A DNA stretch of 64,000 nucleotides from Candidatus Pacearchaeota archaeon (GTDB taxonomy: Archaea; Nanobdellota; Nanobdellia; Pacearchaeales; GW2011-AR1). Below are positions 1 to 64,000 of the stretch, piece by piece. Location of the stretch: positions 322,074 through 386,073 of the forward strand of contig JAVZCO010000001.1 of the NCBI GenBank assembly GCA_038874355.1. Reading direction: 5' to 3'. Position numbers and translations under genes: made by a program. Numbering within the stretch: position 1 is the first letter of the stretch; the number at the start of each line of letters is the position of its first letter. The notes beneath the pieces are model-generated. The model made no database searches and had not been told where the DNA came from. It saw only the letters and a program-made list of their open reading frames with translations.

Positions 1-101
1 AACAATAAAAATACTTATTGGAATAATTGTATTTTTATTAATAATATTAGGAGCTTCTTATTTCTTTAAAGATAAAATAATTTCTTTTTTTAATAAATGA
101 A

Positions 102-665
102 ATGTTTCTTTATGTTTATATTCCAGAAGAAGATTCTTATTTTTTATCAGAGATAATAGAAAAAGAATTAAAATTAATAATTAATAATAAGAAAAAAAAT
201 CTAATTTTTTTAGACATGGGATGTGGGTCTTGTATACAAGCATTAAAAGCTTCTAAATTTATAAACAAAAAGAATATTTTTTGTGTTGATATAGAAAAAG
301 AAGCTATAAAAAAAGCAAAAGAACTTAATTTTAATTCAATAAGATCGAATCTCTTTAATAATAAAAGATTAAAAAATAGAAAATATGATATAATAGCTTT
401 TAATCCGCCCTATCTGCCATGTAATAAATATGATAATGAAAAAGATATTTGTGGTGGTGAGAGAGGAGATGAAATAATATTAAAATTTTTGGATCAAGCA
501 AAAAAATATCTACGTAGAAGTGGAATAATTTTTCTCTTATTCTCATCTTTAACTCCTAAAAAAAGGATAATAAATAAAATTAAAAAATATTATGAAATAG
601 AAAAAATATATAAAAAAAATTTATTTATGGAAACTTTATTTATTTATAAACTATTATTGAAATAA
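102..665 (+). CDS. HemK/Mtq2-family SAM-dependent methyltransferase (putative release-factor glutamine N5-methyltransferase)
   Basis: N-terminal YIPEEDSYFL matches the Mtq2/HemK vYePaEDSflL block. Gly-rich SAM motif LDMGCGSC and catalytic NPPY tetrapeptide present. Confidence 0.55.
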   Translation: MFLYVYIPEEDSYFLSEIIEKELKLIINNKKKNLIFLDMGCGSCIQALKASKFINKKNIFCVDIEKEAIKKAKELNFNSIRSNLFNNKRLKNRKYDIIAFNPPYLPCNKYDNEKDICGGERGDEIILKFLDQAKKYLRRSGIIFLLFSSLTPKKRIINKIKKYYEIEKIYKKNLFMETLFIYKLLLK

Positions 666-705
666 ATTTATTTACAATTTAATTATATTAATATTCAATT
701 TACTA

Positions 706-1251
706 TTAAACTATATTCTTTTTCTTTATGTAATGGAATGCTGTTCCAATAGCACTAATAGCCGTTAGAATTATTATTATTATATTAGTTGTTAATTTAT
801 CTTGATTTATCATTGCTGTTTTAAAAGCAAATATTGTAAAAATATAAAGAATAAAATAGAAAATTATTCTAGATAACAATTTTGCTTCTTCTATTTTTGA
901 ATCTTCAATAATATCTCTTAAGTATAATGCAAGAAAAAATCCTATAATTATTAATATTAAAGCTCCTACTAAAGAAGGAATTATCATTAGTATAGGAATA
1001 ATCCAATTATTTAATTGTTCTAAATTCAATTTCATTAAAGTTAAATTTAAAAATAAGATATAAATACCCCATCTTATAATAACTAAAAATAAACTTATAG
1101 CACTTTTATGTATTATTCTATCTATTTCATTTCTTCTAATAAATTTTTTTAAAAAACGAACTAATAATTCTGCAATAATTATTCCAACTGATATTATAAT
1201 AAATCCTTCCAAAATTTTAAAAAATATACTATTACTATTAAAAATGTTCAT
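706..1251 (-). CDS. multi-pass membrane protein, unknown function
   Basis: 181 aa with about four hydrophobic helices and no recognisable catalytic motif. Confidence 0.35.
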   Translation of the reverse strand: MNIFNSNSIFFKILEGFIIISVGIIIAELLVRFLKKFIRRNEIDRIIHKSAISLFLVIIRWGIYILFLNLTLMKLNLEQLNNWIIPILMIIPSLVGALILIIIGFFLALYLRDIIEDSKIEEAKLLSRIIFYFILYIFTIFAFKTAMINQDKLTTNIIIIILTAISAIGTAFHYIKKKNIV

Positions 1252-1387
1252 ATTATAAATATGTAATATAACTATAAATATTTTTTGTTTTTTGGAATTA
1301 AAAAATTAATACTAAAAATGTATTTTATTCTATCTCCAAATATTTAAAAATAATAATAATTTTAAACTTAAGTTTTTTTATATTAAA

Positions 1388-2542
1388 ATGAAATTTTCAC
1401 ACATAGCAGATTGTCATCTCGGTGGATGGAGATATCCAGAACTACAATCTTTAAACTTTGAAAGTTTTAAGAAAGCAATAGATATAAGTATAGAAGAAAA
1501 AGTAGATTTTGTTTTAATTACAGGAGATCTATTTGATTCTGCTTATCCTCCAATAGATATTTTAGCAGAGTGTTTTTTTCAACTAAAAAGATTAAAGGAT
1601 AATTCTATAGATTGTTATATTATTGCAGGAAGCCATGATTTTTCCGCATCTGGAAAAACTTTTTTATATGTTTTAGAAAAAGCAGGTTTTTGTAAATCTT
1701 GTTTCAAAAAAGAAGAAAAAAATAATAAAATTATATTACATCCAATAATTCATAAAAATGTAGCCATATATGGTTATCCTGGAAAAAAATCCTCTTTAGA
1801 AATAGAAGAACTTAAGAGGGTTTCTTTTAATGATGCTCCAGGTTTATTTAAAATATTTGCTCTTCATACCTCTATAAAAGGAGCAATTAAAGATTTACCA
1901 ATTGAGGCTATATCAGAAGAAGATCTTCCAAAAGCAGATTATTATGCTTTAGGTCATTTACATATTCATTATCAATATAAAAACTTTGTTTATGCCGGAC
2001 CAACTTTTCCAAATAATTTTCAAGAACTTGAGGAATTAAAGTATGGTTCTTTTTGCATAGTAAACACAGATCCCTTAAATATTAGAAGAATTTTATTAAA
2101 AATAAAAGATGTAGAAATTATAGATTTATTGATTGATAATACCTTAACAGCGGCAGATATTATCTTAAAAGAATTAGATAAAAGAGATATTGCTAACAAA
2201 ATAGTCTTATTGAAATTAAGAGGAACTATAAAAAACGGAAATATTTCTGATATAAATTTCAAGGAAATAGAAGATAAAATAAAAAGAAAAGGAGGTTATG
2301 CTTTTTTAAGAAATATTTCTAAATTACAGATAGAAGAATCAAAAATTGATGTAGAAATCCAAGATATAGACAAACTAGAAGAAGAAATAATAAAAAAATA
2401 TCAAAATGAAAATAAAAAGTTTAGTAAATTAATCCCATTAATAATTAACTCTCTATCTATAGAAAAAAATGAAGGAGAGACAAATAATTCTTTTTCTGAA
2501 AGATTATTTTTAGAAGTAAATAAAATATTAGAAATAAAATGA
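1388..2542 (+). CDS. mre11: DNA double-strand break repair nuclease Mre11
   Basis: Calcineurin-like phosphoesterase motifs in order: HIADCHLG, GDLFD, GSHD, GHLH. 4-nt overlap with the downstream rad50 gene. Confidence 0.85.
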   Translation: MKFSHIADCHLGGWRYPELQSLNFESFKKAIDISIEEKVDFVLITGDLFDSAYPPIDILAECFFQLKRLKDNSIDCYIIAGSHDFSASGKTFLYVLEKAGFCKSCFKKEEKNNKIILHPIIHKNVAIYGYPGKKSSLEIEELKRVSFNDAPGLFKIFALHTSIKGAIKDLPIEAISEEDLPKADYYALGHLHIHYQYKNFVYAGPTFPNNFQELEELKYGSFCIVNTDPLNIRRILLKIKDVEIIDLLIDNTLTAADIILKELDKRDIANKIVLLKLRGTIKNGNISDINFKEIEDKIKRKGGYAFLRNISKLQIEESKIDVEIQDIDKLEEEIIKKYQNENKKFSKLIPLIINSLSIEKNEGETNNSFSERLFLEVNKILEIK

Positions 2543-4602
2543 TAATAAAAAGAATAATATTAGAAAACATCAGAAGTTACGAAAAGGCAGAAATAGAATT
2601 TCCCTTAGGCTCTGTTTTGTTAGAAGGAGATATAGGTTCGGGAAAAACAACAATATTGTTAGCAATAGAATTTGCTTTGTTTGGATTACAACCAGGAAAA
2701 AAAGGATCTTCTCTTTTAAGAAATGGAGAAAGAGAAGGAAAAGTTGTTTTAGAAATAGAAGTTGATGGAAAAAATGTAATTATTGAAAGAAATTTGAAAG
2801 CATCTTCTAAGGGTGTAAATCAATCTAATTGTTTTATAATTGTAGATAATGAAAAAAAAGAGTTATCAACCACAGAATTAAAAAATCTAATAATTCAGAT
2901 TTTGAATTATCCAAAAGAATTTATAAAAAAAACAAATATACTTTACAGATTTACTGTTTATACACCTCAAGAAGAAATGAAACAAATTATATTAGAACCA
3001 GCAGAATTGAGATTAGATACTTTAAGACACATTTTTGGTATAGATAAATATAAAAGAGTAAAAGAAAATTTAGCCATTATTGGAATAAAATTAAGAGAAA
3101 TAATAAAAAATTACGAAGGACAAATAATGACATTAGAAGAAGAAAAAACAAAAAAAGAAGAAAAGAAAAAAGATATAGAAAAAATAAGAATTAATTTAAA
3201 AGAAGAAGAATTAATTTTAAAAGAAAAAAAAGAAAAAAGAAAAAATATAGAAAAAGAAATAGAAGAATTAACAAAAAAGATTAAAGAAAAAGAAAATTAC
3301 GAAAAAGAAGCAGAAAAAATTAGAGTTATGCTAATAGGAAAAAAAGAAATTTTTTCTTCTAAGGAAAAAGAAAAAGAAGAAATAGAAAAAGAAATAACAA
3401 ATTTAAAATTAACAAAATTTTCAGAAGAAGAACTTTTTAATAAAGAAAAAGAAAAACAATCTTTAGAAAAAGAAAAAGAAGAAAAAAGTAAAGGATATTT
3501 AGAAATTACAGGAAGAATAAATTCTATAAAATTAAAAATAGAAGAAATAAAAAAACAAAAAGATCAGATTTCTATATTAAAAGTTTGCCCAACATGTTTG
3601 CAAGAAATAAAAGAGGAATATAAAGTTTATGTTATCAATAATTTTGAATATAATATTATACAATTAAAAAAAGAATTAGAAGAAAAAGAAACAGAAAAGA
3701 AGATTTTAGGAAAAAGGATAGAAGAAATAAATAAAAAAATATTTGATATAGAAAAAGAAATAACAAATTTAAAATTAATAAAAATAAAATTAAAAGATTT
3801 AGAAGAAAAAGAAAGAAAATTAGAAAAAATAAAAAAAGAAATTTCGATAATAAAAAAAGATATAGAAATGTTAGACTCCCAATTAAAGAATTTGTTAGAA
3901 ATAGTTTCTTCTTTTAAAAAATACGAAAATCTTTTCGATAAAAAAAATTCTGAATTAAAAGATGCATTAAAAGAAGAGAAAAATTCTGAAATAGTTATTG
4001 CAGAATTAGAAAAAGAGATAGATTTACTTTTAAAAATAGTGAAAGAAATAGAAAAAAGCATAGAAGAAAAAATGAAATTAAAAGAGAAATTAAATTATGT
4101 AAAAGAAATTGAAAATTGGTTATCTACAAATTTTTTAGATTTAATTAATTTTATAGAAAGAAATATAATGTTAAAATTAATAGAAGAATTCTCTAAGTTA
4201 TTTAATGAGTGGTTTAATTTATTAGTTCCTGAAAATTTTTCTGTTAAGCTAGATGAAACTTTCACACCAATTATAGAACAAAATGGATATACTTTAGATT
4301 ATGATTATATGTCTGGCGGGGAAAGAACGGCAGTTGCTTTATCTTACAGATTAGCTTTAAATCAAATTCTTAATTCTTTGCATAGTAAAATAAAAACAAA
4401 AGAAATATTAATTTTAGACGAACCTACTGACGGTTTTTCAGAGCAACAATTAGAAAAGATGAGAGATGTTTTTGAACAACTAAAAGCAAAGCAAATTATT
4501 ATTGTTAGCCATGAAAATAAAATGGAGGATTTCGTAGAAAATATAATAAGCTTTAAAAAAGAAAATGGTATTTCTAAAATAGAAAAGAAAGATATTCAAT
4601 AA
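2539..4602 (+). CDS. rad50: DNA double-strand break repair ATPase Rad50 (compact version)
   Basis: Walker A GDIGSGKTT, long K/E-rich coiled coil, CPTC zinc hook, signature SGGER, Walker B ILILDEPT. Operon partner of mre11. Confidence 0.85.
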   Translation: MIIKRIILENIRSYEKAEIEFPLGSVLLEGDIGSGKTTILLAIEFALFGLQPGKKGSSLLRNGEREGKVVLEIEVDGKNVIIERNLKASSKGVNQSNCFIIVDNEKKELSTTELKNLIIQILNYPKEFIKKTNILYRFTVYTPQEEMKQIILEPAELRLDTLRHIFGIDKYKRVKENLAIIGIKLREIIKNYEGQIMTLEEEKTKKEEKKKDIEKIRINLKEEELILKEKKEKRKNIEKEIEELTKKIKEKENYEKEAEKIRVMLIGKKEIFSSKEKEKEEIEKEITNLKLTKFSEEELFNKEKEKQSLEKEKEEKSKGYLEITGRINSIKLKIEEIKKQKDQISILKVCPTCLQEIKEEYKVYVINNFEYNIIQLKKELEEKETEKKILGKRIEEINKKIFDIEKEITNLKLIKIKLKDLEEKERKLEKIKKEISIIKKDIEMLDSQLKNLLEIVSSFKKYENLFDKKNSELKDALKEEKNSEIVIAELEKEIDLLLKIVKEIEKSIEEKMKLKEKLNYVKEIENWLSTNFLDLINFIERNIMLKLIEEFSKLFNEWFNLLVPENFSVKLDETFTPIIEQNGYTLDYDYMSGGERTAVALSYRLALNQILNSLHSKIKTKEILILDEPTDGFSEQQLEKMRDVFEQLKAKQIIIVSHENKMEDFVENIISFKKENGISKIEKKDIQ

Positions 4603-4644
4603 TTTTTAAATAAAATATAAATATTTAAATTTAGTAAAAAAAGG

Positions 4645-5664
4645 ATGAAAGAAAAAAAAGAATATTTTTTAGGGATAGAATCTACTGCTCATACTTTTGG
4701 AATTGGAATAGTAAAAGAAGGAAAAATTATTGTAAATCTTAAAAGTTCTTATAAAACAACAGAAGGTGGATTAATCCCTATTGAAAGTGCAAAACATCAT
4801 GAAGAAATAAAAGAAAAACTTTATGAAGAAGCACTAAAAAAAGCTAATATAAATGAAAAAGAAATAAAAGCAATAGCATTTTCACAAGCTCCAGGTTTGC
4901 CCCCGTGTTTAATAGTAGGGATGAAATTTTCTAAAGATTTAGCTAAAAAATTAAATTTACCTTTAATACCTGTAAATCATTGTATTGCTCATTTAGAAAT
5001 AGGAAGTATAACTAATGCAAAAGATCCTGTTTTACTTTACTGTTCTGGAGCAAATACACAAATAATATCTTATGCAGCAGGAAAATACAGAGTTTTCGGA
5101 GAAACCTTAGATTTAGGTATAGGAAATTTTATTGATAGTTTTGCAAGATATATAGGAATAGGTTTTCCTGGTGGTCCAATAGTAGAAGATTTATCTAAAA
5201 AATACAGAGAAAAAGAAAAAAAAGAATATATTCTTTTGCCATATACTATAAAAGGTATGGATTTTGCTTTTTCTGGTATTCTAACAAATTTAAAACAAAA
5301 AATACAAACAAAAAAATATACTTCAGAACAATTATCATACAGTTTAGAAGAGACAGCATTTTCAATTTTAATAGAAGCCACCGAAAGAGCAATGGCCCAT
5401 TTAAATAAATCAGAACTTTTACTTGGCGGTGGTGTTGTTTGTAATAAAAGATTGCAAGAAATGGCTAAAATAATGTGTGAAGAAAGAAACGCAAAATTAT
5501 TTATTCCGTCTAACGAATTACTTGTAGATAATGGAGCAATGATAGCTTATTTAGGAGAGATAATGTATAATGCAGGGGTTAAATATGAAGGAAAAGAAAT
5601 AGATAAAATTGATATATTACCCAGACAAAGAGCTGATGAAGTTAATGTAGTTTGGAAAAAATAA
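4645..5664 (+). CDS. kae1: tRNA N6-threonylcarbamoyladenosine synthase Kae1
   Basis: GIESTAHTFGIGIV N-terminus and an HxxH-like CIAHLE block of the Kae1/TsaD/Qri7 family. 339 aa with no Bud32 fusion. Confidence 0.85.
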   Translation: MKEKKEYFLGIESTAHTFGIGIVKEGKIIVNLKSSYKTTEGGLIPIESAKHHEEIKEKLYEEALKKANINEKEIKAIAFSQAPGLPPCLIVGMKFSKDLAKKLNLPLIPVNHCIAHLEIGSITNAKDPVLLYCSGANTQIISYAAGKYRVFGETLDLGIGNFIDSFARYIGIGFPGGPIVEDLSKKYREKEKKEYILLPYTIKGMDFAFSGILTNLKQKIQTKKYTSEQLSYSLEETAFSILIEATERAMAHLNKSELLLGGGVVCNKRLQEMAKIMCEERNAKLFIPSNELLVDNGAMIAYLGEIMYNAGVKYEGKEIDKIDILPRQRADEVNVVWKK

Positions 5665-5698
5665 AAGATAATCTTTAAAAAGATAATATTTAAATTAA

Positions 5699-6061
5699 TT
5701 ATTTTATTTCTAATAAATTTTTTCCTCTATTATATTCTTTTTTTATCCTTGCTTTATCAAATCCGTAATTTATATTTATTAAATACTTTAATATACTTGC
5801 CATTTCTATATATTTTTCTGAAAAAACTTCAATATCTACATTATTATTTGGGTATTCTTTTAAAGAAATAGGTTTTTTATAAAAAAATTTAATTTTTTTA
5901 TTTCTTAATTCAATAAAATAATCTTTATATAAATCTATATTATTTTTTTCTTTTTTAATAACATATTCTGATTTTATTATTTTTGATAAATTCCTAAATT
6001 TATTATTTTCTTTTTGTACTATTCTATTTAATATTTCAAAAATTTCTTTTTTATTTATCAT
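5699..6061 (-). CDS. hypothetical protein
   Basis: 120-aa ORF with normal codon usage and no recognised motif. Confidence 0.3.
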   Translation of the reverse strand: MINKKEIFEILNRIVQKENNKFRNLSKIIKSEYVIKKEKNNIDLYKDYFIELRNKKIKFFYKKPISLKEYPNNNVDIEVFSEKYIEMASILKYLININYGFDKARIKKEYNRGKNLLEIK

Positions 6062-6121
6062 GTGGAAATATTAAAAGATCTATTTATAAATATTTCTATT
6101 AAAATTTTAATAAAAATAAAT

Positions 6122-6550
6122 TTAAAATTCTATTTTATTCTTATCTGGAAAAAAAATTTCCATTTTTCCAGAAGAAGGATAAAATATTATATCTCTTTTT
6201 GAATCTAGAATGAGAAACTTATAATTTATTTTATTCTTTTTAAAAATTTCTTCTAAAACTTTTTTTTCTTCTTTTATAAAATTTCCACATAAAACGACTT
6301 TTGCACTTAAATCTTTTTTATTTATTCTTTTTAAATATTTTTCAATTTCCTTTTTTAAAATTGAAGGAAAATAAGAATAATGTAAAAGAGCACCCTCATT
6401 TTCAGAGTAGAGAGCAACTCCAACACATCCACAATAATTTTTAGAGCATTTTATTGAAGAATCAAAATCAGATTCTTCGTCTATTTCAATTTCTTTAAAT
6501 TTTATTCCATTTTTTTTGAATTTTTTTATCTTTTTTTCATAATTTTCCAT
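6122..6550 (-). CDS. hypothetical protein, weak CheD-like resemblance
   Basis: YCGCVGVALYSENEGALLHYS loosely resembles the CheD GSCVAVCLYD...GMAHIMLP core. Weak evidence. Confidence 0.3.
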   Translation of the reverse strand: MENYEKKIKKFKKNGIKFKEIEIDEESDFDSSIKCSKNYCGCVGVALYSENEGALLHYSYFPSILKKEIEKYLKRINKKDLSAKVVLCGNFIKEEKKVLEEIFKKNKINYKFLILDSKRDIIFYPSSGKMEIFFPDKNKIEF

Positions 6551-6559
6551 ATTCCTATT

Positions 6560-8290
6560 TTATACCCCCCATGTAATTTTTTCTTTTCTCTTTATTGACG
6601 CAATTTCTTGTAATATCCTAATCTCTTCCTCTGATAAAAGATGTTTATTCTCTTTAAATTTTTTAAATTCCCTTTCTGTTAATTCAGAATAAAGAAAATT
6701 AATATTTTTTAATTGTCTTTCGAAATTTAATCCAGGCAAACTTATTGCAACTTCTTCTCCACTTGAAACCTCTTGTAAACTATTTTTTTCTTTTTGTATA
6801 GATTTTACTCTTCCTATTTCATTATTATTATCATCAATTAAAAAAGTTCCTATTTTTAATTTTCCATATAAAACTCTAACCCCAAATATTGCGGGATTAC
6901 TATTTCTAAAAACATATTGATGTAAAATTTGTAATTTACATAAAGAAGTGAGTTCCATTAATTTCTTCCTTTCAATTTCTTTTTGTTTTTCTTCTCTTGA
7001 TTTTATAATTTCTTCTATTATTTTATAAACAATATCTCCTAAGATTATTTTTACTTCTTTTGACATATCTAAAGCATCTTCTTCAATTGAAACATTAAAA
7101 CCTACAATAATTGAATTTAAAGGATCTTTTTCTTCATTTGTTTTTGCAAGAATAATATCATTTTTCGTTATATTTCCTACACCCGCCTTCAAAATTTTTA
7201 TATTGGATTGTTTAAGTAAAAATATAAGTGCCTCTAAACTTCCTAAAGATTCTGCTTTTATTATTATTCCTTGTTTATCTGTTTCTATTTTTTTTAGTTC
7301 TAAATTAAATTCTTTTTCTATTTCTGTTATTTTTTTATTTAAAAGACAAAAAGGCATACCCGCAAGAATACCCTCCATATTTGTTAGATGTAATCTTAAT
7401 CCTGTTGCAGCATTTGTTTCATTTACAGATTTAAATTTATTTTCCAATGGAATTATTTCTTCTATTGTTCTTATTTTTGTTATTATAGGTTTATCAAAAG
7501 AAGCAATTGCTATTTCATCTCCTGTTTTTAATTTTCCATCATATAATATTGCTTCAAGATAATTTATTGTTTTTTCTTTTTTTACTTCTAAAATAATTCC
7601 TTTAGCATCTTCTTTTAATTCTAATTGCTTTTTTAAGAATTTTTGACATAAACCACATAAAGTTAATAATAATTCTGGAACACCTTCAAAAGATTTTGCT
7701 GATATAGGACATATTGCAACTTTTTTTGTGTAGTCTTGTATGTTATAAAATAAATCAGCATCAAAATTATAAAATTGTAAAGCAGAAACAATAGAGTAAA
7801 ATTTTTCATCAAATTCATTTTTTGTTATATAATTTTGTGATTCTATATTTTTTTTTATATCATTATCTCTCTTTTTCCATCCACTTAGGTTATCTATCTT
7901 ATTTAAAGCAATGATAAAAGGAGTTTTGTTTTCTTTTAGAATTTGTAAACACTCTGAAGTTTGTGGCATAATTCCTTCATTAATATCAATTACAAGAATA
8001 GCAAGATCTGCTAAACTACCGCCTCTTTTTCTTAAATTTGTAAAAGCTGCATGACCAGGAGTGTCTATAAATAATAAACCAGGGATCTCTAATTTAATAT
8101 TCTTTTTTTCTATTATAGGACATATTTCTTTTATTCTCTCTAAAGGAAATAAACTAAAATATATTTTTTGAGTTATTCTTCCTGCTTCTTTTTCAACAAT
8201 GTTTGACCCTCTTAGACTATCAAGTAAAGTAGTCTTACCATGATCAACATGTCCTACTATAGTTACTATAGGTTGTCTTATTTTTGTCAT
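6560..8290 (-). CDS. infB: translation initiation factor aIF5B (IF2 homolog)
   Basis: G1 motif VGHVDHGKTTLLD, DTPGH, NKID. 576-aa four-domain architecture typical of aIF5B. Confidence 0.8.
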   Translation of the reverse strand: MTKIRQPIVTIVGHVDHGKTTLLDSLRGSNIVEKEAGRITQKIYFSLFPLERIKEICPIIEKKNIKLEIPGLLFIDTPGHAAFTNLRKRGGSLADLAILVIDINEGIMPQTSECLQILKENKTPFIIALNKIDNLSGWKKRDNDIKKNIESQNYITKNEFDEKFYSIVSALQFYNFDADLFYNIQDYTKKVAICPISAKSFEGVPELLLTLCGLCQKFLKKQLELKEDAKGIILEVKKEKTINYLEAILYDGKLKTGDEIAIASFDKPIITKIRTIEEIIPLENKFKSVNETNAATGLRLHLTNMEGILAGMPFCLLNKKITEIEKEFNLELKKIETDKQGIIIKAESLGSLEALIFLLKQSNIKILKAGVGNITKNDIILAKTNEEKDPLNSIIVGFNVSIEEDALDMSKEVKIILGDIVYKIIEEIIKSREEKQKEIERKKLMELTSLCKLQILHQYVFRNSNPAIFGVRVLYGKLKIGTFLIDDNNNEIGRVKSIQKEKNSLQEVSSGEEVAISLPGLNFERQLKNINFLYSELTEREFKKFKENKHLLSEEEIRILQEIASIKRKEKITWGV

Positions 8291-8347
8291 GAAAATATAT
8301 CATAGAATGATACTTTTAAACCTAACTAAGAAATAAAAAATGTTACA

Positions 8348-8572
8348 TTATTTTTTACTATCTTCTTTTATTACTTTTGTTCCACATTCTGGACAGAATT
8401 TAACATCATCATCCAAGATTTTATTACAATTAGAACATCTTAATACTTTTGGAGATTTTTCAATAATAGTTTTATAACCCCTTTTACCAGAAACTAAAAC
8501 TCCAAAAGCTTCTTCTACTTTTGGATCATCTATATATTTTCTTAAATCTCTACAAGAGCCTCCAGATGACAT
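8348..8572 (-). CDS. small zinc-ribbon protein
   Basis: C-terminal CSNCN...CPECG pair of CxxC motifs, 74 aa. Confidence 0.4.
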   Translation of the reverse strand: MSSGGSCRDLRKYIDDPKVEEAFGVLVSGKRGYKTIIEKSPKVLRCSNCNKILDDDVKFCPECGTKVIKEDSKK

Positions 8573-8633
8573 TTATACCTCTTTTATTATTTTTATTATA
8601 ATTTAATTGGATATTTATCATTTATAAATATTT

Positions 8634-9428
8634 TTATTTTGTATTTTTATAATCAAAGACTTTAACAAAATTATTCCATAATATTTTTTCTGTTTCTTCT
8701 TCAGATAAATCCAAAACTTTAGCAATAACTTTTATGGTTTCTTTAATAAAAGATGGTTCATTTTTCTTCCCAGCGTAAGGAGATAAATAAGGAGCATCAG
8801 TTTCTGTTAAAATTTTTTCTTTTGGTAATATTTTAATCATTTCTTTAAAATGTTCTAATTTTACTATGTTAGTAGGAATAGAAAAATAATAACCCAAAGA
8901 AAGTGCATTCTTAATTAAAGAAAACTTACCATTAAAGCAATGGAGTATTTTTTTACATTTAAAATCTTTAGTAAATTCTATAATTTCTTTTTCCGCCTTT
9001 CTTGAGTGTAAAATAACCGGAACGTTCAATTCTTCTGCAAGAATTAATTCTTTTTTTAAAAGTTCTTTTTGCTCTTCTAAATTTTTTCCTTTATAAAGAT
9101 CAAGACCAACTTCACCTATTGCAAAAACATATTTTTTATTTTTTAAAGCAAATTCTTCTAAATTTTCAAAAGATTCTTTTTGTCTTTTTTTTCTTTTTTC
9201 GATATCTTCATTTTCTCTTTCTAAAGCATCTTTTGGGTAAAAACCAACAGCAAGTTTTACTATATCTATATATTTTTTTGTATATTCTAAATTTTTTTTA
9301 CAACTCGTCAAATCTACGGAATTAGTTATAATACATTTAACTTTATTTTTTCTAGCATTTTCAATTACTTTTTTCACTTCTTCTTCATTTTCATATAAAT
9401 CTAAATGGCAATGTATATCATAAATCAT
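8634..9428 (-). CDS. tatD: TatD-family metal-dependent hydrolase/DNase
   Basis: N-terminal IYDIHCHLD metal-binding motif, TIM-barrel-sized (264 aa), conserved His/Asp/Glu pattern. Confidence 0.8.
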   Translation of the reverse strand: MIYDIHCHLDLYENEEEVKKVIENARKNKVKCIITNSVDLTSCKKNLEYTKKYIDIVKLAVGFYPKDALERENEDIEKRKKRQKESFENLEEFALKNKKYVFAIGEVGLDLYKGKNLEEQKELLKKELILAEELNVPVILHSRKAEKEIIEFTKDFKCKKILHCFNGKFSLIKNALSLGYYFSIPTNIVKLEHFKEMIKILPKEKILTETDAPYLSPYAGKKNEPSFIKETIKVIAKVLDLSEEETEKILWNNFVKVFDYKNTK

Positions 9429-9481
9429 AAAAATTAAAAATATATATATTTTAAATATATTTTGTTATATTTTTATAAAAA

Positions 9482-9988
9482 ATGGTAATAGTAAATAAAA
9501 ATTTAGAAAAGATGCTAGTAGAAATTAAGTGGAATGGTTTTTTTCATAGCGAGATAATAATTCCAAAAAAAATAAAAAATATAGAAAGTAACATATGGAA
9601 ATCTGTAATCTCTTATTATAATTATAGAAAATTTCTTTTAGAAGATTTAAGAAAAATAACTAAAAGCGATTTTGGTTTTATTTTAGGTTGGGCAATAGAA
9701 AATGCTTTATTAAGAGGAAATAAAAATAATCCAGAATTACCAGTTATTATAAATTACTATTTAGGAAGAGAAGGAATAGTTAGTAGAATAAAAGATTTTG
9801 GTGAAGGATTCAATTATATGGAAGTACAAGAAAAATATCTTAAAAGAGAAAAATATTTTATTAATAATGGGGCTGGTTTTGCAGGTTATAACAGAGAGGA
9901 TGTAGAAGTTAATTTCGAAGAAGCTGGAAGTATTATTAATTTAATGTATAAATGTAAAATAGAAGAAGATTTAAAAATATTTAAATAA
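9482..9988 (+). CDS. hypothetical protein
   Basis: 168-aa ORF with no recognised motif. Confidence 0.35.
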   Translation: MVIVNKNLEKMLVEIKWNGFFHSEIIIPKKIKNIESNIWKSVISYYNYRKFLLEDLRKITKSDFGFILGWAIENALLRGNKNNPELPVIINYYLGREGIVSRIKDFGEGFNYMEVQEKYLKREKYFINNGAGFAGYNREDVEVNFEEAGSIINLMYKCKIEEDLKIFK

Positions 9989-9998
9989 TCTTTATTCT

Positions 9999-10268
9999 AT
10001 GATAAAAATTTTTATTTATTTGATAATAATAATTTCTTCCTTTTTTGTAGGTTATTTATTAGCTAAAATTTGTAAAGAAGAACTTGAAAGTTTTAGAAAA
10101 ATATTTTTTTATATATATATCACTACCTTCCCGATCATCTTATTTTTTTCTTTTTTAAAGATAGAAAAAAATTTAAAATTATCAATAATATTGAGTTTAG
10201 TATTCATAATGATTGTTTCTTTTATGTCATTTTGGTTAAGTTATGATAAAAAATTTATAAAAAATTAA
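9999..10268 (+). CDS. small membrane protein
   Basis: 89 aa with two or three hydrophobic helices. Confidence 0.3.
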   Translation: MIKIFIYLIIIISSFFVGYLLAKICKEELESFRKIFFYIYITTFPIILFFSFLKIEKNLKLSIILSLVFIMIVSFMSFWLSYDKKFIKN

Positions 10269-10269
10269 A

Positions 10270-10986
10270 ATGGTATTTTATTTAATTGGTTTGGGTTTAG
10301 ACGAAAAAGCAATTAATTTGGAATCTTTAGAAATATGCAAAAAAGCACAAAAAATATTTTTAGAAAATTATACAATAAATTTTCCATACGATAAAAAAAA
10401 ATTAGAAGAAACTATAGGAAAAAGAATTTTGGAAGCAGATAGAAAATTTGTAGAAGAAGAAAAAATAATAGAAGAGGCAAAAGAAAAAGATATTGTTCTT
10501 TTAGTTTATGGATCTCCTTTAATAGCAACAACACATATTTCTTTAATAATTTCTTGTAAAAAAAGAAAAATAAAATATAAAATAATACATAATGCAAGCA
10601 TATTTGATGCAGTAAGTGAAGTAGGATTGCAAATATATAAATTTGGAAAAACAACATCTTTACCTACTTGGGAAAACAATTATAAACCAACTTCTTTTAT
10701 TAATGTAATAAAACAAAACCAGTTAATTGCTGCACATACTTTATTATTAGTTGATATAGGATTAAATAGCAAACAAGCTTTACAACAATTAGAAAAAGCA
10801 TCAAAAAATAAAATAAAATTAGAAAAAATTATAATATGCTCACAACTCGGAACAAAAAATCAAAAAATATATTATAACAGCATAGCTGAATTAAAAAAAT
10901 TAAATATAAAAGCCCCATATTCTATAATAATACCGGCTAAACTTCATTTTTTAGAAGAAGAAGCTTTAGAAAAATTAACAAAATAA
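10270..10986 (+). CDS. dph5: diphthine synthase
   Basis: N-terminal MVFYLIGLGLDEK tetrapyrrole-methylase-like fold characteristic of Dph5. 1-nt spacing from the upstream ORF. Confidence 0.8.
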   Translation: MVFYLIGLGLDEKAINLESLEICKKAQKIFLENYTINFPYDKKKLEETIGKRILEADRKFVEEEKIIEEAKEKDIVLLVYGSPLIATTHISLIISCKKRKIKYKIIHNASIFDAVSEVGLQIYKFGKTTSLPTWENNYKPTSFINVIKQNQLIAAHTLLLVDIGLNSKQALQQLEKASKNKIKLEKIIICSQLGTKNQKIYYNSIAELKKLNIKAPYSIIIPAKLHFLEEEALEKLTK

Positions 10987-11048
10987 AAAGAGAACACTAT
11001 GAAAAAATTATTTGAATTACAAAAACTAACAATATTAATGAGAATAAA

Positions 11049-11660
11049 ATGTTTACACAAAAAGAATTAAAAATAATAAAAAAATTAAATACGCCTTCGA
11101 AAATTCAGGATTTTCTTAATAAATTGAATCCTAATATTTCAAATGGGAAATATAATGATACTTGTAATTCTCCAAAACTTGTTTTAAAATATAAAAAAGC
11201 TCATTGTATAGAAGGAGCAATATTTGCAGCAGCTGTTTTAAGATATCATAATCAAGAACCATTAATTTTGGATTTAGAAGCAACCAAAAAAGATTATGAT
11301 CATGTTATTGCTCTTTTTAAAAGAAATAACAAATGGGGAGCAATTTCAAAAACAAATCATACTGTTTTAAGATATAGAGATGCTATTTATAAAAACATTA
11401 GAGAACTAGTTATGAGTTATTTTCATGAATACACTGATAATAATGGAAATAAAACATTGAGAAGATTTAGCAATCCTATAAATCTTAAAATTTTTGATAA
11501 ATATAATTGGATGGAAAGTGAAGATGAAGTTTGGTATATTCCAGAATATTTAACAAAAGTAAAACATCATGAAATTTTAACAAAAAAAGAGATCAAAAAT
11601 TTAAGAAAAGCAGATAAAATTGAAATTAAAGTAGGAAAATTAAGAGAATGGAGAAATTAA
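11049..11660 (+). CDS. transglutaminase-like cysteine-peptidase-fold protein (putative)
   Basis: Ordered Cys (KAHCIEGAIFAAAV), His (DYDHVIALF) and Asp residues resembling a transglutaminase-like catalytic core. Confidence 0.35.
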   Translation: MFTQKELKIIKKLNTPSKIQDFLNKLNPNISNGKYNDTCNSPKLVLKYKKAHCIEGAIFAAAVLRYHNQEPLILDLEATKKDYDHVIALFKRNNKWGAISKTNHTVLRYRDAIYKNIRELVMSYFHEYTDNNGNKTLRRFSNPINLKIFDKYNWMESEDEVWYIPEYLTKVKHHEILTKKEIKNLRKADKIEIKVGKLREWRN

Positions 11661-11694
11661 ATAAATTTAAAAATTTATGTAATAATAAATAAAA

Positions 11695-14526
11695 ATGAAT
11701 AAGATGGAAGAAAAAAAAATAAAAGAAAAAAATTTGCAAGAACAAGAATTAGAAATTTTGAATTTCTGGAAAGAAAATAAAATTTATGAAAAAGCTAAAA
11801 AAAAGAATAAAAAAAACAAGTATTTTTATTTAATGGACGGGCCTCCATATGCTACAGGAAATATTCATATGGGGACAGCCTTAAATAAAATATTAAAAGA
11901 TATAGCATATAGAAGTCAAAGACTACAAGGAAAAAATGTATTTGATAGAGCAGGTTATGATACTCACGGAATACCAATAGAATTTCAAATAGAAAAAGAA
12001 ATTGGAACTAAAACAAAAAAAGATATAGAAAATTATGGTATAAAAAAATTTATAGAAAAATGTAAAGAATTTGCAACACGCTTTATAAATACAATGAATT
12101 CTGAATTTGAAAATTTAGGTGTATGGATGGACTTTAAAAATCCTTACTTAACTTTAACCAATGATTATATAGAAGCAATATGGGATGTTTTTAAAGAAGC
12201 TGATAAAAAAGGTTTACTTTATTTAGGTAAGTACCCAATTCATATTTGCCCGAGATGTGAAACAGCAGTAGCTTATAATGAAATAGAATATTCTAAGCAA
12301 CAAGATACAGCTATATATGTTAAATTTCCTTTAAAGGAAAAAGAAAAAACTTTCTTAATTATATGGACTACTACGCCATGGACTTTACCAGGAAATACAG
12401 CTGTTATGATTAATCCTAATTTTATTTATTCTGAAATTGAATTAGAAAATAAAGAAAGATGGATAATAGCAAAAGATTTGGTAAAAAAGATCATGTCAGA
12501 GTTAAAATTACAATACAAAGAAATAAAAGAATATAAAGGGAAAGAGCTTGAAGGATGGAAGTATGAAAATCCCCTTTCTAAATATATAAATGTAAAAACA
12601 AAAAATGCTTATAAGGTTGTTTTGAGTGAAAGGTATGTGAATTTAGAAGAGGGAACAGGATTAGTTCATTCTGCTCCTGGTCATGGAAAAGAAGATTATG
12701 AAGTAGGAAGAGAATATAATCTTGACATATTATCTCCAATTTCTCTTGATGGTTCATTAACAGAAGAAGCTGGAAAATATAAAGGAAAAAAAGCGAGAAT
12801 AGTAGATTATGAAATAATTGAAGATTTAGAAAAAGAAGATATGCTTGTTTATAAGCATTCTTATTCACATGATTATCCTATGTGCTGGAGATGTAAATCC
12901 CCTTTACTTATGGTTTCTTTATCACAATGGTTTTTAAAGATAAGTGAAATACAAAAAGAACTATTAAAAGAAAATGAGGAAGTTAAATGGATACCCTCAT
13001 ATATGAAATTAAGAATGAAAGCATGGCTTGAAGGAATAGGAGATTGGCCTGTTTCTAGAATGAGATATTGGGGTACGCCTTTACCAATATGGATTTGTTC
13101 TAATTGTAATAGAAGACTAGTTATTGGTAGTATAAAAGAATTAGAGAAGTTATCTGGTAAAAAAATAAAAGAAATTCATAAACCAGAAATAGATGAAATA
13201 ACAATTAAATGTAAATGTAACGGGCAAATGAGAAGAGTTTCAGAAGTTTTAGATGTATGGTTTGATTCTGGAGTTAGTAGTTGGGCGGCTCTAAACTATT
13301 TAAAAGATAAAAAACAATTTAAAAAATATTGGCCAGCAGATTTAAATATAGAAGGAAAAGATCAAATAAGGGGATGGTGGAATTCTCAACTTATATTATC
13401 TTTTATCAAATTTGGTAAAAAACCATTCAAAAGTATTTCTGTTCATGGAATGGTTTTAGATTTGGGAAAAAGAAAAATGTCAAAATCTTTAGGTAATATA
13501 ATAACCCCACAAGAAATTATAGATAAATATGGAAGAGATTATTTAAGATATTATTTTGCAAAGATTTCAAAAGGAGAAGATATATCTTTTGATGAAAAAG
13601 AATTTATCAATATAAAAAATGTATTTAGAGTTTTTATTAATATAAATAATTATATTGATCAATTAGAAAAAAATAAATCAAAAATTGAAATAGAAGATAA
13701 ATGGATTCTATCAAAATATAATAGCTTGATTAAGAATGTTATAGAAAGTTATAATAATTATAAATTTTTTGAGATTATTAGATATTTAGAAGAATTTTTA
13801 ATAGAGGATTTTTCAAAAACTTACATTCAACTTACTCGAACGAGAAGTAATGAAATTTATTATACTACTAACGAAATTAGAATCGGATTATTAAAATTAT
13901 TTGCTCCTATAATACCATTCTTAACAGAAAAAATATGGCAAGAATTAAAAAATAAAAAAATAGTTAAAGAAGAATCCATTCATTTAACAAATTTTCCAAA
14001 AATAAATAATAAACTTATAAACAAAAAAATAGAAAAAGAATTTCTTTTAGCGAAAAAAATTATAGAAATTGTATTAAGAGAAAGGGATAAAGAAAAAACA
14101 GGATTAAAATGGCCTTTATCTAAAGCAATTATAAAAATAAAAAAAGAGGATTCTCTTTCAAAGGATATTATAAATATCCTTTTAAGATATCTTAATATAA
14201 AAAAAATAGAAATCTTAAGAGGAGAAGAACTATCTGTTGATTTAGATACAAAAATAACTCCAGAATTAGAATCTGAAGGTTATGCACGAGAAATAACAAG
14301 AAGAATACAAGAAGAAAGAAAAAAAGCAGGATTAATAAAAAAAGATTTTATAGAATTAAAAATACAACTCTCAAAAAATTTATTTTATAAATTAAAAAAT
14401 TTTGAGAAATTCATTAAAGAAAAAGTTAATGCAAAAAAGATTTTAATAACTAAAGAAAATTTATTAGAAGGTATAGAATTTAATATAAAAGAAGAAAAAA
14501 TAAAAATATATTTTAAAAAAATATAA
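11695..14526 (+). CDS. ileS: isoleucyl-tRNA synthetase
   Basis: HIGH-type motif PPYATGNIHMGTA, editing-domain block WTTTPWTLPGN, zinc-binding CWRCKSPL, KMSKS. 943 aa. Confidence 0.75.
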   Translation: MNKMEEKKIKEKNLQEQELEILNFWKENKIYEKAKKKNKKNKYFYLMDGPPYATGNIHMGTALNKILKDIAYRSQRLQGKNVFDRAGYDTHGIPIEFQIEKEIGTKTKKDIENYGIKKFIEKCKEFATRFINTMNSEFENLGVWMDFKNPYLTLTNDYIEAIWDVFKEADKKGLLYLGKYPIHICPRCETAVAYNEIEYSKQQDTAIYVKFPLKEKEKTFLIIWTTTPWTLPGNTAVMINPNFIYSEIELENKERWIIAKDLVKKIMSELKLQYKEIKEYKGKELEGWKYENPLSKYINVKTKNAYKVVLSERYVNLEEGTGLVHSAPGHGKEDYEVGREYNLDILSPISLDGSLTEEAGKYKGKKARIVDYEIIEDLEKEDMLVYKHSYSHDYPMCWRCKSPLLMVSLSQWFLKISEIQKELLKENEEVKWIPSYMKLRMKAWLEGIGDWPVSRMRYWGTPLPIWICSNCNRRLVIGSIKELEKLSGKKIKEIHKPEIDEITIKCKCNGQMRRVSEVLDVWFDSGVSSWAALNYLKDKKQFKKYWPADLNIEGKDQIRGWWNSQLILSFIKFGKKPFKSISVHGMVLDLGKRKMSKSLGNIITPQEIIDKYGRDYLRYYFAKISKGEDISFDEKEFINIKNVFRVFININNYIDQLEKNKSKIEIEDKWILSKYNSLIKNVIESYNNYKFFEIIRYLEEFLIEDFSKTYIQLTRTRSNEIYYTTNEIRIGLLKLFAPIIPFLTEKIWQELKNKKIVKEESIHLTNFPKINNKLINKKIEKEFLLAKKIIEIVLRERDKEKTGLKWPLSKAIIKIKKEDSLSKDIINILLRYLNIKKIEILRGEELSVDLDTKITPELESEGYAREITRRIQEERKKAGLIKKDFIELKIQLSKNLFYKLKNFEKFIKEKVNAKKILITKENLLEGIEFNIKEEKIKIYFKKI

Positions 14527-14623
14527 TTTACTATTATCAAATAATAATAAATATATAATCATATTATAGTAATACCTTATAAAAATATTTATAAAGTCAC
14601 TTTACCATATATAAAAAATTAAA

Positions 14624-15430
14624 ATGATAGTAAAAGAAGAGTTTTTAAGCAGATTAAGAAAGATTTTTGATTTAAATTTATATGAAGTTAAGGTTTGGTC
14701 AGCATTGTTATCAAGAGGTATCTCTACAGCAGGAGAATTAAGCACAATAAGCGATGTTCCTAGGAGCAGAACATATGATATATTAGAATCTTTGGAAAAA
14801 AAAGGATTTATTGTGATGAAATTAGGAAAACCAATAAAATTTGTTGCTTTGAAACCAGAAGAAGTTATAGAAAGAGTTAAAAAAAATCTTGTAAAAGAAG
14901 CACATGAAAAATCTAAAAGATTAGAAGCATTAAAAGGAGAAGATGTTTTAAAAGAATTGACAGAACTTTATAACAAAGGTATTAAATATGTTGAACCAAC
15001 AGAGTTAAGCGGAAGTTTGAGAGGAAGACAAAATATCTATAATCATATGGACATGCTTATAAGAGAAGCTGAAAAAACTATAATCATTACAACAACTGCC
15101 GATGGTTTAAATAGAAAGCTTGAATCATTATTACCAAGTTTAGAAAAAGCAAAAAAAAGAGGAGTAAAAATAAGAATTGCCGCTCCTATCAATACATCTA
15201 ATCAAAAAATAGCAAAAGAATTATCTAAAGTTGCAGAAGTAAGAGATTCTGATGGATTAAAAGCAAGATTTATGATAGTTGATTCTGAACAAGTTATGTT
15301 TATGTTATTGGATGATGAACAAACCCATCCAAGTTATGATGTTGGAGTTTGGATTAATACAGAATTTTTTGCTAGTGCATTAGAACAATTATTTGAATTG
15401 GCATGGAAAACATTTAAACCAATAAAATAA
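14624..15430 (+). CDS. TrmB-family transcriptional regulator
   Basis: N-terminal HTH (GELSTISDVPRSRTYDILESLEKKGFI) followed by a TrmB-type C-terminal domain. Confidence 0.6.
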   Translation: MIVKEEFLSRLRKIFDLNLYEVKVWSALLSRGISTAGELSTISDVPRSRTYDILESLEKKGFIVMKLGKPIKFVALKPEEVIERVKKNLVKEAHEKSKRLEALKGEDVLKELTELYNKGIKYVEPTELSGSLRGRQNIYNHMDMLIREAEKTIIITTTADGLNRKLESLLPSLEKAKKRGVKIRIAAPINTSNQKIAKELSKVAEVRDSDGLKARFMIVDSEQVMFMLLDDEQTHPSYDVGVWINTEFFASALEQLFELAWKTFKPIK

Positions 15431-15548
15431 ATTTGTATAATAAAAAGAGGTTAAGTAAATAAAGATTTTTTTATTTATAAAATTCTAAATTTTTATTAAT
15501 TTTTTATACCCTATACCTTTTAATTTTATTCTTTGTTTATAGAAAGTT

Positions 15549-16844
15549 TTATTTTATTATTTCTCCTAATAAATAATTTGTAAAACTATTTATTACTCTT
15601 ACATTAACAAATTTTCCTAAAAGTTTTTTATCATCGGTTTTTAAAACAATTGGTTTATAAAAAATATTTCTCGCTATAAGTAAATTATTTTTAAACTCAT
15701 CTATAATGATTTTTCCCTTCCAATTTATCCATTTTTTATTTTCTTCTTCTGATATTTTTTTGCAAATCTCTGACAATTTTTTTATTCTTTCTTTTGCTAT
15801 TTTGACATCAATTTGTTTTTCTTTTGCCGCTTTTGTTCCTTTCATTGGCCAATATTTTGTATAATTTATAATATCCGGTTTAATTTTTTTTATTACCTTT
15901 ATAGTTTCTTTAAAATCTTTTTCTGTTTCACTAGGGTAAGCAACTATTATATCTGTAGATATTGTTATATTTGGTATTTCTTTTCTAAATTTTTTGACTA
16001 TATAAAGAAAATCTTCAACTTTGTAGTACCTATTCATTTCTTTTAGTATTCTATTGCTACCAGATTGTAAAGGAATATGTAAAAATTTAAACATCTTATC
16101 ATTTTTATAAATTCTAATTAAATCATTTAATATAGGAAGAACATTATTTGGATTCATCATACCAACTCTAACAAAAAAATTTTCTTTTAGTGATAAAATT
16201 TTTTCTAAAAGATCTGGCAATTCTCTTTTTCCTCTTTCTAAACCATAAGAAGCATTATCTTGTGAAGTAATCCATATTTCTTTACATCCACTTTTTAAGT
16301 CTTTTTTTATATTTTCTATTATTTTATCTTGAGGGTAAGAAAAAAGTTTTCCTTTTGCTAATTTAGTTATGCAAAAATTACAATTTCCTAAACATCCTTC
16401 ACTAATTTGCGTTATTCCTATTACTTCATTTTTTTTTATTTTTTCTAAACAAAGCTTTATTTCTTTTTTATAAGAAAGATATTCTTCTATTTTATATTTT
16501 TTATTTCTTATATCATAAATTAATTTTAAAATATCCTTATAATGATGTGTTCCTAATAAAAAAACATTCTTTAATTTTCCCAATTCTTTACTTCTTACTT
16601 CTGGCATACATCCAGCAACAATAAGTGATTTATTTAATTTAGATAAATCGCTAATTCTTCTTTCCATTTTCTTTTCTGTAGGACCTTTAACAATACAGGT
16701 ATTTATAATTAAAATATCAGCTAATCTTTCATTTATAACAATATTAAAACCACTTTTTGTTAGAATGCCTTTTAAAATTTCTGCATTATTTTGATTAGCA
16801 GAACAACCATAACTTTCTATGTATATATTTTTTATTTCTGACAT
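15549..16844 (-). CDS. MiaB-like tRNA methylthiotransferase (radical SAM, MtaB/CDKAL1-type)
   Basis: N-terminal MTTase domain (YIESYGCSANQNN), radical-SAM CxxxCxxC (CLGNCNFC), C-terminal TRAM-like region. Confidence 0.8.
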   Translation of the reverse strand: MSEIKNIYIESYGCSANQNNAEILKGILTKSGFNIVINERLADILIINTCIVKGPTEKKMERRISDLSKLNKSLIVAGCMPEVRSKELGKLKNVFLLGTHHYKDILKLIYDIRNKKYKIEEYLSYKKEIKLCLEKIKKNEVIGITQISEGCLGNCNFCITKLAKGKLFSYPQDKIIENIKKDLKSGCKEIWITSQDNASYGLERGKRELPDLLEKILSLKENFFVRVGMMNPNNVLPILNDLIRIYKNDKMFKFLHIPLQSGSNRILKEMNRYYKVEDFLYIVKKFRKEIPNITISTDIIVAYPSETEKDFKETIKVIKKIKPDIINYTKYWPMKGTKAAKEKQIDVKIAKERIKKLSEICKKISEEENKKWINWKGKIIIDEFKNNLLIARNIFYKPIVLKTDDKKLLGKFVNVRVINSFTNYLLGEIIK

Positions 16845-16980
16845 TTTAATTATACTATTTTATAAAAAATTCTCTTTTAAACTTTTTATTCTTTATTTTA
16901 TTATATAAAAAGGATAAATATAAACTTAATTAATTAAAAAAATGTAAAATTTATATACCCCGTTTAAAGATTAATTTAAT

Positions 16981-17334
16981 ATGGAAAAATCGAAGAAATA
17001 TTGGGAAAAATATGAAAAACTTTCAAATGAATGGAAATTATATGAGAAACTTGTTAAAAATGTCTTGAAGAATCTCAATGGAAAGAATTATCATCTTAAT
17101 ATAGAAAAAAGAAATAAAAAAAGAATAGAAGGTATACTTTCTAATAAAGATGATGAGTTAATACTAGAAACAGAAAACAAAAAATATAATTTAGGAAATA
17201 TGAATCATGCCACTGAATTATTCTTAGAGAAGTATATTTATGGAATCTCATGTTTTCAATATGGAGAGATAAAAGAGATGGCTAGATATTTAGAAAATTC
17301 TTTAAAAGAAAAAGGGTTTATAATTAAAAAATAA
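16981..17334 (+). CDS. hypothetical protein
   Basis: 117-aa ORF with no recognised motif. Confidence 0.3.
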   Translation: MEKSKKYWEKYEKLSNEWKLYEKLVKNVLKNLNGKNYHLNIEKRNKKRIEGILSNKDDELILETENKKYNLGNMNHATELFLEKYIYGISCFQYGEIKEMARYLENSLKEKGFIIKK

Positions 17335-17394
17335 ATAATTTTACATAAAAAAATTTATAAACATATTTTTCTTTTAAATTAAAATTAAATAAAA

Positions 17395-17400
17395 GGAGGT
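17395..17400 (+). promoter_or_regulatory. strong Shine-Dalgarno GGAGGT 3 nt upstream of the ATG at 17404
   Basis: aaaGGAGGTaaaATG. Same context precedes two other small genes (29141, and 21917 on the minus strand). Confidence 0.5.
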
Positions 17401-17403
17401 AAA

Positions 17404-17832
17404 ATGTTTGGAAATTCTTTAGGTTACGGAAGCGGAATTGCAGATATTCCAATAATTGGAGCGTTATTTGCTTTTCTTTGGGTATTTTTAGTAATAATTC
17501 TTGCTTTGTATGTTTACCTTTCTTTTGCTTATATGGCAATAGCAAGAAAAGCAAATTATAAATATCCTGCAATTGCATGGATTCCTGGTATAGGGCCATT
17601 AATAATAATAAATAGAATAGCAGAGATGCATTGGTGGCCAATTCTTTTAATTCTAGCTAATTGGATTCCAATAATAGGAATTATAGCATCAGCAGTTCTT
17701 TTTGTCTTTTCTATAATTTGGTTATGGAAAACATTTGAAAAAATAAATAAACCTGGTTGGTGGGCTATACTTTTCTTAATACCAATTGTTAATATAATAA
17801 TATTAGGAATTGCCGCTTGGAGTAAGGATTAA
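17404..17832 (+). CDS. integral membrane protein with internal W-I-P-x-I-G repeats
   Basis: 142 aa with four hydrophobic helices and repeated WIPGIGPLII / WIPIIGIIAS / LIPIVNIII segments. Strong SD upstream. Confidence 0.45.
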   Translation: MFGNSLGYGSGIADIPIIGALFAFLWVFLVIILALYVYLSFAYMAIARKANYKYPAIAWIPGIGPLIIINRIAEMHWWPILLILANWIPIIGIIASAVLFVFSIIWLWKTFEKINKPGWWAILFLIPIVNIIILGIAAWSKD

Positions 17833-17990
17833 TTTATTTTTTCTTTTTTTTATTTTATTTTTTTATTTAAAACTACACAAATTTATTCTATTGTTAATTA
17901 TAAGAAAATTATTTTTAAAGATTTAAAAAATACAATTATATAAATAAAAAATAATATAATATTTAAATTAATATCAACAAATTAATAAAA

Positions 17991-18881
17991 ATGAAAGAAA
18001 AAATTGAAAATATTATTAAAGAAGCAAAGAAAAAGCCAATTCAAGAACTATTACAATTTTCTATTCTTAATATAGATAAACCTTCTGGATTAACATCATT
18101 TTCTGTAGATGAATATATAAGAAAAAAATTAAACATAAAAAAAACAAGTCATTTTGGCACACTCGATCCGAAAGTTACAGGGGTTTTGCCAATATCTTTG
18201 GGTAGAGCTTGTAGGTTAATGGAATATTTTATTCACAGGGAAAAAACTTATGTTGGAATAATGCATCTTCATAAAGATATAGAAGAAAAAATTTTAAAAG
18301 ATGAAATAATAAAATTTATCGGAAAAATAAAACAATTGCCTCCAAAAAGAAGTAGAGTTAAAAGACAAGAAAGAATAAGAACAATATATGAATTTGAAAT
18401 TCTAGAAAAAAAAGATAAAGATGTTTTATTTAAAGTTAGATGTGAAGCTGGGACTTATATAAGAAAATTAATTCATGATGTTGGTCTATCACTAAAATGT
18501 AATGCACATATGACAGAATTAAGAAGAATAAAAGCAAGTATTTTTTCTGAAGAGGATGAAGAATTTATCAATTTATATGAATTTGATAAAGTTATAGAAG
18601 ATTACAAAAAAGGAAATGAAAATCTCTTAAGAAAAATTTTAATTCCAGCAGAAATTGTTTGTAAAATTTTACCTTTCATAGAGATAAAAGAATATGAAGA
18701 AATATTAAAAAAACTTTATAATGGTTATAAAGTAAAACAAGAGATGCTAAAAGAAAAATTTAAATTAAAAGAAAATGAAATATTCTGTTTATTTTATAGT
18801 AAAAAATTTGTAGGTATTTATAAAACAATAAATCAAAAAGATATTTTAGCAATTCCGGAATTCGTATATAAACCATTATAA
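17991..18881 (+). CDS. cbf5: tRNA/rRNA pseudouridine synthase Cbf5 (TruB family) with PUA domain
   Basis: Catalytic block HFGTLDPKVTGVLPISLGRA, with a C-terminal PUA-like region. Confidence 0.85.
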   Translation: MKEKIENIIKEAKKKPIQELLQFSILNIDKPSGLTSFSVDEYIRKKLNIKKTSHFGTLDPKVTGVLPISLGRACRLMEYFIHREKTYVGIMHLHKDIEEKILKDEIIKFIGKIKQLPPKRSRVKRQERIRTIYEFEILEKKDKDVLFKVRCEAGTYIRKLIHDVGLSLKCNAHMTELRRIKASIFSEEDEEFINLYEFDKVIEDYKKGNENLLRKILIPAEIVCKILPFIEIKEYEEILKKLYNGYKVKQEMLKEKFKLKENEIFCLFYSKKFVGIYKTINQKDILAIPEFVYKPL

Positions 18882-18916
18882 TAATCTTTATAAATCAAAA
18901 ATTTTTTATAAAAAAA

Positions 18917-19432
18917 ATGAAAAGAATAAATAATAATGAAAAAGATTTTTTAGAATATCAAGGATTGAGTTTTTTTTCTGTTTATAACTTAGCAAATAAA
19001 AATACAATTTACGAATTTAAAAAATTGCCAAATCTACTTAAAAGATTGTGTTATAAAGATGGATTAATAATAGAACTTGAAGAAGATCTTTTTGAAAAAA
19101 TAAAGAAAGGTGAAGGGATTGGAATGGGCGCTATTTATGATAAAGAATTAGGAGAAATTTTAAAAAAAGCAAGGACTTATGAAGGAAAATTAAAAATGTT
19201 AGAAGAAGGAATAAAAAATTTTTTAATACCTTACATTGAAGTAATATTAAGAAGAACTGCAAAAAAATATTTTGAAATGTCAATAGATACAAATAATCCT
19301 AAAGAATTAGAAAAAAGTTTTATTGCAAGAGAAACATTAGTTTCTTATCAACAAGGAAAACCTATAATAATTAATGGAATAATTATTTCAAAACCTTTAG
19401 AAGGTTATAAAGATCTTTTTTTATCTTATTAA
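18917..19432 (+). CDS. hypothetical protein
   Basis: 171-aa ORF downstream of cbf5 with no motif. Confidence 0.3.
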   Translation: MKRINNNEKDFLEYQGLSFFSVYNLANKNTIYEFKKLPNLLKRLCYKDGLIIELEEDLFEKIKKGEGIGMGAIYDKELGEILKKARTYEGKLKMLEEGIKNFLIPYIEVILRRTAKKYFEMSIDTNNPKELEKSFIARETLVSYQQGKPIIINGIIISKPLEGYKDLFLSY

Positions 19433-19451
19433 AATTTATTTAAAGAAAAAA

Positions 19452-19697
19452 ATGTATAACAAAAAGGAAATAGAAAAAAATCTTATTTTATTAGAACATG
19501 TTATAAATAGAGATTTTCCAAAAGCTTATGAAAAAAAGCATAGAGAAAATATAATAAGAACAAATATATTTGCAGAGTTGGGATTAGAATCTTTATCTCT
19601 TCTTAAAGAAGATAATTATTTAAAAGAAGTAAAAGAAAAAATAAAAAAATATTTAAAAGATTCTAAGAAAATTTTAAATAAATATAACTTAGAATGA
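19452..19697 (+). CDS. hypothetical small protein
   Basis: 81-aa K/E-rich ORF. Confidence 0.25.
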   Translation: MYNKKEIEKNLILLEHVINRDFPKAYEKKHRENIIRTNIFAELGLESLSLLKEDNYLKEVKEKIKKYLKDSKKILNKYNLE

Positions 19698-19801
19698 AAA
19701 TATTAAATATTAGAAAAATATCAAAAATTATTAAATAATAAAATAAATTTTATTAAAAATTATATAAAAAAGATTATAAATGTATTTTATTTTTATTATT
19801 A

Positions 19802-20380
19802 ATGAGAGAATTTATTTATTTTAGCAGTAAAGCACACACTTCTGGTAATTTTAAAGATTTGATGAAAGCCGGAAGATTAGATATTGCCATTCATTTTATA
19901 ATTAACTCTTTTTTTCTAAGTAATAATATAAGAGATGACGTAAAATTACATTTAATTTTTTATGGGCCACCAACTCCACCAAGACATATAACATTAATAT
20001 CTAATAAAGATATTCCAATAAGTAAAAAAGATGTTGCAGGTTTAATAAAAAGAATGCTTTTTAAATATAAAGGAAAAGATGTAGAAGAGATATATCCTGG
20101 ATGCTTTATAGACAAAAAAAATTTTTTTGATGTTATAGAAGAAAAATTAAAAGAAAAAAAAAGAATAATAATTTTAGATAAAGATGGAATAAGCATAGAA
20201 AAGGAAAATATAAATAAGGATTGTGTTTTTGTTGTAGGTGATCATAAAGGTTTGCCTCTAAAAGAGATTAAAAGACTAAAAAAAATAGCAGAAAGAGTTT
20301 CGCTTGGAAAAAAAACTTATTTTGCTAGTCATGTTATTACGATAATTAATTATTTACTTGATAAAAAAGAAGAAAATTAA
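19802..20380 (+). CDS. SPOUT-class methyltransferase, TrmY-like (putative tRNA pseudouridine54 N1-methyltransferase)
   Basis: N-terminus FIYFSSKAHTSGNFKDL...GRLDIAIHFIINSFFLSNNIRDDVKLHLIFYGPPTPP follows the COG1901/DUF358 TrmY pattern. Confidence 0.5.
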   Translation: MREFIYFSSKAHTSGNFKDLMKAGRLDIAIHFIINSFFLSNNIRDDVKLHLIFYGPPTPPRHITLISNKDIPISKKDVAGLIKRMLFKYKGKDVEEIYPGCFIDKKNFFDVIEEKLKEKKRIIILDKDGISIEKENINKDCVFVVGDHKGLPLKEIKRLKKIAERVSLGKKTYFASHVITIINYLLDKKEEN

Positions 20381-20892
20381 AATTTTCTTAATCCAAGAGA
20401 TTCTGGTTTATACCTTTTTCTTGACTTTTCTAAATAATTATAAACTTTCGAATGTTTATATCCAGAAATAAGATTTTTTATCGCATTCTCTGCTTCTCTT
20501 ATTTTATCAAAAGTTCCTATTATAGAAACTTCATTATCATGCAATGTTATGTAACAATCAGATAATTGTTCTATTAATTTTATAGATTTTGCATTTTTTC
20601 CTATTATCCTCGCTTTAATATCTTTCATTAATCTTGTTTTTCTTGTAAATTTTTTTATTGGGATATTTTCTAAAATATAATCAGAATTTAATAGTAAAAA
20701 AGATATTTCTTCTGAAAAATTTTTATCAAGAGCATCTATAACCCTTTCCGCAGAATAAATATCTACAGAATCTCCTTCAAAAAAAATCTGTTTATTATTT
20801 TTATCTATTTTTAATTTTACATTAAGTTCTTTTTCTAATCTTTTCTTATCCTTTAATACTTTTTTTATAGTAGATTTTTTTACAGATAGCAT
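20377..20892 (-). CDS. KH-domain RNA-binding protein (Dim2/Pno1-like)
   Basis: Tandem KH-like segments. Archaeal KH proteins commonly neighbour eIF1A. 4-nt overlap with the upstream gene. Confidence 0.5.
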   Translation of the reverse strand: MLSVKKSTIKKVLKDKKRLEKELNVKLKIDKNNKQIFFEGDSVDIYSAERVIDALDKNFSEEISFLLLNSDYILENIPIKKFTRKTRLMKDIKARIIGKNAKSIKLIEQLSDCYITLHDNEVSIIGTFDKIREAENAIKNLISGYKHSKVYNYLEKSRKRYKPESLGLRKF

Positions 20893-20902
20893 TTTTTATT
20901 TT

Positions 20903-21229
20903 TTAAATCTTTTCTTCTATTATTTTTAAGAAACCCCTTCTTTTTAACCATTCTATTTGGGAATTATTATACTTATAAATAATATCCCCCTTGCTATCAT
21001 CATATTCCCATGGTTCAACAATTACTATGTCGCCCTCTCTTAACCACAAATTTCTTTGTAATCTACCAGGAACTCTACAATTTCTTGTTTTATCATCAAA
21101 ACATTTAACAATCATTCTTATACCTCCAACTCTTTGCTCTACTATACCTATGACTTCTTTTCCTTTGGGTAGAGGAGCTCTAGTTATTACTTGATTTTCT
21201 TGTTCTTCATTTTTACTATTTTTATCCAT
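20903..21229 (-). CDS. eif1a: translation initiation factor 1A (aIF1A/eIF1A)
   Basis: S1-like OB fold with the typical IGIVEQRVGGIRMIVKCFDDKTRNCRVPGRLQRNLWLREGDIVIVEPWEY. Confidence 0.85.
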   Translation of the reverse strand: MDKNSKNEEQENQVITRAPLPKGKEVIGIVEQRVGGIRMIVKCFDDKTRNCRVPGRLQRNLWLREGDIVIVEPWEYDDSKGDIIYKYNNSQIEWLKRRGFLKIIEEKI

Positions 21230-21315
21230 ATTATTATTATCAATATCCAGTTTATAAAATTATTGAAGTAAAAAAATAGATAAAAAATTAAAAAAATAAT
21301 AACTTTTTCCTCTTT

Positions 21316-21612
21316 TTACAACAAAACAAGAGCAAACGGAATTTCTTGACAATATTTTATTCCTTCTTTATCTATTAAACCGCATTTTAATGCTATATTA
21401 ACAGATTTTTCTCCAACAATATTAAAAGTAGCATCTTCTTTTTTCATTTTATTAATAATATCAATTAATTCTTCTTCATTAATTTCTTTTCCTTTAAAAA
21501 AAACTTCTTTGACATCTAAAATTATTTTACCTTCTTGAAATTTTTTTCCTAATAGATCAGAATCACATATTGAAACAACATTTCTATAAGATTTGTGAAT
21601 TTTAACTAACAT
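21316..21612 (-). CDS. hypothetical protein (DUF424-like)
   Basis: 98 aa. N-terminal MLVKIHKSYRNVVSICDSDLLGKKF resembles the archaeal DUF424 family as I recall it. Confidence 0.3.
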   Translation of the reverse strand: MLVKIHKSYRNVVSICDSDLLGKKFQEGKIILDVKEVFFKGKEINEEELIDIINKMKKEDATFNIVGEKSVNIALKCGLIDKEGIKYCQEIPFALVLL

Positions 21613-21773
21613 AACTCAAAAAGAAAAATAAAATTTTTAAATTTTTTCAAAAAACCTTTTCAATAATTATTTTTAATTTGAAAATGTATTCCTTATTAAA
21701 ATAAAACTAAAACAACAAACATACCTAAATACATCTTCTTTATAATTCTTTTTTATTTATAGATTGAAATTAC

Positions 21774-21917
21774 CTATTTACTGCCTATTCTACATACAGT
21801 TGTTCCGCAATTAGGACATTTTCCTTTAAACATAATTGTACCCTTTGCTGTTTTTGTTTCTTTTGCATCTTTTATTTCTACTTTTTTCTTACACTTAACA
21901 CAATAACCCTCTGTCAT
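21774..21917 (-). CDS. small zinc-ribbon protein (47 aa, CxxC-x24-CxxC), absent from the ORF track
   Basis: My own translation: MTEGYCVKCKKKVEIKDAKETKTAKGTIMFKGKCPNCGTTVCRIGSK. A strong SD GGAGGT lies 5 nt upstream (forward acctcc at 21922-21927). Confidence 0.45.
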   Translation of the reverse strand: MTEGYCVKCKKKVEIKDAKETKTAKGTIMFKGKCPNCGTTVCRIGSK

Positions 21918-22101
21918 TTTTACCTCCTTTCAACCTTTTAATTAATCCTTTTGTCCTTTTTAATATCTCTTTTTCTTTTACTTCTAAAACTGAATCTATT
22001 TTAGGATCATACTTTAAAATTTTTTCTTTTTTTGTATTGTAAAATAAATATAAGCCGTTGATTTTTCCTAAATAAATGTTTATTTCTTCTTCATTTATCA
22101 T
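21895..22101 (-). CDS. small conserved protein, paralog of the ORF at 57826..57999
   Basis: INIYLGKINGLYLFYNTKKEKIL aligns with NYVYLGKIEGKEIYYNKRDKIFL of the other copy at about 11/23 identity. Confidence 0.35.
   Translation of the reverse strand: MINEEEINIYLGKINGLYLFYNTKKEKILKYDPKIDSVLEVKEKEILKRTKGLIKRLKGGKNDRGLLC
21922..21927 (-). promoter_or_regulatory. strong Shine-Dalgarno GGAGGT for the zinc-ribbon gene
   Basis: Minus strand reads GGAGGTAAAAATG. Confidence 0.45.
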
Positions 22102-22112
22102 TTTTATAAATT

Positions 22113-22529
22113 TTATATTTTAGGTATAGAATGTTTTGCGCCACAAGCAAGACAATGAATGAAATAAAATGAATCTTTTCTCTCTAATTTAGTGTCAGGT
22201 TTTTTACATTCTTTACATATAACAAATTTTTCTATATAAGATTTTATTTTTTCATTTATGTCTTTTATTAATAATTTTCTTTGTAAAATTAATCTGTTTC
22301 CTATTTTTTTAGAAGGAGTAGCTAATTCTTTTTGTAGATATTTTTCTAAATGTTCTTCATTTCTGTTAAGATAGGAACATATATTAGAAAAATTCATTAT
22401 TATAGTATTTTTCCCTTCTTGTGTTACTTCTATTTCCGGAATCTTGAATCTCTCTCCTTCTATAGGAATTGATTTTATTTTTGAATATGCTTCTTCAAGC
22501 ATTTGTTCATAAGTTTCCATTTTAATCAA
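22113..22529 (-). CDS. eif2b: translation initiation factor 2 beta subunit (aIF2-beta)
   Basis: C-terminal zinc ribbon CKECKKPDT...CLACG and an N-terminal helical region typical of aIF2-beta. Confidence 0.8.
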   Translation of the reverse strand: MIKMETYEQMLEEAYSKIKSIPIEGERFKIPEIEVTQEGKNTIIMNFSNICSYLNRNEEHLEKYLQKELATPSKKIGNRLILQRKLLIKDINEKIKSYIEKFVICKECKKPDTKLERKDSFYFIHCLACGAKHSIPKI

Positions 22530-22641
22530 TAAAATAATATATTTATAAAAGTAATGATTTTCAAATTTACTTTATGATAAATTATAAAATAAAAATTTTA
22601 TTAATTTAACTTTTAAAATTTTAAAGAAAAAATTAATTATT

Positions 22642-23250
22642 TTAATCTAAAATTCTTACTTTTCCAGGTCTTGGTTCATAAATTATTCCTTCTTCTAAAA
22701 GTTTTATAATCTCTTTATTTATCGTTTCTGGATCATTTTTTATTTCAAGAATTATTTTATCCAAATCTATACCACCATTATCATCTTCATTTTTTATCAT
22801 TTCTAAAATTTTTTCTCTTAAATCTAAAATTTCTTTTTTATCTATTTTTCTTGTTTTTTCTAATTCTAATTTTCTTATTAATAAATAAGAAGGTTCTTTT
22901 TTCTTAATTATTTCTGGGATAATATAAATTTCATTATTAAAATATCTTAAAGTTCCTATAACAACAATAGTATCTCCTGTAGAAAATTCTTTAAATTTTT
23001 CTATGTCGTTACCAAATATTTTTAATCTTATTTGAGAAGAAGCATCATCTATTGTAAATGATAAATATTTCTTTTCTTCACTTTCGCTTTCAAATTTATC
23101 AATTATATTTGCAACTACATTTACTCTTATTAATTGTTTCCCATCAAAAGGAACATAAAGAAATTTTTCTCCATCTAAAATAGGTTTTTCTTTTAATATA
23201 TCCGATATTCTTACTTTATATGCTATTGCTCTTTTTATTATTTCTGTCAT
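22642..23250 (-). CDS. OB-fold plus winged-helix protein (RPA32-like ssDNA-binding, putative)
   Basis: Central OB-like beta-rich segment and a C-terminal wH-like segment. It sits directly upstream of mcm in the transcription direction. Confidence 0.35.
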   Translation of the reverse strand: MTEIIKRAIAYKVRISDILKEKPILDGEKFLYVPFDGKQLIRVNVVANIIDKFESESEEKKYLSFTIDDASSQIRLKIFGNDIEKFKEFSTGDTIVVIGTLRYFNNEIYIIPEIIKKKEPSYLLIRKLELEKTRKIDKKEILDLREKILEMIKNEDDNGGIDLDKIILEIKNDPETINKEIIKLLEEGIIYEPRPGKVRILD

Positions 23251-23284
23251 TTTTAATTTTATTAAATATACTTTTTAAATATGT

Positions 23285-25309
23285 TTATATTCTTTGAATA
23301 TGACCTTTTCTTGGATGAAAAATATCTCCTTGTAATGTTAGTTTTTCTAAGGCTTCTTCAATATCTTTTTCACTCATTTTACCTTCTAATTCCTTTTTTA
23401 TTTCTTCTATTGGAATTAACTTTCCTAATTTACTCTCCATTCTTATTATCGTATCCTTTACTTGTAAAATTTTACTTCTTTGGCTTGTACTAATTCCAGT
23501 CGCAATTCTATCAATATCAAAACTTTTTGTTTCATAATCATAACCAACTTGTTGTAAAGAATAATTCATTAATTCAATTGCTCTAATTGCATCCTCTTTT
23601 GTTACCTCTTCAGATAATCTTGCTCTTGCAGAAGCTTCTGATAACCTTATTAATGCTTCTAATTGTCTTGCAGAGATTGGAATTGGTTTTATAGTTTCTT
23701 CTACAAAAGTGGTCGGATTATTTCTTAAATTTACATAAAAGGATTTTATTTCTTCCATTGCTTCATCTGTCAAAACAGGGAAAATTTTTTGTTTAGAATA
23801 GGCTATATATTTTTTAAATAATTCAGGTTCTATTAATAATTTTTCTTTAGCTTTTCTGTGTTCTGATAAAACATGACTTGCTATTAATTCATCTTTTGTT
23901 CTATCTGGTTTGTCTTGTAAAACAAATATTAAATCGAATCTATTAATTAAAGTAGGAGGAATATCTATTTGCTCTGAAACAGGATCATATAAATTAAATC
24001 TTCCCATTTTAGGATTTCCTGCTGCTAAAACAGAAGTTTCTGCTCTCAAAGAAGCTTGAACGTTAGCTTTACTTATAGTAACTGTTTGTTGTTCCATTGC
24101 TTCGTGCATTGCACTTCTATCTTGCGGATCCATTTTTTCAATTTCGTCTATACATACAATTCCTTTATTAGCCAATACCATTGCTCCTGCCTCTAAACTC
24201 CATCCTTTTAAATATTCATCTCTAACAACAGTGGCGGTTAAACCAGCGCCAGTTGCACTTTTTCCTACGACATATCTTCCTTTCGGGGCCATAGAAGAAA
24301 TAAATTTTAATATTACAGATTTAGCTACACCAGGATCACCTACAAGTAATATATGAATATCACCTCTTGTTTTAGTTCCGTCAGATCTTATTTTTTTATA
24401 ACTTCCAAAAAGCTGTAGAACAAGGGATTCTTTAATTTTTTCATAACCATAAACACTCGGAGCAATACTACTAATAAATTTTTTAAATAAATCAGGAGAG
24501 GATGCTAATTCTTTTATTTGTCTTTCATCTTCTTCATCTATTTCTAATTCAGAATAAGATTCTTCTAAAGGGACTATGTTATTAGCTTCTATTGCAATAT
24601 CACTTCTAGTTAATAAACTTCCTGTTTTACTTACTATAGGAATTTCTTTTAATATTCCAACAATTTCAACTCTAGAACCAGGAGTAGTTTTTTCTTCCAT
24701 TTTTGGCTCAACTAAATCTTCTTTTAAAAATACATCTAATCTCCTCGGCTGTTCTCCTCCAGAAAGATTTTCAGGACATTCTTCTATTACTATTCTTTGT
24801 GCATCAACCATCTCTTTTAGCAATAATTTAAATCCAGATTTTCTCCCGCAGCTACATCTTGAAGGTTCTCTAAATTTATTATCTATTTGTAATATTGTTA
24901 TTTTTGTTCCGCAAGAAGGACATTCAAATTTTGCATTAACCACTTGAGGTCTTACTTCAGAAGTTTGTCTTATTATTCCCTGAACTTTAACAAATTTATT
25001 AAGATGTTTGCTTCTTAAATCACGAATTTTTTCAAAATATGGGAAGTTATATATTCTAATACGCGGTTTTTCTATTAATCCTAATTCATCTAATGCTATT
25101 TCTAGTATTTGTAGTGTTCCTTCAGGATTTTGTATAAGATTTTCTGATAGTTCATAAGAAAAAGATGCTAATTCATTAAAATCTACATAAACAACATTAA
25201 TTCCTTCTTTTTTCTTTTTTCCTATTTCCCTTTTGTAAAATTCAAAAAAATTTTTCGCTTCAAAAATTAAATCTTCAATATCTTTTTTTTCTATATTTTC
25301 GTTTGTCAT
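23285..25309 (-). CDS. mcm: MCM replicative helicase
   Basis: Zinc finger CPSCG...CSCG, Walker A GDPGVAKS, Walker B CIDEIEKM, arginine finger SVLAAGNP. Confidence 0.9.
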   Translation of the reverse strand: MTNENIEKKDIEDLIFEAKNFFEFYKREIGKKKKEGINVVYVDFNELASFSYELSENLIQNPEGTLQILEIALDELGLIEKPRIRIYNFPYFEKIRDLRSKHLNKFVKVQGIIRQTSEVRPQVVNAKFECPSCGTKITILQIDNKFREPSRCSCGRKSGFKLLLKEMVDAQRIVIEECPENLSGGEQPRRLDVFLKEDLVEPKMEEKTTPGSRVEIVGILKEIPIVSKTGSLLTRSDIAIEANNIVPLEESYSELEIDEEDERQIKELASSPDLFKKFISSIAPSVYGYEKIKESLVLQLFGSYKKIRSDGTKTRGDIHILLVGDPGVAKSVILKFISSMAPKGRYVVGKSATGAGLTATVVRDEYLKGWSLEAGAMVLANKGIVCIDEIEKMDPQDRSAMHEAMEQQTVTISKANVQASLRAETSVLAAGNPKMGRFNLYDPVSEQIDIPPTLINRFDLIFVLQDKPDRTKDELIASHVLSEHRKAKEKLLIEPELFKKYIAYSKQKIFPVLTDEAMEEIKSFYVNLRNNPTTFVEETIKPIPISARQLEALIRLSEASARARLSEEVTKEDAIRAIELMNYSLQQVGYDYETKSFDIDRIATGISTSQRSKILQVKDTIIRMESKLGKLIPIEEIKKELEGKMSEKDIEEALEKLTLQGDIFHPRKGHIQRI

Positions 25310-25412
25310 AGATAAAAAGAGAAAATTAGTTTTAAATTATTTTCTATTATAAAAAATATATAAATTTTATACTTATAAGTAAAAAAAATAAAAAAAAATA
25401 AAATAAAAAAAT

Positions 25413-25763
25413 TTAATCCTTTGCAAGGGCAAAAGCTGATTTTATAGCAACAACAATTGTTGCAGGAGTAAATAAATAGATCAAATAAGCAAATATAGGC
25501 CCAATTATATTTAAAGAAAGAAGGAATTGGCCTCCTAAGCTGCTTACTAATACAAGAGATGTTCCAATTAATAAAAACTTTAAGGATTCTTGACCTGATA
25601 TATTAAATAATCCTATCAAAATACCTATAATAACTAAAACTACTCGAATCCATGCTTGATTAGCAATTTGTTCTGAAAATAGGCCTAAGATTAAAGCAAG
25701 AATAACTCCTATTAAAAAAGCCCATGCACCAACTATATTTTTCTTTTTTGCTTTTGCTGGCAT
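25413..25763 (-). CDS. small membrane protein
   Basis: 116 aa with three or four hydrophobic helices. Confidence 0.35.
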   Translation of the reverse strand: MPAKAKKKNIVGAWAFLIGVILALILGLFSEQIANQAWIRVVLVIIGILIGLFNISGQESLKFLLIGTSLVLVSSLGGQFLLSLNIIGPIFAYLIYLFTPATIVVAIKSAFALAKD

Positions 25764-25942
25764 TTTACCTCCTTTTGTTTTTAAAATTAAGTTTTCTTTA
25801 TTTTATAAATCTTTTCATGTTCAAAAAATAAACAATACAAACAAGGAAAAAATAAAAAATTAATTATATATTCTCTATTATAGAAATATTTATAAATAGA
25901 TGTAACTAAAAAATTACAACAAAAATTAAAAAATAAATAAAA

Positions 25943-27625
25943 ATGAAAAGTAAATTTTTAATTTTAGCAACAATTTTGTTTAGCTTAACAATATTAAATT
26001 TTGTTAGCGCAAGTTTAATTTTTTCTCAAAATTCAGTTTATCTATCAAAATCCATTAACTCAACAGAAATAATTTTAACAAATAATGAAAATGAAACTGT
26101 AACCATAACATATCCAACAACAATAACAATTTATTCTGGAACAATCTTAAGAGACGAAATTTCTTACTCTATAAGTTTAGAAAACGCAACTTTAGAAGAA
26201 GGAAATAGTACAAAAATTATTATATCTTTACAAAAAAGTCCTTCTAATTGGAAAAACTTCAAAATAGGAAAATTGTATTCAACTATTATTACCTTTACTG
26301 GGAATTATTCTAATTGGACAGATAATAAAAATTTAACTCTTTACTTTGTTAATGATTTTTGTAAATATGGTGAAGTAGGAAAAATAGAAATATATAAAGT
26401 TACAGACGAATTAAAAGATAATGAAGATGAATGGATATGGCATCCTCTTGATAATATAAAAATAAAAGTTAATGATGTTTATAATGGATTCGATAAGTCT
26501 AAAAAAATAAAAGTGGAATATGCTTTATATGATAGTAATGGAAAAAATAAACTTGATTTAGAAAATATAGAAAGATACAAAATATTGAAAATAGACAGTG
26601 GAGATGAAAAAGACGTAACTTTTGAATTTAGAATTCCAGCAGATATTGAAGAAGGAACATATAAATTATTTGTTAAAGCATACATAGATGAAGATGAAGA
26701 TGAAGGTTGTACTTCTATAATAAACAGCGAAACAATATATTATCAAGAAGTAGAAATTGAAAAAGAATATGATAGAGCAGTTATTATTGATGAATATGAA
26801 TTAAATCCTATACAAGCAACTTGCGGAGAAAATATAATCTTAAATTTGCCAATATATAATATAGGAAATAAAGATGAAGAAAAAGTCCTTGTTAATTTAT
26901 ATAATAAAGAGTTAGGAATAAATTTATATGAGGTAATAGAAGAATTAGAAAAAGGAGAATCTACCTATGTAACATTTAACTTTGAAATACCACAGAATGC
27001 AACAGAAAAAATATACAATCTTGAAATTATTACATATTATGATTATGATGAAGATAATTCAAAATGTAATAAAGATACAGATATATATTGTTATGATGAA
27101 GATTCAAAAACAGATTTAGAAAAAAAATTTTATCAATCTATAACTGTAAAAGGAAATTGTATAACAACAACAAAAGAAAAAAATGTAAAGATAATGGCAT
27201 CTTTGATGAATGAAGAAGAAATAAAAGCCGGAGATGAGGTAGAAATAAAAATAACTTTTACAAATACAGGAAATAAGACAACTTCTTATATAATCATGGC
27301 TAGTGATTATGAAGATTGGGCAAATTTAATAAGCCTCGAACCGCAATCTTTTAATTTAGTCCCTAGCGAAAGCAGAGATGCTGTATTGAAGTTTAAGATA
27401 AACAAAGATACTTATGGGGAACAAACTTTCAAGATTAAAGTTTTATTTGATGGAATAACAGAAGAAAAAAGCATATCTTTAGAAATTGAACCACAACAAT
27501 CAAAATTTACAATAAGATTACCCAAGATATTTGAAGAAAATAAAATTTTACTTTGGATAATAATTGTTAATATTATCTTAATAATATTAATAATAATTGT
27601 TGCTATAAAAGTGTCTAGAAGTTAA
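25943..27625 (+). CDS. secreted surface protein (S-layer/adhesin-like) with C-terminal TM anchor
   Basis: N-terminal signal peptide, many N-x-S/T sequons, beta-rich repeats, C-terminal hydrophobic helix followed by basic tail KVSRS. Confidence 0.55.
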   Translation: MKSKFLILATILFSLTILNFVSASLIFSQNSVYLSKSINSTEIILTNNENETVTITYPTTITIYSGTILRDEISYSISLENATLEEGNSTKIIISLQKSPSNWKNFKIGKLYSTIITFTGNYSNWTDNKNLTLYFVNDFCKYGEVGKIEIYKVTDELKDNEDEWIWHPLDNIKIKVNDVYNGFDKSKKIKVEYALYDSNGKNKLDLENIERYKILKIDSGDEKDVTFEFRIPADIEEGTYKLFVKAYIDEDEDEGCTSIINSETIYYQEVEIEKEYDRAVIIDEYELNPIQATCGENIILNLPIYNIGNKDEEKVLVNLYNKELGINLYEVIEELEKGESTYVTFNFEIPQNATEKIYNLEIITYYDYDEDNSKCNKDTDIYCYDEDSKTDLEKKFYQSITVKGNCITTTKEKNVKIMASLMNEEEIKAGDEVEIKITFTNTGNKTTSYIIMASDYEDWANLISLEPQSFNLVPSESRDAVLKFKINKDTYGEQTFKIKVLFDGITEEKSISLEIEPQQSKFTIRLPKIFEENKILLWIIIVNIILIILIIIVAIKVSRS

Positions 27626-28190
27626 TTTTTTTCTTTTTCTTTTTTATTCTTTTTTCTAGTAAAATATTAGTATAAATACCTATAAAATATCCAACAATAG
27701 AACCAAAAATAATATCTGTTAAATAATGTTCTCCTAAATATAATCTTGAAAAAGCTACTAAAAGAGAAAAAATTAACCAAAAAAACTTGTAATTTTTATC
27801 AAAAAAAGGTAGAAAATTAAAACCTAAAGCAGAATGAAAAGAGGGAAAACTATCTCTTTCTAAAGAAAAAGGCCTAGTTCTTAAAAATATTATCTTTAAA
27901 AAATAAATTATAACTATTGTTAAAAAAACTGAAATTGGAATTTTTATTGCATTTTTTTTATTTTGAAATATTAAAAATAAAAATATACTTAATAAAAAAG
28001 GTATCAAAAAATTATAAGAACTTATAAAAGACATAAAATTAAAAAGAAATTTGTTTTTATTATTGTAAAAAAAATTAACTATTTTAAAATCATAAATAAA
28101 AGATAAAAATAAAATAGTTATTAATAATATTAAAGAAAATAATTTAAGTTGGATATTTTTTATTTTTTTCTTTTTTTTAGAATTTTTCAT
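27615..28190 (-). CDS. PAP2-family membrane phosphatase
   Basis: PAP2 motifs KxxxxxxRP (LRTRPFS), PSGH-like SFPSFHS and SRxxxxxHxxxD-like SRLYLGEHYLTDI. Confidence 0.65.
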   Translation of the reverse strand: MKNSKKKKKIKNIQLKLFSLILLITILFLSFIYDFKIVNFFYNNKNKFLFNFMSFISSYNFLIPFLLSIFLFLIFQNKKNAIKIPISVFLTIVIIYFLKIIFLRTRPFSLERDSFPSFHSALGFNFLPFFDKNYKFFWLIFSLLVAFSRLYLGEHYLTDIIFGSIVGYFIGIYTNILLEKRIKKKKKKINF

Positions 28191-28241
28191 TTTTAGAATT
28201 ATGTAAAAAGATATTTAAATATTTTCATTGTTTAACTTATT

Positions 28242-28781
28242 ATGAGAAAAGAAAGTAAAATAATTTTTTTTATTATTTTAAGATATCTTTCTTGTTTAAT
28301 TGTTTCTTTAAATGGTTTGTTTATATTCTATTATATATTTTCTCCAATAACTCTTCATTCTTTTTATTTTATAATAAAACTTTTTTATAATAATGCATCT
28401 TTATATGAAAATTCTGTTTTTTTAGATAATAGTAAGATAACTTTAGTTGAAGCATGCATAGCCGGTGCAGCATATTTTTTAATTTATATTTTAAACTTTA
28501 CAACACCAATGAAACCAAGAAAAAGAATATTCTCATTATTCTTTTCTTTTTCCCTATTTTTTATAATAAATCTTTTAAGAATTCTCATTTTTTCTTTTCT
28601 ATTCAAAAATAATTTCTTTTTATTTGAATTTTTACATTTGTTAGTTTGGTATTTTCTTTCAGCAATAATAGTTTTTTTTGTTTGGTTTTCTACTATAAAA
28701 TTATTCAAAATTAAAGAATTTCCAATCAGAGAAGATATAAAAAAATTTATTTCTATCTTAAAAAATGATAATAAAAAATAG
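28242..28781 (+). CDS. putative minimal exosortase/archaeosortase-family membrane protein
   Basis: Polytopic. Cys72 in VEACIAGAAY (compare ACSG) and Arg113 in NLLRIL are 41 residues apart, the same spacing as catalytic Cys173/Arg214 of ArtA. Confidence 0.35.
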   Translation: MRKESKIIFFIILRYLSCLIVSLNGLFIFYYIFSPITLHSFYFIIKLFYNNASLYENSVFLDNSKITLVEACIAGAAYFLIYILNFTTPMKPRKRIFSLFFSFSLFFIINLLRILIFSFLFKNNFFLFEFLHLLVWYFLSAIIVFFVWFSTIKLFKIKEFPIREDIKKFISILKNDNKK

Positions 28782-29118
28782 AAAAAATAAAATAGTTATA
28801 TTAAATGTAGAAAAATATAGCGGTATAAAGAAATTTATTGGTCTAATGTTTAAAAAAAGCCCAAAAAAAGCTTTGCTTTTTGAATTTTCTTCCCCTGTAA
28901 ATAGAAAGATACATTCTTTTTTTTGTAAACCTTTTTTGGCGGTATGGTTAAATATTAACAACGAGATTGTTGAAGTTAAATTAATAAATAAATTAGGAAT
29001 TTATTCTCCCAAAAAAAATTTTTGTAAATTATTGGAAATTCCCTTAACAAAAAAATATTATCTTTCTATAAAAAAAATTTTAAAAAGAAAAGATTTAAAT
29101 ACTTTCGTTGAGAATTAA
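28765..29118 (+). CDS. DUF192 (COG1430) family protein
   Basis: GLMFKK...LLFEF...LAVWLNINNEIVEV pattern typical of DUF192. Confidence 0.5.
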   Translation: MIIKNRKNKIVILNVEKYSGIKKFIGLMFKKSPKKALLFEFSSPVNRKIHSFFCKPFLAVWLNINNEIVEVKLINKLGIYSPKKNFCKLLEIPLTKKYYLSIKKILKRKDLNTFVEN

Positions 29119-29130
29119 TTTAATAAAAAG

Positions 29131-29136
29131 GGAGGT
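29131..29136 (+). promoter_or_regulatory. strong Shine-Dalgarno GGAGGT for the small ORF at 29141
   Basis: aaagGGAGGTaaaaATG. Confidence 0.45.
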
Positions 29137-29140
29137 AAAA

Positions 29141-29263
29141 ATGGGAAAAGTTATTTTAAAAAATGCTGTAAAAAGAAAAGAAGGTTACCTTTACTATGTT
29201 GATGGTAAAGGAAATGTTTGTGAAGCTAAGATGGTCAGAGGCGGGAAAAAGAAAAAGAAATAA
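29141..29263 (+). CDS. small basic protein (40 aa), absent from the ORF track
   Basis: My own translation: MGKVILKNAVKRKEGYLYYVDGKGNVCEAKMVRGGKKKKK, preceded by the GGAGGTAAAAATG context. Confidence 0.35.
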   Translation: MGKVILKNAVKRKEGYLYYVDGKGNVCEAKMVRGGKKKKK

Positions 29264-29303
29264 AAAATAAGTTTTAATTTTAAATTTTTATTTTTGTAAT
29301 TTT

Positions 29304-29720
29304 TCACATATCAACTACTACTTGAATTATGTATTTATTTTTAATCTTTTTTATAATCATATTATTATAAGTTATTGCCTTTATTTCTGAAAAAATTTCA
29401 TAATTTTTTGTTTCATCTCCAATTAATTCTGTTTTTAATTTTAATTTCTTTTTATCAATTTTTATTTTTTTAATCTTAGATGGAATAAAGTTTTTTGAAT
29501 AAATCAGAATTAAAATTTCTTCTAAAAAATTGTATAAAAGTTGTTCTAAGTTTTTACCATTTACACTAAAGATTATTTTTATTCTTTCCTTTATTTTATT
29601 TTTTGTTATTAAACTTAACATAGCATAAACAGAATTCTTAAAAGCTTCTTCTAGAGTTATTCCATAAGCTTGAAACATTCCATCTGCTGTATGTTCTAAA
29701 ATTCTAAATTTTTTCTTCAT
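29304..29720 (-). CDS. archease
   Basis: N-terminal ILEHTADGMFQAYGITLEEAF matches the archease FEHTADIG...LEELF block. Confidence 0.75.
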   Translation of the reverse strand: MKKKFRILEHTADGMFQAYGITLEEAFKNSVYAMLSLITKNKIKERIKIIFSVNGKNLEQLLYNFLEEILILIYSKNFIPSKIKKIKIDKKKLKLKTELIGDETKNYEIFSEIKAITYNNMIIKKIKNKYIIQVVVDM

Positions 29721-29721
29721 T

Positions 29722-30123
29722 TTATTCTTTCCACATAAAAATTTTTATAACCTTTGGTTCATATTGGTAAATTGTAGAAGAAATAACAGTTTCTGAAGAA
29801 AAGACTTCTTTTTTATAAAAATCCATTGAACATATTTCATCTAATGAACATATTCTTATTGTATAATTAAAAGATTTAGGTATTTTATTTTCTAAAAATA
29901 TAATTATTTTTTCTGTATTGTTTTCTAATACCTCTTTTCTTAATTCTTCATTATTAGATATTTCTAAAAGAAGGGCTTTTTGTAAAGAGTAAATTTCATC
30001 TGAAATGTCTGCTCTATTTACATTTTTCACATACAAAAAAAATAGAAGAGAAAATATTAGTAATACTGCTATAAAAGCTTCTATTATTCTTACCCATCCT
30101 TTTTTATTTTTACTTATTCTCAT
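29722..30123 (-). CDS. pilin-like protein (putative class-III signal peptide)
   Basis: N-terminal KNKKGWVRIIEAFIAVLLIF. Last gene of the pilus operon. Confidence 0.4.
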   Translation of the reverse strand: MRISKNKKGWVRIIEAFIAVLLIFSLLFFLYVKNVNRADISDEIYSLQKALLLEISNNEELRKEVLENNTEKIIIFLENKIPKSFNYTIRICSLDEICSMDFYKKEVFSSETVISSTIYQYEPKVIKIFMWKE

Positions 30124-30163
30124 TTTAATAATTTATTTTAAATTTACCCATTCATCATATCTT

Positions 30164-30898
30164 TTACCATACTTTTATTTGCATAAAAATATATTCAAAA
30201 GTCCCATTAGGATAAAATATTTGTTCTGGAATAGTTCTTGAATATACTACTGCCTTTTCTGGTGTATTGCCTAAACTTATTATTTTATTAGTTCTCTCTA
30301 AATTATAAAAGTCAATAGCAAAATTTTTTGTTTGTGGTAATCCAATTCTATCTTTTAGTTTTGAATAATTAGTTTCGTATTCTTTTTTGAAAGTTTCATT
30401 TAAATATTTAAATGAAATAGAATAATAACTTCTTAACATACCTAAAGTATAATTTTTTTTATCAATTTTTCTATTACAATTGTTCCCATCTAGATTATTT
30501 TCTAAAAAATCTTCCGAAAAATAAATATAATAAAAATCTATCTGAGAAGAAAAATTAGAATATATAACATAATTATTTTCTTTTATTGTATGCATGGAAT
30601 CGTAAATTGTGTTATTTAAATCTTTTTTTGTTAAATTCTTATTTCTTAAATTATCATCATCTTTAATCTCAAAATTATAACATCCTTCATAACTTTCATT
30701 TAATTTAATAGAATATATAATTATCTCTTTTTTCAATTCTTTTTCTATACTTTGCTGTAATAAATTTAAATATGTTTGTTCATTTCCCATTTTTTTAAAT
30801 GGATTAAAAAATATTAAAAGAAAAATTAAAAATCCTATGAAAATTACAAATGATAATAATATTTCAAGATGGCTTTGTGATTTTTTATTTTTTATCAT
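30164..30898 (-). CDS. pilus-associated / pilin-like protein
   Basis: N-terminal basic stretch followed by a hydrophobic helix (KKSQSHLEILLSFVIFIGFLIF), then an N- and Y-rich extracellular domain. Confidence 0.35.
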   Translation of the reverse strand: MIKNKKSQSHLEILLSFVIFIGFLIFLLIFFNPFKKMGNEQTYLNLLQQSIEKELKKEIIIYSIKLNESYEGCYNFEIKDDDNLRNKNLTKKDLNNTIYDSMHTIKENNYVIYSNFSSQIDFYYIYFSEDFLENNLDGNNCNRKIDKKNYTLGMLRSYYSISFKYLNETFKKEYETNYSKLKDRIGLPQTKNFAIDFYNLERTNKIISLGNTPEKAVVYSRTIPEQIFYPNGTFEYIFMQIKVW

Positions 30899-30909
30899 TT
30901 TAATTAAAT

Positions 30910-31791
30910 TTAGCCTATGAATGAATTTGCTCCTAAATAAATTAATAATGATGTTGTGATAAGGATAAAAGAGTGTTTTAATCCTGCTTTTATACTTCCT
31001 TCTGATAATTTTCCTATAATTATTCCAGCAAAAAAGCTTTGTACTAACAGTAATACAAACATCATTGTTGATACAGAAATCTCTTTTTCTTCGTTCGGAT
31101 TATTTTCTTGATTGGTCACATTATAAGAAGAAATATCTATATTTGTTGAAAAAATACTCGATTCTCCAAGATTAGATAATTCGCTTGTTAATGGAATTAT
31201 TTTGAATTGCATTATTAGCATAATGATTAAAAAAACAAAGAATATTATATAACCTTCTATTGTTAAACCATAAATTATTGCTTTTCTTTCTTCTTTTAAT
31301 TTTTCTATATCCCTGACAGATTTAGAAACATTTTCTAAAATATCTTCTATTGATCCACCAGCTTTTTCAGCTTCTTTTATTAACATTATAGATCTCGTTA
31401 CAATATTGCTTTTAACATCTTTAGCAAAAGTATCAAATGCTTTTGAAACAGGAATTCCTATAGATATTTGATTTGCAAGTTTTTGTATATAAAATGTTAA
31501 AGGACCATAATCCTTATTTCTTAAATTAATTATTGCTTTACTTATAGGAGTTCCTGATTTTACACTTTCTACTAAATCTCTAGAAAATTCTAAAAACATC
31601 CTTCCTTTTTCTTGTTCTTTGCTAGTTTCTAATACTAAATCAACAAAAAAAGGTAAAGTAGCAATTACGAATCCTACACTTAATAGAAAATAATACAAAT
31701 TTTTATCTTGTTTAAATAAAAAAATAAAACCAAATACTATAATCAAAAAAAAAACTATCATTCCTATAATGTGTGGTTTTTTTATTTTCAT
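30910..31791 (-). CDS. type IV pilus/archaellum platform protein, TadC/FlaJ-like (second T2SSF domain)
   Basis: GspF/T2SSF-like domain (TFYIQKLANQISIGIPVSKAF...IKEAEKAGGSIEDIL) flanked by TM helices. Confidence 0.65.
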   Translation of the reverse strand: MKIKKPHIIGMIVFFLIIVFGFIFLFKQDKNLYYFLLSVGFVIATLPFFVDLVLETSKEQEKGRMFLEFSRDLVESVKSGTPISKAIINLRNKDYGPLTFYIQKLANQISIGIPVSKAFDTFAKDVKSNIVTRSIMLIKEAEKAGGSIEDILENVSKSVRDIEKLKEERKAIIYGLTIEGYIIFFVFLIIMLIMQFKIIPLTSELSNLGESSIFSTNIDISSYNVTNQENNPNEEKEISVSTMMFVLLLVQSFFAGIIIGKLSEGSIKAGLKHSFILITTSLLIYLGANSFIG

Positions 31792-31792
31792 T

Positions 31793-33091
31793 TTAATAAC
31801 TTGTTTGTTTTAAATTTAAAAATAATATGAAAATTATGTTAATTATAGAGATACACCCTATAATAATAGATAATAACAGAACAGAGGAAAATCCTATATT
31901 TATTATTTTTGTTGACATTAAAGCTATTAACAATCCAAATATCATAGGAGCAGCAATAACAAGACTTATATAAATATCCATAAAAGTTTCTGCTTCTTTT
32001 GTATATTTCTCTTTTTCTATTTTATATTCAAAAAATAAAGTTTCTGCCCTCTTTTCCAAAAATTCTGTTATGTTTCCGCCGGTAGTTATTATTGCCCCTA
32101 TCCCTAAAAATAATTCCGATAATTCTTTAGATGGTGTTATCTTTGCAACGTTTTTTAATGCTGTAACTAAATCATAACCATATAAATTTATTTGATTCAT
32201 AACTTTAATAAACTCTTTCTTTATATTAGGGTATTCTTTACCAAAAGCAATTATCTTAAATATATAAGAAGGTTCTACTTTTGAGCTTGATATAGCGGCC
32301 ATATTTAAAACAACAAAAGGAAGTTCTTCTTTTATTTTTGTTTCTATACTTTTACTTTCTGTAGCAGGATAAAAATAAAAAATGAAAAAAGTAAAAAAGG
32401 GTAATAAAAAAATTATCCAAATATATTTGATTAAATCTAATTTTAAGAAAAAATAACCAAAAATCAAAAAAAAAATACTAAGTATAAAAGATAAAAAAGA
32501 AGAGAAAAAAGCCATAGACAGATAAGAATTTGTCAAAAATGGAATTGATGCTTTTTTTAAATTTTTTTCTAAATCAATAAAATATCCTTTTTTTAAAAGA
32601 GAATTAGAAAGATTAAGGAACATTTTATTAGAAATTCTTTTATAAAAATTAGATTTTGCTATATTCATAGAATAATCTTCTTGATTTTTAATTTTTTTTT
32701 CTTTTAATCTTTCTATTGCTTCTTCACTAATCCTTAATTCTTCCAAAAATTTTTCCTTATCTTTTTTATTAATTATTATGTTAATTTGTTTTCCTTTACT
32801 ATTATAACTTATATTTGAAAGCTCTTGCGAGCTTTCTTTTTTTAAATTTTTTTTATCTTTTACCTCATTTTTAAAAGGTGGAAATTCTCTGAAAGGAGAT
32901 ATATTCTCTATTATTTTTGGTATAGACTCGTTAAGTATTTTTAATTGATTTAATAAAGAATTTATTTTTTTTTCTATAATTATTTTTTCTTCTTTGCTAT
33001 TCGATAAAAAAAATTTTTCGTTTAAAGATATTACCTCGCTAATTATTTCTTTTTCTCTTTCAATATTTGATAATAATCCCTCTAGTGTCAT
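31793..33091 (-). CDS. type IV pilus/archaellum platform protein, TadB/FlaJ-like (first T2SSF domain)
   Basis: T2SSF-like domain (LYGYDLVTALKNVAKIT...GGNITEFLEKRAETL) with TM helices. One nt separates its stop from the downstream platform gene. Confidence 0.6.
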   Translation of the reverse strand: MTLEGLLSNIEREKEIISEVISLNEKFFLSNSKEEKIIIEKKINSLLNQLKILNESIPKIIENISPFREFPPFKNEVKDKKNLKKESSQELSNISYNSKGKQINIIINKKDKEKFLEELRISEEAIERLKEKKIKNQEDYSMNIAKSNFYKRISNKMFLNLSNSLLKKGYFIDLEKNLKKASIPFLTNSYLSMAFFSSFLSFILSIFFLIFGYFFLKLDLIKYIWIIFLLPFFTFFIFYFYPATESKSIETKIKEELPFVVLNMAAISSSKVEPSYIFKIIAFGKEYPNIKKEFIKVMNQINLYGYDLVTALKNVAKITPSKELSELFLGIGAIITTGGNITEFLEKRAETLFFEYKIEKEKYTKEAETFMDIYISLVIAAPMIFGLLIALMSTKIINIGFSSVLLLSIIIGCISIINIIFILFLNLKQTSY

Positions 33092-33258
33092 GTTAAAAGT
33101 TTAGATATTTGTGAATTTATTTTAATGATCTCTTTTTTAGTTTTTTCATAATTTTCAATATCTTTCTTTGTATAATATTCTTCTAATTTTCTACTTATTT
33201 GTTCTAATGAGTTAATTAAAATATACAACAAAGAGATTCTTTCTTTACTTAACATTTT
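33088..33258 (-). CDS. small coiled-coil ORF (56 aa) translationally coupled to the platform gene
   Basis: My own translation: MLSKERISLLYILINSLEQISRKLEEYYTKKDIENYEKTKKEIIKINSQISKLLT. Its TGA stop overlaps the ATG of the 31793..33091 gene. Confidence 0.2.
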   Translation of the reverse strand, partial: KMLSKERISLLYILINSLEQISRKLEEYYTKKDIENYEKTKKEIIKINSQISKLLT

Positions 33259-33311
33259 TCACTCTTTTTTAAAATAAAAGGATGTTAATTTTATAAATCT
33301 TTTGAATATAT

Positions 33312-34832
33312 TTAAGAAAGGAGATTATATTTTAACATTACTGCTTGTGGGTTTTTATAATATTCATTTATTTCTTTCTGTACTGTTTCAAAATCATATA
33401 TTTTTCTTTTAAATAATTCATATAACAGTCTTGTTCTTATCTCAAACTCTTTTAATATTTGTTGTTTAGTAAAACCATGCCTTTGACATATTTTATCAAA
33501 AACTTTTGATTCTTTTTTAAAATAAAATTTGTCATCTGCAGGATTCCATACAAAGGGGGTATTTGTAGTGGCTATTCCGTCAGGATCTACATTTATTATT
33601 TCAGAGATACTTCTTAATCTTCTTGTTTCTTGATTTTTTACAATAACATGACTCATTATTGTAACAACATCTAAAGTATTTACAAGTGTTGGAGATAGTT
33701 CTATTGGTGGTGTTTCTAATCTTTTTATTACCGTATCAACAGAATCTGCATGTATTGTTGATAAAGACGCGTGCCCAGAAGCCATACCTTGAAATAAAAC
33801 AAAAGCTTCTTTACCTCTTACTTCTCCCACTATTACATAATCTGGATTTTGTCTAAAAGAATTTTTTAATAAAGAAAAAAGATCAACTTCCCCAATATTC
33901 CCAGTTCCAATCGCAGTTCTAGCTACAGCAGGAACCCAGTTCTCTTTTGATAAATTTATTTCTCTAGTATCTTCTATAGAAACTATTCTTGCTTCTGGTG
34001 GTATAAAAAAAGAAATTGCATTAAGTAAAGTAGTCTTTCCAGAACCAGTTCCACCAGCAATTAATATGTTGCATTTATATTGTATTAAAATCCAAAAATA
34101 AGCAAGCATTTCTGGAGAAAGAGTATTCATAGACAAAAGGTGAATAGGAGTCCAAGGAGTTTTTGTAAATTTTCTTATTGTAAATGTAGGACCTCTACTT
34201 GTTACATCAGTAGTATATGTAGCATTAACTCTACTTCCGTCAGGTAAGGATCCATCTAATAATGGAGAAGCATAAGAAATATATCTACCACATCTTTGTG
34301 CAAGTTTTTCTACAAAACTTGCCAAATTTTCAATATCTCTAAAAATAATGTTTGTTCTTAAATTTCTATATAATCTATGGACAATATAAATAGGTGTATT
34401 AACTCCATTGCATTCTATATCTTCAATAAAATAATCATTTAATAAAGGTTCTATTTCATTAAATCCAATAAAATTTCTGTAAAGATAATAAAAAATTTTA
34501 TTGTAACTTTCTTCTGAAACTTTTAAAACAAGTTCAGAAATTAATAATTTAGCTGTTTTATCAATATATTCTATAAGTGATTCTATTGTTCTTTCTTTTA
34601 GTAAGTTTATATTTATAATCTCTTTCATTCCTTCTTCTAATTTAGAAAGAATTTGTTTTTCATAATCATTTAATATAGGTTCTTCTACTTCGTATAATAC
34701 TTCTTGTTCAGAATGATTCCAATAAATATGAACAAAAACGTATGGAGGTATTAATGCATATCTTAAATCTATTTTTGACCTATCGCTAAATCTTGGAAGC
34801 TGCGGAATAGTTGGTTTTAAGTTTATTTCCAT
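33312..34832 (-). CDS. FlaI/PilB-like type IV pilus/archaellum assembly ATPase (GspE/VirB11 superfamily)
   Basis: Walker A ILIAGGTGSGKTTLLNA, Asp box SIEDTREI, Walker B YVIVGEVRG, His box region. Confidence 0.85.
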   Translation of the reverse strand: MEINLKPTIPQLPRFSDRSKIDLRYALIPPYVFVHIYWNHSEQEVLYEVEEPILNDYEKQILSKLEEGMKEIININLLKERTIESLIEYIDKTAKLLISELVLKVSEESYNKIFYYLYRNFIGFNEIEPLLNDYFIEDIECNGVNTPIYIVHRLYRNLRTNIIFRDIENLASFVEKLAQRCGRYISYASPLLDGSLPDGSRVNATYTTDVTSRGPTFTIRKFTKTPWTPIHLLSMNTLSPEMLAYFWILIQYKCNILIAGGTGSGKTTLLNAISFFIPPEARIVSIEDTREINLSKENWVPAVARTAIGTGNIGEVDLFSLLKNSFRQNPDYVIVGEVRGKEAFVLFQGMASGHASLSTIHADSVDTVIKRLETPPIELSPTLVNTLDVVTIMSHVIVKNQETRRLRSISEIINVDPDGIATTNTPFVWNPADDKFYFKKESKVFDKICQRHGFTKQQILKEFEIRTRLLYELFKRKIYDFETVQKEINEYYKNPQAVMLKYNLLS

Positions 34833-34833
34833 T

Positions 34834-35370
34834 TTAAGATAAAATAAAATCTATTTGATATTTACTTGTTGTCTCTTCATACTTTACGTTTCTTATATAA
34901 ATTTTATATGGAATCGGTGTTTGTGTTAGTTCTTTATTTTCTTCTTTTCCGTTATATGTTATATTTACATTTTTTTCTTTATATTTCAAATACAATTTTA
35001 TTTTATAATCATTTGCCTTTTGTTCTGTTAAAATGTTTATGCTACCTCTTTTAACCTCTTTTCCAGGCTGGGAATAAGAATATTTACTATCAATTTCAAA
35101 TTCTATTGTATCATTTTCTGAGTTTATTCTCATTTTTCCTTTTTTTATCATTATCTCACTTATTTCTCTAGTATTTCCCGGGCCATACACAAGTAATTCT
35201 TGAATTTTTGATTCTATTATATTTAAACTTTCTATACTGTTTTCTATAATAAATTTATCTTGTCTTTCTTGTATAGTTGGTTTTACAACAGCAAGAACAA
35301 TTCCAATTATAGAAAGCATTATCACAGTATAAATTACAGTTTCTATCCATACCTGTCCTTTTATTTTCAT
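34834..35370 (-). CDS. pilin-like protein with class-III signal peptide
   Basis: MKIKGQVWIETVIYTVIMLSIIGIVLAV: basic residues, Gly, then a hydrophobic helix. Confidence 0.5.
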   Translation of the reverse strand: MKIKGQVWIETVIYTVIMLSIIGIVLAVVKPTIQERQDKFIIENSIESLNIIESKIQELLVYGPGNTREISEIMIKKGKMRINSENDTIEFEIDSKYSYSQPGKEVKRGSINILTEQKANDYKIKLYLKYKEKNVNITYNGKEENKELTQTPIPYKIYIRNVKYEETTSKYQIDFILS

Positions 35371-35377
35371 TTTACAT

Positions 35378-35866
35378 TTAAGTGCACTTTTTAATGTTAT
35401 ATGATTGTGATGTTATATCACAAGTTTTTCCATTAATCATAACAGTTATAGTAGAATAACTAACATTTCCTAAAGAAAATATATAAGTTAATGCTTCCCC
35501 TCTTTCTGGTAAAACTATTGTTGAAGATCCATCATACATTTTAACACCATTTAAATTAGTTCCATTTTTTAATTCATATCCTTTAGAACTTGCACCTGAA
35601 GATAAAGATATGTATATTCCATCTATTTCTTTTTGGTCAGATCCTCTTTCAATTTGTATTAATGTAGATGTACTATTAGAACAAGTATATTCTGAATCTA
35701 AAATATTTATATAATCCATATACTCATAACAAGAAGATTTTCCTATATCTTTATTAATAATTTCTTTTACAAACTTTCCTAAGGTTAATGTTGCTATTAT
35801 AGTTATTACTACTAATAACAAAGTAGCAATTACAGGAGATATTGCTCTTTTATTTTTTTTTATCAT
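35378..35866 (-). CDS. archaeal type IV pilin (class-III signal peptide)
   Basis: MIKKNKRAISPVIATLLLVVITIIA: the KR-A-ISPVIATLLLV pilin/archaellin N-terminal motif. Confidence 0.7.
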   Translation of the reverse strand: MIKKNKRAISPVIATLLLVVITIIATLTLGKFVKEIINKDIGKSSCYEYMDYINILDSEYTCSNSTSTLIQIERGSDQKEIDGIYISLSSGASSKGYELKNGTNLNGVKMYDGSSTIVLPERGEALTYIFSLGNVSYSTITVMINGKTCDITSQSYNIKKCT

Positions 35867-35903
35867 TTTCCCTCTTTTTTATATTAAATTATTATTTTTA
35901 ATT
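35804..35903. repeat. about 100-nt direct repeat, copy A (pilin 5' coding plus upstream region)
   Basis: About 97% identical to 36296..36395 at a constant offset of 492 nt. Confidence 0.7.
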
Positions 35904-35908
35904 AATTT

Positions 35909-36358
35909 TTATATGGTTTCTGCTAAAAAAGTATTCTCTTTACATGTATATTGTGTCTTTTTTCCTTTTTCATTTTCACCTAAAATAACAGGAATTACTT
36001 CTATTGAATCTTTATTTTTTAATGAATCATCTTTTATACTTTCTCCAGCACCTATTAGAATGCTTTTATTTATTTCATAATTCTTTATTTTTCCTTTTTC
36101 TTTTAATCTTAATTGTAAAGAATAAATTGGATAATTTCCTATATTAGAAAAACTAATTTCTCCACTATCTTTATTATAATAAACTTCTAATCTTATTTCT
36201 CCACATACTTGTTGTGCTGGTTTTTCTTTTTTTTGTATAGATTCTTTTATAAAACTTTTTGCCCATATAAAAACTATTAATACAAGAATTATTACTATTA
36301 CTACTAATAACAAAGTAGCAATTACAGGAGATATTGCTCTTTTATCTTTTTTTATCAT
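35909..36358 (-). CDS. archaeal type IV pilin (class-III signal peptide), paralog of 35378..35866
   Basis: MIKKDKRAISPVIATLLLVVIVIIL. The N-terminus is identical to its neighbour and the C-terminal domain is divergent. Confidence 0.7.
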   Translation of the reverse strand: MIKKDKRAISPVIATLLLVVIVIILVLIVFIWAKSFIKESIQKKEKPAQQVCGEIRLEVYYNKDSGEISFSNIGNYPIYSLQLRLKEKGKIKNYEINKSILIGAGESIKDDSLKNKDSIEVIPVILGENEKGKKTQYTCKENTFLAETI

Positions 36359-36395
36359 TTTCCCTCTTTTTTATATTAAATTATTATTTTTAATT
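36296..36395. repeat. about 100-nt direct repeat, copy B
   Basis: See copy A. Covers the first 21 codons and 37 nt upstream of the pilin gene. Confidence 0.7.
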
Positions 36396-36413
36396 TAAAT
36401 ACTTTTCTAAATC

Positions 36414-36920
36414 TCATATACAATTTTTTATTTCTTGTTCTATTTTTTGATTCGAACATAGTAATTTATCATTCTTTATAGTATGAGTTGGAATTACATT
36501 GATTTTTGTTATTAAATTCAAATTAGAATAATCAAAAATAGCCAAAACTTCTTCATTATCAGACGCATTTAAATTATTTTGAAAATAATATTCAAAACTA
36601 CTAATATTTCTTATTTTTCCTTGAGGAAAACTATTTTTTAAATTTATAGACATAATTGGTAATTGTGTAGAATTTGATGCTTTTATTATTGCCCCACTTA
36701 TGTCATATAGCCCCATATTTTTTAAGGTTAAATTTAATATTTTATTAGAAGAATCACAAGAATAATCCTTTATTATTAATGATAATGTTTCTGGACATTC
36801 TTCTGTTTTTGTAGGAATTTGTCTTTTCATCCATGTATAAACCAAGACACTCAAAGATAAAACTATTGTTATAATTAAAACATAAGCTACTATTTCACTT
36901 ATTGCTTTTTTATTTTTCAT
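36414..36920 (-). CDS. pilin-like protein (class-III signal peptide)
   Basis: MKNKKAISEIVAYVLIITIVLSL. Confidence 0.55.
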   Translation of the reverse strand: MKNKKAISEIVAYVLIITIVLSLSVLVYTWMKRQIPTKTEECPETLSLIIKDYSCDSSNKILNLTLKNMGLYDISGAIIKASNSTQLPIMSINLKNSFPQGKIRNISSFEYYFQNNLNASDNEEVLAIFDYSNLNLITKINVIPTHTIKNDKLLCSNQKIEQEIKNCI

Positions 36921-36932
36921 TTTACTATTTTT

Positions 36933-37490
36933 TTATTTTGAAGATACTGTTTGATTTCCTGTTGTGATTACAAAATAAAAGTTTTGTCCTTCTTTTATGT
37001 TAAAAGATTTATAAAAATTTATTTCTGGAACATTTATTAAAATTTTACCTTCTTCATCTAAGGTTTGGGTTATATCATAAATTATTATACTTCTTATTTG
37101 TGTGTTTTGGGTAATACGATCCCCTTCTCTTCCTATTTCCATACTTATTTCTCCACCAGTAGTAGAATTTATTATAATCGCCTTTAAATTATTTTTATCT
37201 CCATATATAAAAAGCCATGTTGGGTAAATTCCTTCTGTTGTTGTTACGTATTTTTGCGAATATTCTGTATAATTCGTGATCCAAATTTCTATTAAAGAAT
37301 TCAAATCTTTTTTATTAACTATCCCATAGTCAATAACCTTTGCGGTTTCTAATTCTATTACATCTTTTATACTATAAATTGGATATTTTTCCTCTTTTGT
37401 CCTTATATAATTAAAACTTAAAGTTATTATTAAAATTACTCCTATTATTATTATTGCAGCCATCAAGTAAAATTGATTTTTTTTATTCAT
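36933..37490 (-). CDS. pilin-like / pilus-associated protein
   Basis: MNKKNQFYLMAAIIIIGVILIITL N-terminal anchor. First gene of the operon. Confidence 0.4.
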   Translation of the reverse strand: MNKKNQFYLMAAIIIIGVILIITLSFNYIRTKEEKYPIYSIKDVIELETAKVIDYGIVNKKDLNSLIEIWITNYTEYSQKYVTTTEGIYPTWLFIYGDKNNLKAIIINSTTGGEISMEIGREGDRITQNTQIRSIIIYDITQTLDEEGKILINVPEINFYKSFNIKEGQNFYFVITTGNQTVSSK

Positions 37491-37649
37491 TTTTACCTTT
37501 TATTAAATATAAAAATAAATTCTATTTATAAATATTTTCAATAATATTTAATAAACCTCAATTGATAATAAAAAAATTTGAAAGATAAATGAAATACAAA
37601 TTAAATTTTATATCCTAAATATAATAAAAATATTAAAAAGTAAATATCA

Positions 37650-37918
37650 AAGAGTGCAGATCAGGAAGCTAGCTACATAAGAATTAATAAACTTATCTTG
37701 AGTATCCTTGTTCTTGTAACCCTACAAGCATCTTAACTTTTACTTAGTGCTGCTTCATTCCTGACCTCGCACGTTTCGTAAAAGCAAGATCGAGTAGGAC
37801 AAGAACTCATTGTTAACTCAAGGGTTTATTAATTCCTATCTCACCAGCTTCTTTACGGCTCGCCATAAGTCCATTTGCGATTGGCAGAGGACTAACCTGC
37901 CCACCTGATCTGCATTAT
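37650..37918 (-). ncRNA. ffs: signal recognition particle RNA (7S/SRP RNA)
   Basis: GC-rich island in AT-rich DNA. Terminal inverted repeat tgcagatcagg/cctgatctgca, as expected for helix 1. Minus strand contains GGUCAGGAAUGAAGCAGC, which matches the conserved helix-8 GGUCAGG...GAAGCAGC motif. Confidence 0.55.
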
Positions 37919-37998
37919 TTTAAAGAAAAAGAAGTTTATAAAGTTTATTTTTAAAAAATATAACAATAGATTTAAATATTAATTTAGTTTTTATAAAA

Positions 37999-39681
37999 AT
38001 GAAGAAAATGAAAATAATCAAAGATATAGAAAATGAAATTATTTCAAATTTATCTAAATTATTAAAAATAGATAAAAAAGAAATACAAAAAAAATTAGAA
38101 AAACCTTATTTTAAAGAATATGGAGATTATGCTTTTCCATGTTTTATCCTCGCAGCTAAATTAAAAAAACAACCTGTTATTATAGCAGAGGAATTATCTA
38201 AAAAATTAATAAAAAAAATAAAGAATGTAGATATAAAAGCACTTAATGGTTATATAAACTTCTATTTAGATAAAAAAATTATTGCAACCGAAATTTTAAA
38301 TAAAATTTTAAAGGAAAAAGAAAAATATGGTTCAAAAAATATTGGTAAAAAGATTTCTATAGAACATACTTCTTTAAATCCAAATTCTTCTCCACATGTT
38401 GGGAGAGCAAGAAATAGTATAATAGGAGATTCTCTTGCTAGAATATTCAAATTTTTAGGTTATAAAGTAGAAACATATTATTATGTAAATGATGTAAGTA
38501 AGCAGATAGCAATGATAGCATTAAAATTTAAAGGTAAAGAAAATTTTTCTCAATTATTAGATTTATATATAAAAGTAAATAAAGAAATAAAAAATGATCC
38601 TGAATTAGAAAATAAAGTTTTTGATTTATTAGAAAAATTTGAAAAAGGAAACAAAAAAGTAAAAGAAAAATTTAGAAAAATAGTAAAAATAGCATTAGAA
38701 GGACAAAAAAAAATCCTTAAAGAATTTGGAATAATCTTTGATAGATTTGATTACGAATCTTCTTATATTAAAAAAGCAAAAAAAATTTTAGAAGAATTCA
38801 AAAAAACAAAAAGATTATTTATAGATGAAAATGGAAGATTTGTTTTAAATGAAGAAGGTTATAATTTAGAAGGAAAGATTAAATCTCCTGTCTTAGTTTT
38901 AGCAAGAAGTAATGGAACTGCTTTATATGCATTAAGAGATATAGCATATACAATAGATAAAATGAAAAGATGCGATGAAAGTTATATAGTGTTAGGAGAA
39001 GATCAAAAAATTTATTTTCATCAATTAAAAATTGCTTTAGAAATTTTAGGAAAAAAAGCACCTAAAGTTATTCATTATTCTTATGTTTTAATAGAAGAAG
39101 ATGGAAAGATAAAAAAACAGTCAACTAGAAGTGGAGATGTAATTTTACTAGAAGATTTTATGAAAGAAGCTGTTAAAAAAGCACAAGAAGAAATAAATAA
39201 AAGAAAAACAAAAGGAGATGCAAAAAAAATAGGATATGGAGCTGTAAAATATGCCATAATAAAACAAGATCCTAATAAAAATATAATTTTTAAATGGAAA
39301 GATGCTTTAAATTTTGATGGAAATTCTGGCCCTTATTTACAATACAGTTATGCAAGAGCATCTTCAATAATAAAAAAATCAAGAATAAAAATAAAAAAAA
39401 TATCTATAGAAAATTTAAATGATTATGAAATAAATTTAATAAAAAAATTATCCGATTTTCCTTTGATAGTTGAAGAAGCTTATAAACATTTAAATCCATC
39501 AATTCTAGCAAATTATTCTTTCGAATTATGTAAAATATTTAATGAATTTTATCATAATTGTAATGTTCTAAAAGCAGAAAAAAAAGACAAAGGAAAAAGA
39601 ATAGCAATTATTGAAGCATTTAGAATTGTTCTAAAAAATTCTTTATCTTTATTAGGAATAGAAGTTATAGAAAATATGTAA
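37999..39681 (+). CDS. argS: arginyl-tRNA synthetase
   Basis: HIGH-type PHVGRARNSIIGD, class I fold, C-terminal DALR-like anticodon-binding domain, 560 aa. Confidence 0.85.
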   Translation: MKKMKIIKDIENEIISNLSKLLKIDKKEIQKKLEKPYFKEYGDYAFPCFILAAKLKKQPVIIAEELSKKLIKKIKNVDIKALNGYINFYLDKKIIATEILNKILKEKEKYGSKNIGKKISIEHTSLNPNSSPHVGRARNSIIGDSLARIFKFLGYKVETYYYVNDVSKQIAMIALKFKGKENFSQLLDLYIKVNKEIKNDPELENKVFDLLEKFEKGNKKVKEKFRKIVKIALEGQKKILKEFGIIFDRFDYESSYIKKAKKILEEFKKTKRLFIDENGRFVLNEEGYNLEGKIKSPVLVLARSNGTALYALRDIAYTIDKMKRCDESYIVLGEDQKIYFHQLKIALEILGKKAPKVIHYSYVLIEEDGKIKKQSTRSGDVILLEDFMKEAVKKAQEEINKRKTKGDAKKIGYGAVKYAIIKQDPNKNIIFKWKDALNFDGNSGPYLQYSYARASSIIKKSRIKIKKISIENLNDYEINLIKKLSDFPLIVEEAYKHLNPSILANYSFELCKIFNEFYHNCNVLKAEKKDKGKRIAIIEAFRIVLKNSLSLLGIEVIENM

Positions 39682-39701
39682 AAAATTATTTTAATTTATA
39701 A

Positions 39702-40973
39702 TTATTTCAATTCGTCACTAGCCCATCTTCTTAAAGCTTCTCTTAATTCATAATGATTTTTAGAATAATTTGCTAAACTTATTTTCTTCATACACGCGTC
39801 TACAGCTTGTCTCATTGCTTTTGCTCCTGCAATACTACCATAAGGATGGCCATGAATTCCTCCACCAGCTTGTATTAAAATATTATCCCCCAAATGTTTG
39901 ATTAAAAACGGAACGTGTCCAGGATGCAAACCGCCAGAACAAACTGCTAACATTGGCTTTATTTTATACCAATTTTGTTGTAATCTTGTTTTTGTCTCTT
40001 TAACATAATTTTCTTCTATTTCTTCTTCTATCTCATGAACTTCTTTAATACTGGTTTCCATTTTTCCTATACCAGTTCCTATATGTAAAGAATCTAATCC
40101 TATTAATCTAGCAATATCAGCTAAAACCATCATACTTACACCATGTTTTTCATTTCTTGTTAAAGCAGCGTGCATTGCTCTATGTCCGTGAATAACTAAT
40201 TTTAAATTTCTATTTTCTTTTGATAAAGTTTGCAAGGCAGAAAAACCAACAGTTAACATATCAACCATGATGAATTTAGCATTTTGTTTCTTTACTAATT
40301 CTGCTCTTCTTATCATCTCTTCTGTTTCTGCTGTTACATTAATCAAATAAGCTTTTTTTTCTCCTGTTTCTTTTTCTGCTTTATCTTTCATTTCTAATGT
40401 TTTTAATAATCTTTTTTCAAATTTGTTAAAATCCTGACTTGAAAGATTTTCATCATCTTTAACAAAATCACATCCTCCTAACCATGATTCATAAGCAGAT
40501 TTTGCATGTTCTTCTGTTTTTAATCCTAATTTTGGCTTAACAATTGTTCCAACTAATGGTCTTTTTTTTATTCTTAATATTTTTCTTATACCCTTTAATC
40601 CATATAAAGGACCATAAAAACTTTTAATTATAGATTTAGGAAATTGAATATCTTCTAATCTCAAAGCTTTTACATCTTTCATACCAAAAATATTTCCTGC
40701 AACACTGCTTAATATATTAGCCATATTTCCTTTTTCAAATAATTCAGAAGGATATGCTATCTTAACATATTCTCCTTTTATAGAAAACACTTTTGCTCTC
40801 AAATCTTTAACATAGTTAAATTTTGGTATTTCTGTCCAAGTTCCAACAGAAGATTCTGCTGCAACTCTTTCTGCAGCTTCTTTAATTGTTAAATTATTGG
40901 CCGGTTCTATTCTAAATAAACAAACAATATCGTCCTTTGGTGTGTATTTTAGATTTAAATATTCATCATACAT
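39702..40973 (-). CDS. rbcL: ribulose-1,5-bisphosphate carboxylase large subunit, form III (archaeal type)
   Basis: Carbamylated-lysine region KPKLGL, GGCDFVKDDENL (compare GGLDFTKDDEN), HGHRAMH, C-terminal GGGIHGHP. 423 aa with no small subunit. Confidence 0.85.
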   Translation of the reverse strand: MYDEYLNLKYTPKDDIVCLFRIEPANNLTIKEAAERVAAESSVGTWTEIPKFNYVKDLRAKVFSIKGEYVKIAYPSELFEKGNMANILSSVAGNIFGMKDVKALRLEDIQFPKSIIKSFYGPLYGLKGIRKILRIKKRPLVGTIVKPKLGLKTEEHAKSAYESWLGGCDFVKDDENLSSQDFNKFEKRLLKTLEMKDKAEKETGEKKAYLINVTAETEEMIRRAELVKKQNAKFIMVDMLTVGFSALQTLSKENRNLKLVIHGHRAMHAALTRNEKHGVSMMVLADIARLIGLDSLHIGTGIGKMETSIKEVHEIEEEIEENYVKETKTRLQQNWYKIKPMLAVCSGGLHPGHVPFLIKHLGDNILIQAGGGIHGHPYGSIAGAKAMRQAVDACMKKISLANYSKNHYELREALRRWASDELK

Positions 40974-41003
40974 CTTTTACCTCTTTTTTATTTATCTTAA
41001 AAA

Positions 41004-41327
41004 TTAAGATATTATTCCTACTTTTCTTTCTTTTAAAATTTCTTTAAAATAATTATTAATAAAAATCTCTTTTCCACAATTTTCTTCTTTAAAGTATTTA
41101 TTGTCTATTAATCCTGTAATATCATATACATCTTTTCCATTTATTACAAAACAGTCTCCGGCATTATCATGTTTTTTTATTTCGTCTTTATTATATACTT
41201 TTTCTTGTTTAATTACAATATTTCCAGTTAAATTAATTCTTAAAGAGATAAAAAAAATTAAAGTTAGCAAGATAATAAATGATAATAATAAATATAACTT
41301 CTTAGTTCTTTCTTTTTTTATTATCAT
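41004..41327 (-). CDS. membrane-anchored cytochrome b5-like domain protein (putative)
   Basis: N-terminal TM, then KKHDNAGDCFVINGKDVYDITGLI resembling the cyt-b5 HNxxxDCWxxIxGKVYDVT block. The HPGG motif is not evident. Confidence 0.35.
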   Translation of the reverse strand: MIIKKERTKKLYLLLSFIILLTLIFFISLRINLTGNIVIKQEKVYNKDEIKKHDNAGDCFVINGKDVYDITGLIDNKYFKEENCGKEIFINNYFKEILKERKVGIIS

Positions 41328-41358
41328 TGTTTGTATAAAACAATTTTAATTTATAAAT

Positions 41359-41571
41359 TTATTTATTAGAAAAATTTTTCATAATTTCATAAAACATAGA
41401 ATAAAAACAGGAAGAAAAATAAATAGAATTGAGAAAAATATAAGCTTGAAATTTTTTTTCCCTTATTATCTCTTCTGGTGCTTTTTCTACTTTTTTCATT
41501 AAATTATACCAACCACAAATTGGGATCCAATCTTTCCAATCATATAATTTATTTTCTAATTCTTTTTTCAT
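41359..41571 (-). CDS. hypothetical small protein
   Basis: 70-aa ORF. Confidence 0.2.
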   Translation of the reverse strand: MKKELENKLYDWKDWIPICGWYNLMKKVEKAPEEIIREKKFQAYIFLNSIYFSSCFYSMFYEIMKNFSNK

Positions 41572-41607
41572 TTTCTTTTTTTAAGAATTTTTAACTTATA
41601 AATTTTT

Positions 41608-42990
41608 TTAACTTATTTTCCTTATCTTTGTCCCTTCTTTTGTATCATCTATAATATATCCTTTTTCTCTTATTTTTTCTCTAATTTTGTCTGCTAATTC
41701 AAAATTTTTTTCTTTTCTTGCTTTTTCTCTCTCTTCTATCATTTTTTTTATATCTTCTGAAACATCTATTCTTTCTTTTTCTAATAAATTCAATCCTAAT
41801 ACTTTATCTATCTCTTGAATTGTTCTATACTTTCCATTTGCTTTTTTATCTCTAACTAAATTCCATAAAACCTGTAATGCTTTTGGAGTGTTTAAATCAT
41901 CATTTATTGCTTTTATAAATTGATTTAGATACTTCTTATTTATTTTTCCGTCGTCTTTTACTTCTGAAATAATGTTTTTTAATCTTTTATAAGAGTTTTT
42001 TTCATTTTTTAATATCTCTATAGAAAAGTCTAAAGGTTTTCTATAATGTCCTCTTAATATAAAATACCTATAAATCATAGGCTCAAAACCCATTTCTTCT
42101 AATTCTTTTAATGTGTATAAGCCGCCAGTACTTTTGCTTATCTTTTTTCCTTTGAATGTTAAAAAATTTTCATGAAGCCAATAATTCACAAATTTTTTTC
42201 CTGTTGCTGCTTCACTTTGTGCTATTTCGTTTGTATGATGAACCGGTATATGATCTATACCACCAGTATGAATATCTATTGTTTCTCCTAAATATTTCAT
42301 ACTCATAGCTGAACATTCTATGTGCCAACCTGGAAAGCCTTTACCAAAAGGGCTTTCCCATTCTTGTTGTCTTTTTTTATCTTTAGGAGAAAATTTCCAT
42401 AATGCAAAGTCGGTTTTATTTCTTTTTTCCCCCATATTTATTCTTTTTCCTGCTTGCAAACCTTTTATTTTTAATCTTGCTAATTTTTCATAATCTTTAA
42501 ATTTAGAAGTATCAAAATATATTCCATCAGATGTCTTGTAAGTGTATCCCCTTTCCTCTAATTTTTTTATTAATTCAATCATATCAGAAATATGTTCTGT
42601 TGCTTTACACCATACTTTTGGTTCTTTTATGTTAAGTTTTTTTAAATCTTCTTTAAAAATAGAAAAATAATATTCTGCTATTTCTTTTGCTGTTTTTTTT
42701 TCTTTTTCTGCTGCTTTTTCTATTTTATCTTCTCCTTCATCAGCATCACTTGTTAAATGTCCAACATCAGTAACATTTATTACCTGTTTTACATTATATC
42801 CATTATATTCTAATGTTCTTCTCAATATATCAGCAAAAATATATGCTTTTAAATTTCCTATATGCTGATAAGAATAAACTGTTGGCCCGCAGTTATACAT
42901 AGTTACTTCTTTCTCATTTATTGGCTTAAAGATTTCTTTTTTTCTTGATAAAGTATTGTAAAATTTTATTTTTTCTCTTGTTTTTTTCAT
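41608..42990 (-). CDS. cysS: cysteinyl-tRNA synthetase
   Basis: [16 protein letters not shown] (HIGH region), zinc ligand Cys, KISKS (KMSKS-type). Confidence 0.85.
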
Positions 42991-43161
42991 ATTTCAATAA
43001 AAAAATAAGAATATAAAAATCTTTTTGAAATATTTAAATTAAAAAATTGATTTATTTATTTTTTATAAAATCAAAAAAAATTTATTAATCAATTGTTTTA
43101 TATGGATTTTAATCTATTTATTTTAAGTTTTTTTATATACAAAATAAATTTTTTATTTTCC

Positions 43162-43716
43162 CTATTTTATCTCTAAGTCAAAAAAAGTAGAAGCATACGG
43201 TTGACCGTTTTTATACAATTCTATTCTATATCTTATCATACAAATAGGACTTTCTTTTTCTGTAACTATTCTTATTAAACCATAGCTATAATCTCCAGGC
43301 CTAATTGTAAACTCATCTGTTTTTCCTTTTAATATCAACTCCATAGCTTCTTTTTCTGTTATCCCACATTGCTTTTTTAATTCACTAGAATCTTCTCCTA
43401 ATTTTACTTCATATTTAAACTTGCTTGCTTGATTACCACTATCTAAATTTTTTATTCCTATAGCAACACCAAATTCATTTCCTCTTTTTACTGTTGCTTT
43501 ATTATTTGCTAAATAAGTAATAATAGGATTTGAATCATCTTCAGAAAACATTTTGTTTATTTGTTCTTTTACTTTATCATTTATAGTATCTACATTATAT
43601 CTTGCTCCAGAAAAGATCGTTTTTATTAAAACTAATCCCATAATTAACATAGTCATAGCCAAAACTATTATAACAATAGTTCCTATACTTAATTCAATAG
43701 CAGCTCTTTTTTTCAT
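43162..43716 (-). CDS. secreted/pilin-like protein with N-terminal anchor
   Basis: MKKRAAIELSIGTIVIIVLAMTMLIMG, then a soluble domain. Confidence 0.35.
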   Translation of the reverse strand: MKKRAAIELSIGTIVIIVLAMTMLIMGLVLIKTIFSGARYNVDTINDKVKEQINKMFSEDDSNPIITYLANNKATVKRGNEFGVAIGIKNLDSGNQASKFKYEVKLGEDSSELKKQCGITEKEAMELILKGKTDEFTIRPGDYSYGLIRIVTEKESPICMIRYRIELYKNGQPYASTFFDLEIK

Positions 43717-43934
43717 TTTTTTAAATTTTTTATAGGTTTAATTACAAAAATCAAAGATAAAATAAACCATATCCATCTTAATTTTATTATATTATTTATA
43801 GCATTTATATTTAATAAGCTTACAATAAATAAGGTAAAGAAAAAAACACTAACTTTAATTAAAAAAAGATTAAAACAACTAATATCTTTTATTTCTAAAC
43901 AGCACTCTTTTTTATTCCCTCTTTTTTTTACCAT
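43713..43934 (-). CDS. small membrane protein
   Basis: 73 aa with two hydrophobic segments. 4-nt overlap with the downstream gene. Confidence 0.25.
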   Translation of the reverse strand: MVKKRGNKKECCLEIKDISCFNLFLIKVSVFFFTLFIVSLLNINAINNIIKLRWIWFILSLIFVIKPIKNLKK

Positions 43935-44117
43935 TTTTTCTTAAAAAAGAAATTTTTAAAGTTTATAAATATTTCTTTAATAAAAAAATTTTAAGTTTTT
44001 GTTTATTTTTTTGTAAGCTTTTTTTATTTTTTATATTTTATTATTTTTCGTAACTTTTTATTATTAAAATTCTATAAAAATTATTATTTATTCTCTCCAT
44101 TCTTCAATTTTTTAATT

Positions 44118-44528
44118 TCAATCTCCTATAATTTTTATTAAAACTTTTTTATTTCTTTGCCCGTCAAACTCTCCATAAAATATTTGTTCCCAAGGACCTA
44201 AATCTAATCTACCGTTAGTTATTGCAATAACAACCTCTCTTCCCATAATTGTTCTTTTTAAATGCGCGTCTGCATTTGTTTCTCCAGTTTTATGGTGTTC
44301 GTAATTTCCTTCTGGAGCCAGTTTTTCTAACCAATTCATAAAATCCTTTTTTAATCCACATTCTTCATCATTAATAAAAACACTTGAGGTTATATGCATA
44401 CTATTAACCAAACATAAACCATCCTCAATATCAGATTCTCTAACAGCTTTTTCGACTTCTTCAGTTATATTAACAAAATCTTTCTTTTTTTCTGTTCTTA
44501 TTGTTAAATATTTTACATAACTCTTCAT
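44118..44528 (-). CDS. YjbQ/UPF0047 family protein (secondary thiamine-phosphate synthase family)
   Basis: [47 protein letters not shown] matches the YjbQ core. Confidence 0.7.
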
Positions 44529-44717
44529 TTTATATCATTAATCTTTATAATATCAATTTTTCTTTTTCATTTAATATAAACTTCATTCATCTTATTCTCT
44601 ATATAAATATTTCTTTTTTATTTTTAAAATAGTAATAGACTCTTAATGTATCTAGCTAATATTTTATCTTGTTTTAAAAAATGTATTTAGAAGTTTTTTA
44701 ATTAGAAAATTTTCAAG

Positions 44718-44798
44718 CGCCCGCAGCAGGAATCGAACCTGCGAGCCCCGAAGGGCGCGGATTAGCAATCCGCTGCAATACCACTATGCGATGCGGGC
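44718..44798 (-). tRNA. tRNA-Ser (anticodon GCU)
   Basis: Minus strand: acceptor GCCCGCA/TGCGGGC, anticodon arm GCGGA-TTGCTAA-TCCGC, long variable arm GCCCTTCGGGGCTC, T-arm GCAGG-TTCGATT-CCTGC. 81 nt. Confidence 0.8.
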
Positions 44799-44849
44799 AT
44801 AATTTTATATTAATTTTTTTTACTTTTAAATTTTATTATTAATTTAACT

Positions 44850-45086
44850 TTATTTTTGAAATTTTTTTATTACCTTTTTTACTCTTTCTAACATTTCTTT
44901 TCTTAATCCAATAAAACAGCCACCTTCTTTTCCAGCAGCATAAGTTGATTCTTTTGGTTTTATTATTTCATTTATTAGAGGATGTTCTATATCAATATGA
45001 GTTATTTTAGCATTGCTTTTTCCTTCTTCATGAATATAAACTTTAGCATTTTTTAATTCATATTTTCCTTCACTTTTACCTGTCAT
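44850..45086 (-). CDS. hypothetical protein
   Basis: 78-aa ORF between the two tRNA genes. Confidence 0.3.
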   Translation of the reverse strand: MTGKSEGKYELKNAKVYIHEEGKSNAKITHIDIEHPLINEIIKPKESTYAAGKEGGCFIGLRKEMLERVKKVIKKFQK

Positions 45087-45184
45087 TTTGAAATATAATT
45101 TTTTTATGATTATAAATTTATTTGTTAAATAAAGAAAAGATTTAAAAGTATAGAATAATATATTTTCATATAAATTCTTTTTAT

Positions 45185-45260
45185 AGCGGGGTGGAGCAGC
45201 CTGGTTAGCTCGTGGGGCTCATAACCCCAAGGTCGCGTGGTTCAAATCCCGCCCCCGCTA
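45185..45260 (+). tRNA. initiator tRNA-Met (anticodon CAU)
   Basis: A1:U72 pair (AGCGGGG...CCCCGCU), anticodon arm TGGGG-CTCATAA-CCCCA with three G-C pairs, T-loop TTCAAAT. The T-stem seems to need a 1-nt bulge. Confidence 0.75.
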
Positions 45261-45366
45261 TTATTTTTAATTTTTATGAAAAGTTAAAAAATATGTTAAT
45301 ATTTGTTTATTCCTTTGTAGTAGTAAAAAAAGAAAGTTTTATAAACCCTAATTTCTTATTAAATAT

Positions 45367-46227
45367 ATGGTAAATAAAATGATTCAAAAATTTGACGCCA
45401 AAGAATTGTATTCCTTTCAAATAGAATCATGGGAAATGGCTTTACATAAATATAGTAAAGAGAATAATTTAGATTTTAAAAAAAATGCTTTCTATTTATT
45501 AAAATCTGAAAATTCTATTTCAAAACCAGAAGATATAGGTTTAATTCTTGTAAGAATCGCGCTATCAGATTTAGAAGGTAAATTATCAAAAGAAAAAAAA
45601 TATGTTATTTTACAAACATATTATGATGAAGGGGACTTAAGTACAATTGATATTGTTAGATTGCCTTTTGATATGCATAGAAAAATTGTAGAAGAATATT
45701 TAGAAGAGATTTTAACTAAGGAAATTAGTAGACAATTTATACCTTTACATGAAGGTCTTTCAAGATTCTTAACAGCAGGAGGGTTTATAGAAAAAAATGT
45801 AGATAAAATAAAATTTTATGGTTCAAGTGTAGATTTTTCAAATAGATTTTCTACATATGATACTAATGATATCGCATCTTATCTTACAAGAGAGTCTGGA
45901 TTATTTGATATTGTTGAACCACCTAATCAACAATATTCTAACAAAGGAAAAGAATATATAGAAAGATGCCTCGATATTATGCGACAACATAAGTTAAAAC
46001 CAGAATTTTATTCTCAAATTATTGATTTATATATCTTAGAAAATATTAGAAATGATGAAATTGTTCGTCCTCACTTGTTTTATTCTTTAAATCTAATGAA
46101 ATCTATTGATAAAGCTATTAAAGAAGGAAAAGATATTAATCAAGTTCTAGCAGAAGAAACTGCCGAAGGGATTGGTAGAGAAATGATGATTAAGGGAATA
46201 GAAGAAAAATTAAAGAAAAAAAATTAA
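45367..46227 (+). CDS. hypothetical protein
   Basis: 286-aa soluble ORF with no recognised motif. Confidence 0.35.
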   Translation: MVNKMIQKFDAKELYSFQIESWEMALHKYSKENNLDFKKNAFYLLKSENSISKPEDIGLILVRIALSDLEGKLSKEKKYVILQTYYDEGDLSTIDIVRLPFDMHRKIVEEYLEEILTKEISRQFIPLHEGLSRFLTAGGFIEKNVDKIKFYGSSVDFSNRFSTYDTNDIASYLTRESGLFDIVEPPNQQYSNKGKEYIERCLDIMRQHKLKPEFYSQIIDLYILENIRNDEIVRPHLFYSLNLMKSIDKAIKEGKDINQVLAEETAEGIGREMMIKGIEEKLKKKN

Positions 46228-46492
46228 AAGTGTCAATTTAATTCATAAATAAATTAAAATTAGTAAATACATAAATATATTAATAACTTCAAATTTTTTT
46301 GAAAAAATAGAAAAGAAGGAAAAGTATTCTTATTAATAAATATTTTTCAATTATAAAATAAATTAGAAACGATAAAGATATAAGAATACTTGAATTGAAA
46401 AGTGATTAATTAATAAATATAAAAATTATTTTTATATATTTTTTCTTTCTACCTCTCTATAATAATCACAAAATGTTTATAAGATAATAATT

Positions 46493-46837
46493 GTGAATAA
46501 TAAAAAAATGAAAGAGAAAAACTTAAATAAAAAAATAAAAGAAACAAGAATAGAAGCAAGCAAAAGTTTAAGAAAATGGCAAAAGCTTCTATCTAAAGAG
46601 AGAAAACTTCTGGAAATAAAATTCAAAAAAATATTAAAATCGGATTTGAAAAAAGAAGAAAAAGATATTCTTAATTTAATAAAAAAATTAGAAGATAAGT
46701 ATGGATATCTTGTTCCTGTTAAAGAGATTTACAAAACATCAAAACTTAGCAAAAAAGAAGTTGACGATATGATTGATAAATTAAAATACATGAGAATAAT
46801 ATATTTCCCAATAAAAGAATTCGTGGCGAGAAATTAA
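46493..46837 (+). CDS. hypothetical protein, possible winged-helix domain
   Basis: K/E-rich N-terminus, then the wH-like segment ILNLIKKLEDKYGYLVPVKEIYKTSKLSKKEVDDMIDKL. Confidence 0.3.
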   Translation: MNNKKMKEKNLNKKIKETRIEASKSLRKWQKLLSKERKLLEIKFKKILKSDLKKEEKDILNLIKKLEDKYGYLVPVKEIYKTSKLSKKEVDDMIDKLKYMRIIYFPIKEFVARN

Positions 46838-46940
46838 GAACTCAACAAACAATTATTTCTTAATTCCAATATAATATTTACACTATTTAGGCTTTTATCT
46901 TCACCAAAACATTTAAATATAGTAATTACTTAGTAGTTAC

Positions 46941-47432
46941 ATGAGTGAAGAAATTAAGTATTCTGAACCGGAAGTGAGAGAAAAAAGTTCTGGATATTTT
47001 ATAGGATTTGTTATATCTGTTTTTGTAGCTTGTTTATTCATATTTCTAGCAATAATTACTCTTTATCTTTTTGATTTTACTGATGCTCAAAAAATGTTAT
47101 TTGTTGGAATATTGATTTTAATTTATCTTATTATTTCTCCTTTATTAGTCAGGACAAAAAAGATAAGAGAAGTGAAAGTTTATGAAACAAGAATAATTGA
47201 AAAACCTGTTGAAAAGAAAGTTGTTGTTAGGAAAAATGTTTATATCAAAAAAACAAAAAAATTGAATATTCCTAAATTTGATTATGTTGGTTCAACTCAG
47301 ACAAAAATATTCCATAAAAGAAATTGTAAATTAGGAAAATTAATTAAGAATAAATATAAAGAGCATAGCAACACAGAATCATTTTTTAAGAAAAGAGGAT
47401 ATAGGAAATGCAAGATGTGTATGAAAAAATAA
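46941..47432 (+). CDS. membrane protein with C-terminal His/Cys cluster
   Basis: Two N-terminal TM helices. C-terminal IFHKRNC...YRKCKMC is a putative Zn-binding cluster. Confidence 0.35.
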   Translation: MSEEIKYSEPEVREKSSGYFIGFVISVFVACLFIFLAIITLYLFDFTDAQKMLFVGILILIYLIISPLLVRTKKIREVKVYETRIIEKPVEKKVVVRKNVYIKKTKKLNIPKFDYVGSTQTKIFHKRNCKLGKLIKNKYKEHSNTESFFKKRGYRKCKMCMKK

Positions 47433-47459
47433 TTAGCAATAATTTTTTCTTAAAAATTT

Positions 47460-48149
47460 TTAAAAATCATCCAATTTTTTCTGTTTTTTAATATTACATA
47501 AGTCCTTCCAGGTTTGCCAAGTTTCTCGAAATATTCCGTCTTTTTTGTACTTTTGAAAATGTTCTTGTAAAAATTTACAAGTTATAGGATCGCTTGGGTA
47601 ACCACTCCCAAAATCGATTCCTACATGTTTTTTTATTTTTTCAATTTCTTTATCTCTCGTAACCTTTGCAAGAATAGAAGCAGCCCCAACAACAACATGA
47701 TTCACATCTGCTTTCCACTCTGCCTTTATCTCTAAAATTTCTTTTTTTTCTATATATTTTTCTAAATATGCTTTCCATTGCTTTATATTATTAGAAGGAC
47801 AATCTATAATTACTCTTATTTTTTCTTTTCCATCATATCTTTTAACTCTGTCTACAATTTTATTTATTATTTCTGACATTTTTATTGCTTCTAATTTGTT
47901 GAGATTTATTCCCACACTATTTCTTCCGTCTATTTCAAATGGTTCTATTTTTATAATTTCATAATCAATAACATTTTTTTTTATTTTTTCATAAAGAAAC
48001 TCTCTTCTTTTAGAAGTTAGCATTTTACTATCTCTTATTCCAATTTCTTTCATTTTAGTTTCTTGCCCCCATTCTATTAAGACACCAGCTATTACCATAG
48101 GTCCAATAACAGGACCTCTTCCAGCATCGTCAATTCCTAAAATTAACAT
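47460..48149 (-). CDS. rnhB: ribonuclease HII
   Basis: N-terminal LGIDDAGRGPVIGPMV catalytic block. Confidence 0.85.
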   Translation of the reverse strand: MLILGIDDAGRGPVIGPMVIAGVLIEWGQETKMKEIGIRDSKMLTSKRREFLYEKIKKNVIDYEIIKIEPFEIDGRNSVGINLNKLEAIKMSEIINKIVDRVKRYDGKEKIRVIIDCPSNNIKQWKAYLEKYIEKKEILEIKAEWKADVNHVVVGAASILAKVTRDKEIEKIKKHVGIDFGSGYPSDPITCKFLQEHFQKYKKDGIFRETWQTWKDLCNIKKQKKLDDF

Positions 48150-48150
48150 T

Positions 48151-50799
48151 TTAGTTATCTAATTTAAAATATAATTTTTTATTATTTTGCTCTTTCAAAA
48201 TATTAAATATAATAATTAGTAAAAATCCAAACAAAATAGAAATAATCCAATCTATTCTTTTTATACTTATAGTTTCAAATACTTTATTTAAAGGAGTGTA
48301 AATTATAACTAAAGTCGCTAACAAAGATATTATAGATGCATAAAATAAGTAAATATTTGCTTTAAATGATTTAAAAGAAACTTTTTTTCTAAAAGACATA
48401 AAATTATAAGCATTAAAAATTTCTAATAAGATTAAAGTAGTAAGAGCAGTTGTTCTTGCAAAAACAACATCTTGTTTTAAAATATTAAATGAAATATAAA
48501 AAGAGATTAATGTAAAAAACGCTATTAAAATACCAGCACTACAAAACCATTTTATCAAATCCTTATTTAATATATCTCTATTCTTTCTAGGTTTCTCTTC
48601 CATTATATCACTAGAGTAAGGAGTTAATGCTAAGGTTATTGCAGGTAAATCGTCTGTAACTAGGTTCATAAATAATATCTGTATTGCTAACAATAAAGGA
48701 ATTTGCCATCCTAAAATAGGTGCTAATAGAACACCAATAAAAAGAATCATAAGTTCTGCAAGATTGCAAGATAGTTGATAACTAACAAATTTTCTTATAT
48801 TTTTGAAAATTGTTCTTCCTTCTTTTATTGCTTCTACAATTGTTGCAAAATTGTCATCTTTTAATACTAAATCAGAAACCTCCCTAGAAACATCTGTTCC
48901 TTTTTTTCCCATTGCAACACCAATATGAGCCTCTTTTAAAGCAGGAGCATCATTAACACCATCTCCAGTCATTGTTACAATTTCCTTATTTGCTTTTAGT
49001 GCTTTAACTATCCTTAATTTATGTTCTGGATTAACTCTAGCAAAGATTACTATTTCTTTTATTATTCTTTCTAATTCTTCGTCTGTAATTTCTTCGAGTT
49101 CCTGACCCGTTATGACTCTTCCTTCTCTTAAATTAATTTTTTTTGCTGTTGCTATTGCGGTTTCTTTATCATCTCCTGTTATCATCTTTACTTCAATTCC
49201 AGCCCTATAACAAGATTTTATAGCCTCTTTTACTTCTTCTCTAGGGGGATCTTCTATTCCAACAAATCCCAAGAATACTAAATCCCCTTCAAATTTGTCT
49301 TTATCAAAAGAGTTTATTTCTTTGTAAGCAATTGCTAAAGTCCTCAATGAAGAAGAAGTAAATTTTTTATTCATTTTTAAAATATTTTTTTTCTCTATAT
49401 TTGTTAAACTAAAAATTCCATTATCTCTTAGTATTCTATTACACTTGCTCAATATTATTTCTAAGGCACCTTTTGAAAAAACATAACTTTTATTTTCTAA
49501 ATTACACAAAACAGACATCATTTTCTTTTTAGAATCAAAAGGAATCTCTTCTATTCTTTTTGCATTTAAATCTTCTTTATGAATAGATGCTTTTGCAGCC
49601 ATAATCAATAAAGCGCCTTCTGTAGCACTTCCATTTATATTATATACATAATCTTCACCCGTTCTTGTAATAAAAGAATCATTACATAAAACAGAAGATT
49701 TTATCAAAAGAGATAAAACATTATTATTTAGAGGATCTATTTTTTTTCCATTAATAAAAAAATCTCCTTTACCTTCATAACCAATTCCACTAACTTCAAT
49801 AATTTCATTATTACAAAATATTTTGCTTACAGTCATTTCTCCTGTTGTTATTGTTCCAGTTTTATCAGAGCATATTACTGTTGTTTCTCCTAATGTTTCA
49901 ATTATAGACATTCTATTAACAATAGCATTTTTTTTAGACATTCTATAAACTCCAGTCGCTAATGCTGTAGTTAAAACAACAGGAAATCCTTCTGGAAAAG
50001 CAGAAACCGCAAGTGCAATAATTAATATTAAAGCATCAATAAAAAGAGTTTGTGTTTTTTGTTGTGTCGCTATCATTAAAATTCCTGTAAGGACAGAAAA
50101 AATTATGGCAACATAAACCATATATTTTGCTATTTTATTTATTTTTTTTTGTAAAGGCAATTCTTTTTCTGCTTTGGAGATCATATTTGCTATTTTTCCA
50201 AATCTTGTGTTCATTCCAGTGTGAATTACTTTTGCTATACATTTTCCGCTCAGAATTAAAGAACCGGCAAATAGACATTCTTTTTCAGAATATTTCTTTT
50301 CACTTTTTATTGGAAATTTTTTAATTTCTTTTGATTCTCCAGTTAAAATAGATTCATCAACATAAAGATTTTTTTCTTCTAATATTATACAATCAGCAGG
50401 AACTTTTTCCCCACTTCTTAATATAAGAATATCTTGAGGTACTATTTCTCTAGAAGGAATTTCTTTTTCCTTTCCATCTCTTACTACTATAGAAACAGGC
50501 ATTAATATGCTCTTCAAAGATTTTATTGCTTTTTCTGCTTTGAATTCTTGAAAAAAACCAGTTAATGTTATAAGAAAAATTATAAAAATTATTGTGTATG
50601 CTGTTATATTTTTATTTACAATAAAAGATAAAATTGCCGCTACTAATAATAAATAGATTATATAATTATTTATTAATTGTCTTAAAAATATTCTTATTGG
50701 CGATACGATAAAAGTTTCTTTTATTTCATTAAATCCATAAATTTCTAAATTCTTTTTTGCTTGTTCTTCACTAAGTCCTCTTTTATTAATCATATACAT
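48151..50799 (-). CDS. P-type cation-transporting ATPase (type II, Ca2+/cation pump-like)
   Basis: Phosphorylation site ICSDKTGTIT, MITGD, hinge TGDGVNDAPAL, ten predicted TM helices. 882 aa. Confidence 0.85.
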   Translation of the reverse strand: MYMINKRGLSEEQAKKNLEIYGFNEIKETFIVSPIRIFLRQLINNYIIYLLLVAAILSFIVNKNITAYTIIFIIFLITLTGFFQEFKAEKAIKSLKSILMPVSIVVRDGKEKEIPSREIVPQDILILRSGEKVPADCIILEEKNLYVDESILTGESKEIKKFPIKSEKKYSEKECLFAGSLILSGKCIAKVIHTGMNTRFGKIANMISKAEKELPLQKKINKIAKYMVYVAIIFSVLTGILMIATQQKTQTLFIDALILIIALAVSAFPEGFPVVLTTALATGVYRMSKKNAIVNRMSIIETLGETTVICSDKTGTITTGEMTVSKIFCNNEIIEVSGIGYEGKGDFFINGKKIDPLNNNVLSLLIKSSVLCNDSFITRTGEDYVYNINGSATEGALLIMAAKASIHKEDLNAKRIEEIPFDSKKKMMSVLCNLENKSYVFSKGALEIILSKCNRILRDNGIFSLTNIEKKNILKMNKKFTSSSLRTLAIAYKEINSFDKDKFEGDLVFLGFVGIEDPPREEVKEAIKSCYRAGIEVKMITGDDKETAIATAKKINLREGRVITGQELEEITDEELERIIKEIVIFARVNPEHKLRIVKALKANKEIVTMTGDGVNDAPALKEAHIGVAMGKKGTDVSREVSDLVLKDDNFATIVEAIKEGRTIFKNIRKFVSYQLSCNLAELMILFIGVLLAPILGWQIPLLLAIQILFMNLVTDDLPAITLALTPYSSDIMEEKPRKNRDILNKDLIKWFCSAGILIAFFTLISFYISFNILKQDVVFARTTALTTLILLEIFNAYNFMSFRKKVSFKSFKANIYLFYASIISLLATLVIIYTPLNKVFETISIKRIDWIISILFGFLLIIIFNILKEQNNKKLYFKLDN

Positions 50800-50839
50800 A
50801 AAATAAATTTTTCATTTAAATATTTAACCTAATTAATGA

Positions 50840-51319
50840 TTATTTAATAGAAAGAAAGTTTAAATAAGAAGCAAAAATTATCCATAAAAAGTAAGGGATA
50901 AGAAGGTAAGAAGAAACTTTATTAATTTTATAAGAAACTTTTATTAATATTATTATAGAAAAGAAGAGGAATATTATTTCAAAAAAAGATAATAATGGAT
51001 TTTTTAAAACAAAATAAATAAAAGTCCATAAGATATTAAGAAAAAAATTAATTCCATATACTATTAATATTATTTTCTTTTCATTTTTATTTGAAGAAAT
51101 CCAAGAAAAATATATAGATAAAGATATTAAAAAAAATAGAATATTCCAAACTATAACAAAGATAAAATTAGGAGGAGTTATTCCTGGTTTTATACTTTCA
51201 TACCATTCTGTTTTAACAGAAGAGGAAGTGAATACACTTCCAATGAAAGCAACAGAAAAAACAATAAATAAAATAAAGAAAAATATAAAAATTTTATTAA
51301 TTTTCTTTTTATTATCCAT
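50840..51319 (-). CDS. TspO/MBR-like tryptophan-rich membrane protein (putative)
   Basis: Five TM helices, W-rich, C-terminal LLIPYFLWIIFASYLNF resembling the TspO LVPYLAWVSFASVLN block. Confidence 0.45.
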   Translation of the reverse strand: MDNKKKINKIFIFFFILFIVFSVAFIGSVFTSSSVKTEWYESIKPGITPPNFIFVIVWNILFFLISLSIYFSWISSNKNEKKIILIVYGINFFLNILWTFIYFVLKNPLLSFFEIIFLFFSIIILIKVSYKINKVSSYLLIPYFLWIIFASYLNFLSIK

Positions 51320-51358
51320 ATTATTGAATGATTTTATTATTTAAAAATTCTTCTTTAA

Positions 51359-52159
51359 TTAATATAAATCTTCTCTTGAAGGATATGCCTTTATTTTTAT
51401 TAAATCTTTTTCATTTATTATTCTTTTTACTTTTATTTTAATATTTGTTGGAAATTTTAATCTCTTTGGATAAGATCTATAAACTATTTTTAAATTTACT
51501 TCTTTGTTGTCTACAGTTTTTCCCAAATCTTTTGTTATAAAACTTACATAAACATTTCCAATTTTTGTTATTCCAGTTACTTGTACATCATATTCTTTTC
51601 CTATTCTATATTCAATATTTTTTCCTTCCGAATTAACAACTAAACAAGAAGTATTAGAACAATTTTCTAAATTAGACCCTTTTTTTATATAATTTATATT
51701 TTTTGCATTTTCTAACCTATTTAAAACTTTTACTTTTACTATTTTTATATCTTTTTCCTCTTCTATAGAAGAAATTTCTGATTTATAGAAATTATAATCT
51801 TTCAAAATAGAATCATTATCTATAATTCCTAAAAAATTTTTATTTAATAATTCATAAAAAAAATAAGGAGAATTATTCTTTTCTAAAATTTCTTTTATTC
51901 TTTCACCAAAATTTATAATGTAATCCATTTCTTCTTCTGTTATAGTTTTTTCTATTATTTCTTCTAATTGCTTTTTTATTGGTTGGGCTATAACATTCAA
52001 AAAATCTCCTCTTTCAATAATAAAATTTGGTTTATTATTTCTTAATACAGGAATGTTGAGAGTATTTATTAAATAATCAAAAAATTCTATTATTTCATTT
52101 TTATTTTTCTTCATAAAATAATAAATAAAGTAGATTTTAAAAAAATTATTAATTTTCAA
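51359..52159 (-). CDS. hypothetical protein
   Basis: 266-aa soluble ORF with no recognised motif. Confidence 0.35.
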   Translation of the reverse strand: MKINNFFKIYFIYYFMKKNKNEIIEFFDYLINTLNIPVLRNNKPNFIIERGDFLNVIAQPIKKQLEEIIEKTITEEEMDYIINFGERIKEILEKNNSPYFFYELLNKNFLGIIDNDSILKDYNFYKSEISSIEEEKDIKIVKVKVLNRLENAKNINYIKKGSNLENCSNTSCLVVNSEGKNIEYRIGKEYDVQVTGITKIGNVYVSFITKDLGKTVDNKEVNLKIVYRSYPKRLKFPTNIKIKVKRIINEKDLIKIKAYPSREDLY

Positions 52160-52249
52160 TATTATCTTTTGTAGATATATTTTAACTTAAAGATACTTTT
52201 ATACATCTTTTGTATATTACAAAAATAAATGATTATAAAAAATTTAAAT

Positions 52250-52599
52250 ATGTGAGTTGGATATAAGCCGCATTCTGTCAATCCCTGCCTGAACAGACGG
52301 ATTGTGCCAACATTCGACTATGCCTCTTAAAAGAGTTGCACCGACTGAGTTGGCCGTTTCATCATATCTCTTGTTTCATAGTTCTTTGCATAATTCATTA
52401 CTCTACAAGAGCTGTGTCGTTTCTGTTCCAGAGCTTACTCTCACGAGTATCTTCCTTTCGGAAGACAGCCCTCTTTAACAAGAGTTGTCTCTTTTAGAAG
52501 AGACAAGGTGTGCGGACTTTCCTCAGAACCAGCCTTGATTACTTTTTCAAGGCTTGTTGATTTAACAACAGGTTCCGAAGTTGGCTATCCAACTCGCAT
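52250..52599 (-). ncRNA. rnpB: RNase P RNA
   Basis: GC-rich island with terminal inverted repeat gagttggata/tatccaactc (P1). Minus strand carries GAGGAAAGUCCGCACACC (P4 5' strand, consensus AGGAAAGUCCGGGC) and ACAGAAUGCGGCUUAU (P4 3' strand, consensus ACAGAAcCCGGCUUA). Confidence 0.75.
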
Positions 52600-52729
52600 A
52601 AAAAAATGTACTTTTACATTTAAAAGTTTTTCTTTTTTTTGACTTTGTATTTTTAATGTATAATAAATAATATAAATAAAAAAACAAAAATTTATAAATT
52701 AATTTTTCTATTATTAAAATAATAATAAA

Positions 52730-55700
52730 ATGAAAAAAGAGATATTATTGTTATTATTTTGTTTTATTTGTTCATATGCACTGTTACCAGAAAATATTAC
52801 AGCTACTTGTTTAATACCTCCTTCTAATCCTTCTTATGATTACAACAATGATAATATAATTGATATTTATGATGTTAATTCTTTACTTCAAGTATCTATT
52901 GAATTAAGTAATTGTCAATCAAATAAAATTTGTGACCTAAATAATGATGGAATAATAGATATATCTGATGTTAATCTTCTTCAAAATTGGATTTATTCTA
53001 ATAACTGTCCTTTACTTAATTGTTCAGATAATCAGACCATAATGAAAGTTTCTAATATAACAAATGCTTATGCAGAAATTTGGAATGAAACAGAAAATTA
53101 TCTTTATCCAATCTGTTACCAAAATATATTCGGAGTCAATTATCCTGAACAAAATTCTCATGAATGTATAAAAAATAATAAAGTTATTGGGCTATCTTTG
53201 ACAAAAAACGCTCTTGCAGAGATTCCCTCTCTAAATAATTACCCGGTTAACGTTTGTTATGGAGATTTAGAATGTAACTCTACAAATCAATCTTGTGATT
53301 CTCTTGGCACAAATTATAAAGAGATTATAAGATTATCTAAAGAGACAAATGCTCTTTTAGAGATACCAATTAATTTTAGTTCATTTATTTTAGAGATTAA
53401 AGGAACATCAAAAGAAAATATATCGCATGTTAAAAATTATGAAAAAACAATAATATTAACAGATAAAATAGAAAATAAAACCATGATTGTACAAACCGAT
53501 ACATATGTAAATATTATGGAACCTCCTTCTAATTATCTTTCTTATTTTCCTTACCGGCAAACTACAAAAACATTTCAAGCAAATAAAGGGGATAATGTTA
53601 GTATAAAAGTTTTATACAAACAACAATTATCAAGTAATATTATCATTACTTACGGTATATACAAAAATGATATAAATATATATAATGTTACACAAATTAG
53701 AACACCAAACAAAGTTGGATTAGCAGCAGTATATAGAGAAGATAAAAGAGAATATTCTGAGAAAATAAAAGAATCAAAAGAAATAAGAAAAGAATATGCA
53801 GAAAAAGAAATAAAAAAATTTGGAAAAATTCCAGATAGTGTAATTAGCGAATCTTTAATGGATAATTTTGTTGGTTATTCTTATAGTGGCAGTAAAGATG
53901 TTAATAATTTTGTTACAATCAGTTCTGCTAATATTTATATAGATAATAATACAAAAGCAATAAAATTATTTCAAAAAGCAAGTACAATTGCTATTTGTGG
54001 TATGGTTAGAATGTGTATATCTACACCGAATGGATTATGTAATTCAAGTTATCAAAGCAATTATATGTTTCTTCATCATCTTTATTATGTAAATTATAAT
54101 GAAACCGGCGATTATATAATTCCTAATAATTTTGGTTGTAAAGGATATTATTATAATAAAAGCAGAGGAGATTTATACCTGCCTTCTTTAGATAAGAGTA
54201 TGGTTAGAATAGGAGAGATGAGAATAGATAATCCTCCTATTGGTAATCAAACTATTATCGTTCAAGTTGCTGGAACAAGCGACGTTTATTTAAGAGGAGG
54301 AGAAATATATTTAGAAAAAAATTCTAATTTATCACAAGAATTTATCGTAAGTAGTAATAATCCTTTTGTAAATGTTTATTTTTCAGATACGAAAGAAAAT
54401 AAAACAACTAATATAGCATCAGATATTCTAGGAAAATTATTGTTATATAACACTTTTCCAATAAAAATTTGTTGTAAGTCATTAATAGCCGAAAATATAC
54501 CATATCATCAAACAGAAGAACCAAATCAAACAGAATTTGGTTGTAATGTTAGTGAAAATCATCCTTATGATTATAATGATGATAAAGTTATTGATGCTTC
54601 AGATACAGGATTTTTACTAAAGGTTGCTTTAGAGTTAAATAACTGTCCATCAAATAAAATTTGTGACTTAAATAATGATGGAACAATAGATATATCTGAT
54701 GTTACTCTTCTAGTGAGATATATAACTGTAGATAATTGTAATATAACTATACCACAAATCCCAAAAGGAATAGCATACTGGGCTGATATGAATCAAAATT
54801 ATATAAATAAAACTAATGTAAATGATAGTGTATTAATGATATACAATATAGGAGAAGAATATAACGGACAGGAAATTAATTTTGAAGTTCATGAAGTAGA
54901 TAAAGGTTTATTTGATGTAGATTGTTCTGGTGACTGGCCTAATGAAGCAAGATATGCAAAAGCAAATGTTATTAATGGAAAAGCAATTGCTTTATGGAAA
55001 GCAAGATATTGTTCTAATGGAGAAAGTGATGGAGTTTATTTTATAGCAAAATTAAATGATACTATAAAAAATGAATCAGATATACTAGAAATTCTTTCTT
55101 ATAATAATGAAAAACCATATATAAAAATATTATCTCCTGAAAATGAAGATAAATTCTTAGTTAATAATGATATATCTTTTAATCTTTTCTATAAAGATGT
55201 AGATGACGAATTAGAAATAACATGGAATTTCAATAATGAAAATACAACAACTTTAACTAATTGCTTAAATAATAATTGTAATATAATAAAACATAGTTTT
55301 AATACACCTGGAGTTAAGATAATAAAAGTAAGAGCAAAAGAAAAGAATAGAGAACAATATTCAGAAGATGCAATATCCTTATATATTTATAAAGAAGGAA
55401 TAAATGTATTTGCAGTTATATCTAAACCAGATCCTAAAAAAGAAATAATAATTCAAAATATAACAAAAGTAGAATTTGACGGTTCTTCTTCATATGTATC
55501 AAATTGTACTAAATGTGAAAATAATATCTGTATAAATTGTCCTTCTAATAAAGAATGCTATAATGTAACAAGCAATACAGAAATATTACAATGTTTTGAT
55601 TTGCCAAAACCACAGCCAATAAATAGTCCTTTGCAAGGATATAACTTATGGTTTAATTGGACTATTTTAAGAGAAGATAATAACTTATACGGTAATATAT

Positions 55701-55807
55701 ATGGAGATTGGAATGAAAATTATTATAGCAGTGTTAATTTTAATCATACTTTTCGTCAATCAGGAAAATATAAAGCAAAATTAAAAGTAGGTTATGAACC
55801 ATTATAA
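52730..55807 (+). CDS. large secreted protein with two dockerin modules (N-terminal and internal)
   Basis: Signal peptide. Two Ca-binding dockerin repeat pairs (DYNNDNIIDIYD + DLNNDGIIDISD, and DYNDDKVIDASD + DLNNDGTIDISD), each bracketed by Cys. Many N-glycosylation sequons. Confidence 0.65.
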   Translation: MKKEILLLLFCFICSYALLPENITATCLIPPSNPSYDYNNDNIIDIYDVNSLLQVSIELSNCQSNKICDLNNDGIIDISDVNLLQNWIYSNNCPLLNCSDNQTIMKVSNITNAYAEIWNETENYLYPICYQNIFGVNYPEQNSHECIKNNKVIGLSLTKNALAEIPSLNNYPVNVCYGDLECNSTNQSCDSLGTNYKEIIRLSKETNALLEIPINFSSFILEIKGTSKENISHVKNYEKTIILTDKIENKTMIVQTDTYVNIMEPPSNYLSYFPYRQTTKTFQANKGDNVSIKVLYKQQLSSNIIITYGIYKNDINIYNVTQIRTPNKVGLAAVYREDKREYSEKIKESKEIRKEYAEKEIKKFGKIPDSVISESLMDNFVGYSYSGSKDVNNFVTISSANIYIDNNTKAIKLFQKASTIAICGMVRMCISTPNGLCNSSYQSNYMFLHHLYYVNYNETGDYIIPNNFGCKGYYYNKSRGDLYLPSLDKSMVRIGEMRIDNPPIGNQTIIVQVAGTSDVYLRGGEIYLEKNSNLSQEFIVSSNNPFVNVYFSDTKENKTTNIASDILGKLLLYNTFPIKICCKSLIAENIPYHQTEEPNQTEFGCNVSENHPYDYNDDKVIDASDTGFLLKVALELNNCPSNKICDLNNDGTIDISDVTLLVRYITVDNCNITIPQIPKGIAYWADMNQNYINKTNVNDSVLMIYNIGEEYNGQEINFEVHEVDKGLFDVDCSGDWPNEARYAKANVINGKAIALWKARYCSNGESDGVYFIAKLNDTIKNESDILEILSYNNEKPYIKILSPENEDKFLVNNDISFNLFYKDVDDELEITWNFNNENTTTLTNCLNNNCNIIKHSFNTPGVKIIKVRAKEKNREQYSEDAISLYIYKEGINVFAVISKPDPKKEIIIQNITKVEFDGSSSYVSNCTKCENNICINCPSNKECYNVTSNTEILQCFDLPKPQPINSPLQGYNLWFNWTILREDNNLYGNIYGDWNENYYSSVNFNHTFRQSGKYKAKLKVGYEPL

Positions 55808-55829
55808 AGAAAAATAGAATTAGGATTTA

Positions 55830-56315
55830 ATGATTGGAATTTTTATTTTAGCTGCTATCTTTATATTTTTTATAGTTATTTTTATATTTATTGAATCTAG
55901 GAAAAAGATGATAACAATAAATTTAGAAAAGTTTCAATTCAAACCCGGAGAAGAAATAAAGGGTCAAATATTTTTAAATTTAAAAAAACCTGTAAAAGCA
56001 GAGGAACTAGTAGTTGGACTTGCTGGAAAGCAAAGAAGTAGGAAAGGAGATGATATTGATGGTTATAAAGTCTTTGAATTCTTCCAAAGATTAGACGGAG
56101 AAAAAATATATACTTCAACCCCAGAACCTTATAATTTCTCTATTATGATTCCTTCTAATATTATATCTCAAGTTAAAGATAATTTAGGGAGAACTATCCT
56201 AAATGTTATAGGAACTCTAACAGGATCTTTTCATTTAGTAAGATGGTATGTTGTTGTTAGATTAAAGACTTATGGAATTGATATAACAAAAGAAGTTCAA
56301 ATTAATATATATTAA
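55830..56315 (+). CDS. membrane-anchored arrestin/Spo0M-like domain protein
   Basis: N-terminal TM. FQFKPGEEIKGQIFLNLKKPVKAEELVVGLAG resembles the Spo0M/arrestin-N HYAPGEEVRGVVHVKGGKVEQDIDHITLAL block. Confidence 0.4.
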   Translation: MIGIFILAAIFIFFIVIFIFIESRKKMITINLEKFQFKPGEEIKGQIFLNLKKPVKAEELVVGLAGKQRSRKGDDIDGYKVFEFFQRLDGEKIYTSTPEPYNFSIMIPSNIISQVKDNLGRTILNVIGTLTGSFHLVRWYVVVRLKTYGIDITKEVQINIY

Positions 56316-56529
56316 TAAGCATAATAAAAGTACATAAAATTTCTACTATCCTAAATTTTAATAATTTATTGGCCATCACATTTTTTCAAATGAAATTAAT
56401 ATAGTAGTCATCAAAAAATAATTAATATGGTGAAAAAGGTTTATAAAAATTTTTGTAAAAGATATGAGAGTTTTAAAAAATAAACTTATTAAGATATATT
56501 TAAAAACTTTTTTTTCTTTTAAATTTTAT

Positions 56530-56601
56530 GGGGAGGTAGCTCAGTGGGAGAGCACACGGCTGAAGACCGTGGCGTCGGGAGTTCGATTCTCCCCCTTCCC
56601 A
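56530..56601 (+). tRNA. tRNA-Phe (anticodon GAA)
   Basis: Acceptor GGGGAGG/CCTTCCC, D-arm GCTC-AGTGGGA-GAGC, anticodon arm CACGG-CTGAAGA-CCGTG, T-arm GGGAG-TTCGATT-CTCCC, discriminator A. Confidence 0.85.
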
Positions 56602-56608
56602 TAATAAA

Positions 56609-57103
56609 ATGAAAAAAATATTAAATTTGTTGTTTTTAGGTTATTTTTCTTTAGCAAGCCTTCTTCCTTTAGATTTAAAGGGAAAAAATTTAAAAAGAAT
56701 AGTAATAGATAAATCCGATAGAAAATTATATGTTTATGAAAATGATAAAATAATAAAAACTTTTCTCGTTGGTATAGGAAAAGAAGAATATGAAACTCCT
56801 ACTGGAAAATTTAAAATAAAAGAAATAAGAAAAGATCCTTATTGGATTCCTCCGGAAAAAGATTGGGCAAAAAAAGCAAAAAAGTATGTAAATGATAAAG
56901 GAGTAATTCCTTATGATCATCCTTATAATCCTTTGAGGTATTATTTTATTAATTTAGGAAATGGAATAGGAATTCATGGTTATAGAAATGATATGGGAAT
57001 AGGAAAAAAAAGTTCTCATGGTTGTATCAGAGCAAAAAAAGATTGTTTAGAGTACATTGTAAATAATTTTTTTATTGGAGACGAAGTAATAATTCAAGAA
57101 TAG
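56609..57103 (+). CDS. secreted L,D-transpeptidase (YkuD-domain) protein
   Basis: Signal peptide. YkuD catalytic region GIHGYRNDMGIGKKSSHGCIRAKKD (His...Cys). Confidence 0.7.
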   Translation: MKKILNLLFLGYFSLASLLPLDLKGKNLKRIVIDKSDRKLYVYENDKIIKTFLVGIGKEEYETPTGKFKIKEIRKDPYWIPPEKDWAKKAKKYVNDKGVIPYDHPYNPLRYYFINLGNGIGIHGYRNDMGIGKKSSHGCIRAKKDCLEYIVNNFFIGDEVIIQE

Positions 57104-57249
57104 ATTTTAAAATAAATTTAAAATAGTGCGATTAGATTAAATTCTAAAAAATTATTGATATAAATTAACCGAAAAATAAAAGATTTTGCTATAATTTTTC
57201 CACTTTCTTCCTTTTGTGACTTTTCTATTATTTTTATTTTAAATCCAAT

Positions 57250-57816
57250 CTATTTTTGTAATGCTTTTCTTGTTACAGGTTGCTTTTTAATTTTGCTCAC
57301 TTTTGCTTCATGTTTTATCTCTTTATGTTTTTCTTTTGCTTCTTCTATCTTAGCTATTTCTTCTGCCTTTTCTTTTTCAATTTCTTCTTTTGCTTCTTCT
57401 TCTGCTTTTCTTAATTCTTCTTTTGCCTTTTCTTCTAATTCTTTTTTCTTCTCTTCTTTCTCTTTTCTTATTTTTTCTCCTTCTTCTAAAATTTTCTTTT
57501 CTTTTTCTATTCTATATTTCCAATATTCTGGTATTTCTGCTAGTTCAACTTTAACTATTCCAGAATCTAATTTTTTTGCTTTAATTTTTATTTTAGCAGG
57601 AGGTTTTTTCCTGCTTCTTTTCCAAATTTCTACGTTTAACCATTTATCTAATTTTACTTTTTTTATATCTCTATCTTCTACTCTCATATGTCTTGCAACA
57701 AATTTTTTTAATCCTTTTATAGCAGCATTGATTCTTTTGTAATATGCTTTTTTTATCCAATATTTCCTTAAATTAACAATATACTCTCTTTCAAGTATGA
57801 TATTTTCTTCTGTCAT
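57250..57816 (-). CDS. rpl31e: ribosomal protein L31e with K/E-rich C-terminal extension
   Basis: ILEREYIVNLRKYWIKK...LKKFVARHMRVEDRDIKKVKLDKWLNVEIWKRSRKKPPAKIKIKA matches L31e, followed by about 80 aa of charged low-complexity tail. Confidence 0.75.
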   Translation of the reverse strand: MTEENIILEREYIVNLRKYWIKKAYYKRINAAIKGLKKFVARHMRVEDRDIKKVKLDKWLNVEIWKRSRKKPPAKIKIKAKKLDSGIVKVELAEIPEYWKYRIEKEKKILEEGEKIRKEKEEKKKELEEKAKEELRKAEEEAKEEIEKEKAEEIAKIEEAKEKHKEIKHEAKVSKIKKQPVTRKALQK

Positions 57817-57825
57817 TTTATTTTT

Positions 57826-57999
57826 TTATATACTATTTTCCATTATTTTATTTAATAACCCCATACATTTTTCTATTCTTATAAGATATCTATAATCTGT
57901 TTCTTCTAAAAATATCTTGTCTCTTTTGTTATAATATATTTCTTTGCCTTCTATTTTTCCTAAATAAACATAATTATTTCTAATTTTTGATATTACCAT
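57826..57999 (-). CDS. small conserved protein (57 aa), paralog of 21895..22101, absent from the ORF track
   Basis: My own translation: MVISKIRNNYVYLGKIEGKEIYYNKRDKIFLEETDYRYLIRIEKCMGLLNKIMENSI. Lies between rpl31e and rpl39e. Confidence 0.35.
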   Translation of the reverse strand: MVISKIRNNYVYLGKIEGKEIYYNKRDKIFLEETDYRYLIRIEKCMGLLNKIMENSI

Positions 58000-58031
58000 T
58001 TTTTGATTTTTTCTTTCATTTTAATATAATT

Positions 58032-58235
58032 TTATCCTAAATGTTTTTTATGAATTCTTCTTGGTTTAATTTTTAATTTTGTTCTTGTCCAATGTCTTTT
58101 TAATCTTGTCATTTGACTTGGGTGTATTTTTTTTCCTACACCATATTTTCTTAAAACTGCCCAAATAGGAGCCCACTTAGTTCTCCTATTGTATACTGCT
58201 AATTTTATTTTTTTTGTTCTTGATTTTTTTACCAT
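58032..58235 (-). CDS. rpl39e: ribosomal protein L39e
   Basis: KKIKLAVYNRRTKWAPIWAVLRK...HPSQMTRLKRHWTRTKLKI matches the L39e pattern. Confidence 0.8.
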   Translation of the reverse strand: MVKKSRTKKIKLAVYNRRTKWAPIWAVLRKYGVGKKIHPSQMTRLKRHWTRTKLKIKPRRIHKKHLG

Positions 58236-58370
58236 CTTAAGCTTATTTGTTTTTTATTTATCTTCATATTTAATTTTCTACTTTCCGGCTGATTTTTTCG
58301 AAAGTTATTCGCTTTTTTATTTTCATTTGTTTTATCTTTTAGCTTTATTTTTTATTTTTTTTATTCTTAC

Positions 58371-58811
58371 CTATTTAATATTTTGATTATTATTTTTTAT
58401 TTTTTCTGCAACATCTTCTAAAAATTTTTTTCCTTCTTTTGTTAATTCTCTTCCCTTTCTTTTTCCTCGTGATTTTTGTAAAAAACCTGCTTTTTCTCCT
58501 TGTTGTAATATAGTTCTTATTATCTTACCAGAACCTTTTCTAAATTCAGCTGGCTTCATACCTCTATCTTTTCTTCCGCCGTATCTTGTCTTTAATCTAT
58601 TCACTCCTACAACTCCTTTAATATAAATTTGTCTTAATATAGATGCTGCTCTTTTATACCACCAATCTTTTTCTGCCGGAGGCCTTGCTCTCGCTACAGA
58701 TGTTTTAACAAATAAACTCCATTTAGGAACTTTAAATTCTTGAATTTTTTTTAATTCTTCTGCTAAAAACTTATTATAAACTGCAGGATCTATTTCATAT
58801 ATACTTGCCAT
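58371..58811 (-). CDS. rps19e: ribosomal protein S19e
   Basis: IYEIDPAVYNKFLAEELKK...WSLFVKTSVARARPPAEKDWWYKRAASILRQIY...YGGRKDRG matches S19e. Confidence 0.8.
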   Translation of the reverse strand: MASIYEIDPAVYNKFLAEELKKIQEFKVPKWSLFVKTSVARARPPAEKDWWYKRAASILRQIYIKGVVGVNRLKTRYGGRKDRGMKPAEFRKGSGKIIRTILQQGEKAGFLQKSRGKRKGRELTKEGKKFLEDVAEKIKNNNQNIK

Positions 58812-59169
58812 ATCAATTTTTATTATTTAATTATTTATTTATAAAAACTTTATCCTTTCATATCCTTATTTTCTATTTTGAGCTTGCCTTTCGGCAATAG
58901 AAAAGCCATAAACTGGCTTTTAACTCATAATTAAATCAAACAGAGAGTTTATAAATATTTTGTTTGATATTTTTAAAATATCGTTTTTGAAATAATAAGA
59001 ATTTAATTATAAAAATTGACAGGATGAATGATATTTTTAAAACCCTTGAATAATTATAAGAAGGAATCTAATTATACTCAATGCATAAAAATCTTTTTTA
59101 AGTTATTTTAAAAAATAATCCTAACACTTATTAAAATATTTTTATATTATCTTTTAAGATTTTTATTTT

Positions 59170-59418
59170 TTATCTTATTTTCTTTCTCCATCTTTTTATA
59201 AAAATAGTATAACCAATTACTTTATAACTATAATTTTTTCCTAATTCATTAATTATTTTTTCTGCAATAAAATTTATATTTTCTTTTGTATGGCCCGCTG
59301 ATTTTAATAAAACCACTTTAACATTTTCTCTTGTCTTAAAAGCATTTTTTAAAGTAAAAATTAAGTTATCTTTATATCCTGCTTTTCCTATATTAAAAGA
59401 AACTTGTCCCTTTGTCAT
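59170..59418 (-). CDS. CRM-domain (YhbY-family) RNA-binding protein
   Basis: IGKAGYKDNLIFTLKNAFKTRENVKVVLLKS...IAEKIINELGKNYSYKVIGYTIFIKRW parallels YhbY IGKNGLTENVIEEIDRALEDHELIKVKVL...IAEEL...VIGRTAVLYRP. Confidence 0.5.
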   Translation of the reverse strand: MTKGQVSFNIGKAGYKDNLIFTLKNAFKTRENVKVVLLKSAGHTKENINFIAEKIINELGKNYSYKVIGYTIFIKRWRKKIR

Positions 59419-59593
59419 TATTATAAGATAAAATATAAGATTATAAAGTTTTTGCTGAATATTTTTATAAAAAATAATATAAATAAAAAAAAGAAAATAT
59501 TTATAAATAGTACTTTCTTTTTTTAAAATTATAAATAATAATCTTTATTAAAAATAAGGGGTGATAATATAAATAAAACTAAAAACCCCGAAG

Positions 59594-61561
59594 ATGAAAA
59601 GAAACAGAGTAAAGAATTTAAAAATAATTTTCTTAGTTTTATTCTTAGTATTCTTTCTATTTCACTATTTTATTCTCATTGAAGCAAAGACAACAAGAAA
59701 TAAAATTAATTATCTTACATCAATAAACAATTTAATAAAAAATAAAAATTATTTTATTGATTATGAAAAATTACAATATAATTATGAACTAGCAGAAATA
59801 CAAAAAAAGATTAAAGAAAAAAATTTATCTTGGCAGGCTGGAGAAACAGAAGTTTCTAAATTACCTAAAGAACAAAGGAAAAAATTGTTAAGTGGAATCA
59901 TAGAAGTAAAAGACATAGAAAAATCAGAAGAAGAACAAATAAATAATTTTGATTTAAAATATTATGAAAATTCTTTACCTTCTTCTTTTGATTGGAGAAA
60001 TAAAGATGGTGTAAATTGGATGACTCCTGTTAAAAATCAGTTTTTATGTGGAAGCTGTTGGGCATTTGCTGATGTTGGAGTTATTGAAGCTGCCTTCAAT
60101 ATTTATCAAAACAATCCAGATCTTGATTTAGATTTATCTGAACAAGACGTAATTTCTTGTTCTGGATATGGAAGCTGTGGCGGAGGAACAGCAGGAGGTG
60201 GGCTTCTTTATGCAATAAATACAGGAATAGTTAATGAGACATGTTTTCCTTACACTGCAACAAATAATAATTGTTCAAATAAATGTTATAATGGAGAAAA
60301 ATATAAAATAAAGGGAAGATTTAATTACGGTTTCTATAATCACACAAATGAATATTGGAAATCTATATTAATGAAATATGGACCCGGAACTGTTCTTATG
60401 TATGCTCCTGATGATTTTTTATTCTATATTGGTGGAATTTATGAGCCTCTTAATGATGAAAAATCCGGATATGCGAATCATGCTGTAGTGTTAGTTGGAT
60501 GGAATGACACTGGCTTTAATGAAACAACAAATATGACAGAAGGATACTGGATAGTAAAAAATTCATGGGGGACTTATTGGGGAGAGAATGGATATGGAAA
60601 GATTAAATATGGAATTATAGAATCCTATAGGACTTTTTTAGTTGTTACTGGAATAATAAATGGAAGTATTACTTGTTCTAAAAATTCTGATTGTGGAATA
60701 GATAATTGTTATAATGGAACTTATAAAAAATTCTCTTGTATTAATCCAGACACAGAATATTCTTATTGTTCTTCTCAAGATATTATAACGGATAATGACC
60801 TAGACGGATATGATATTCAATGTGAATATGATTGTGATGATAACGATTCAAGTAAATGGCAAATCTTAAATGGATATCTAGATTACGATAAAGACAATTA
60901 TGGGGCAGGAGATATTATCAATGTTTGTTCTGGAAATAATTTACCATTAGGATATTCTTATATTTCTGGCGATTGTAATGACAATGATAGTTCAATATAT
61001 CCAAATGCTCAAGAATTATGCGATGAAAAAGACAATGATTGTAATTTCTTAATTGATGAAATTTTCTTAAATAAAGGAAAGAGTTGTGATGTTGGAGTTG
61101 GTTTTTGTAAAAGAACAGGAATTTTTATTTGCTCTTCAAATGGTTTAGAAACAATTTGTAACGTTATTCCAGGAGACCCAAAAAGAGAATTATGTTTTAA
61201 TGAAATAGACGATGATTGTGATGGAGAAGTAGATGAAGAAGATTGTGGAATTAAAGGAGATATAAATGATGATAGTATTGTAGATATTTCTGATGTTATC
61301 TTAACATTAAGAATGGCAATTGAATTAAATTTAACAATTAGAGGGAATAACTACGAGTATCCATATCCCGATTGGCTGATTAATAAAGCCGATATAAACG
61401 ATGATAAAGTTATTGATATTTATGATACAATATTAATTTTAAGAATATCTCTCGGTCTAAACTCTGAAGAAAAATTGACAGAATCTCAAATTCCTTCTTT
61501 TATAAAAACAGAAATAGAGAAAAAAGGTATGTGTATTGATGATATAAAAAAGATAAAATAA
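59594..61561 (+). CDS. secreted papain-family (C1A) cysteine protease with Cys-rich MopE-like repeats and C-terminal dockerin
   Basis: Signal peptide. Catalytic Gln/Cys NQFLCGSCWAF, His NHAVVLVGW, Asn NSWG. Three CxxxDCDDND-type repeats. C-terminal dockerin DINDDSIVDISD + DINDDKVIDIYD. Confidence 0.75.
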   Translation: MKRNRVKNLKIIFLVLFLVFFLFHYFILIEAKTTRNKINYLTSINNLIKNKNYFIDYEKLQYNYELAEIQKKIKEKNLSWQAGETEVSKLPKEQRKKLLSGIIEVKDIEKSEEEQINNFDLKYYENSLPSSFDWRNKDGVNWMTPVKNQFLCGSCWAFADVGVIEAAFNIYQNNPDLDLDLSEQDVISCSGYGSCGGGTAGGGLLYAINTGIVNETCFPYTATNNNCSNKCYNGEKYKIKGRFNYGFYNHTNEYWKSILMKYGPGTVLMYAPDDFLFYIGGIYEPLNDEKSGYANHAVVLVGWNDTGFNETTNMTEGYWIVKNSWGTYWGENGYGKIKYGIIESYRTFLVVTGIINGSITCSKNSDCGIDNCYNGTYKKFSCINPDTEYSYCSSQDIITDNDLDGYDIQCEYDCDDNDSSKWQILNGYLDYDKDNYGAGDIINVCSGNNLPLGYSYISGDCNDNDSSIYPNAQELCDEKDNDCNFLIDEIFLNKGKSCDVGVGFCKRTGIFICSSNGLETICNVIPGDPKRELCFNEIDDDCDGEVDEEDCGIKGDINDDSIVDISDVILTLRMAIELNLTIRGNNYEYPYPDWLINKADINDDKVIDIYDTILILRISLGLNSEEKLTESQIPSFIKTEIEKKGMCIDDIKKIK

Positions 61562-61638
61562 GAGGAAAAATTCTTAAACAAATATAAATAAAAAAAAGAA
61601 AATATTTATAAAGTATTTTTCTTATATCTAAATATTAA

Positions 61639-64000
61639 TGAGAATAAAAAGAGGATTTTTTATTTGTGCAAGTTTAATTTTTATATTTTCTATTTTTTGT
61701 AATCTTAATTTTGTTTTAGGTGCTGCATTTAATATTACTGGCTATACTTACGGAATTGAAGGTAATTGGAAAGCAGCATTAAACGCAACTAATATTACAA
61801 TTGAAATTTATCAAAAAAATATGAATGGCCCCCATTATTTAAACACAACTTTATCAACTTTATCAAATGAAAGCGGATATTTTAATATAGAAATTCCTGA
61901 AGATTATTCAAACGATAATTTCTTTTATAAAATAATTCTTATTAAGTACAATGAAAATAATAGTGATTTAGCAAGATTTATCGGCCCAAACTTGCCTTAT
62001 TTTCCTTCTGACCAATTAAGCAATTTAGGAACAGTTTATTTTTATTTAAGGCCAGCCATAACAATTGACATTTCTGCAATAGGAATAGAACATGTTACAG
62101 ATGATGAAAATAGAATTAAATATAATGATATTAATACTTTCCCAGAAGATTATAAAACAGGTTTAGAAATAATTAATAATTCTGGAGAAAAACAATATGC
62201 TTATATAAACAATAGCGATTGTCTAATTGTATTAAATGAAAGTTTTGATTTAAATTCTTCTTTTTGTGATTTAAATATAACAAATATAGATGATTTTACT
62301 CTCGGTCTTGAAGAAGAAATCTATTTTATTAATCTAACAGAAATACAAAAATGCTTTTTTGATCTTTCAACTGGTAGTGCAGATTGTAATAAAGAACAAG
62401 GAAATTCTACAGATATATCTGAATTAAATCTTTCTAAAACTGGAGGAATTTCATTTAATAAATTCATCAACGGAGATGAAAAATTATTTATTTCTGCTCT
62501 AAACGAAAGTGGAAATAGTTATGTTTATGTTTATAATTATAGTGATTTAAGTTTTATAAAATCAATTTCTACTCCTGATTGTCCTATTGGCAAATTAATT
62601 TTTCAACCAGGGGGTGGTTTTGGTATAGGAAATAACTCAGGAAGATATGTTTTTTATAAATTTATATTAAATGAGCAAGAAGGATTTAGTTGTAGTTCTA
62701 ATTTGTTAAATTTAACAGAAGGAATGATTGTTAAAGGATTTGATACAGAAGCAGATTTTGGCAATGAATATTATATTGTTTCTAATCAAAGTGGGACAAC
62801 AAACTTAACACAAATTAATTTTTTTACATCTGATTACAACTTTAGATACCAATTTAAAGATAAAAAACTTGGTTATAGTATAAAAGAAAGTTTTGATTCT
62901 TTAAAATATTCTGACAGAATATATATTCCTGCTGATAGAAATTATTCTTTTATGATTTACCCAGAAGGCGGCCCGGCTTTTCCTGTAAGCATAGAATTAA
63001 ATAATTTAGTTCATAATAGCAAAATTTCATTAGGAACAGCAGAAAATAGAACTATTACTTCAATAAATCAATCTTTATACTTAAATCTTACAAACTTAAA
63101 TTTAACCACACAATTAGTAAAATTAAGTGGTTATTCAAAGTTAAATGGATCTGATGAAAAAAATTTTACAGATTATACTATTGTTGCTTATTTAATTGAA
63201 TCAAATAACATTGTCTTTTCACAAGCAATGTTGCCTCAAAATATAGGACAATTTAGCGAAAATGGGTTTGAAGATGTTTTTAATAAAACAAACGGTTTTT
63301 ATAACATGACATTACCATCAGCAGTTTATGGAGCAAACATTTTATTATTTGCTAATGCGAAAAAAGATAATGTTTGGTATGGAGGATTCAAAATAATAAC
63401 ATTAAATTATGGAGAAACGCCAGATGAATTAAATATAACTTTATATCCTTTAGTAGGAAAAGAATCAATATTAGAAAGAACAATGGGGGCAGGAGATGAT
63501 GTTAATGTTTCTCTTTTTACATTTAATATAACAAGCTTATTAGAAAATGGAAATAAAACAGATGTTACAAACGTTCATTCAGAAATTTCTATTGATTATT
63601 CCCATTTTAGTGGCTCAAATGTTTCTTTTTCATGGATGGTAGATTCAGGAAATGAAAATCTTCTTAAAGTCCCTTTATTAAACAATAGTGTTAATATAAA
63701 AATATTTTCTCCACAATTTCCTCCTATAAAAAGAACAATAAAAATAGAGAATCTACAAAATGATACTTATGAGATAACTTTAGAGCAATTAAAGGCAAAA
63801 AAACCAAATGGTGAAGAAATACAAAATGTCCAATTTAGGAATTTTAAATACAAAGAGGATAGCTCTTGTTCTGTTCCTTGGCCAAATGAACAACCAGGAG
63901 AACAAGGATGTTTGCCTGATGGGATTGGTTCTGGCGGAGGTCCTGTAAATCCTTTTACATGGGTTATAAGTGGTGGAAAATATGATTTAGAAATAAGACA
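61639..64000 (+). CDS. large secreted surface protein (5' part; continues past the window end)
   Basis: ATG at 61639, with signal peptide MRIKRGFFICASLIFIFSIFCNLNFVLGA. My own translation shows an open frame to position 64000 with no stop. Dense N-x-S/T sequons. Confidence 0.55.

What the first reader, a model, noticed from the sequence alone, without database searches (positions are those of the whole stretch)
59594..61561. Papain-like protease fused to MopE-type Cys-rich metal-binding repeats and a dockerin
The catalytic triad context (QxxxxxC in NQFLCGSCWAF, His in NHAVVLVGW, Asn in NSWG) is intact, so the enzyme is probably active. Between the catalytic domain and the dockerin are three repeats of the pattern C-x(n)-DCDDNDSS / DCNDNDSS / DEKDNDCN. 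These resemble the putative metal-binding motif common in Myxococcus (MopE-like). The combination of protease, Cys-rich repeats and dockerin is unusual and points to an extracellular protease targeted to a scaffold or to a host surface.
Basis: partly seen in the sequence, partly recalled or inferred. Interest (0 to 1): 0.55.

Follow-up and report, generated by a model that had tools for sequence, protein, structure and literature searches.

The report
Dockerin-tagged secreted papain-family protease, Pacearchaeota
This gene from a tiny, probably symbiotic archaeon encodes an apparently active secreted papain-type protease with a cysteine-rich stalk and a docking module at its tail; every part is a known kind, so it is a well-built but fairly ordinary modular surface enzyme.

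Summary
The ORF at 59594..61561 (+) is real and encodes 655 aa. The identical protein is already in NCBI as "C1 family peptidase [Candidatus Pacearchaeota archaeon]".

- **Catalytic domain:** it is a confident C1A papain-family domain (Pfam 167 bits). Gln149, Cys155 and Asn323 are invariant and His296 is at least 90% conserved across 78 homologues. An N-terminal hydrophobic signal or anchor and a roughly 95-aa pro-region precede it, and the model superposes on procathepsin zymogens.
- **Repeats:** TIGR02232 does not match. The region has no similarity to the MopE protein, no His and only one Trp, so copper binding is unsupported. Calcium-stabilised, disulfide-rich spacer modules are more likely.
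- **Dockerin:** it falls below Pfam threshold (18.1 against 22.9 bits) but is genuine. A subfamily profile hits solved type I dockerins, AlphaFold pLDDT is 96-98, and the top eight PDB fold matches are all dockerins. It belongs to a long-linker subfamily often found next to cohesins.
- **Partner:** no cohesin lies in the window.

Dockerin-bearing cysteine peptidases are already known, so this is a new member of a known kind. Interest is modest.

The parts
59480..59507 (+). Promoter-like A/T element TAAATAAAAAAAAGAAAATATTTATAAA, probably a BRE/TATA-type archaeal promoter, about 87 nt upstream of the ATG
   Evidence: There are exactly two copies in the window, here and at 61585-61612 in front of the next ORF, against 0.02 expected. 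The 15-nt core occurs at 7 sites against 0.86 expected. Promoter function is inferred.
59594..61561 (+). Complete ORF of 655 aa plus stop: modular secreted C1A peptidase
   Evidence: The product is identical to NCBI 'MAG: C1 family peptidase [Candidatus Pacearchaeota archaeon]' (P0001).
59594..59686 (+). aa 1-31: N-terminal signal peptide or signal anchor (MKRNRVKNLK + 19 hydrophobic residues + IEA|K)
   Evidence: This is the only hydrophobic segment of the protein (Kyte-Doolittle 19-residue window above 1.6 only at aa 4-16 starts). Homologues P0005 and P0027 have classical cleavable signals. Cleavage itself is not testable here.
59687..59974 (+). aa 32-127: pro-region of the non-ERFNIN type with a conserved W80-x-A-G motif
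   Evidence: W80 is at least 90% conserved in 78 homologues. The model of aa 1-352 aligns over 320-340 columns with procathepsin L and K, procaricain and the cathepsin B1 zymogen, target TM 0.72-0.78. No Pfam propeptide model hits.
59975..60628 (+). aa 128-345: papain-family (C1A) catalytic domain. Gln149 is at 60038-60040, Cys155 at 60056-60058, His296 at 60479-60481 and Asn323 at 60560-60562.
   Evidence: PF00112 at E 7.5e-49. PDB 1jqp at E 8e-46 with the catalytic residues aligned. Q149, C155 and N323 are invariant and H296 is at least 90% conserved. pLDDT is about 95-98.
60659..60829 (+). aa 356-412: first Cys-rich module (6 Cys), no family assignment
   Evidence: It is shared with P0002, P0003 and P0032. 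The AF2 model shows three strands at pLDDT 62-87. No Pfam or PDB hit.
60830..60853 (+). aa 413-420: DCDDNDSS, an isolated first half of a PF11617 motif
   Evidence: register by comparison with the Myxococcota blocks.
60872..61060 (+). aa 427-489: Asp-rich hairpin (YLDYDKDNYG) followed by the one complete 30-aa PF11617 motif (aa 460-489, DCNDNDSSIYPNAQELCDEKDNDCNFLIDE)
   Evidence: The best PF11617 stretch covers aa 460-488 against profile positions 1-29 of 30. The same block order is seen in many MopE-related proteins.
61085..61159 (+). aa 498-522: small four-Cys knot (CDVGVGFCKRTGIFICSSNGLETIC)
   Evidence: It aligns with CG.G.C......C....C of Myxococcota MopE-related proteins and of P0027.
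   Evidence: Pfam reports two PF11617 stretches. The register matches P0027 aa 395-411 against profile positions 14-30 and the blocks.
61250..61459 (+). aa 553-622: type I-like dockerin of the long-linker subfamily. Ca loop 1 is aa 556-567 (61259-61294) and Ca loop 2 is aa 600-611 (61391-61426).
   Evidence: D/N occupy loop positions 1, 3, 5, 9 and 12 in both loops. There are 157 relatives, nearly all at a C-terminus. Profile A1 hits solved dockerins 2y3n_B at 1.5e-6 and 1ohz_B at 3.2e-5. pLDDT is 96-98, and the top 8 PDB fold hits are all dockerins. Pfam Dockerin_1 scores only 18.1 bits, below the 22.9 cutoff.
61460..61558 (+). aa 623-655: conserved 33-aa C-terminal tail of unknown role
   Evidence: It is shared only with P0003. 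Two short helices are predicted at pLDDT 66-84.

Best explanation
The gene encodes a secreted, zymogen-type papain-family (C1A) endopeptidase of a Pacearchaeota (DPANN) archaeon.

The N-terminal hydrophobic segment takes it across the membrane. The roughly 95-residue pro-region keeps it inactive until it is cleaved off. That cleavage would also free the enzyme from any N-terminal membrane anchor.

Behind the catalytic domain lies a stalk of about 200 residues with 18 cysteines and 52 Asp/Asn. It is built from an unassigned Cys-rich module and PF11617 motif modules. The stalk most likely acts as a rigid, disulfide- and calcium-stabilised spacer and not as a copper site.

The C-terminal dockerin has two intact calcium loops with near-symmetrical helices. 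It then tethers the mature enzyme to a cohesin-bearing protein, most likely on the archaeon's own surface and possibly on a partner cell. Proteolysis therefore happens next to the cell, feeding an organism that probably has little biosynthetic capacity.

**Shown:** the domain composition, intact catalytic residues, the zymogen-like fold, dockerin homology and fold, and the link between this dockerin subfamily and cohesins.

**Inferred:** secretion, activation by pro-region removal, calcium binding, cohesin binding, and the physiological role.
For: - **Catalytic domain:** PF00112 at E 7.5e-49. The catalytic Gln, Cys, His and Asn align with cathepsin C. Gln149, Cys155 and Asn323 are invariant and His296 is at least 90% conserved in 78 homologues. 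The model has pLDDT 89.8 and superposes on procathepsins over 320-340 columns.
- **Export:** the single hydrophobic segment is at the N-terminus.
- **Stalk:** PF11617 scores 38-48 bits, and the same block order occurs in many secreted MopE-related proteins. There are 18 Cys, an even number, between aa 361 and 551.
- **Dockerin:** the loops have D/N at positions 1, 3, 5, 9 and 12. A profile of 43 subfamily members hits solved type I dockerins full length. pLDDT is 96-98, and the top 8 PDB fold hits are all dockerins.
- **Cohesin link:** 10 of 47 carriers of this dockerin type also carry a Cohesin domain.
- **Genome use of dockerins:** a second secreted protein 4 kb upstream carries two dockerins.
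- **Conservation:** the architecture is conserved at 62-63% identity in P0003.
- **Organism:** the window is archaeal (archaeal RNase P and SRP RNAs; the NCBI name).
- **Precedents:** a dockerin-bearing cysteine peptidase binds a surface cohesin in R. flavefaciens (PMC5301203). Archaeal cohesin-dockerin pairs bind and may attach proteins to the cell's outer layer (PMC9012536).
Against: - No cohesin is encoded in the 64-kb window in any frame. The remaining roughly 510 kb of the contig could not be examined, so the partner is unknown.
- Pfam's Dockerin_1 model is below its gathering score.
- No signal-peptide predictor was available. The 19-residue hydrophobic core is long enough to be a membrane anchor.
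- The MopE region was modelled poorly (pLDDT below 50), so its fold and metal sites are unverified.
- The 33-aa tail behind the dockerin is unexplained.
- The neighbourhoods of relatives show no conserved partner gene.
Confidence: 0.55

Rival explanations
1. The protease is secreted as described, but the C-terminal module does not bind a cohesin. It could act as a calcium-dependent stabilising or folding element, or bind some other ligand such as S-layer glycan, a host surface or polysaccharide. This would match the many 'orphan' dockerins in genomes that lack cohesins.
For: There is no cohesin in the window. The subfamily has a conserved 10-13-residue insertion forming a beta-hairpin and short helix that canonical dockerins lack, plus an extra conserved tail here. 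Only 10 of 47 carriers have a cohesin in the same protein. The literature notes that the meaning of archaeal dockerins is unclear from presence alone (PMC9012536).
Against: Tandem cohesin-dockerin proteins are common in exactly this subfamily. The recognition-helix positions are conserved and symmetrical, as in dual-binding type I dockerins. Archaeal cohesin-dockerin pairs have been shown to bind (refs 167 and 168 cited in PMC9012536).
Confidence: 0.25
2. The PF11617 repeats are true metal-binding sites for copper or another transition metal, as the Pfam name suggests. On this view the protein couples proteolysis with metal capture or metal-dependent regulation.
For: The PF11617 hit is above threshold, and the Pfam name is 'putative metal-binding motif'. 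The region has a high density of Cys and Asp.
Against: The profile covers only a small part of MopE and 'lacks specificity' (PMC6189053). No match to the solved MopE protein appears at E <= 10. The region aa 413-551 has no His and one Trp, whereas MopE's copper ligands are His, His and kynurenine (Helland 2008, my own knowledge). The motif's D-x-D-x-D-G-x-x-D pattern is so like the dockerin calcium loop that MAFFT repeatedly aligned them to each other, which points to calcium. The even number of Cys fits disulfides.
Confidence: 0.07
3. The protein stays membrane-anchored by an uncleaved N-terminal signal anchor (type II topology). It works as a cell-bound protease whose C-terminal dockerin captures other cohesin-bearing proteins or cells, acting as an adhesin arm and not as a tether for the enzyme.
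For: The hydrophobic core is 19 residues and the model shows a continuous helix over aa 4-50. Only a weak cleavage motif (IEA|K) is present.
Against: C1A pro-regions are normally removed on activation (established knowledge of the family), and that would sever the enzyme from an N-terminal anchor. Homologues have classical cleavable signals such as VLASA|PE in P0005.
Confidence: 0.12
4. It is an exopeptidase of the cathepsin C (dipeptidyl peptidase I) type, because cathepsin C is the best solved match.
For: 1jqp and 3pdf are the top sequence hits (E 8e-46) and 1jqp is the top fold hit (E 1.9e-21).
Against: The matches start at residue ~204 of the cathepsin C chain, so they cover only the catalytic domain. 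The roughly 120-residue exclusion domain that makes cathepsin C an exopeptidase (established knowledge) has no counterpart. The N-terminal region here is helical and aligns with ordinary pro-regions.
Confidence: 0.04

Closest known systems
Dockerin-bearing putative cysteine peptidase of Ruminococcus flavefaciens FD-1 (ZP_06142181, 'Peptidase-UNK-Doc'), which binds the cell-surface cohesin ScaE
   Same: A cysteine peptidase module is joined through a spacer to a C-terminal, internally symmetrical dockerin. Experiments show that dockerin anchoring the enzyme to the cell surface through a cohesin (PMC5301203).
   Different: It is a bacterial cellulosome component. Its peptidase module only 'resembles papain-like cysteine peptidases' and is not a classical C1A enzyme. 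Its dockerin is type III, group 4. It has no PF11617 stalk.
Archaeal C1 peptidases with dockerin, such as P0016 (Euryarchaeota; C1+PKD+dockerin), P0019 (cluster includes Methanosarcinales archaeon; C1+BACON+cohesin+dockerin) and P0005 (C1+dockerin, closest relative with a Pfam-valid dockerin)
   Same: They share a homologous catalytic domain (41-59% identity), the same signal and pro-region layout, and a C-terminal dockerin.
   Different: The spacer modules are PKD, BACON or Ig domains instead of Cys-rich PF11617 modules. P0019 carries its own cohesin. The dockerins of P0005 and P0016 are short-linker forms.
Cathepsin C / cathepsin L-type C1A peptidases (PDB 1jqp, 1cs8, 1pci)
   Same: Fold, catalytic Gln-Cys-His-Asn, conserved Trp residues after the Asn, two of the papain disulfide positions, and zymogen organisation.
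   Different: It has no exclusion domain (cathepsin C) and no ERFNIN-type I29 pro-domain detected by Pfam. It carries a 310-residue C-terminal extension with a stalk and a dockerin.
MopE-related / 'putative metal-binding motif-containing' secreted proteins of Myxococcota (PF11617 repeat proteins)
   Same: They share the block order Asp-rich hairpin, full PF11617 motif, four-Cys knot, second half-motif.
   Different: Those proteins are mostly repeat arrays without an enzyme domain. Here a single block serves as a linker between an enzyme and a dockerin. No relation to the copper site of MopE itself was found.
Type I dockerins of Clostridium thermocellum (e.g. Xyn10B dockerin 1ohz_B, 2ccl_B; Cel48S 1daq)
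   Same: A duplicated 22-residue segment with a 12-residue calcium loop and a recognition helix. The profile-to-sequence match is full length and the fold is similar.
   Different: A conserved insertion of about 10 residues versus 1ohz_B, and 13 versus short-linker relatives, with the pattern '..Y..PYP.WL..', is predicted to form a beta-hairpin plus a short helix. Recognition positions 10/11 are Ile-Ser and Ile-Tyr, not Ser-Thr. A 33-aa tail follows.

Membership tests
Peptidase family C1, subfamily C1A (papain family) | Sequence match to the family model above the curated threshold | tested here: met
   PF00112 scores 167.2 bits against a cutoff of 20.7, over aa 128-341.
Peptidase family C1, subfamily C1A (papain family) | Catalytic Cys-His dyad, oxyanion-hole Gln and orienting Asn in the right register | tested here: met
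   Gln149, Cys155, His296 and Asn323 align with the corresponding residues of cathepsin C. Q149, C155 and N323 are invariant and H296 is at least 90% conserved in 78 homologues.
Peptidase family C1, subfamily C1A (papain family) | Papain fold (L and R domains) | tested here: met
   The AF2 model has pLDDT 89.8. Foldseek hits include 1jqp at E 1.9e-21 and mature cathepsins K, L and V at target TM 0.83-0.88.
Peptidase family C1, subfamily C1A (papain family) | N-terminal inhibitory pro-region (zymogen) | tested here: inconclusive
   The model aligns with pro-forms over 320-340 columns, and the W-x-A-G motif is conserved.
Peptidase family C1, subfamily C1A (papain family) | Peptidase activity sensitive to E-64 | not testable with these tools
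   This needs expression and an enzyme assay.
Dockerin (type I-like, PF00404) | Match to the Pfam Dockerin_1 model above the gathering score | tested here: not met
   It scores 18.1 bits against a cutoff of 22.9 on the excised C-terminus, and gives no hit on the whole protein. Only 11 of 47 subfamily carriers match Dockerin_1 at E <= 0.001, so the model under-detects this long-linker subfamily.
Dockerin (type I-like, PF00404) | Two tandem ~22-residue segments, each a 12-residue calcium loop with D/N at positions 1, 3, 5, 9 and 12 followed by a helix | tested here: met
   The segments are DINDDSIVDISD+VILTLRMAIE and DINDDKVIDIYD+TILILRISLG. Loop Asp residues are invariant or at least 90% conserved in 43 relatives.
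Dockerin (type I-like, PF00404) | Homology to experimentally solved dockerins | tested here: met
   Profile A1 hits 2y3n_B at 1.5e-6, 1ohz_B at 3.2e-5 (profile positions 3-68 against chain residues 2-57), 4fl4_A at 3.8e-5, 2ccl_B and 1daq_A.
Dockerin (type I-like, PF00404) | Dockerin fold | tested here: met
   pLDDT is 96-98 over aa ~554-624. The eight best PDB fold matches are all dockerins, with target TM 0.57-0.81 and probability 0.90-1.00, though E-values are only 0.05-0.8.
Dockerin (type I-like, PF00404) | A cognate cohesin in the same organism, with calcium-dependent binding | tested here: inconclusive
   There is no cohesin in any frame of the 64-kb window or in the large ORFs scanned. 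Binding itself is not testable here.
MopE/CorA copper-binding proteins | Presence of the PF11617 motif | tested here: met
   It scores 38.4 and 48.2 bits against a cutoff of 27, in two stretches.
MopE/CorA copper-binding proteins | Homology to MopE beyond the short motif | tested here: not met
   There is no PDB match to MopE at E <= 10 for aa 353-552. [quoted passage not shown]
MopE/CorA copper-binding proteins | His/His/oxidised-Trp copper ligands (Helland et al. 2008; from my own knowledge) | tested here: not met
   There is no His and a single Trp (W422) in aa 413-551.
   The NCBIfam scan at E <= 1 returned only an unrelated weak hit.
Cathepsin C (dipeptidyl peptidase I) | N-terminal exclusion domain that converts the enzyme into a dipeptidyl exopeptidase | tested here: not met
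   The alignments to 1jqp and 3pdf begin at chain residue ~204-207, covering only the catalytic domain. The N-terminal 127 aa are helical and match pro-regions.

The most novel reading that the evidence does not exclude
The protease may be one client of a so far undescribed cohesin-dockerin surface system in DPANN archaea and other ultra-small, host-dependent lineages.

This system would be built on a distinct long-linker dockerin subfamily. That subfamily has a conserved beta-hairpin insertion, '..Y..PYP.WL..', and often occurs in tandem with a cohesin. It is seen in Pacearchaeota, Omnitrophota, Ratteibacteria and unclassified bacteria.

The system would dock hydrolases onto the symbiont's surface, or directly onto a host cell, so that host surface proteins are digested at the contact site. 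The identical extended promoter element in front of the protease gene and the neighbouring large secreted protein would then mark a co-regulated 'attack/feeding' surface module.
Probability: 0.15. Interest if true: 0.6.

Novelty: new member of a known kind. Interest (0 to 1): 0.3.

Why it matters
DPANN archaea such as Pacearchaeota have very small genomes and are thought to depend on other cells. How they obtain amino acids and hold on to partners is largely unknown.

A secreted, apparently active papain-type protease that carries a docking module shows that this organism invests in surface-tethered proteolysis. A second protein with two dockerins lies only 4 kb away. Together they suggest that cohesin-dockerin assembly, best known from cellulosomes, is part of its surface toolkit.

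The practical value is modest. The gene gives a concrete candidate for expression (protease specificity, calcium dependence, dockerin partner) and a usable profile of a long-linker dockerin subfamily that the Pfam model detected in only 11 of 47 carriers.

It does not change any concept. Modular secreted enzymes with dockerins, including cysteine peptidases, are already documented.

Tried and rejected
- **Pfam on the whole protein** showed no dockerin. Excising the C-terminus gave only a sub-threshold hit, so I moved to a subfamily profile and structure.
- **The look-up of encoding contigs for the protein itself** returned only a 2.1-kb Logan contig, so the 575-kb NCBI contig could not be read beyond the window.
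- **The single genome-contig scan** did not contain this MAG. It returned mainly PF11617 loci from Myxococcota, with the best C1 match at 37% identity. This did not help to find the cohesin.
- **The cohesin search** of the window in six frames, with a profile of 24 cohesin domains from carriers of this dockerin type, found nothing.
- **The third database search** with the dockerin profile returned only short fragments. These were useful for names and the alignment, but not for architectures.
- **Two C-terminal alignments (A4, A5) were discarded** because MAFFT slid PF11617 half-motifs onto the dockerin calcium loop. The final alignment, A6, is shallow in the Cys-rich region, and the model there is unreliable (pLDDT below 50).
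- **Model coordinates are not exposed**. I could not check pro-region placement, disulfide pairing or how the tail packs.
- **The downstream ORF** (61641 to beyond 64000) has no Pfam or PDB match, so I could not test whether it is the docking partner.
- **Literature:** Peer et al. 2009 and the acyloxyacyl hydrolase structure paper are not held. The possible calcium-site parallel with acyloxyacyl hydrolase (5w7d, E 0.37, not significant) therefore remains an unverified lead.
- **Neighbourhoods of relatives** P0002, P0003 and P0005 show unrelated housekeeping genes and no conserved partner.
- **A cathepsin C-like exopeptidase** was considered and rejected because there is no exclusion domain.
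- **A pseudo-enzyme** was considered and rejected because all catalytic residues are conserved.
Full report
**What is there**

The window is archaeal and extremely AT-rich, with about 19-28% G+C. It carries an archaeal RNase P RNA and an archaeal SRP RNA. It also encodes MCM, aIF2-type and aminoacyl-tRNA synthetase genes. By my reading of their translations, the ORFs next to the finding are ribosomal proteins L39e, L31e and S19e.

The ORF 59594..61561 (+) is complete at 655 aa. Its product is identical to an NCBI entry named [quoted passage not shown] on a 575,629-bp contig (P0001).

**Catalytic half**

Pfam Peptidase_C1 matches aa 128-341 at E 7.5e-49. The best solved relatives are cathepsin C (1jqp, E 8.1e-46), followed by the Blo t 1 allergen, cathepsins L, V, H, X and K, and falcipains. 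In the printed alignment the oxyanion Gln, the nucleophile Cys, the His and the Asn of "KNSWG" all pair with their counterparts.

In an alignment of 78 homologues, Q149, C152, C155, N323 and S324 are invariant. H296, W325 and W329 are at least 90% conserved.

An AlphaFold2 model of aa 1-352 is confident (mean pLDDT 89.8, pTM 0.82). Foldseek places it on mature cathepsins at target TM 0.83-0.88. It also aligns over 320-340 columns with zymogens: procathepsin L and K, procaricain, pro-papain and the cathepsin B1 zymogen, at target TM 0.72-0.78.

The roughly 95 residues between the N-terminal hydrophobic segment and the catalytic domain therefore behave as a pro-region. They contain a W80-x-A-G motif that is nearly invariant in the family. 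No Pfam propeptide model matches, so I treat the zymogen status as likely but not proven.

The matches to cathepsin C cover only its catalytic domain, from chain residue ~204. There is no exclusion domain, so there is no reason to expect dipeptidyl-peptidase behaviour.

**Export**

The only hydrophobic stretch of the protein is aa ~11-29, preceded by MKRNRVKNLK and followed by IEA|K. This fits a Sec signal peptide or a signal anchor, but no predictor was available.

Close homologues have textbook cleavable signals, for example VLASA|PE in P0005 and VRA|QG in P0027. C1A pro-regions are removed on activation (family knowledge). The mature enzyme would therefore be released from an N-terminal anchor either way. 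That would make the C-terminal module the only means of retention. This step is inferred.

**The Cys-rich stalk**

Residues 353-552 contain 18 Cys, 31 Asp, 21 Asn, no His and one Trp.

PF11617 ("Cu-binding_MopE", putative metal-binding motif) is above threshold, at 38.4 bits on the whole protein and 48.2 bits on the excised region against a cutoff of 27. It matches in two stretches, the best covering aa 460-488 against profile positions 1-29 of 30.

Comparison with dozens of Myxococcota "MopE-related" proteins shows a recurrent block:

- an Asp-rich hairpin (Y.D.D.DGYG)
- a full motif (DC[ND]D.D..[IV][YF]PGA.E.C[DN]..D[DN][DN]C[DN]G..DE)
- a four-Cys knot
- a second half-motif

Our protein has exactly one such block at aa ~427-551. 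Before it lie an isolated first half-motif (aa 413-420) and an unassigned six-Cys module (aa 356-412) shared with P0002, P0003 and P0032.

TIGR02232 does not match. The label "MopE" should not be over-read:

- The stalk has no detectable similarity to solved MopE at E <= 10.
- It lacks the His/His/Trp-derived ligands of MopE's copper site (my knowledge of Helland et al. 2008; composition).

The half-motif D-N-D-C-[DN]-G-x-V-D-E is so similar to the dockerin calcium loop that MAFFT twice aligned one onto the other. That similarity and the even Cys count lead me to infer calcium- and disulfide-stabilised spacer modules. The AlphaFold model of this part is unreliable (pLDDT below 50), so this remains an inference.

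**The dockerin**

Pfam's Dockerin_1 gives no hit on the whole protein and only 18.1 bits (cutoff 22.9) on the excised C-terminus. Four independent lines nevertheless establish it:

1. The sequence has two 22-residue segments, DINDDSIVDISDVILTLRMAIE and DINDDKVIDIYDTILILRISLG. D/N occupy calcium-loop positions 1, 3, 5, 9 and 12, and the putative recognition positions are near-symmetrical: 10/11 are I-S and I-Y, and 17/18 are L-R and L-R.
2. An exhaustive HMMER search of 1.84 billion representatives with aa 553-655 found 157 relatives at E <= 1e-3. Nearly all have the module at the extreme C-terminus, and many are 50-64% identical. Their consensus is GDINxDGxVDISDVILCLRMAxxLxVTIxGxxYxxPYPxWLxxxADxNxDxxVDIxDVILILRKxxGL.
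3. A profile of 43 of these modules hits solved type I dockerins: 2y3n_B at 1.5e-6, 1ohz_B at 3.2e-5 over its full length, 4fl4_A, 2ccl_B and 1daq_A. The only gap is an insertion of about 10 residues in the inter-repeat linker.
4. AlphaFold2 predicts aa ~554-624 at pLDDT 96-98, with the two expected helices and the insertion forming a beta-hairpin and a short helix. The eight best PDB fold matches are all dockerins, with target TM 0.57-0.81 and probability 0.90-1.00. Their E-values are weak (0.05-0.8) because a 70-residue domain was searched inside a 311-residue model.

This is a long-linker dockerin subfamily that the Pfam model under-detects. Only 11 of 47 carriers match Dockerin_1 at E <= 0.001.

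**Link to cohesins, and the missing partner**

Of 47 full-length carriers of this dockerin type, 10 also have a Pfam Cohesin domain. In P0240 the cohesin is at aa 549-654 and the dockerin at aa 680-748. A local iterative search found 24 cohesin domains in these carriers and in the C1 peptidase P0019. The subfamily therefore belongs to genuine cohesin-dockerin systems.

Named carriers come from Pacearchaeota, Omnitrophota, Ratteibacteria and unclassified bacteria.

Within the window, the dockerin profile finds only two proteins: the finding (102.9 bits) and the 1025-aa secreted protein at 52730..55807. The latter has two short-linker dockerins, one right after its signal peptide and one internal.

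The cohesin profile finds nothing in any reading frame of the window. The large ORF that begins 80 nt downstream (61641 to beyond 64000) has no Pfam or PDB match.

I could not reach the rest of the genome. The encoding-contig look-up returned only a 2.1-kb copy, and the MAG is not among the genome representatives. The docking partner is therefore unknown. It is the main gap in the mechanistic story.

**How unusual is the combination?**

Among homologues of the catalytic domain:

- C1+dockerin occurs repeatedly: P0005, P0013, P0014, P0016, P0019 and P0025. P0019's cluster includes proteins named Methanosarcinales archaeon.
- C1+PF11617 also occurs repeatedly: P0002, P0027, P0032, P0046, P0074 and P0090.
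- A PF11617 motif running directly into a dockerin occurs in P0215 and P0410.

The full arrangement is C1, Cys module, PF11617 block, long-linker dockerin and a 33-aa tail. Among the top-ranked hits of three searches, I found it only in this protein and in the contig-truncated P0003. P0003 is 62-63% identical over aa 345-655 and 66% over the dockerin and tail. Architectures were not enumerated exhaustively.

P0002 shares everything up to the PF11617 motif and then continues with different Cys-rich repeats.

The neighbourhoods of P0002, P0003 and P0005 are unrelated archaeal housekeeping genes with no conserved partner. The gene is therefore a stand-alone, modularly shuffled secretome gene.

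In the literature:

- A dockerin-bearing putative cysteine peptidase of Ruminococcus flavefaciens binds the cell-surface cohesin ScaE (PMC5301203).
- Non-cellulosomal dockerins have been suggested as adhesins in ultra-small Omnitrophota (PMC10066038).
- I found no paper on dockerin-tagged proteases in DPANN. That is weak negative evidence, because the library is incomplete.

**Verdict**

It is wrong or overstated on three points: the repeat anatomy, the TIGR02232 assignment and "MopE-type metal binding".

The best-supported mechanism is a secreted C1A zymogen with a calcium- and disulfide-stabilised stalk, tethered through a long-linker dockerin to an as yet unidentified cohesin protein. It would serve extracellular protein scavenging by a reduced-genome archaeon. 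My confidence is about 0.55 for the whole chain, and much higher for the domain assignments alone.

It is a new member of a known kind. The exact sequence is already public under a correct but minimal automatic name.

Two points of residual interest remain. One is the under-detected long-linker dockerin subfamily and the possibility of a cohesin-dockerin surface system in DPANN. The other is the identical 28-nt promoter-like element shared by this gene and its downstream neighbour.

Noticed in passing
window 52730..55807 (+): A 1025-aa secreted protein carries two short-linker dockerin modules, one right after the signal peptide (aa ~36-95) and one internal (aa 613-670), plus a weak PKD-like C-terminus. 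An N-terminal dockerin is an unusual position. (Pfam Dockerin_1 28 bits; PDB 4fl4_A at 1.2e-4.)
   Followed up: partly
window 59480-59507 and 61585-61612 (+): An identical 28-nt A/T element, TAAATAAAAAAAAGAAAATATTTATAAA, lies in front of the protease gene and in front of the next ORF (2 copies against 0.02 expected). Identity extends to about 31 nt. The 15-nt core (G/A)AAAATATTTATAAA occurs 7 times against 0.86 expected and is probably the genome's TATA/BRE consensus. The extended version may mark co-regulation of the two secreted proteins.
   Followed up: partly
window 61641..64000+ (+), runs off the window end: This large ORF (at least 786 aa) has an N-terminal signal-like segment and many N-x-S/T sites. 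It has no Pfam hit and no PDB sequence hit at E <= 1. It is a candidate surface protein of unknown family immediately downstream of the protease.
   Followed up: partly
window 56609..57103 (+): A 164-aa protein with a clear YkuD L,D-transpeptidase catalytic domain (87.3 bits) and an N-terminal hydrophobic segment, in an archaeal genome. L,D-transpeptidases act on bacterial peptidoglycan, so the enzyme may have been acquired from bacteria or may act on a bacterial partner's wall.
   Followed up: no
proteins P0240-P0332 (alignment A1); window 61250-61459: The long-linker dockerin subfamily has a conserved insertion, '..Y..PYP.WL..', predicted to form a beta-hairpin plus a short helix. It sits almost always at the extreme C-terminus, and 10 of 47 carriers also have a cohesin. 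Only 11 of those 47 match Pfam Dockerin_1 at E <= 0.001. Named carriers include Pacearchaeota, Omnitrophota and Ratteibacteria.
   Followed up: partly
window 61460-61558 (aa 623-655): A conserved 33-aa tail follows the dockerin (NSEEKLTESQIPSFIKTEIEKKGMCIDDIKKIK). It is shared only with P0003, whereas in other carriers the dockerin ends the protein. Two short helices are predicted at pLDDT 66-84. Its role is unknown.
   Followed up: partly
window 60971-61060 and 61193-61246 versus 61259-61294: The PF11617 half-motif D-N-D-C-[DN]-G-x-V-D-E and the dockerin calcium loop D-I-N-x-D-G-x-V-D-I-S-D are alike enough that MAFFT twice aligned one onto the other. This hints that the so-called copper motif is a calcium loop. 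A faint, non-significant similarity to a motif in acyloxyacyl hydrolase (5w7d, E 0.37) could not be followed because the structure paper is not held.
   Followed up: partly
window 52252-52597 (-) and 37654-37915 (-): Archaeal RNase P RNA (120 bits) and archaeal SRP RNA (104 bits) are present. Three tRNAs (Ser-GCT, Met-CAT, Phe-GAA) were also found. These confirm the archaeal origin of the window.
   Followed up: yes
window 25943..27625 (+) and 55830..56315 (+): A 560-aa protein has CARDB and NPCBM-associated domains and is another likely surface protein. A 161-aa protein has an Arrestin_N-like match (27.9 bits against a cutoff of 24.9), which is unusual in an archaeon.
   Followed up: no
locus L084 (contig of P0002), 4181-7081 (-): RtcB RNA ligase interrupted by an intein (PF01139 + Intein_splicing + PF01139), next to archease, in the Pacearchaeota-like contig that carries the closest full-length relative of the protease.
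   Followed up: no
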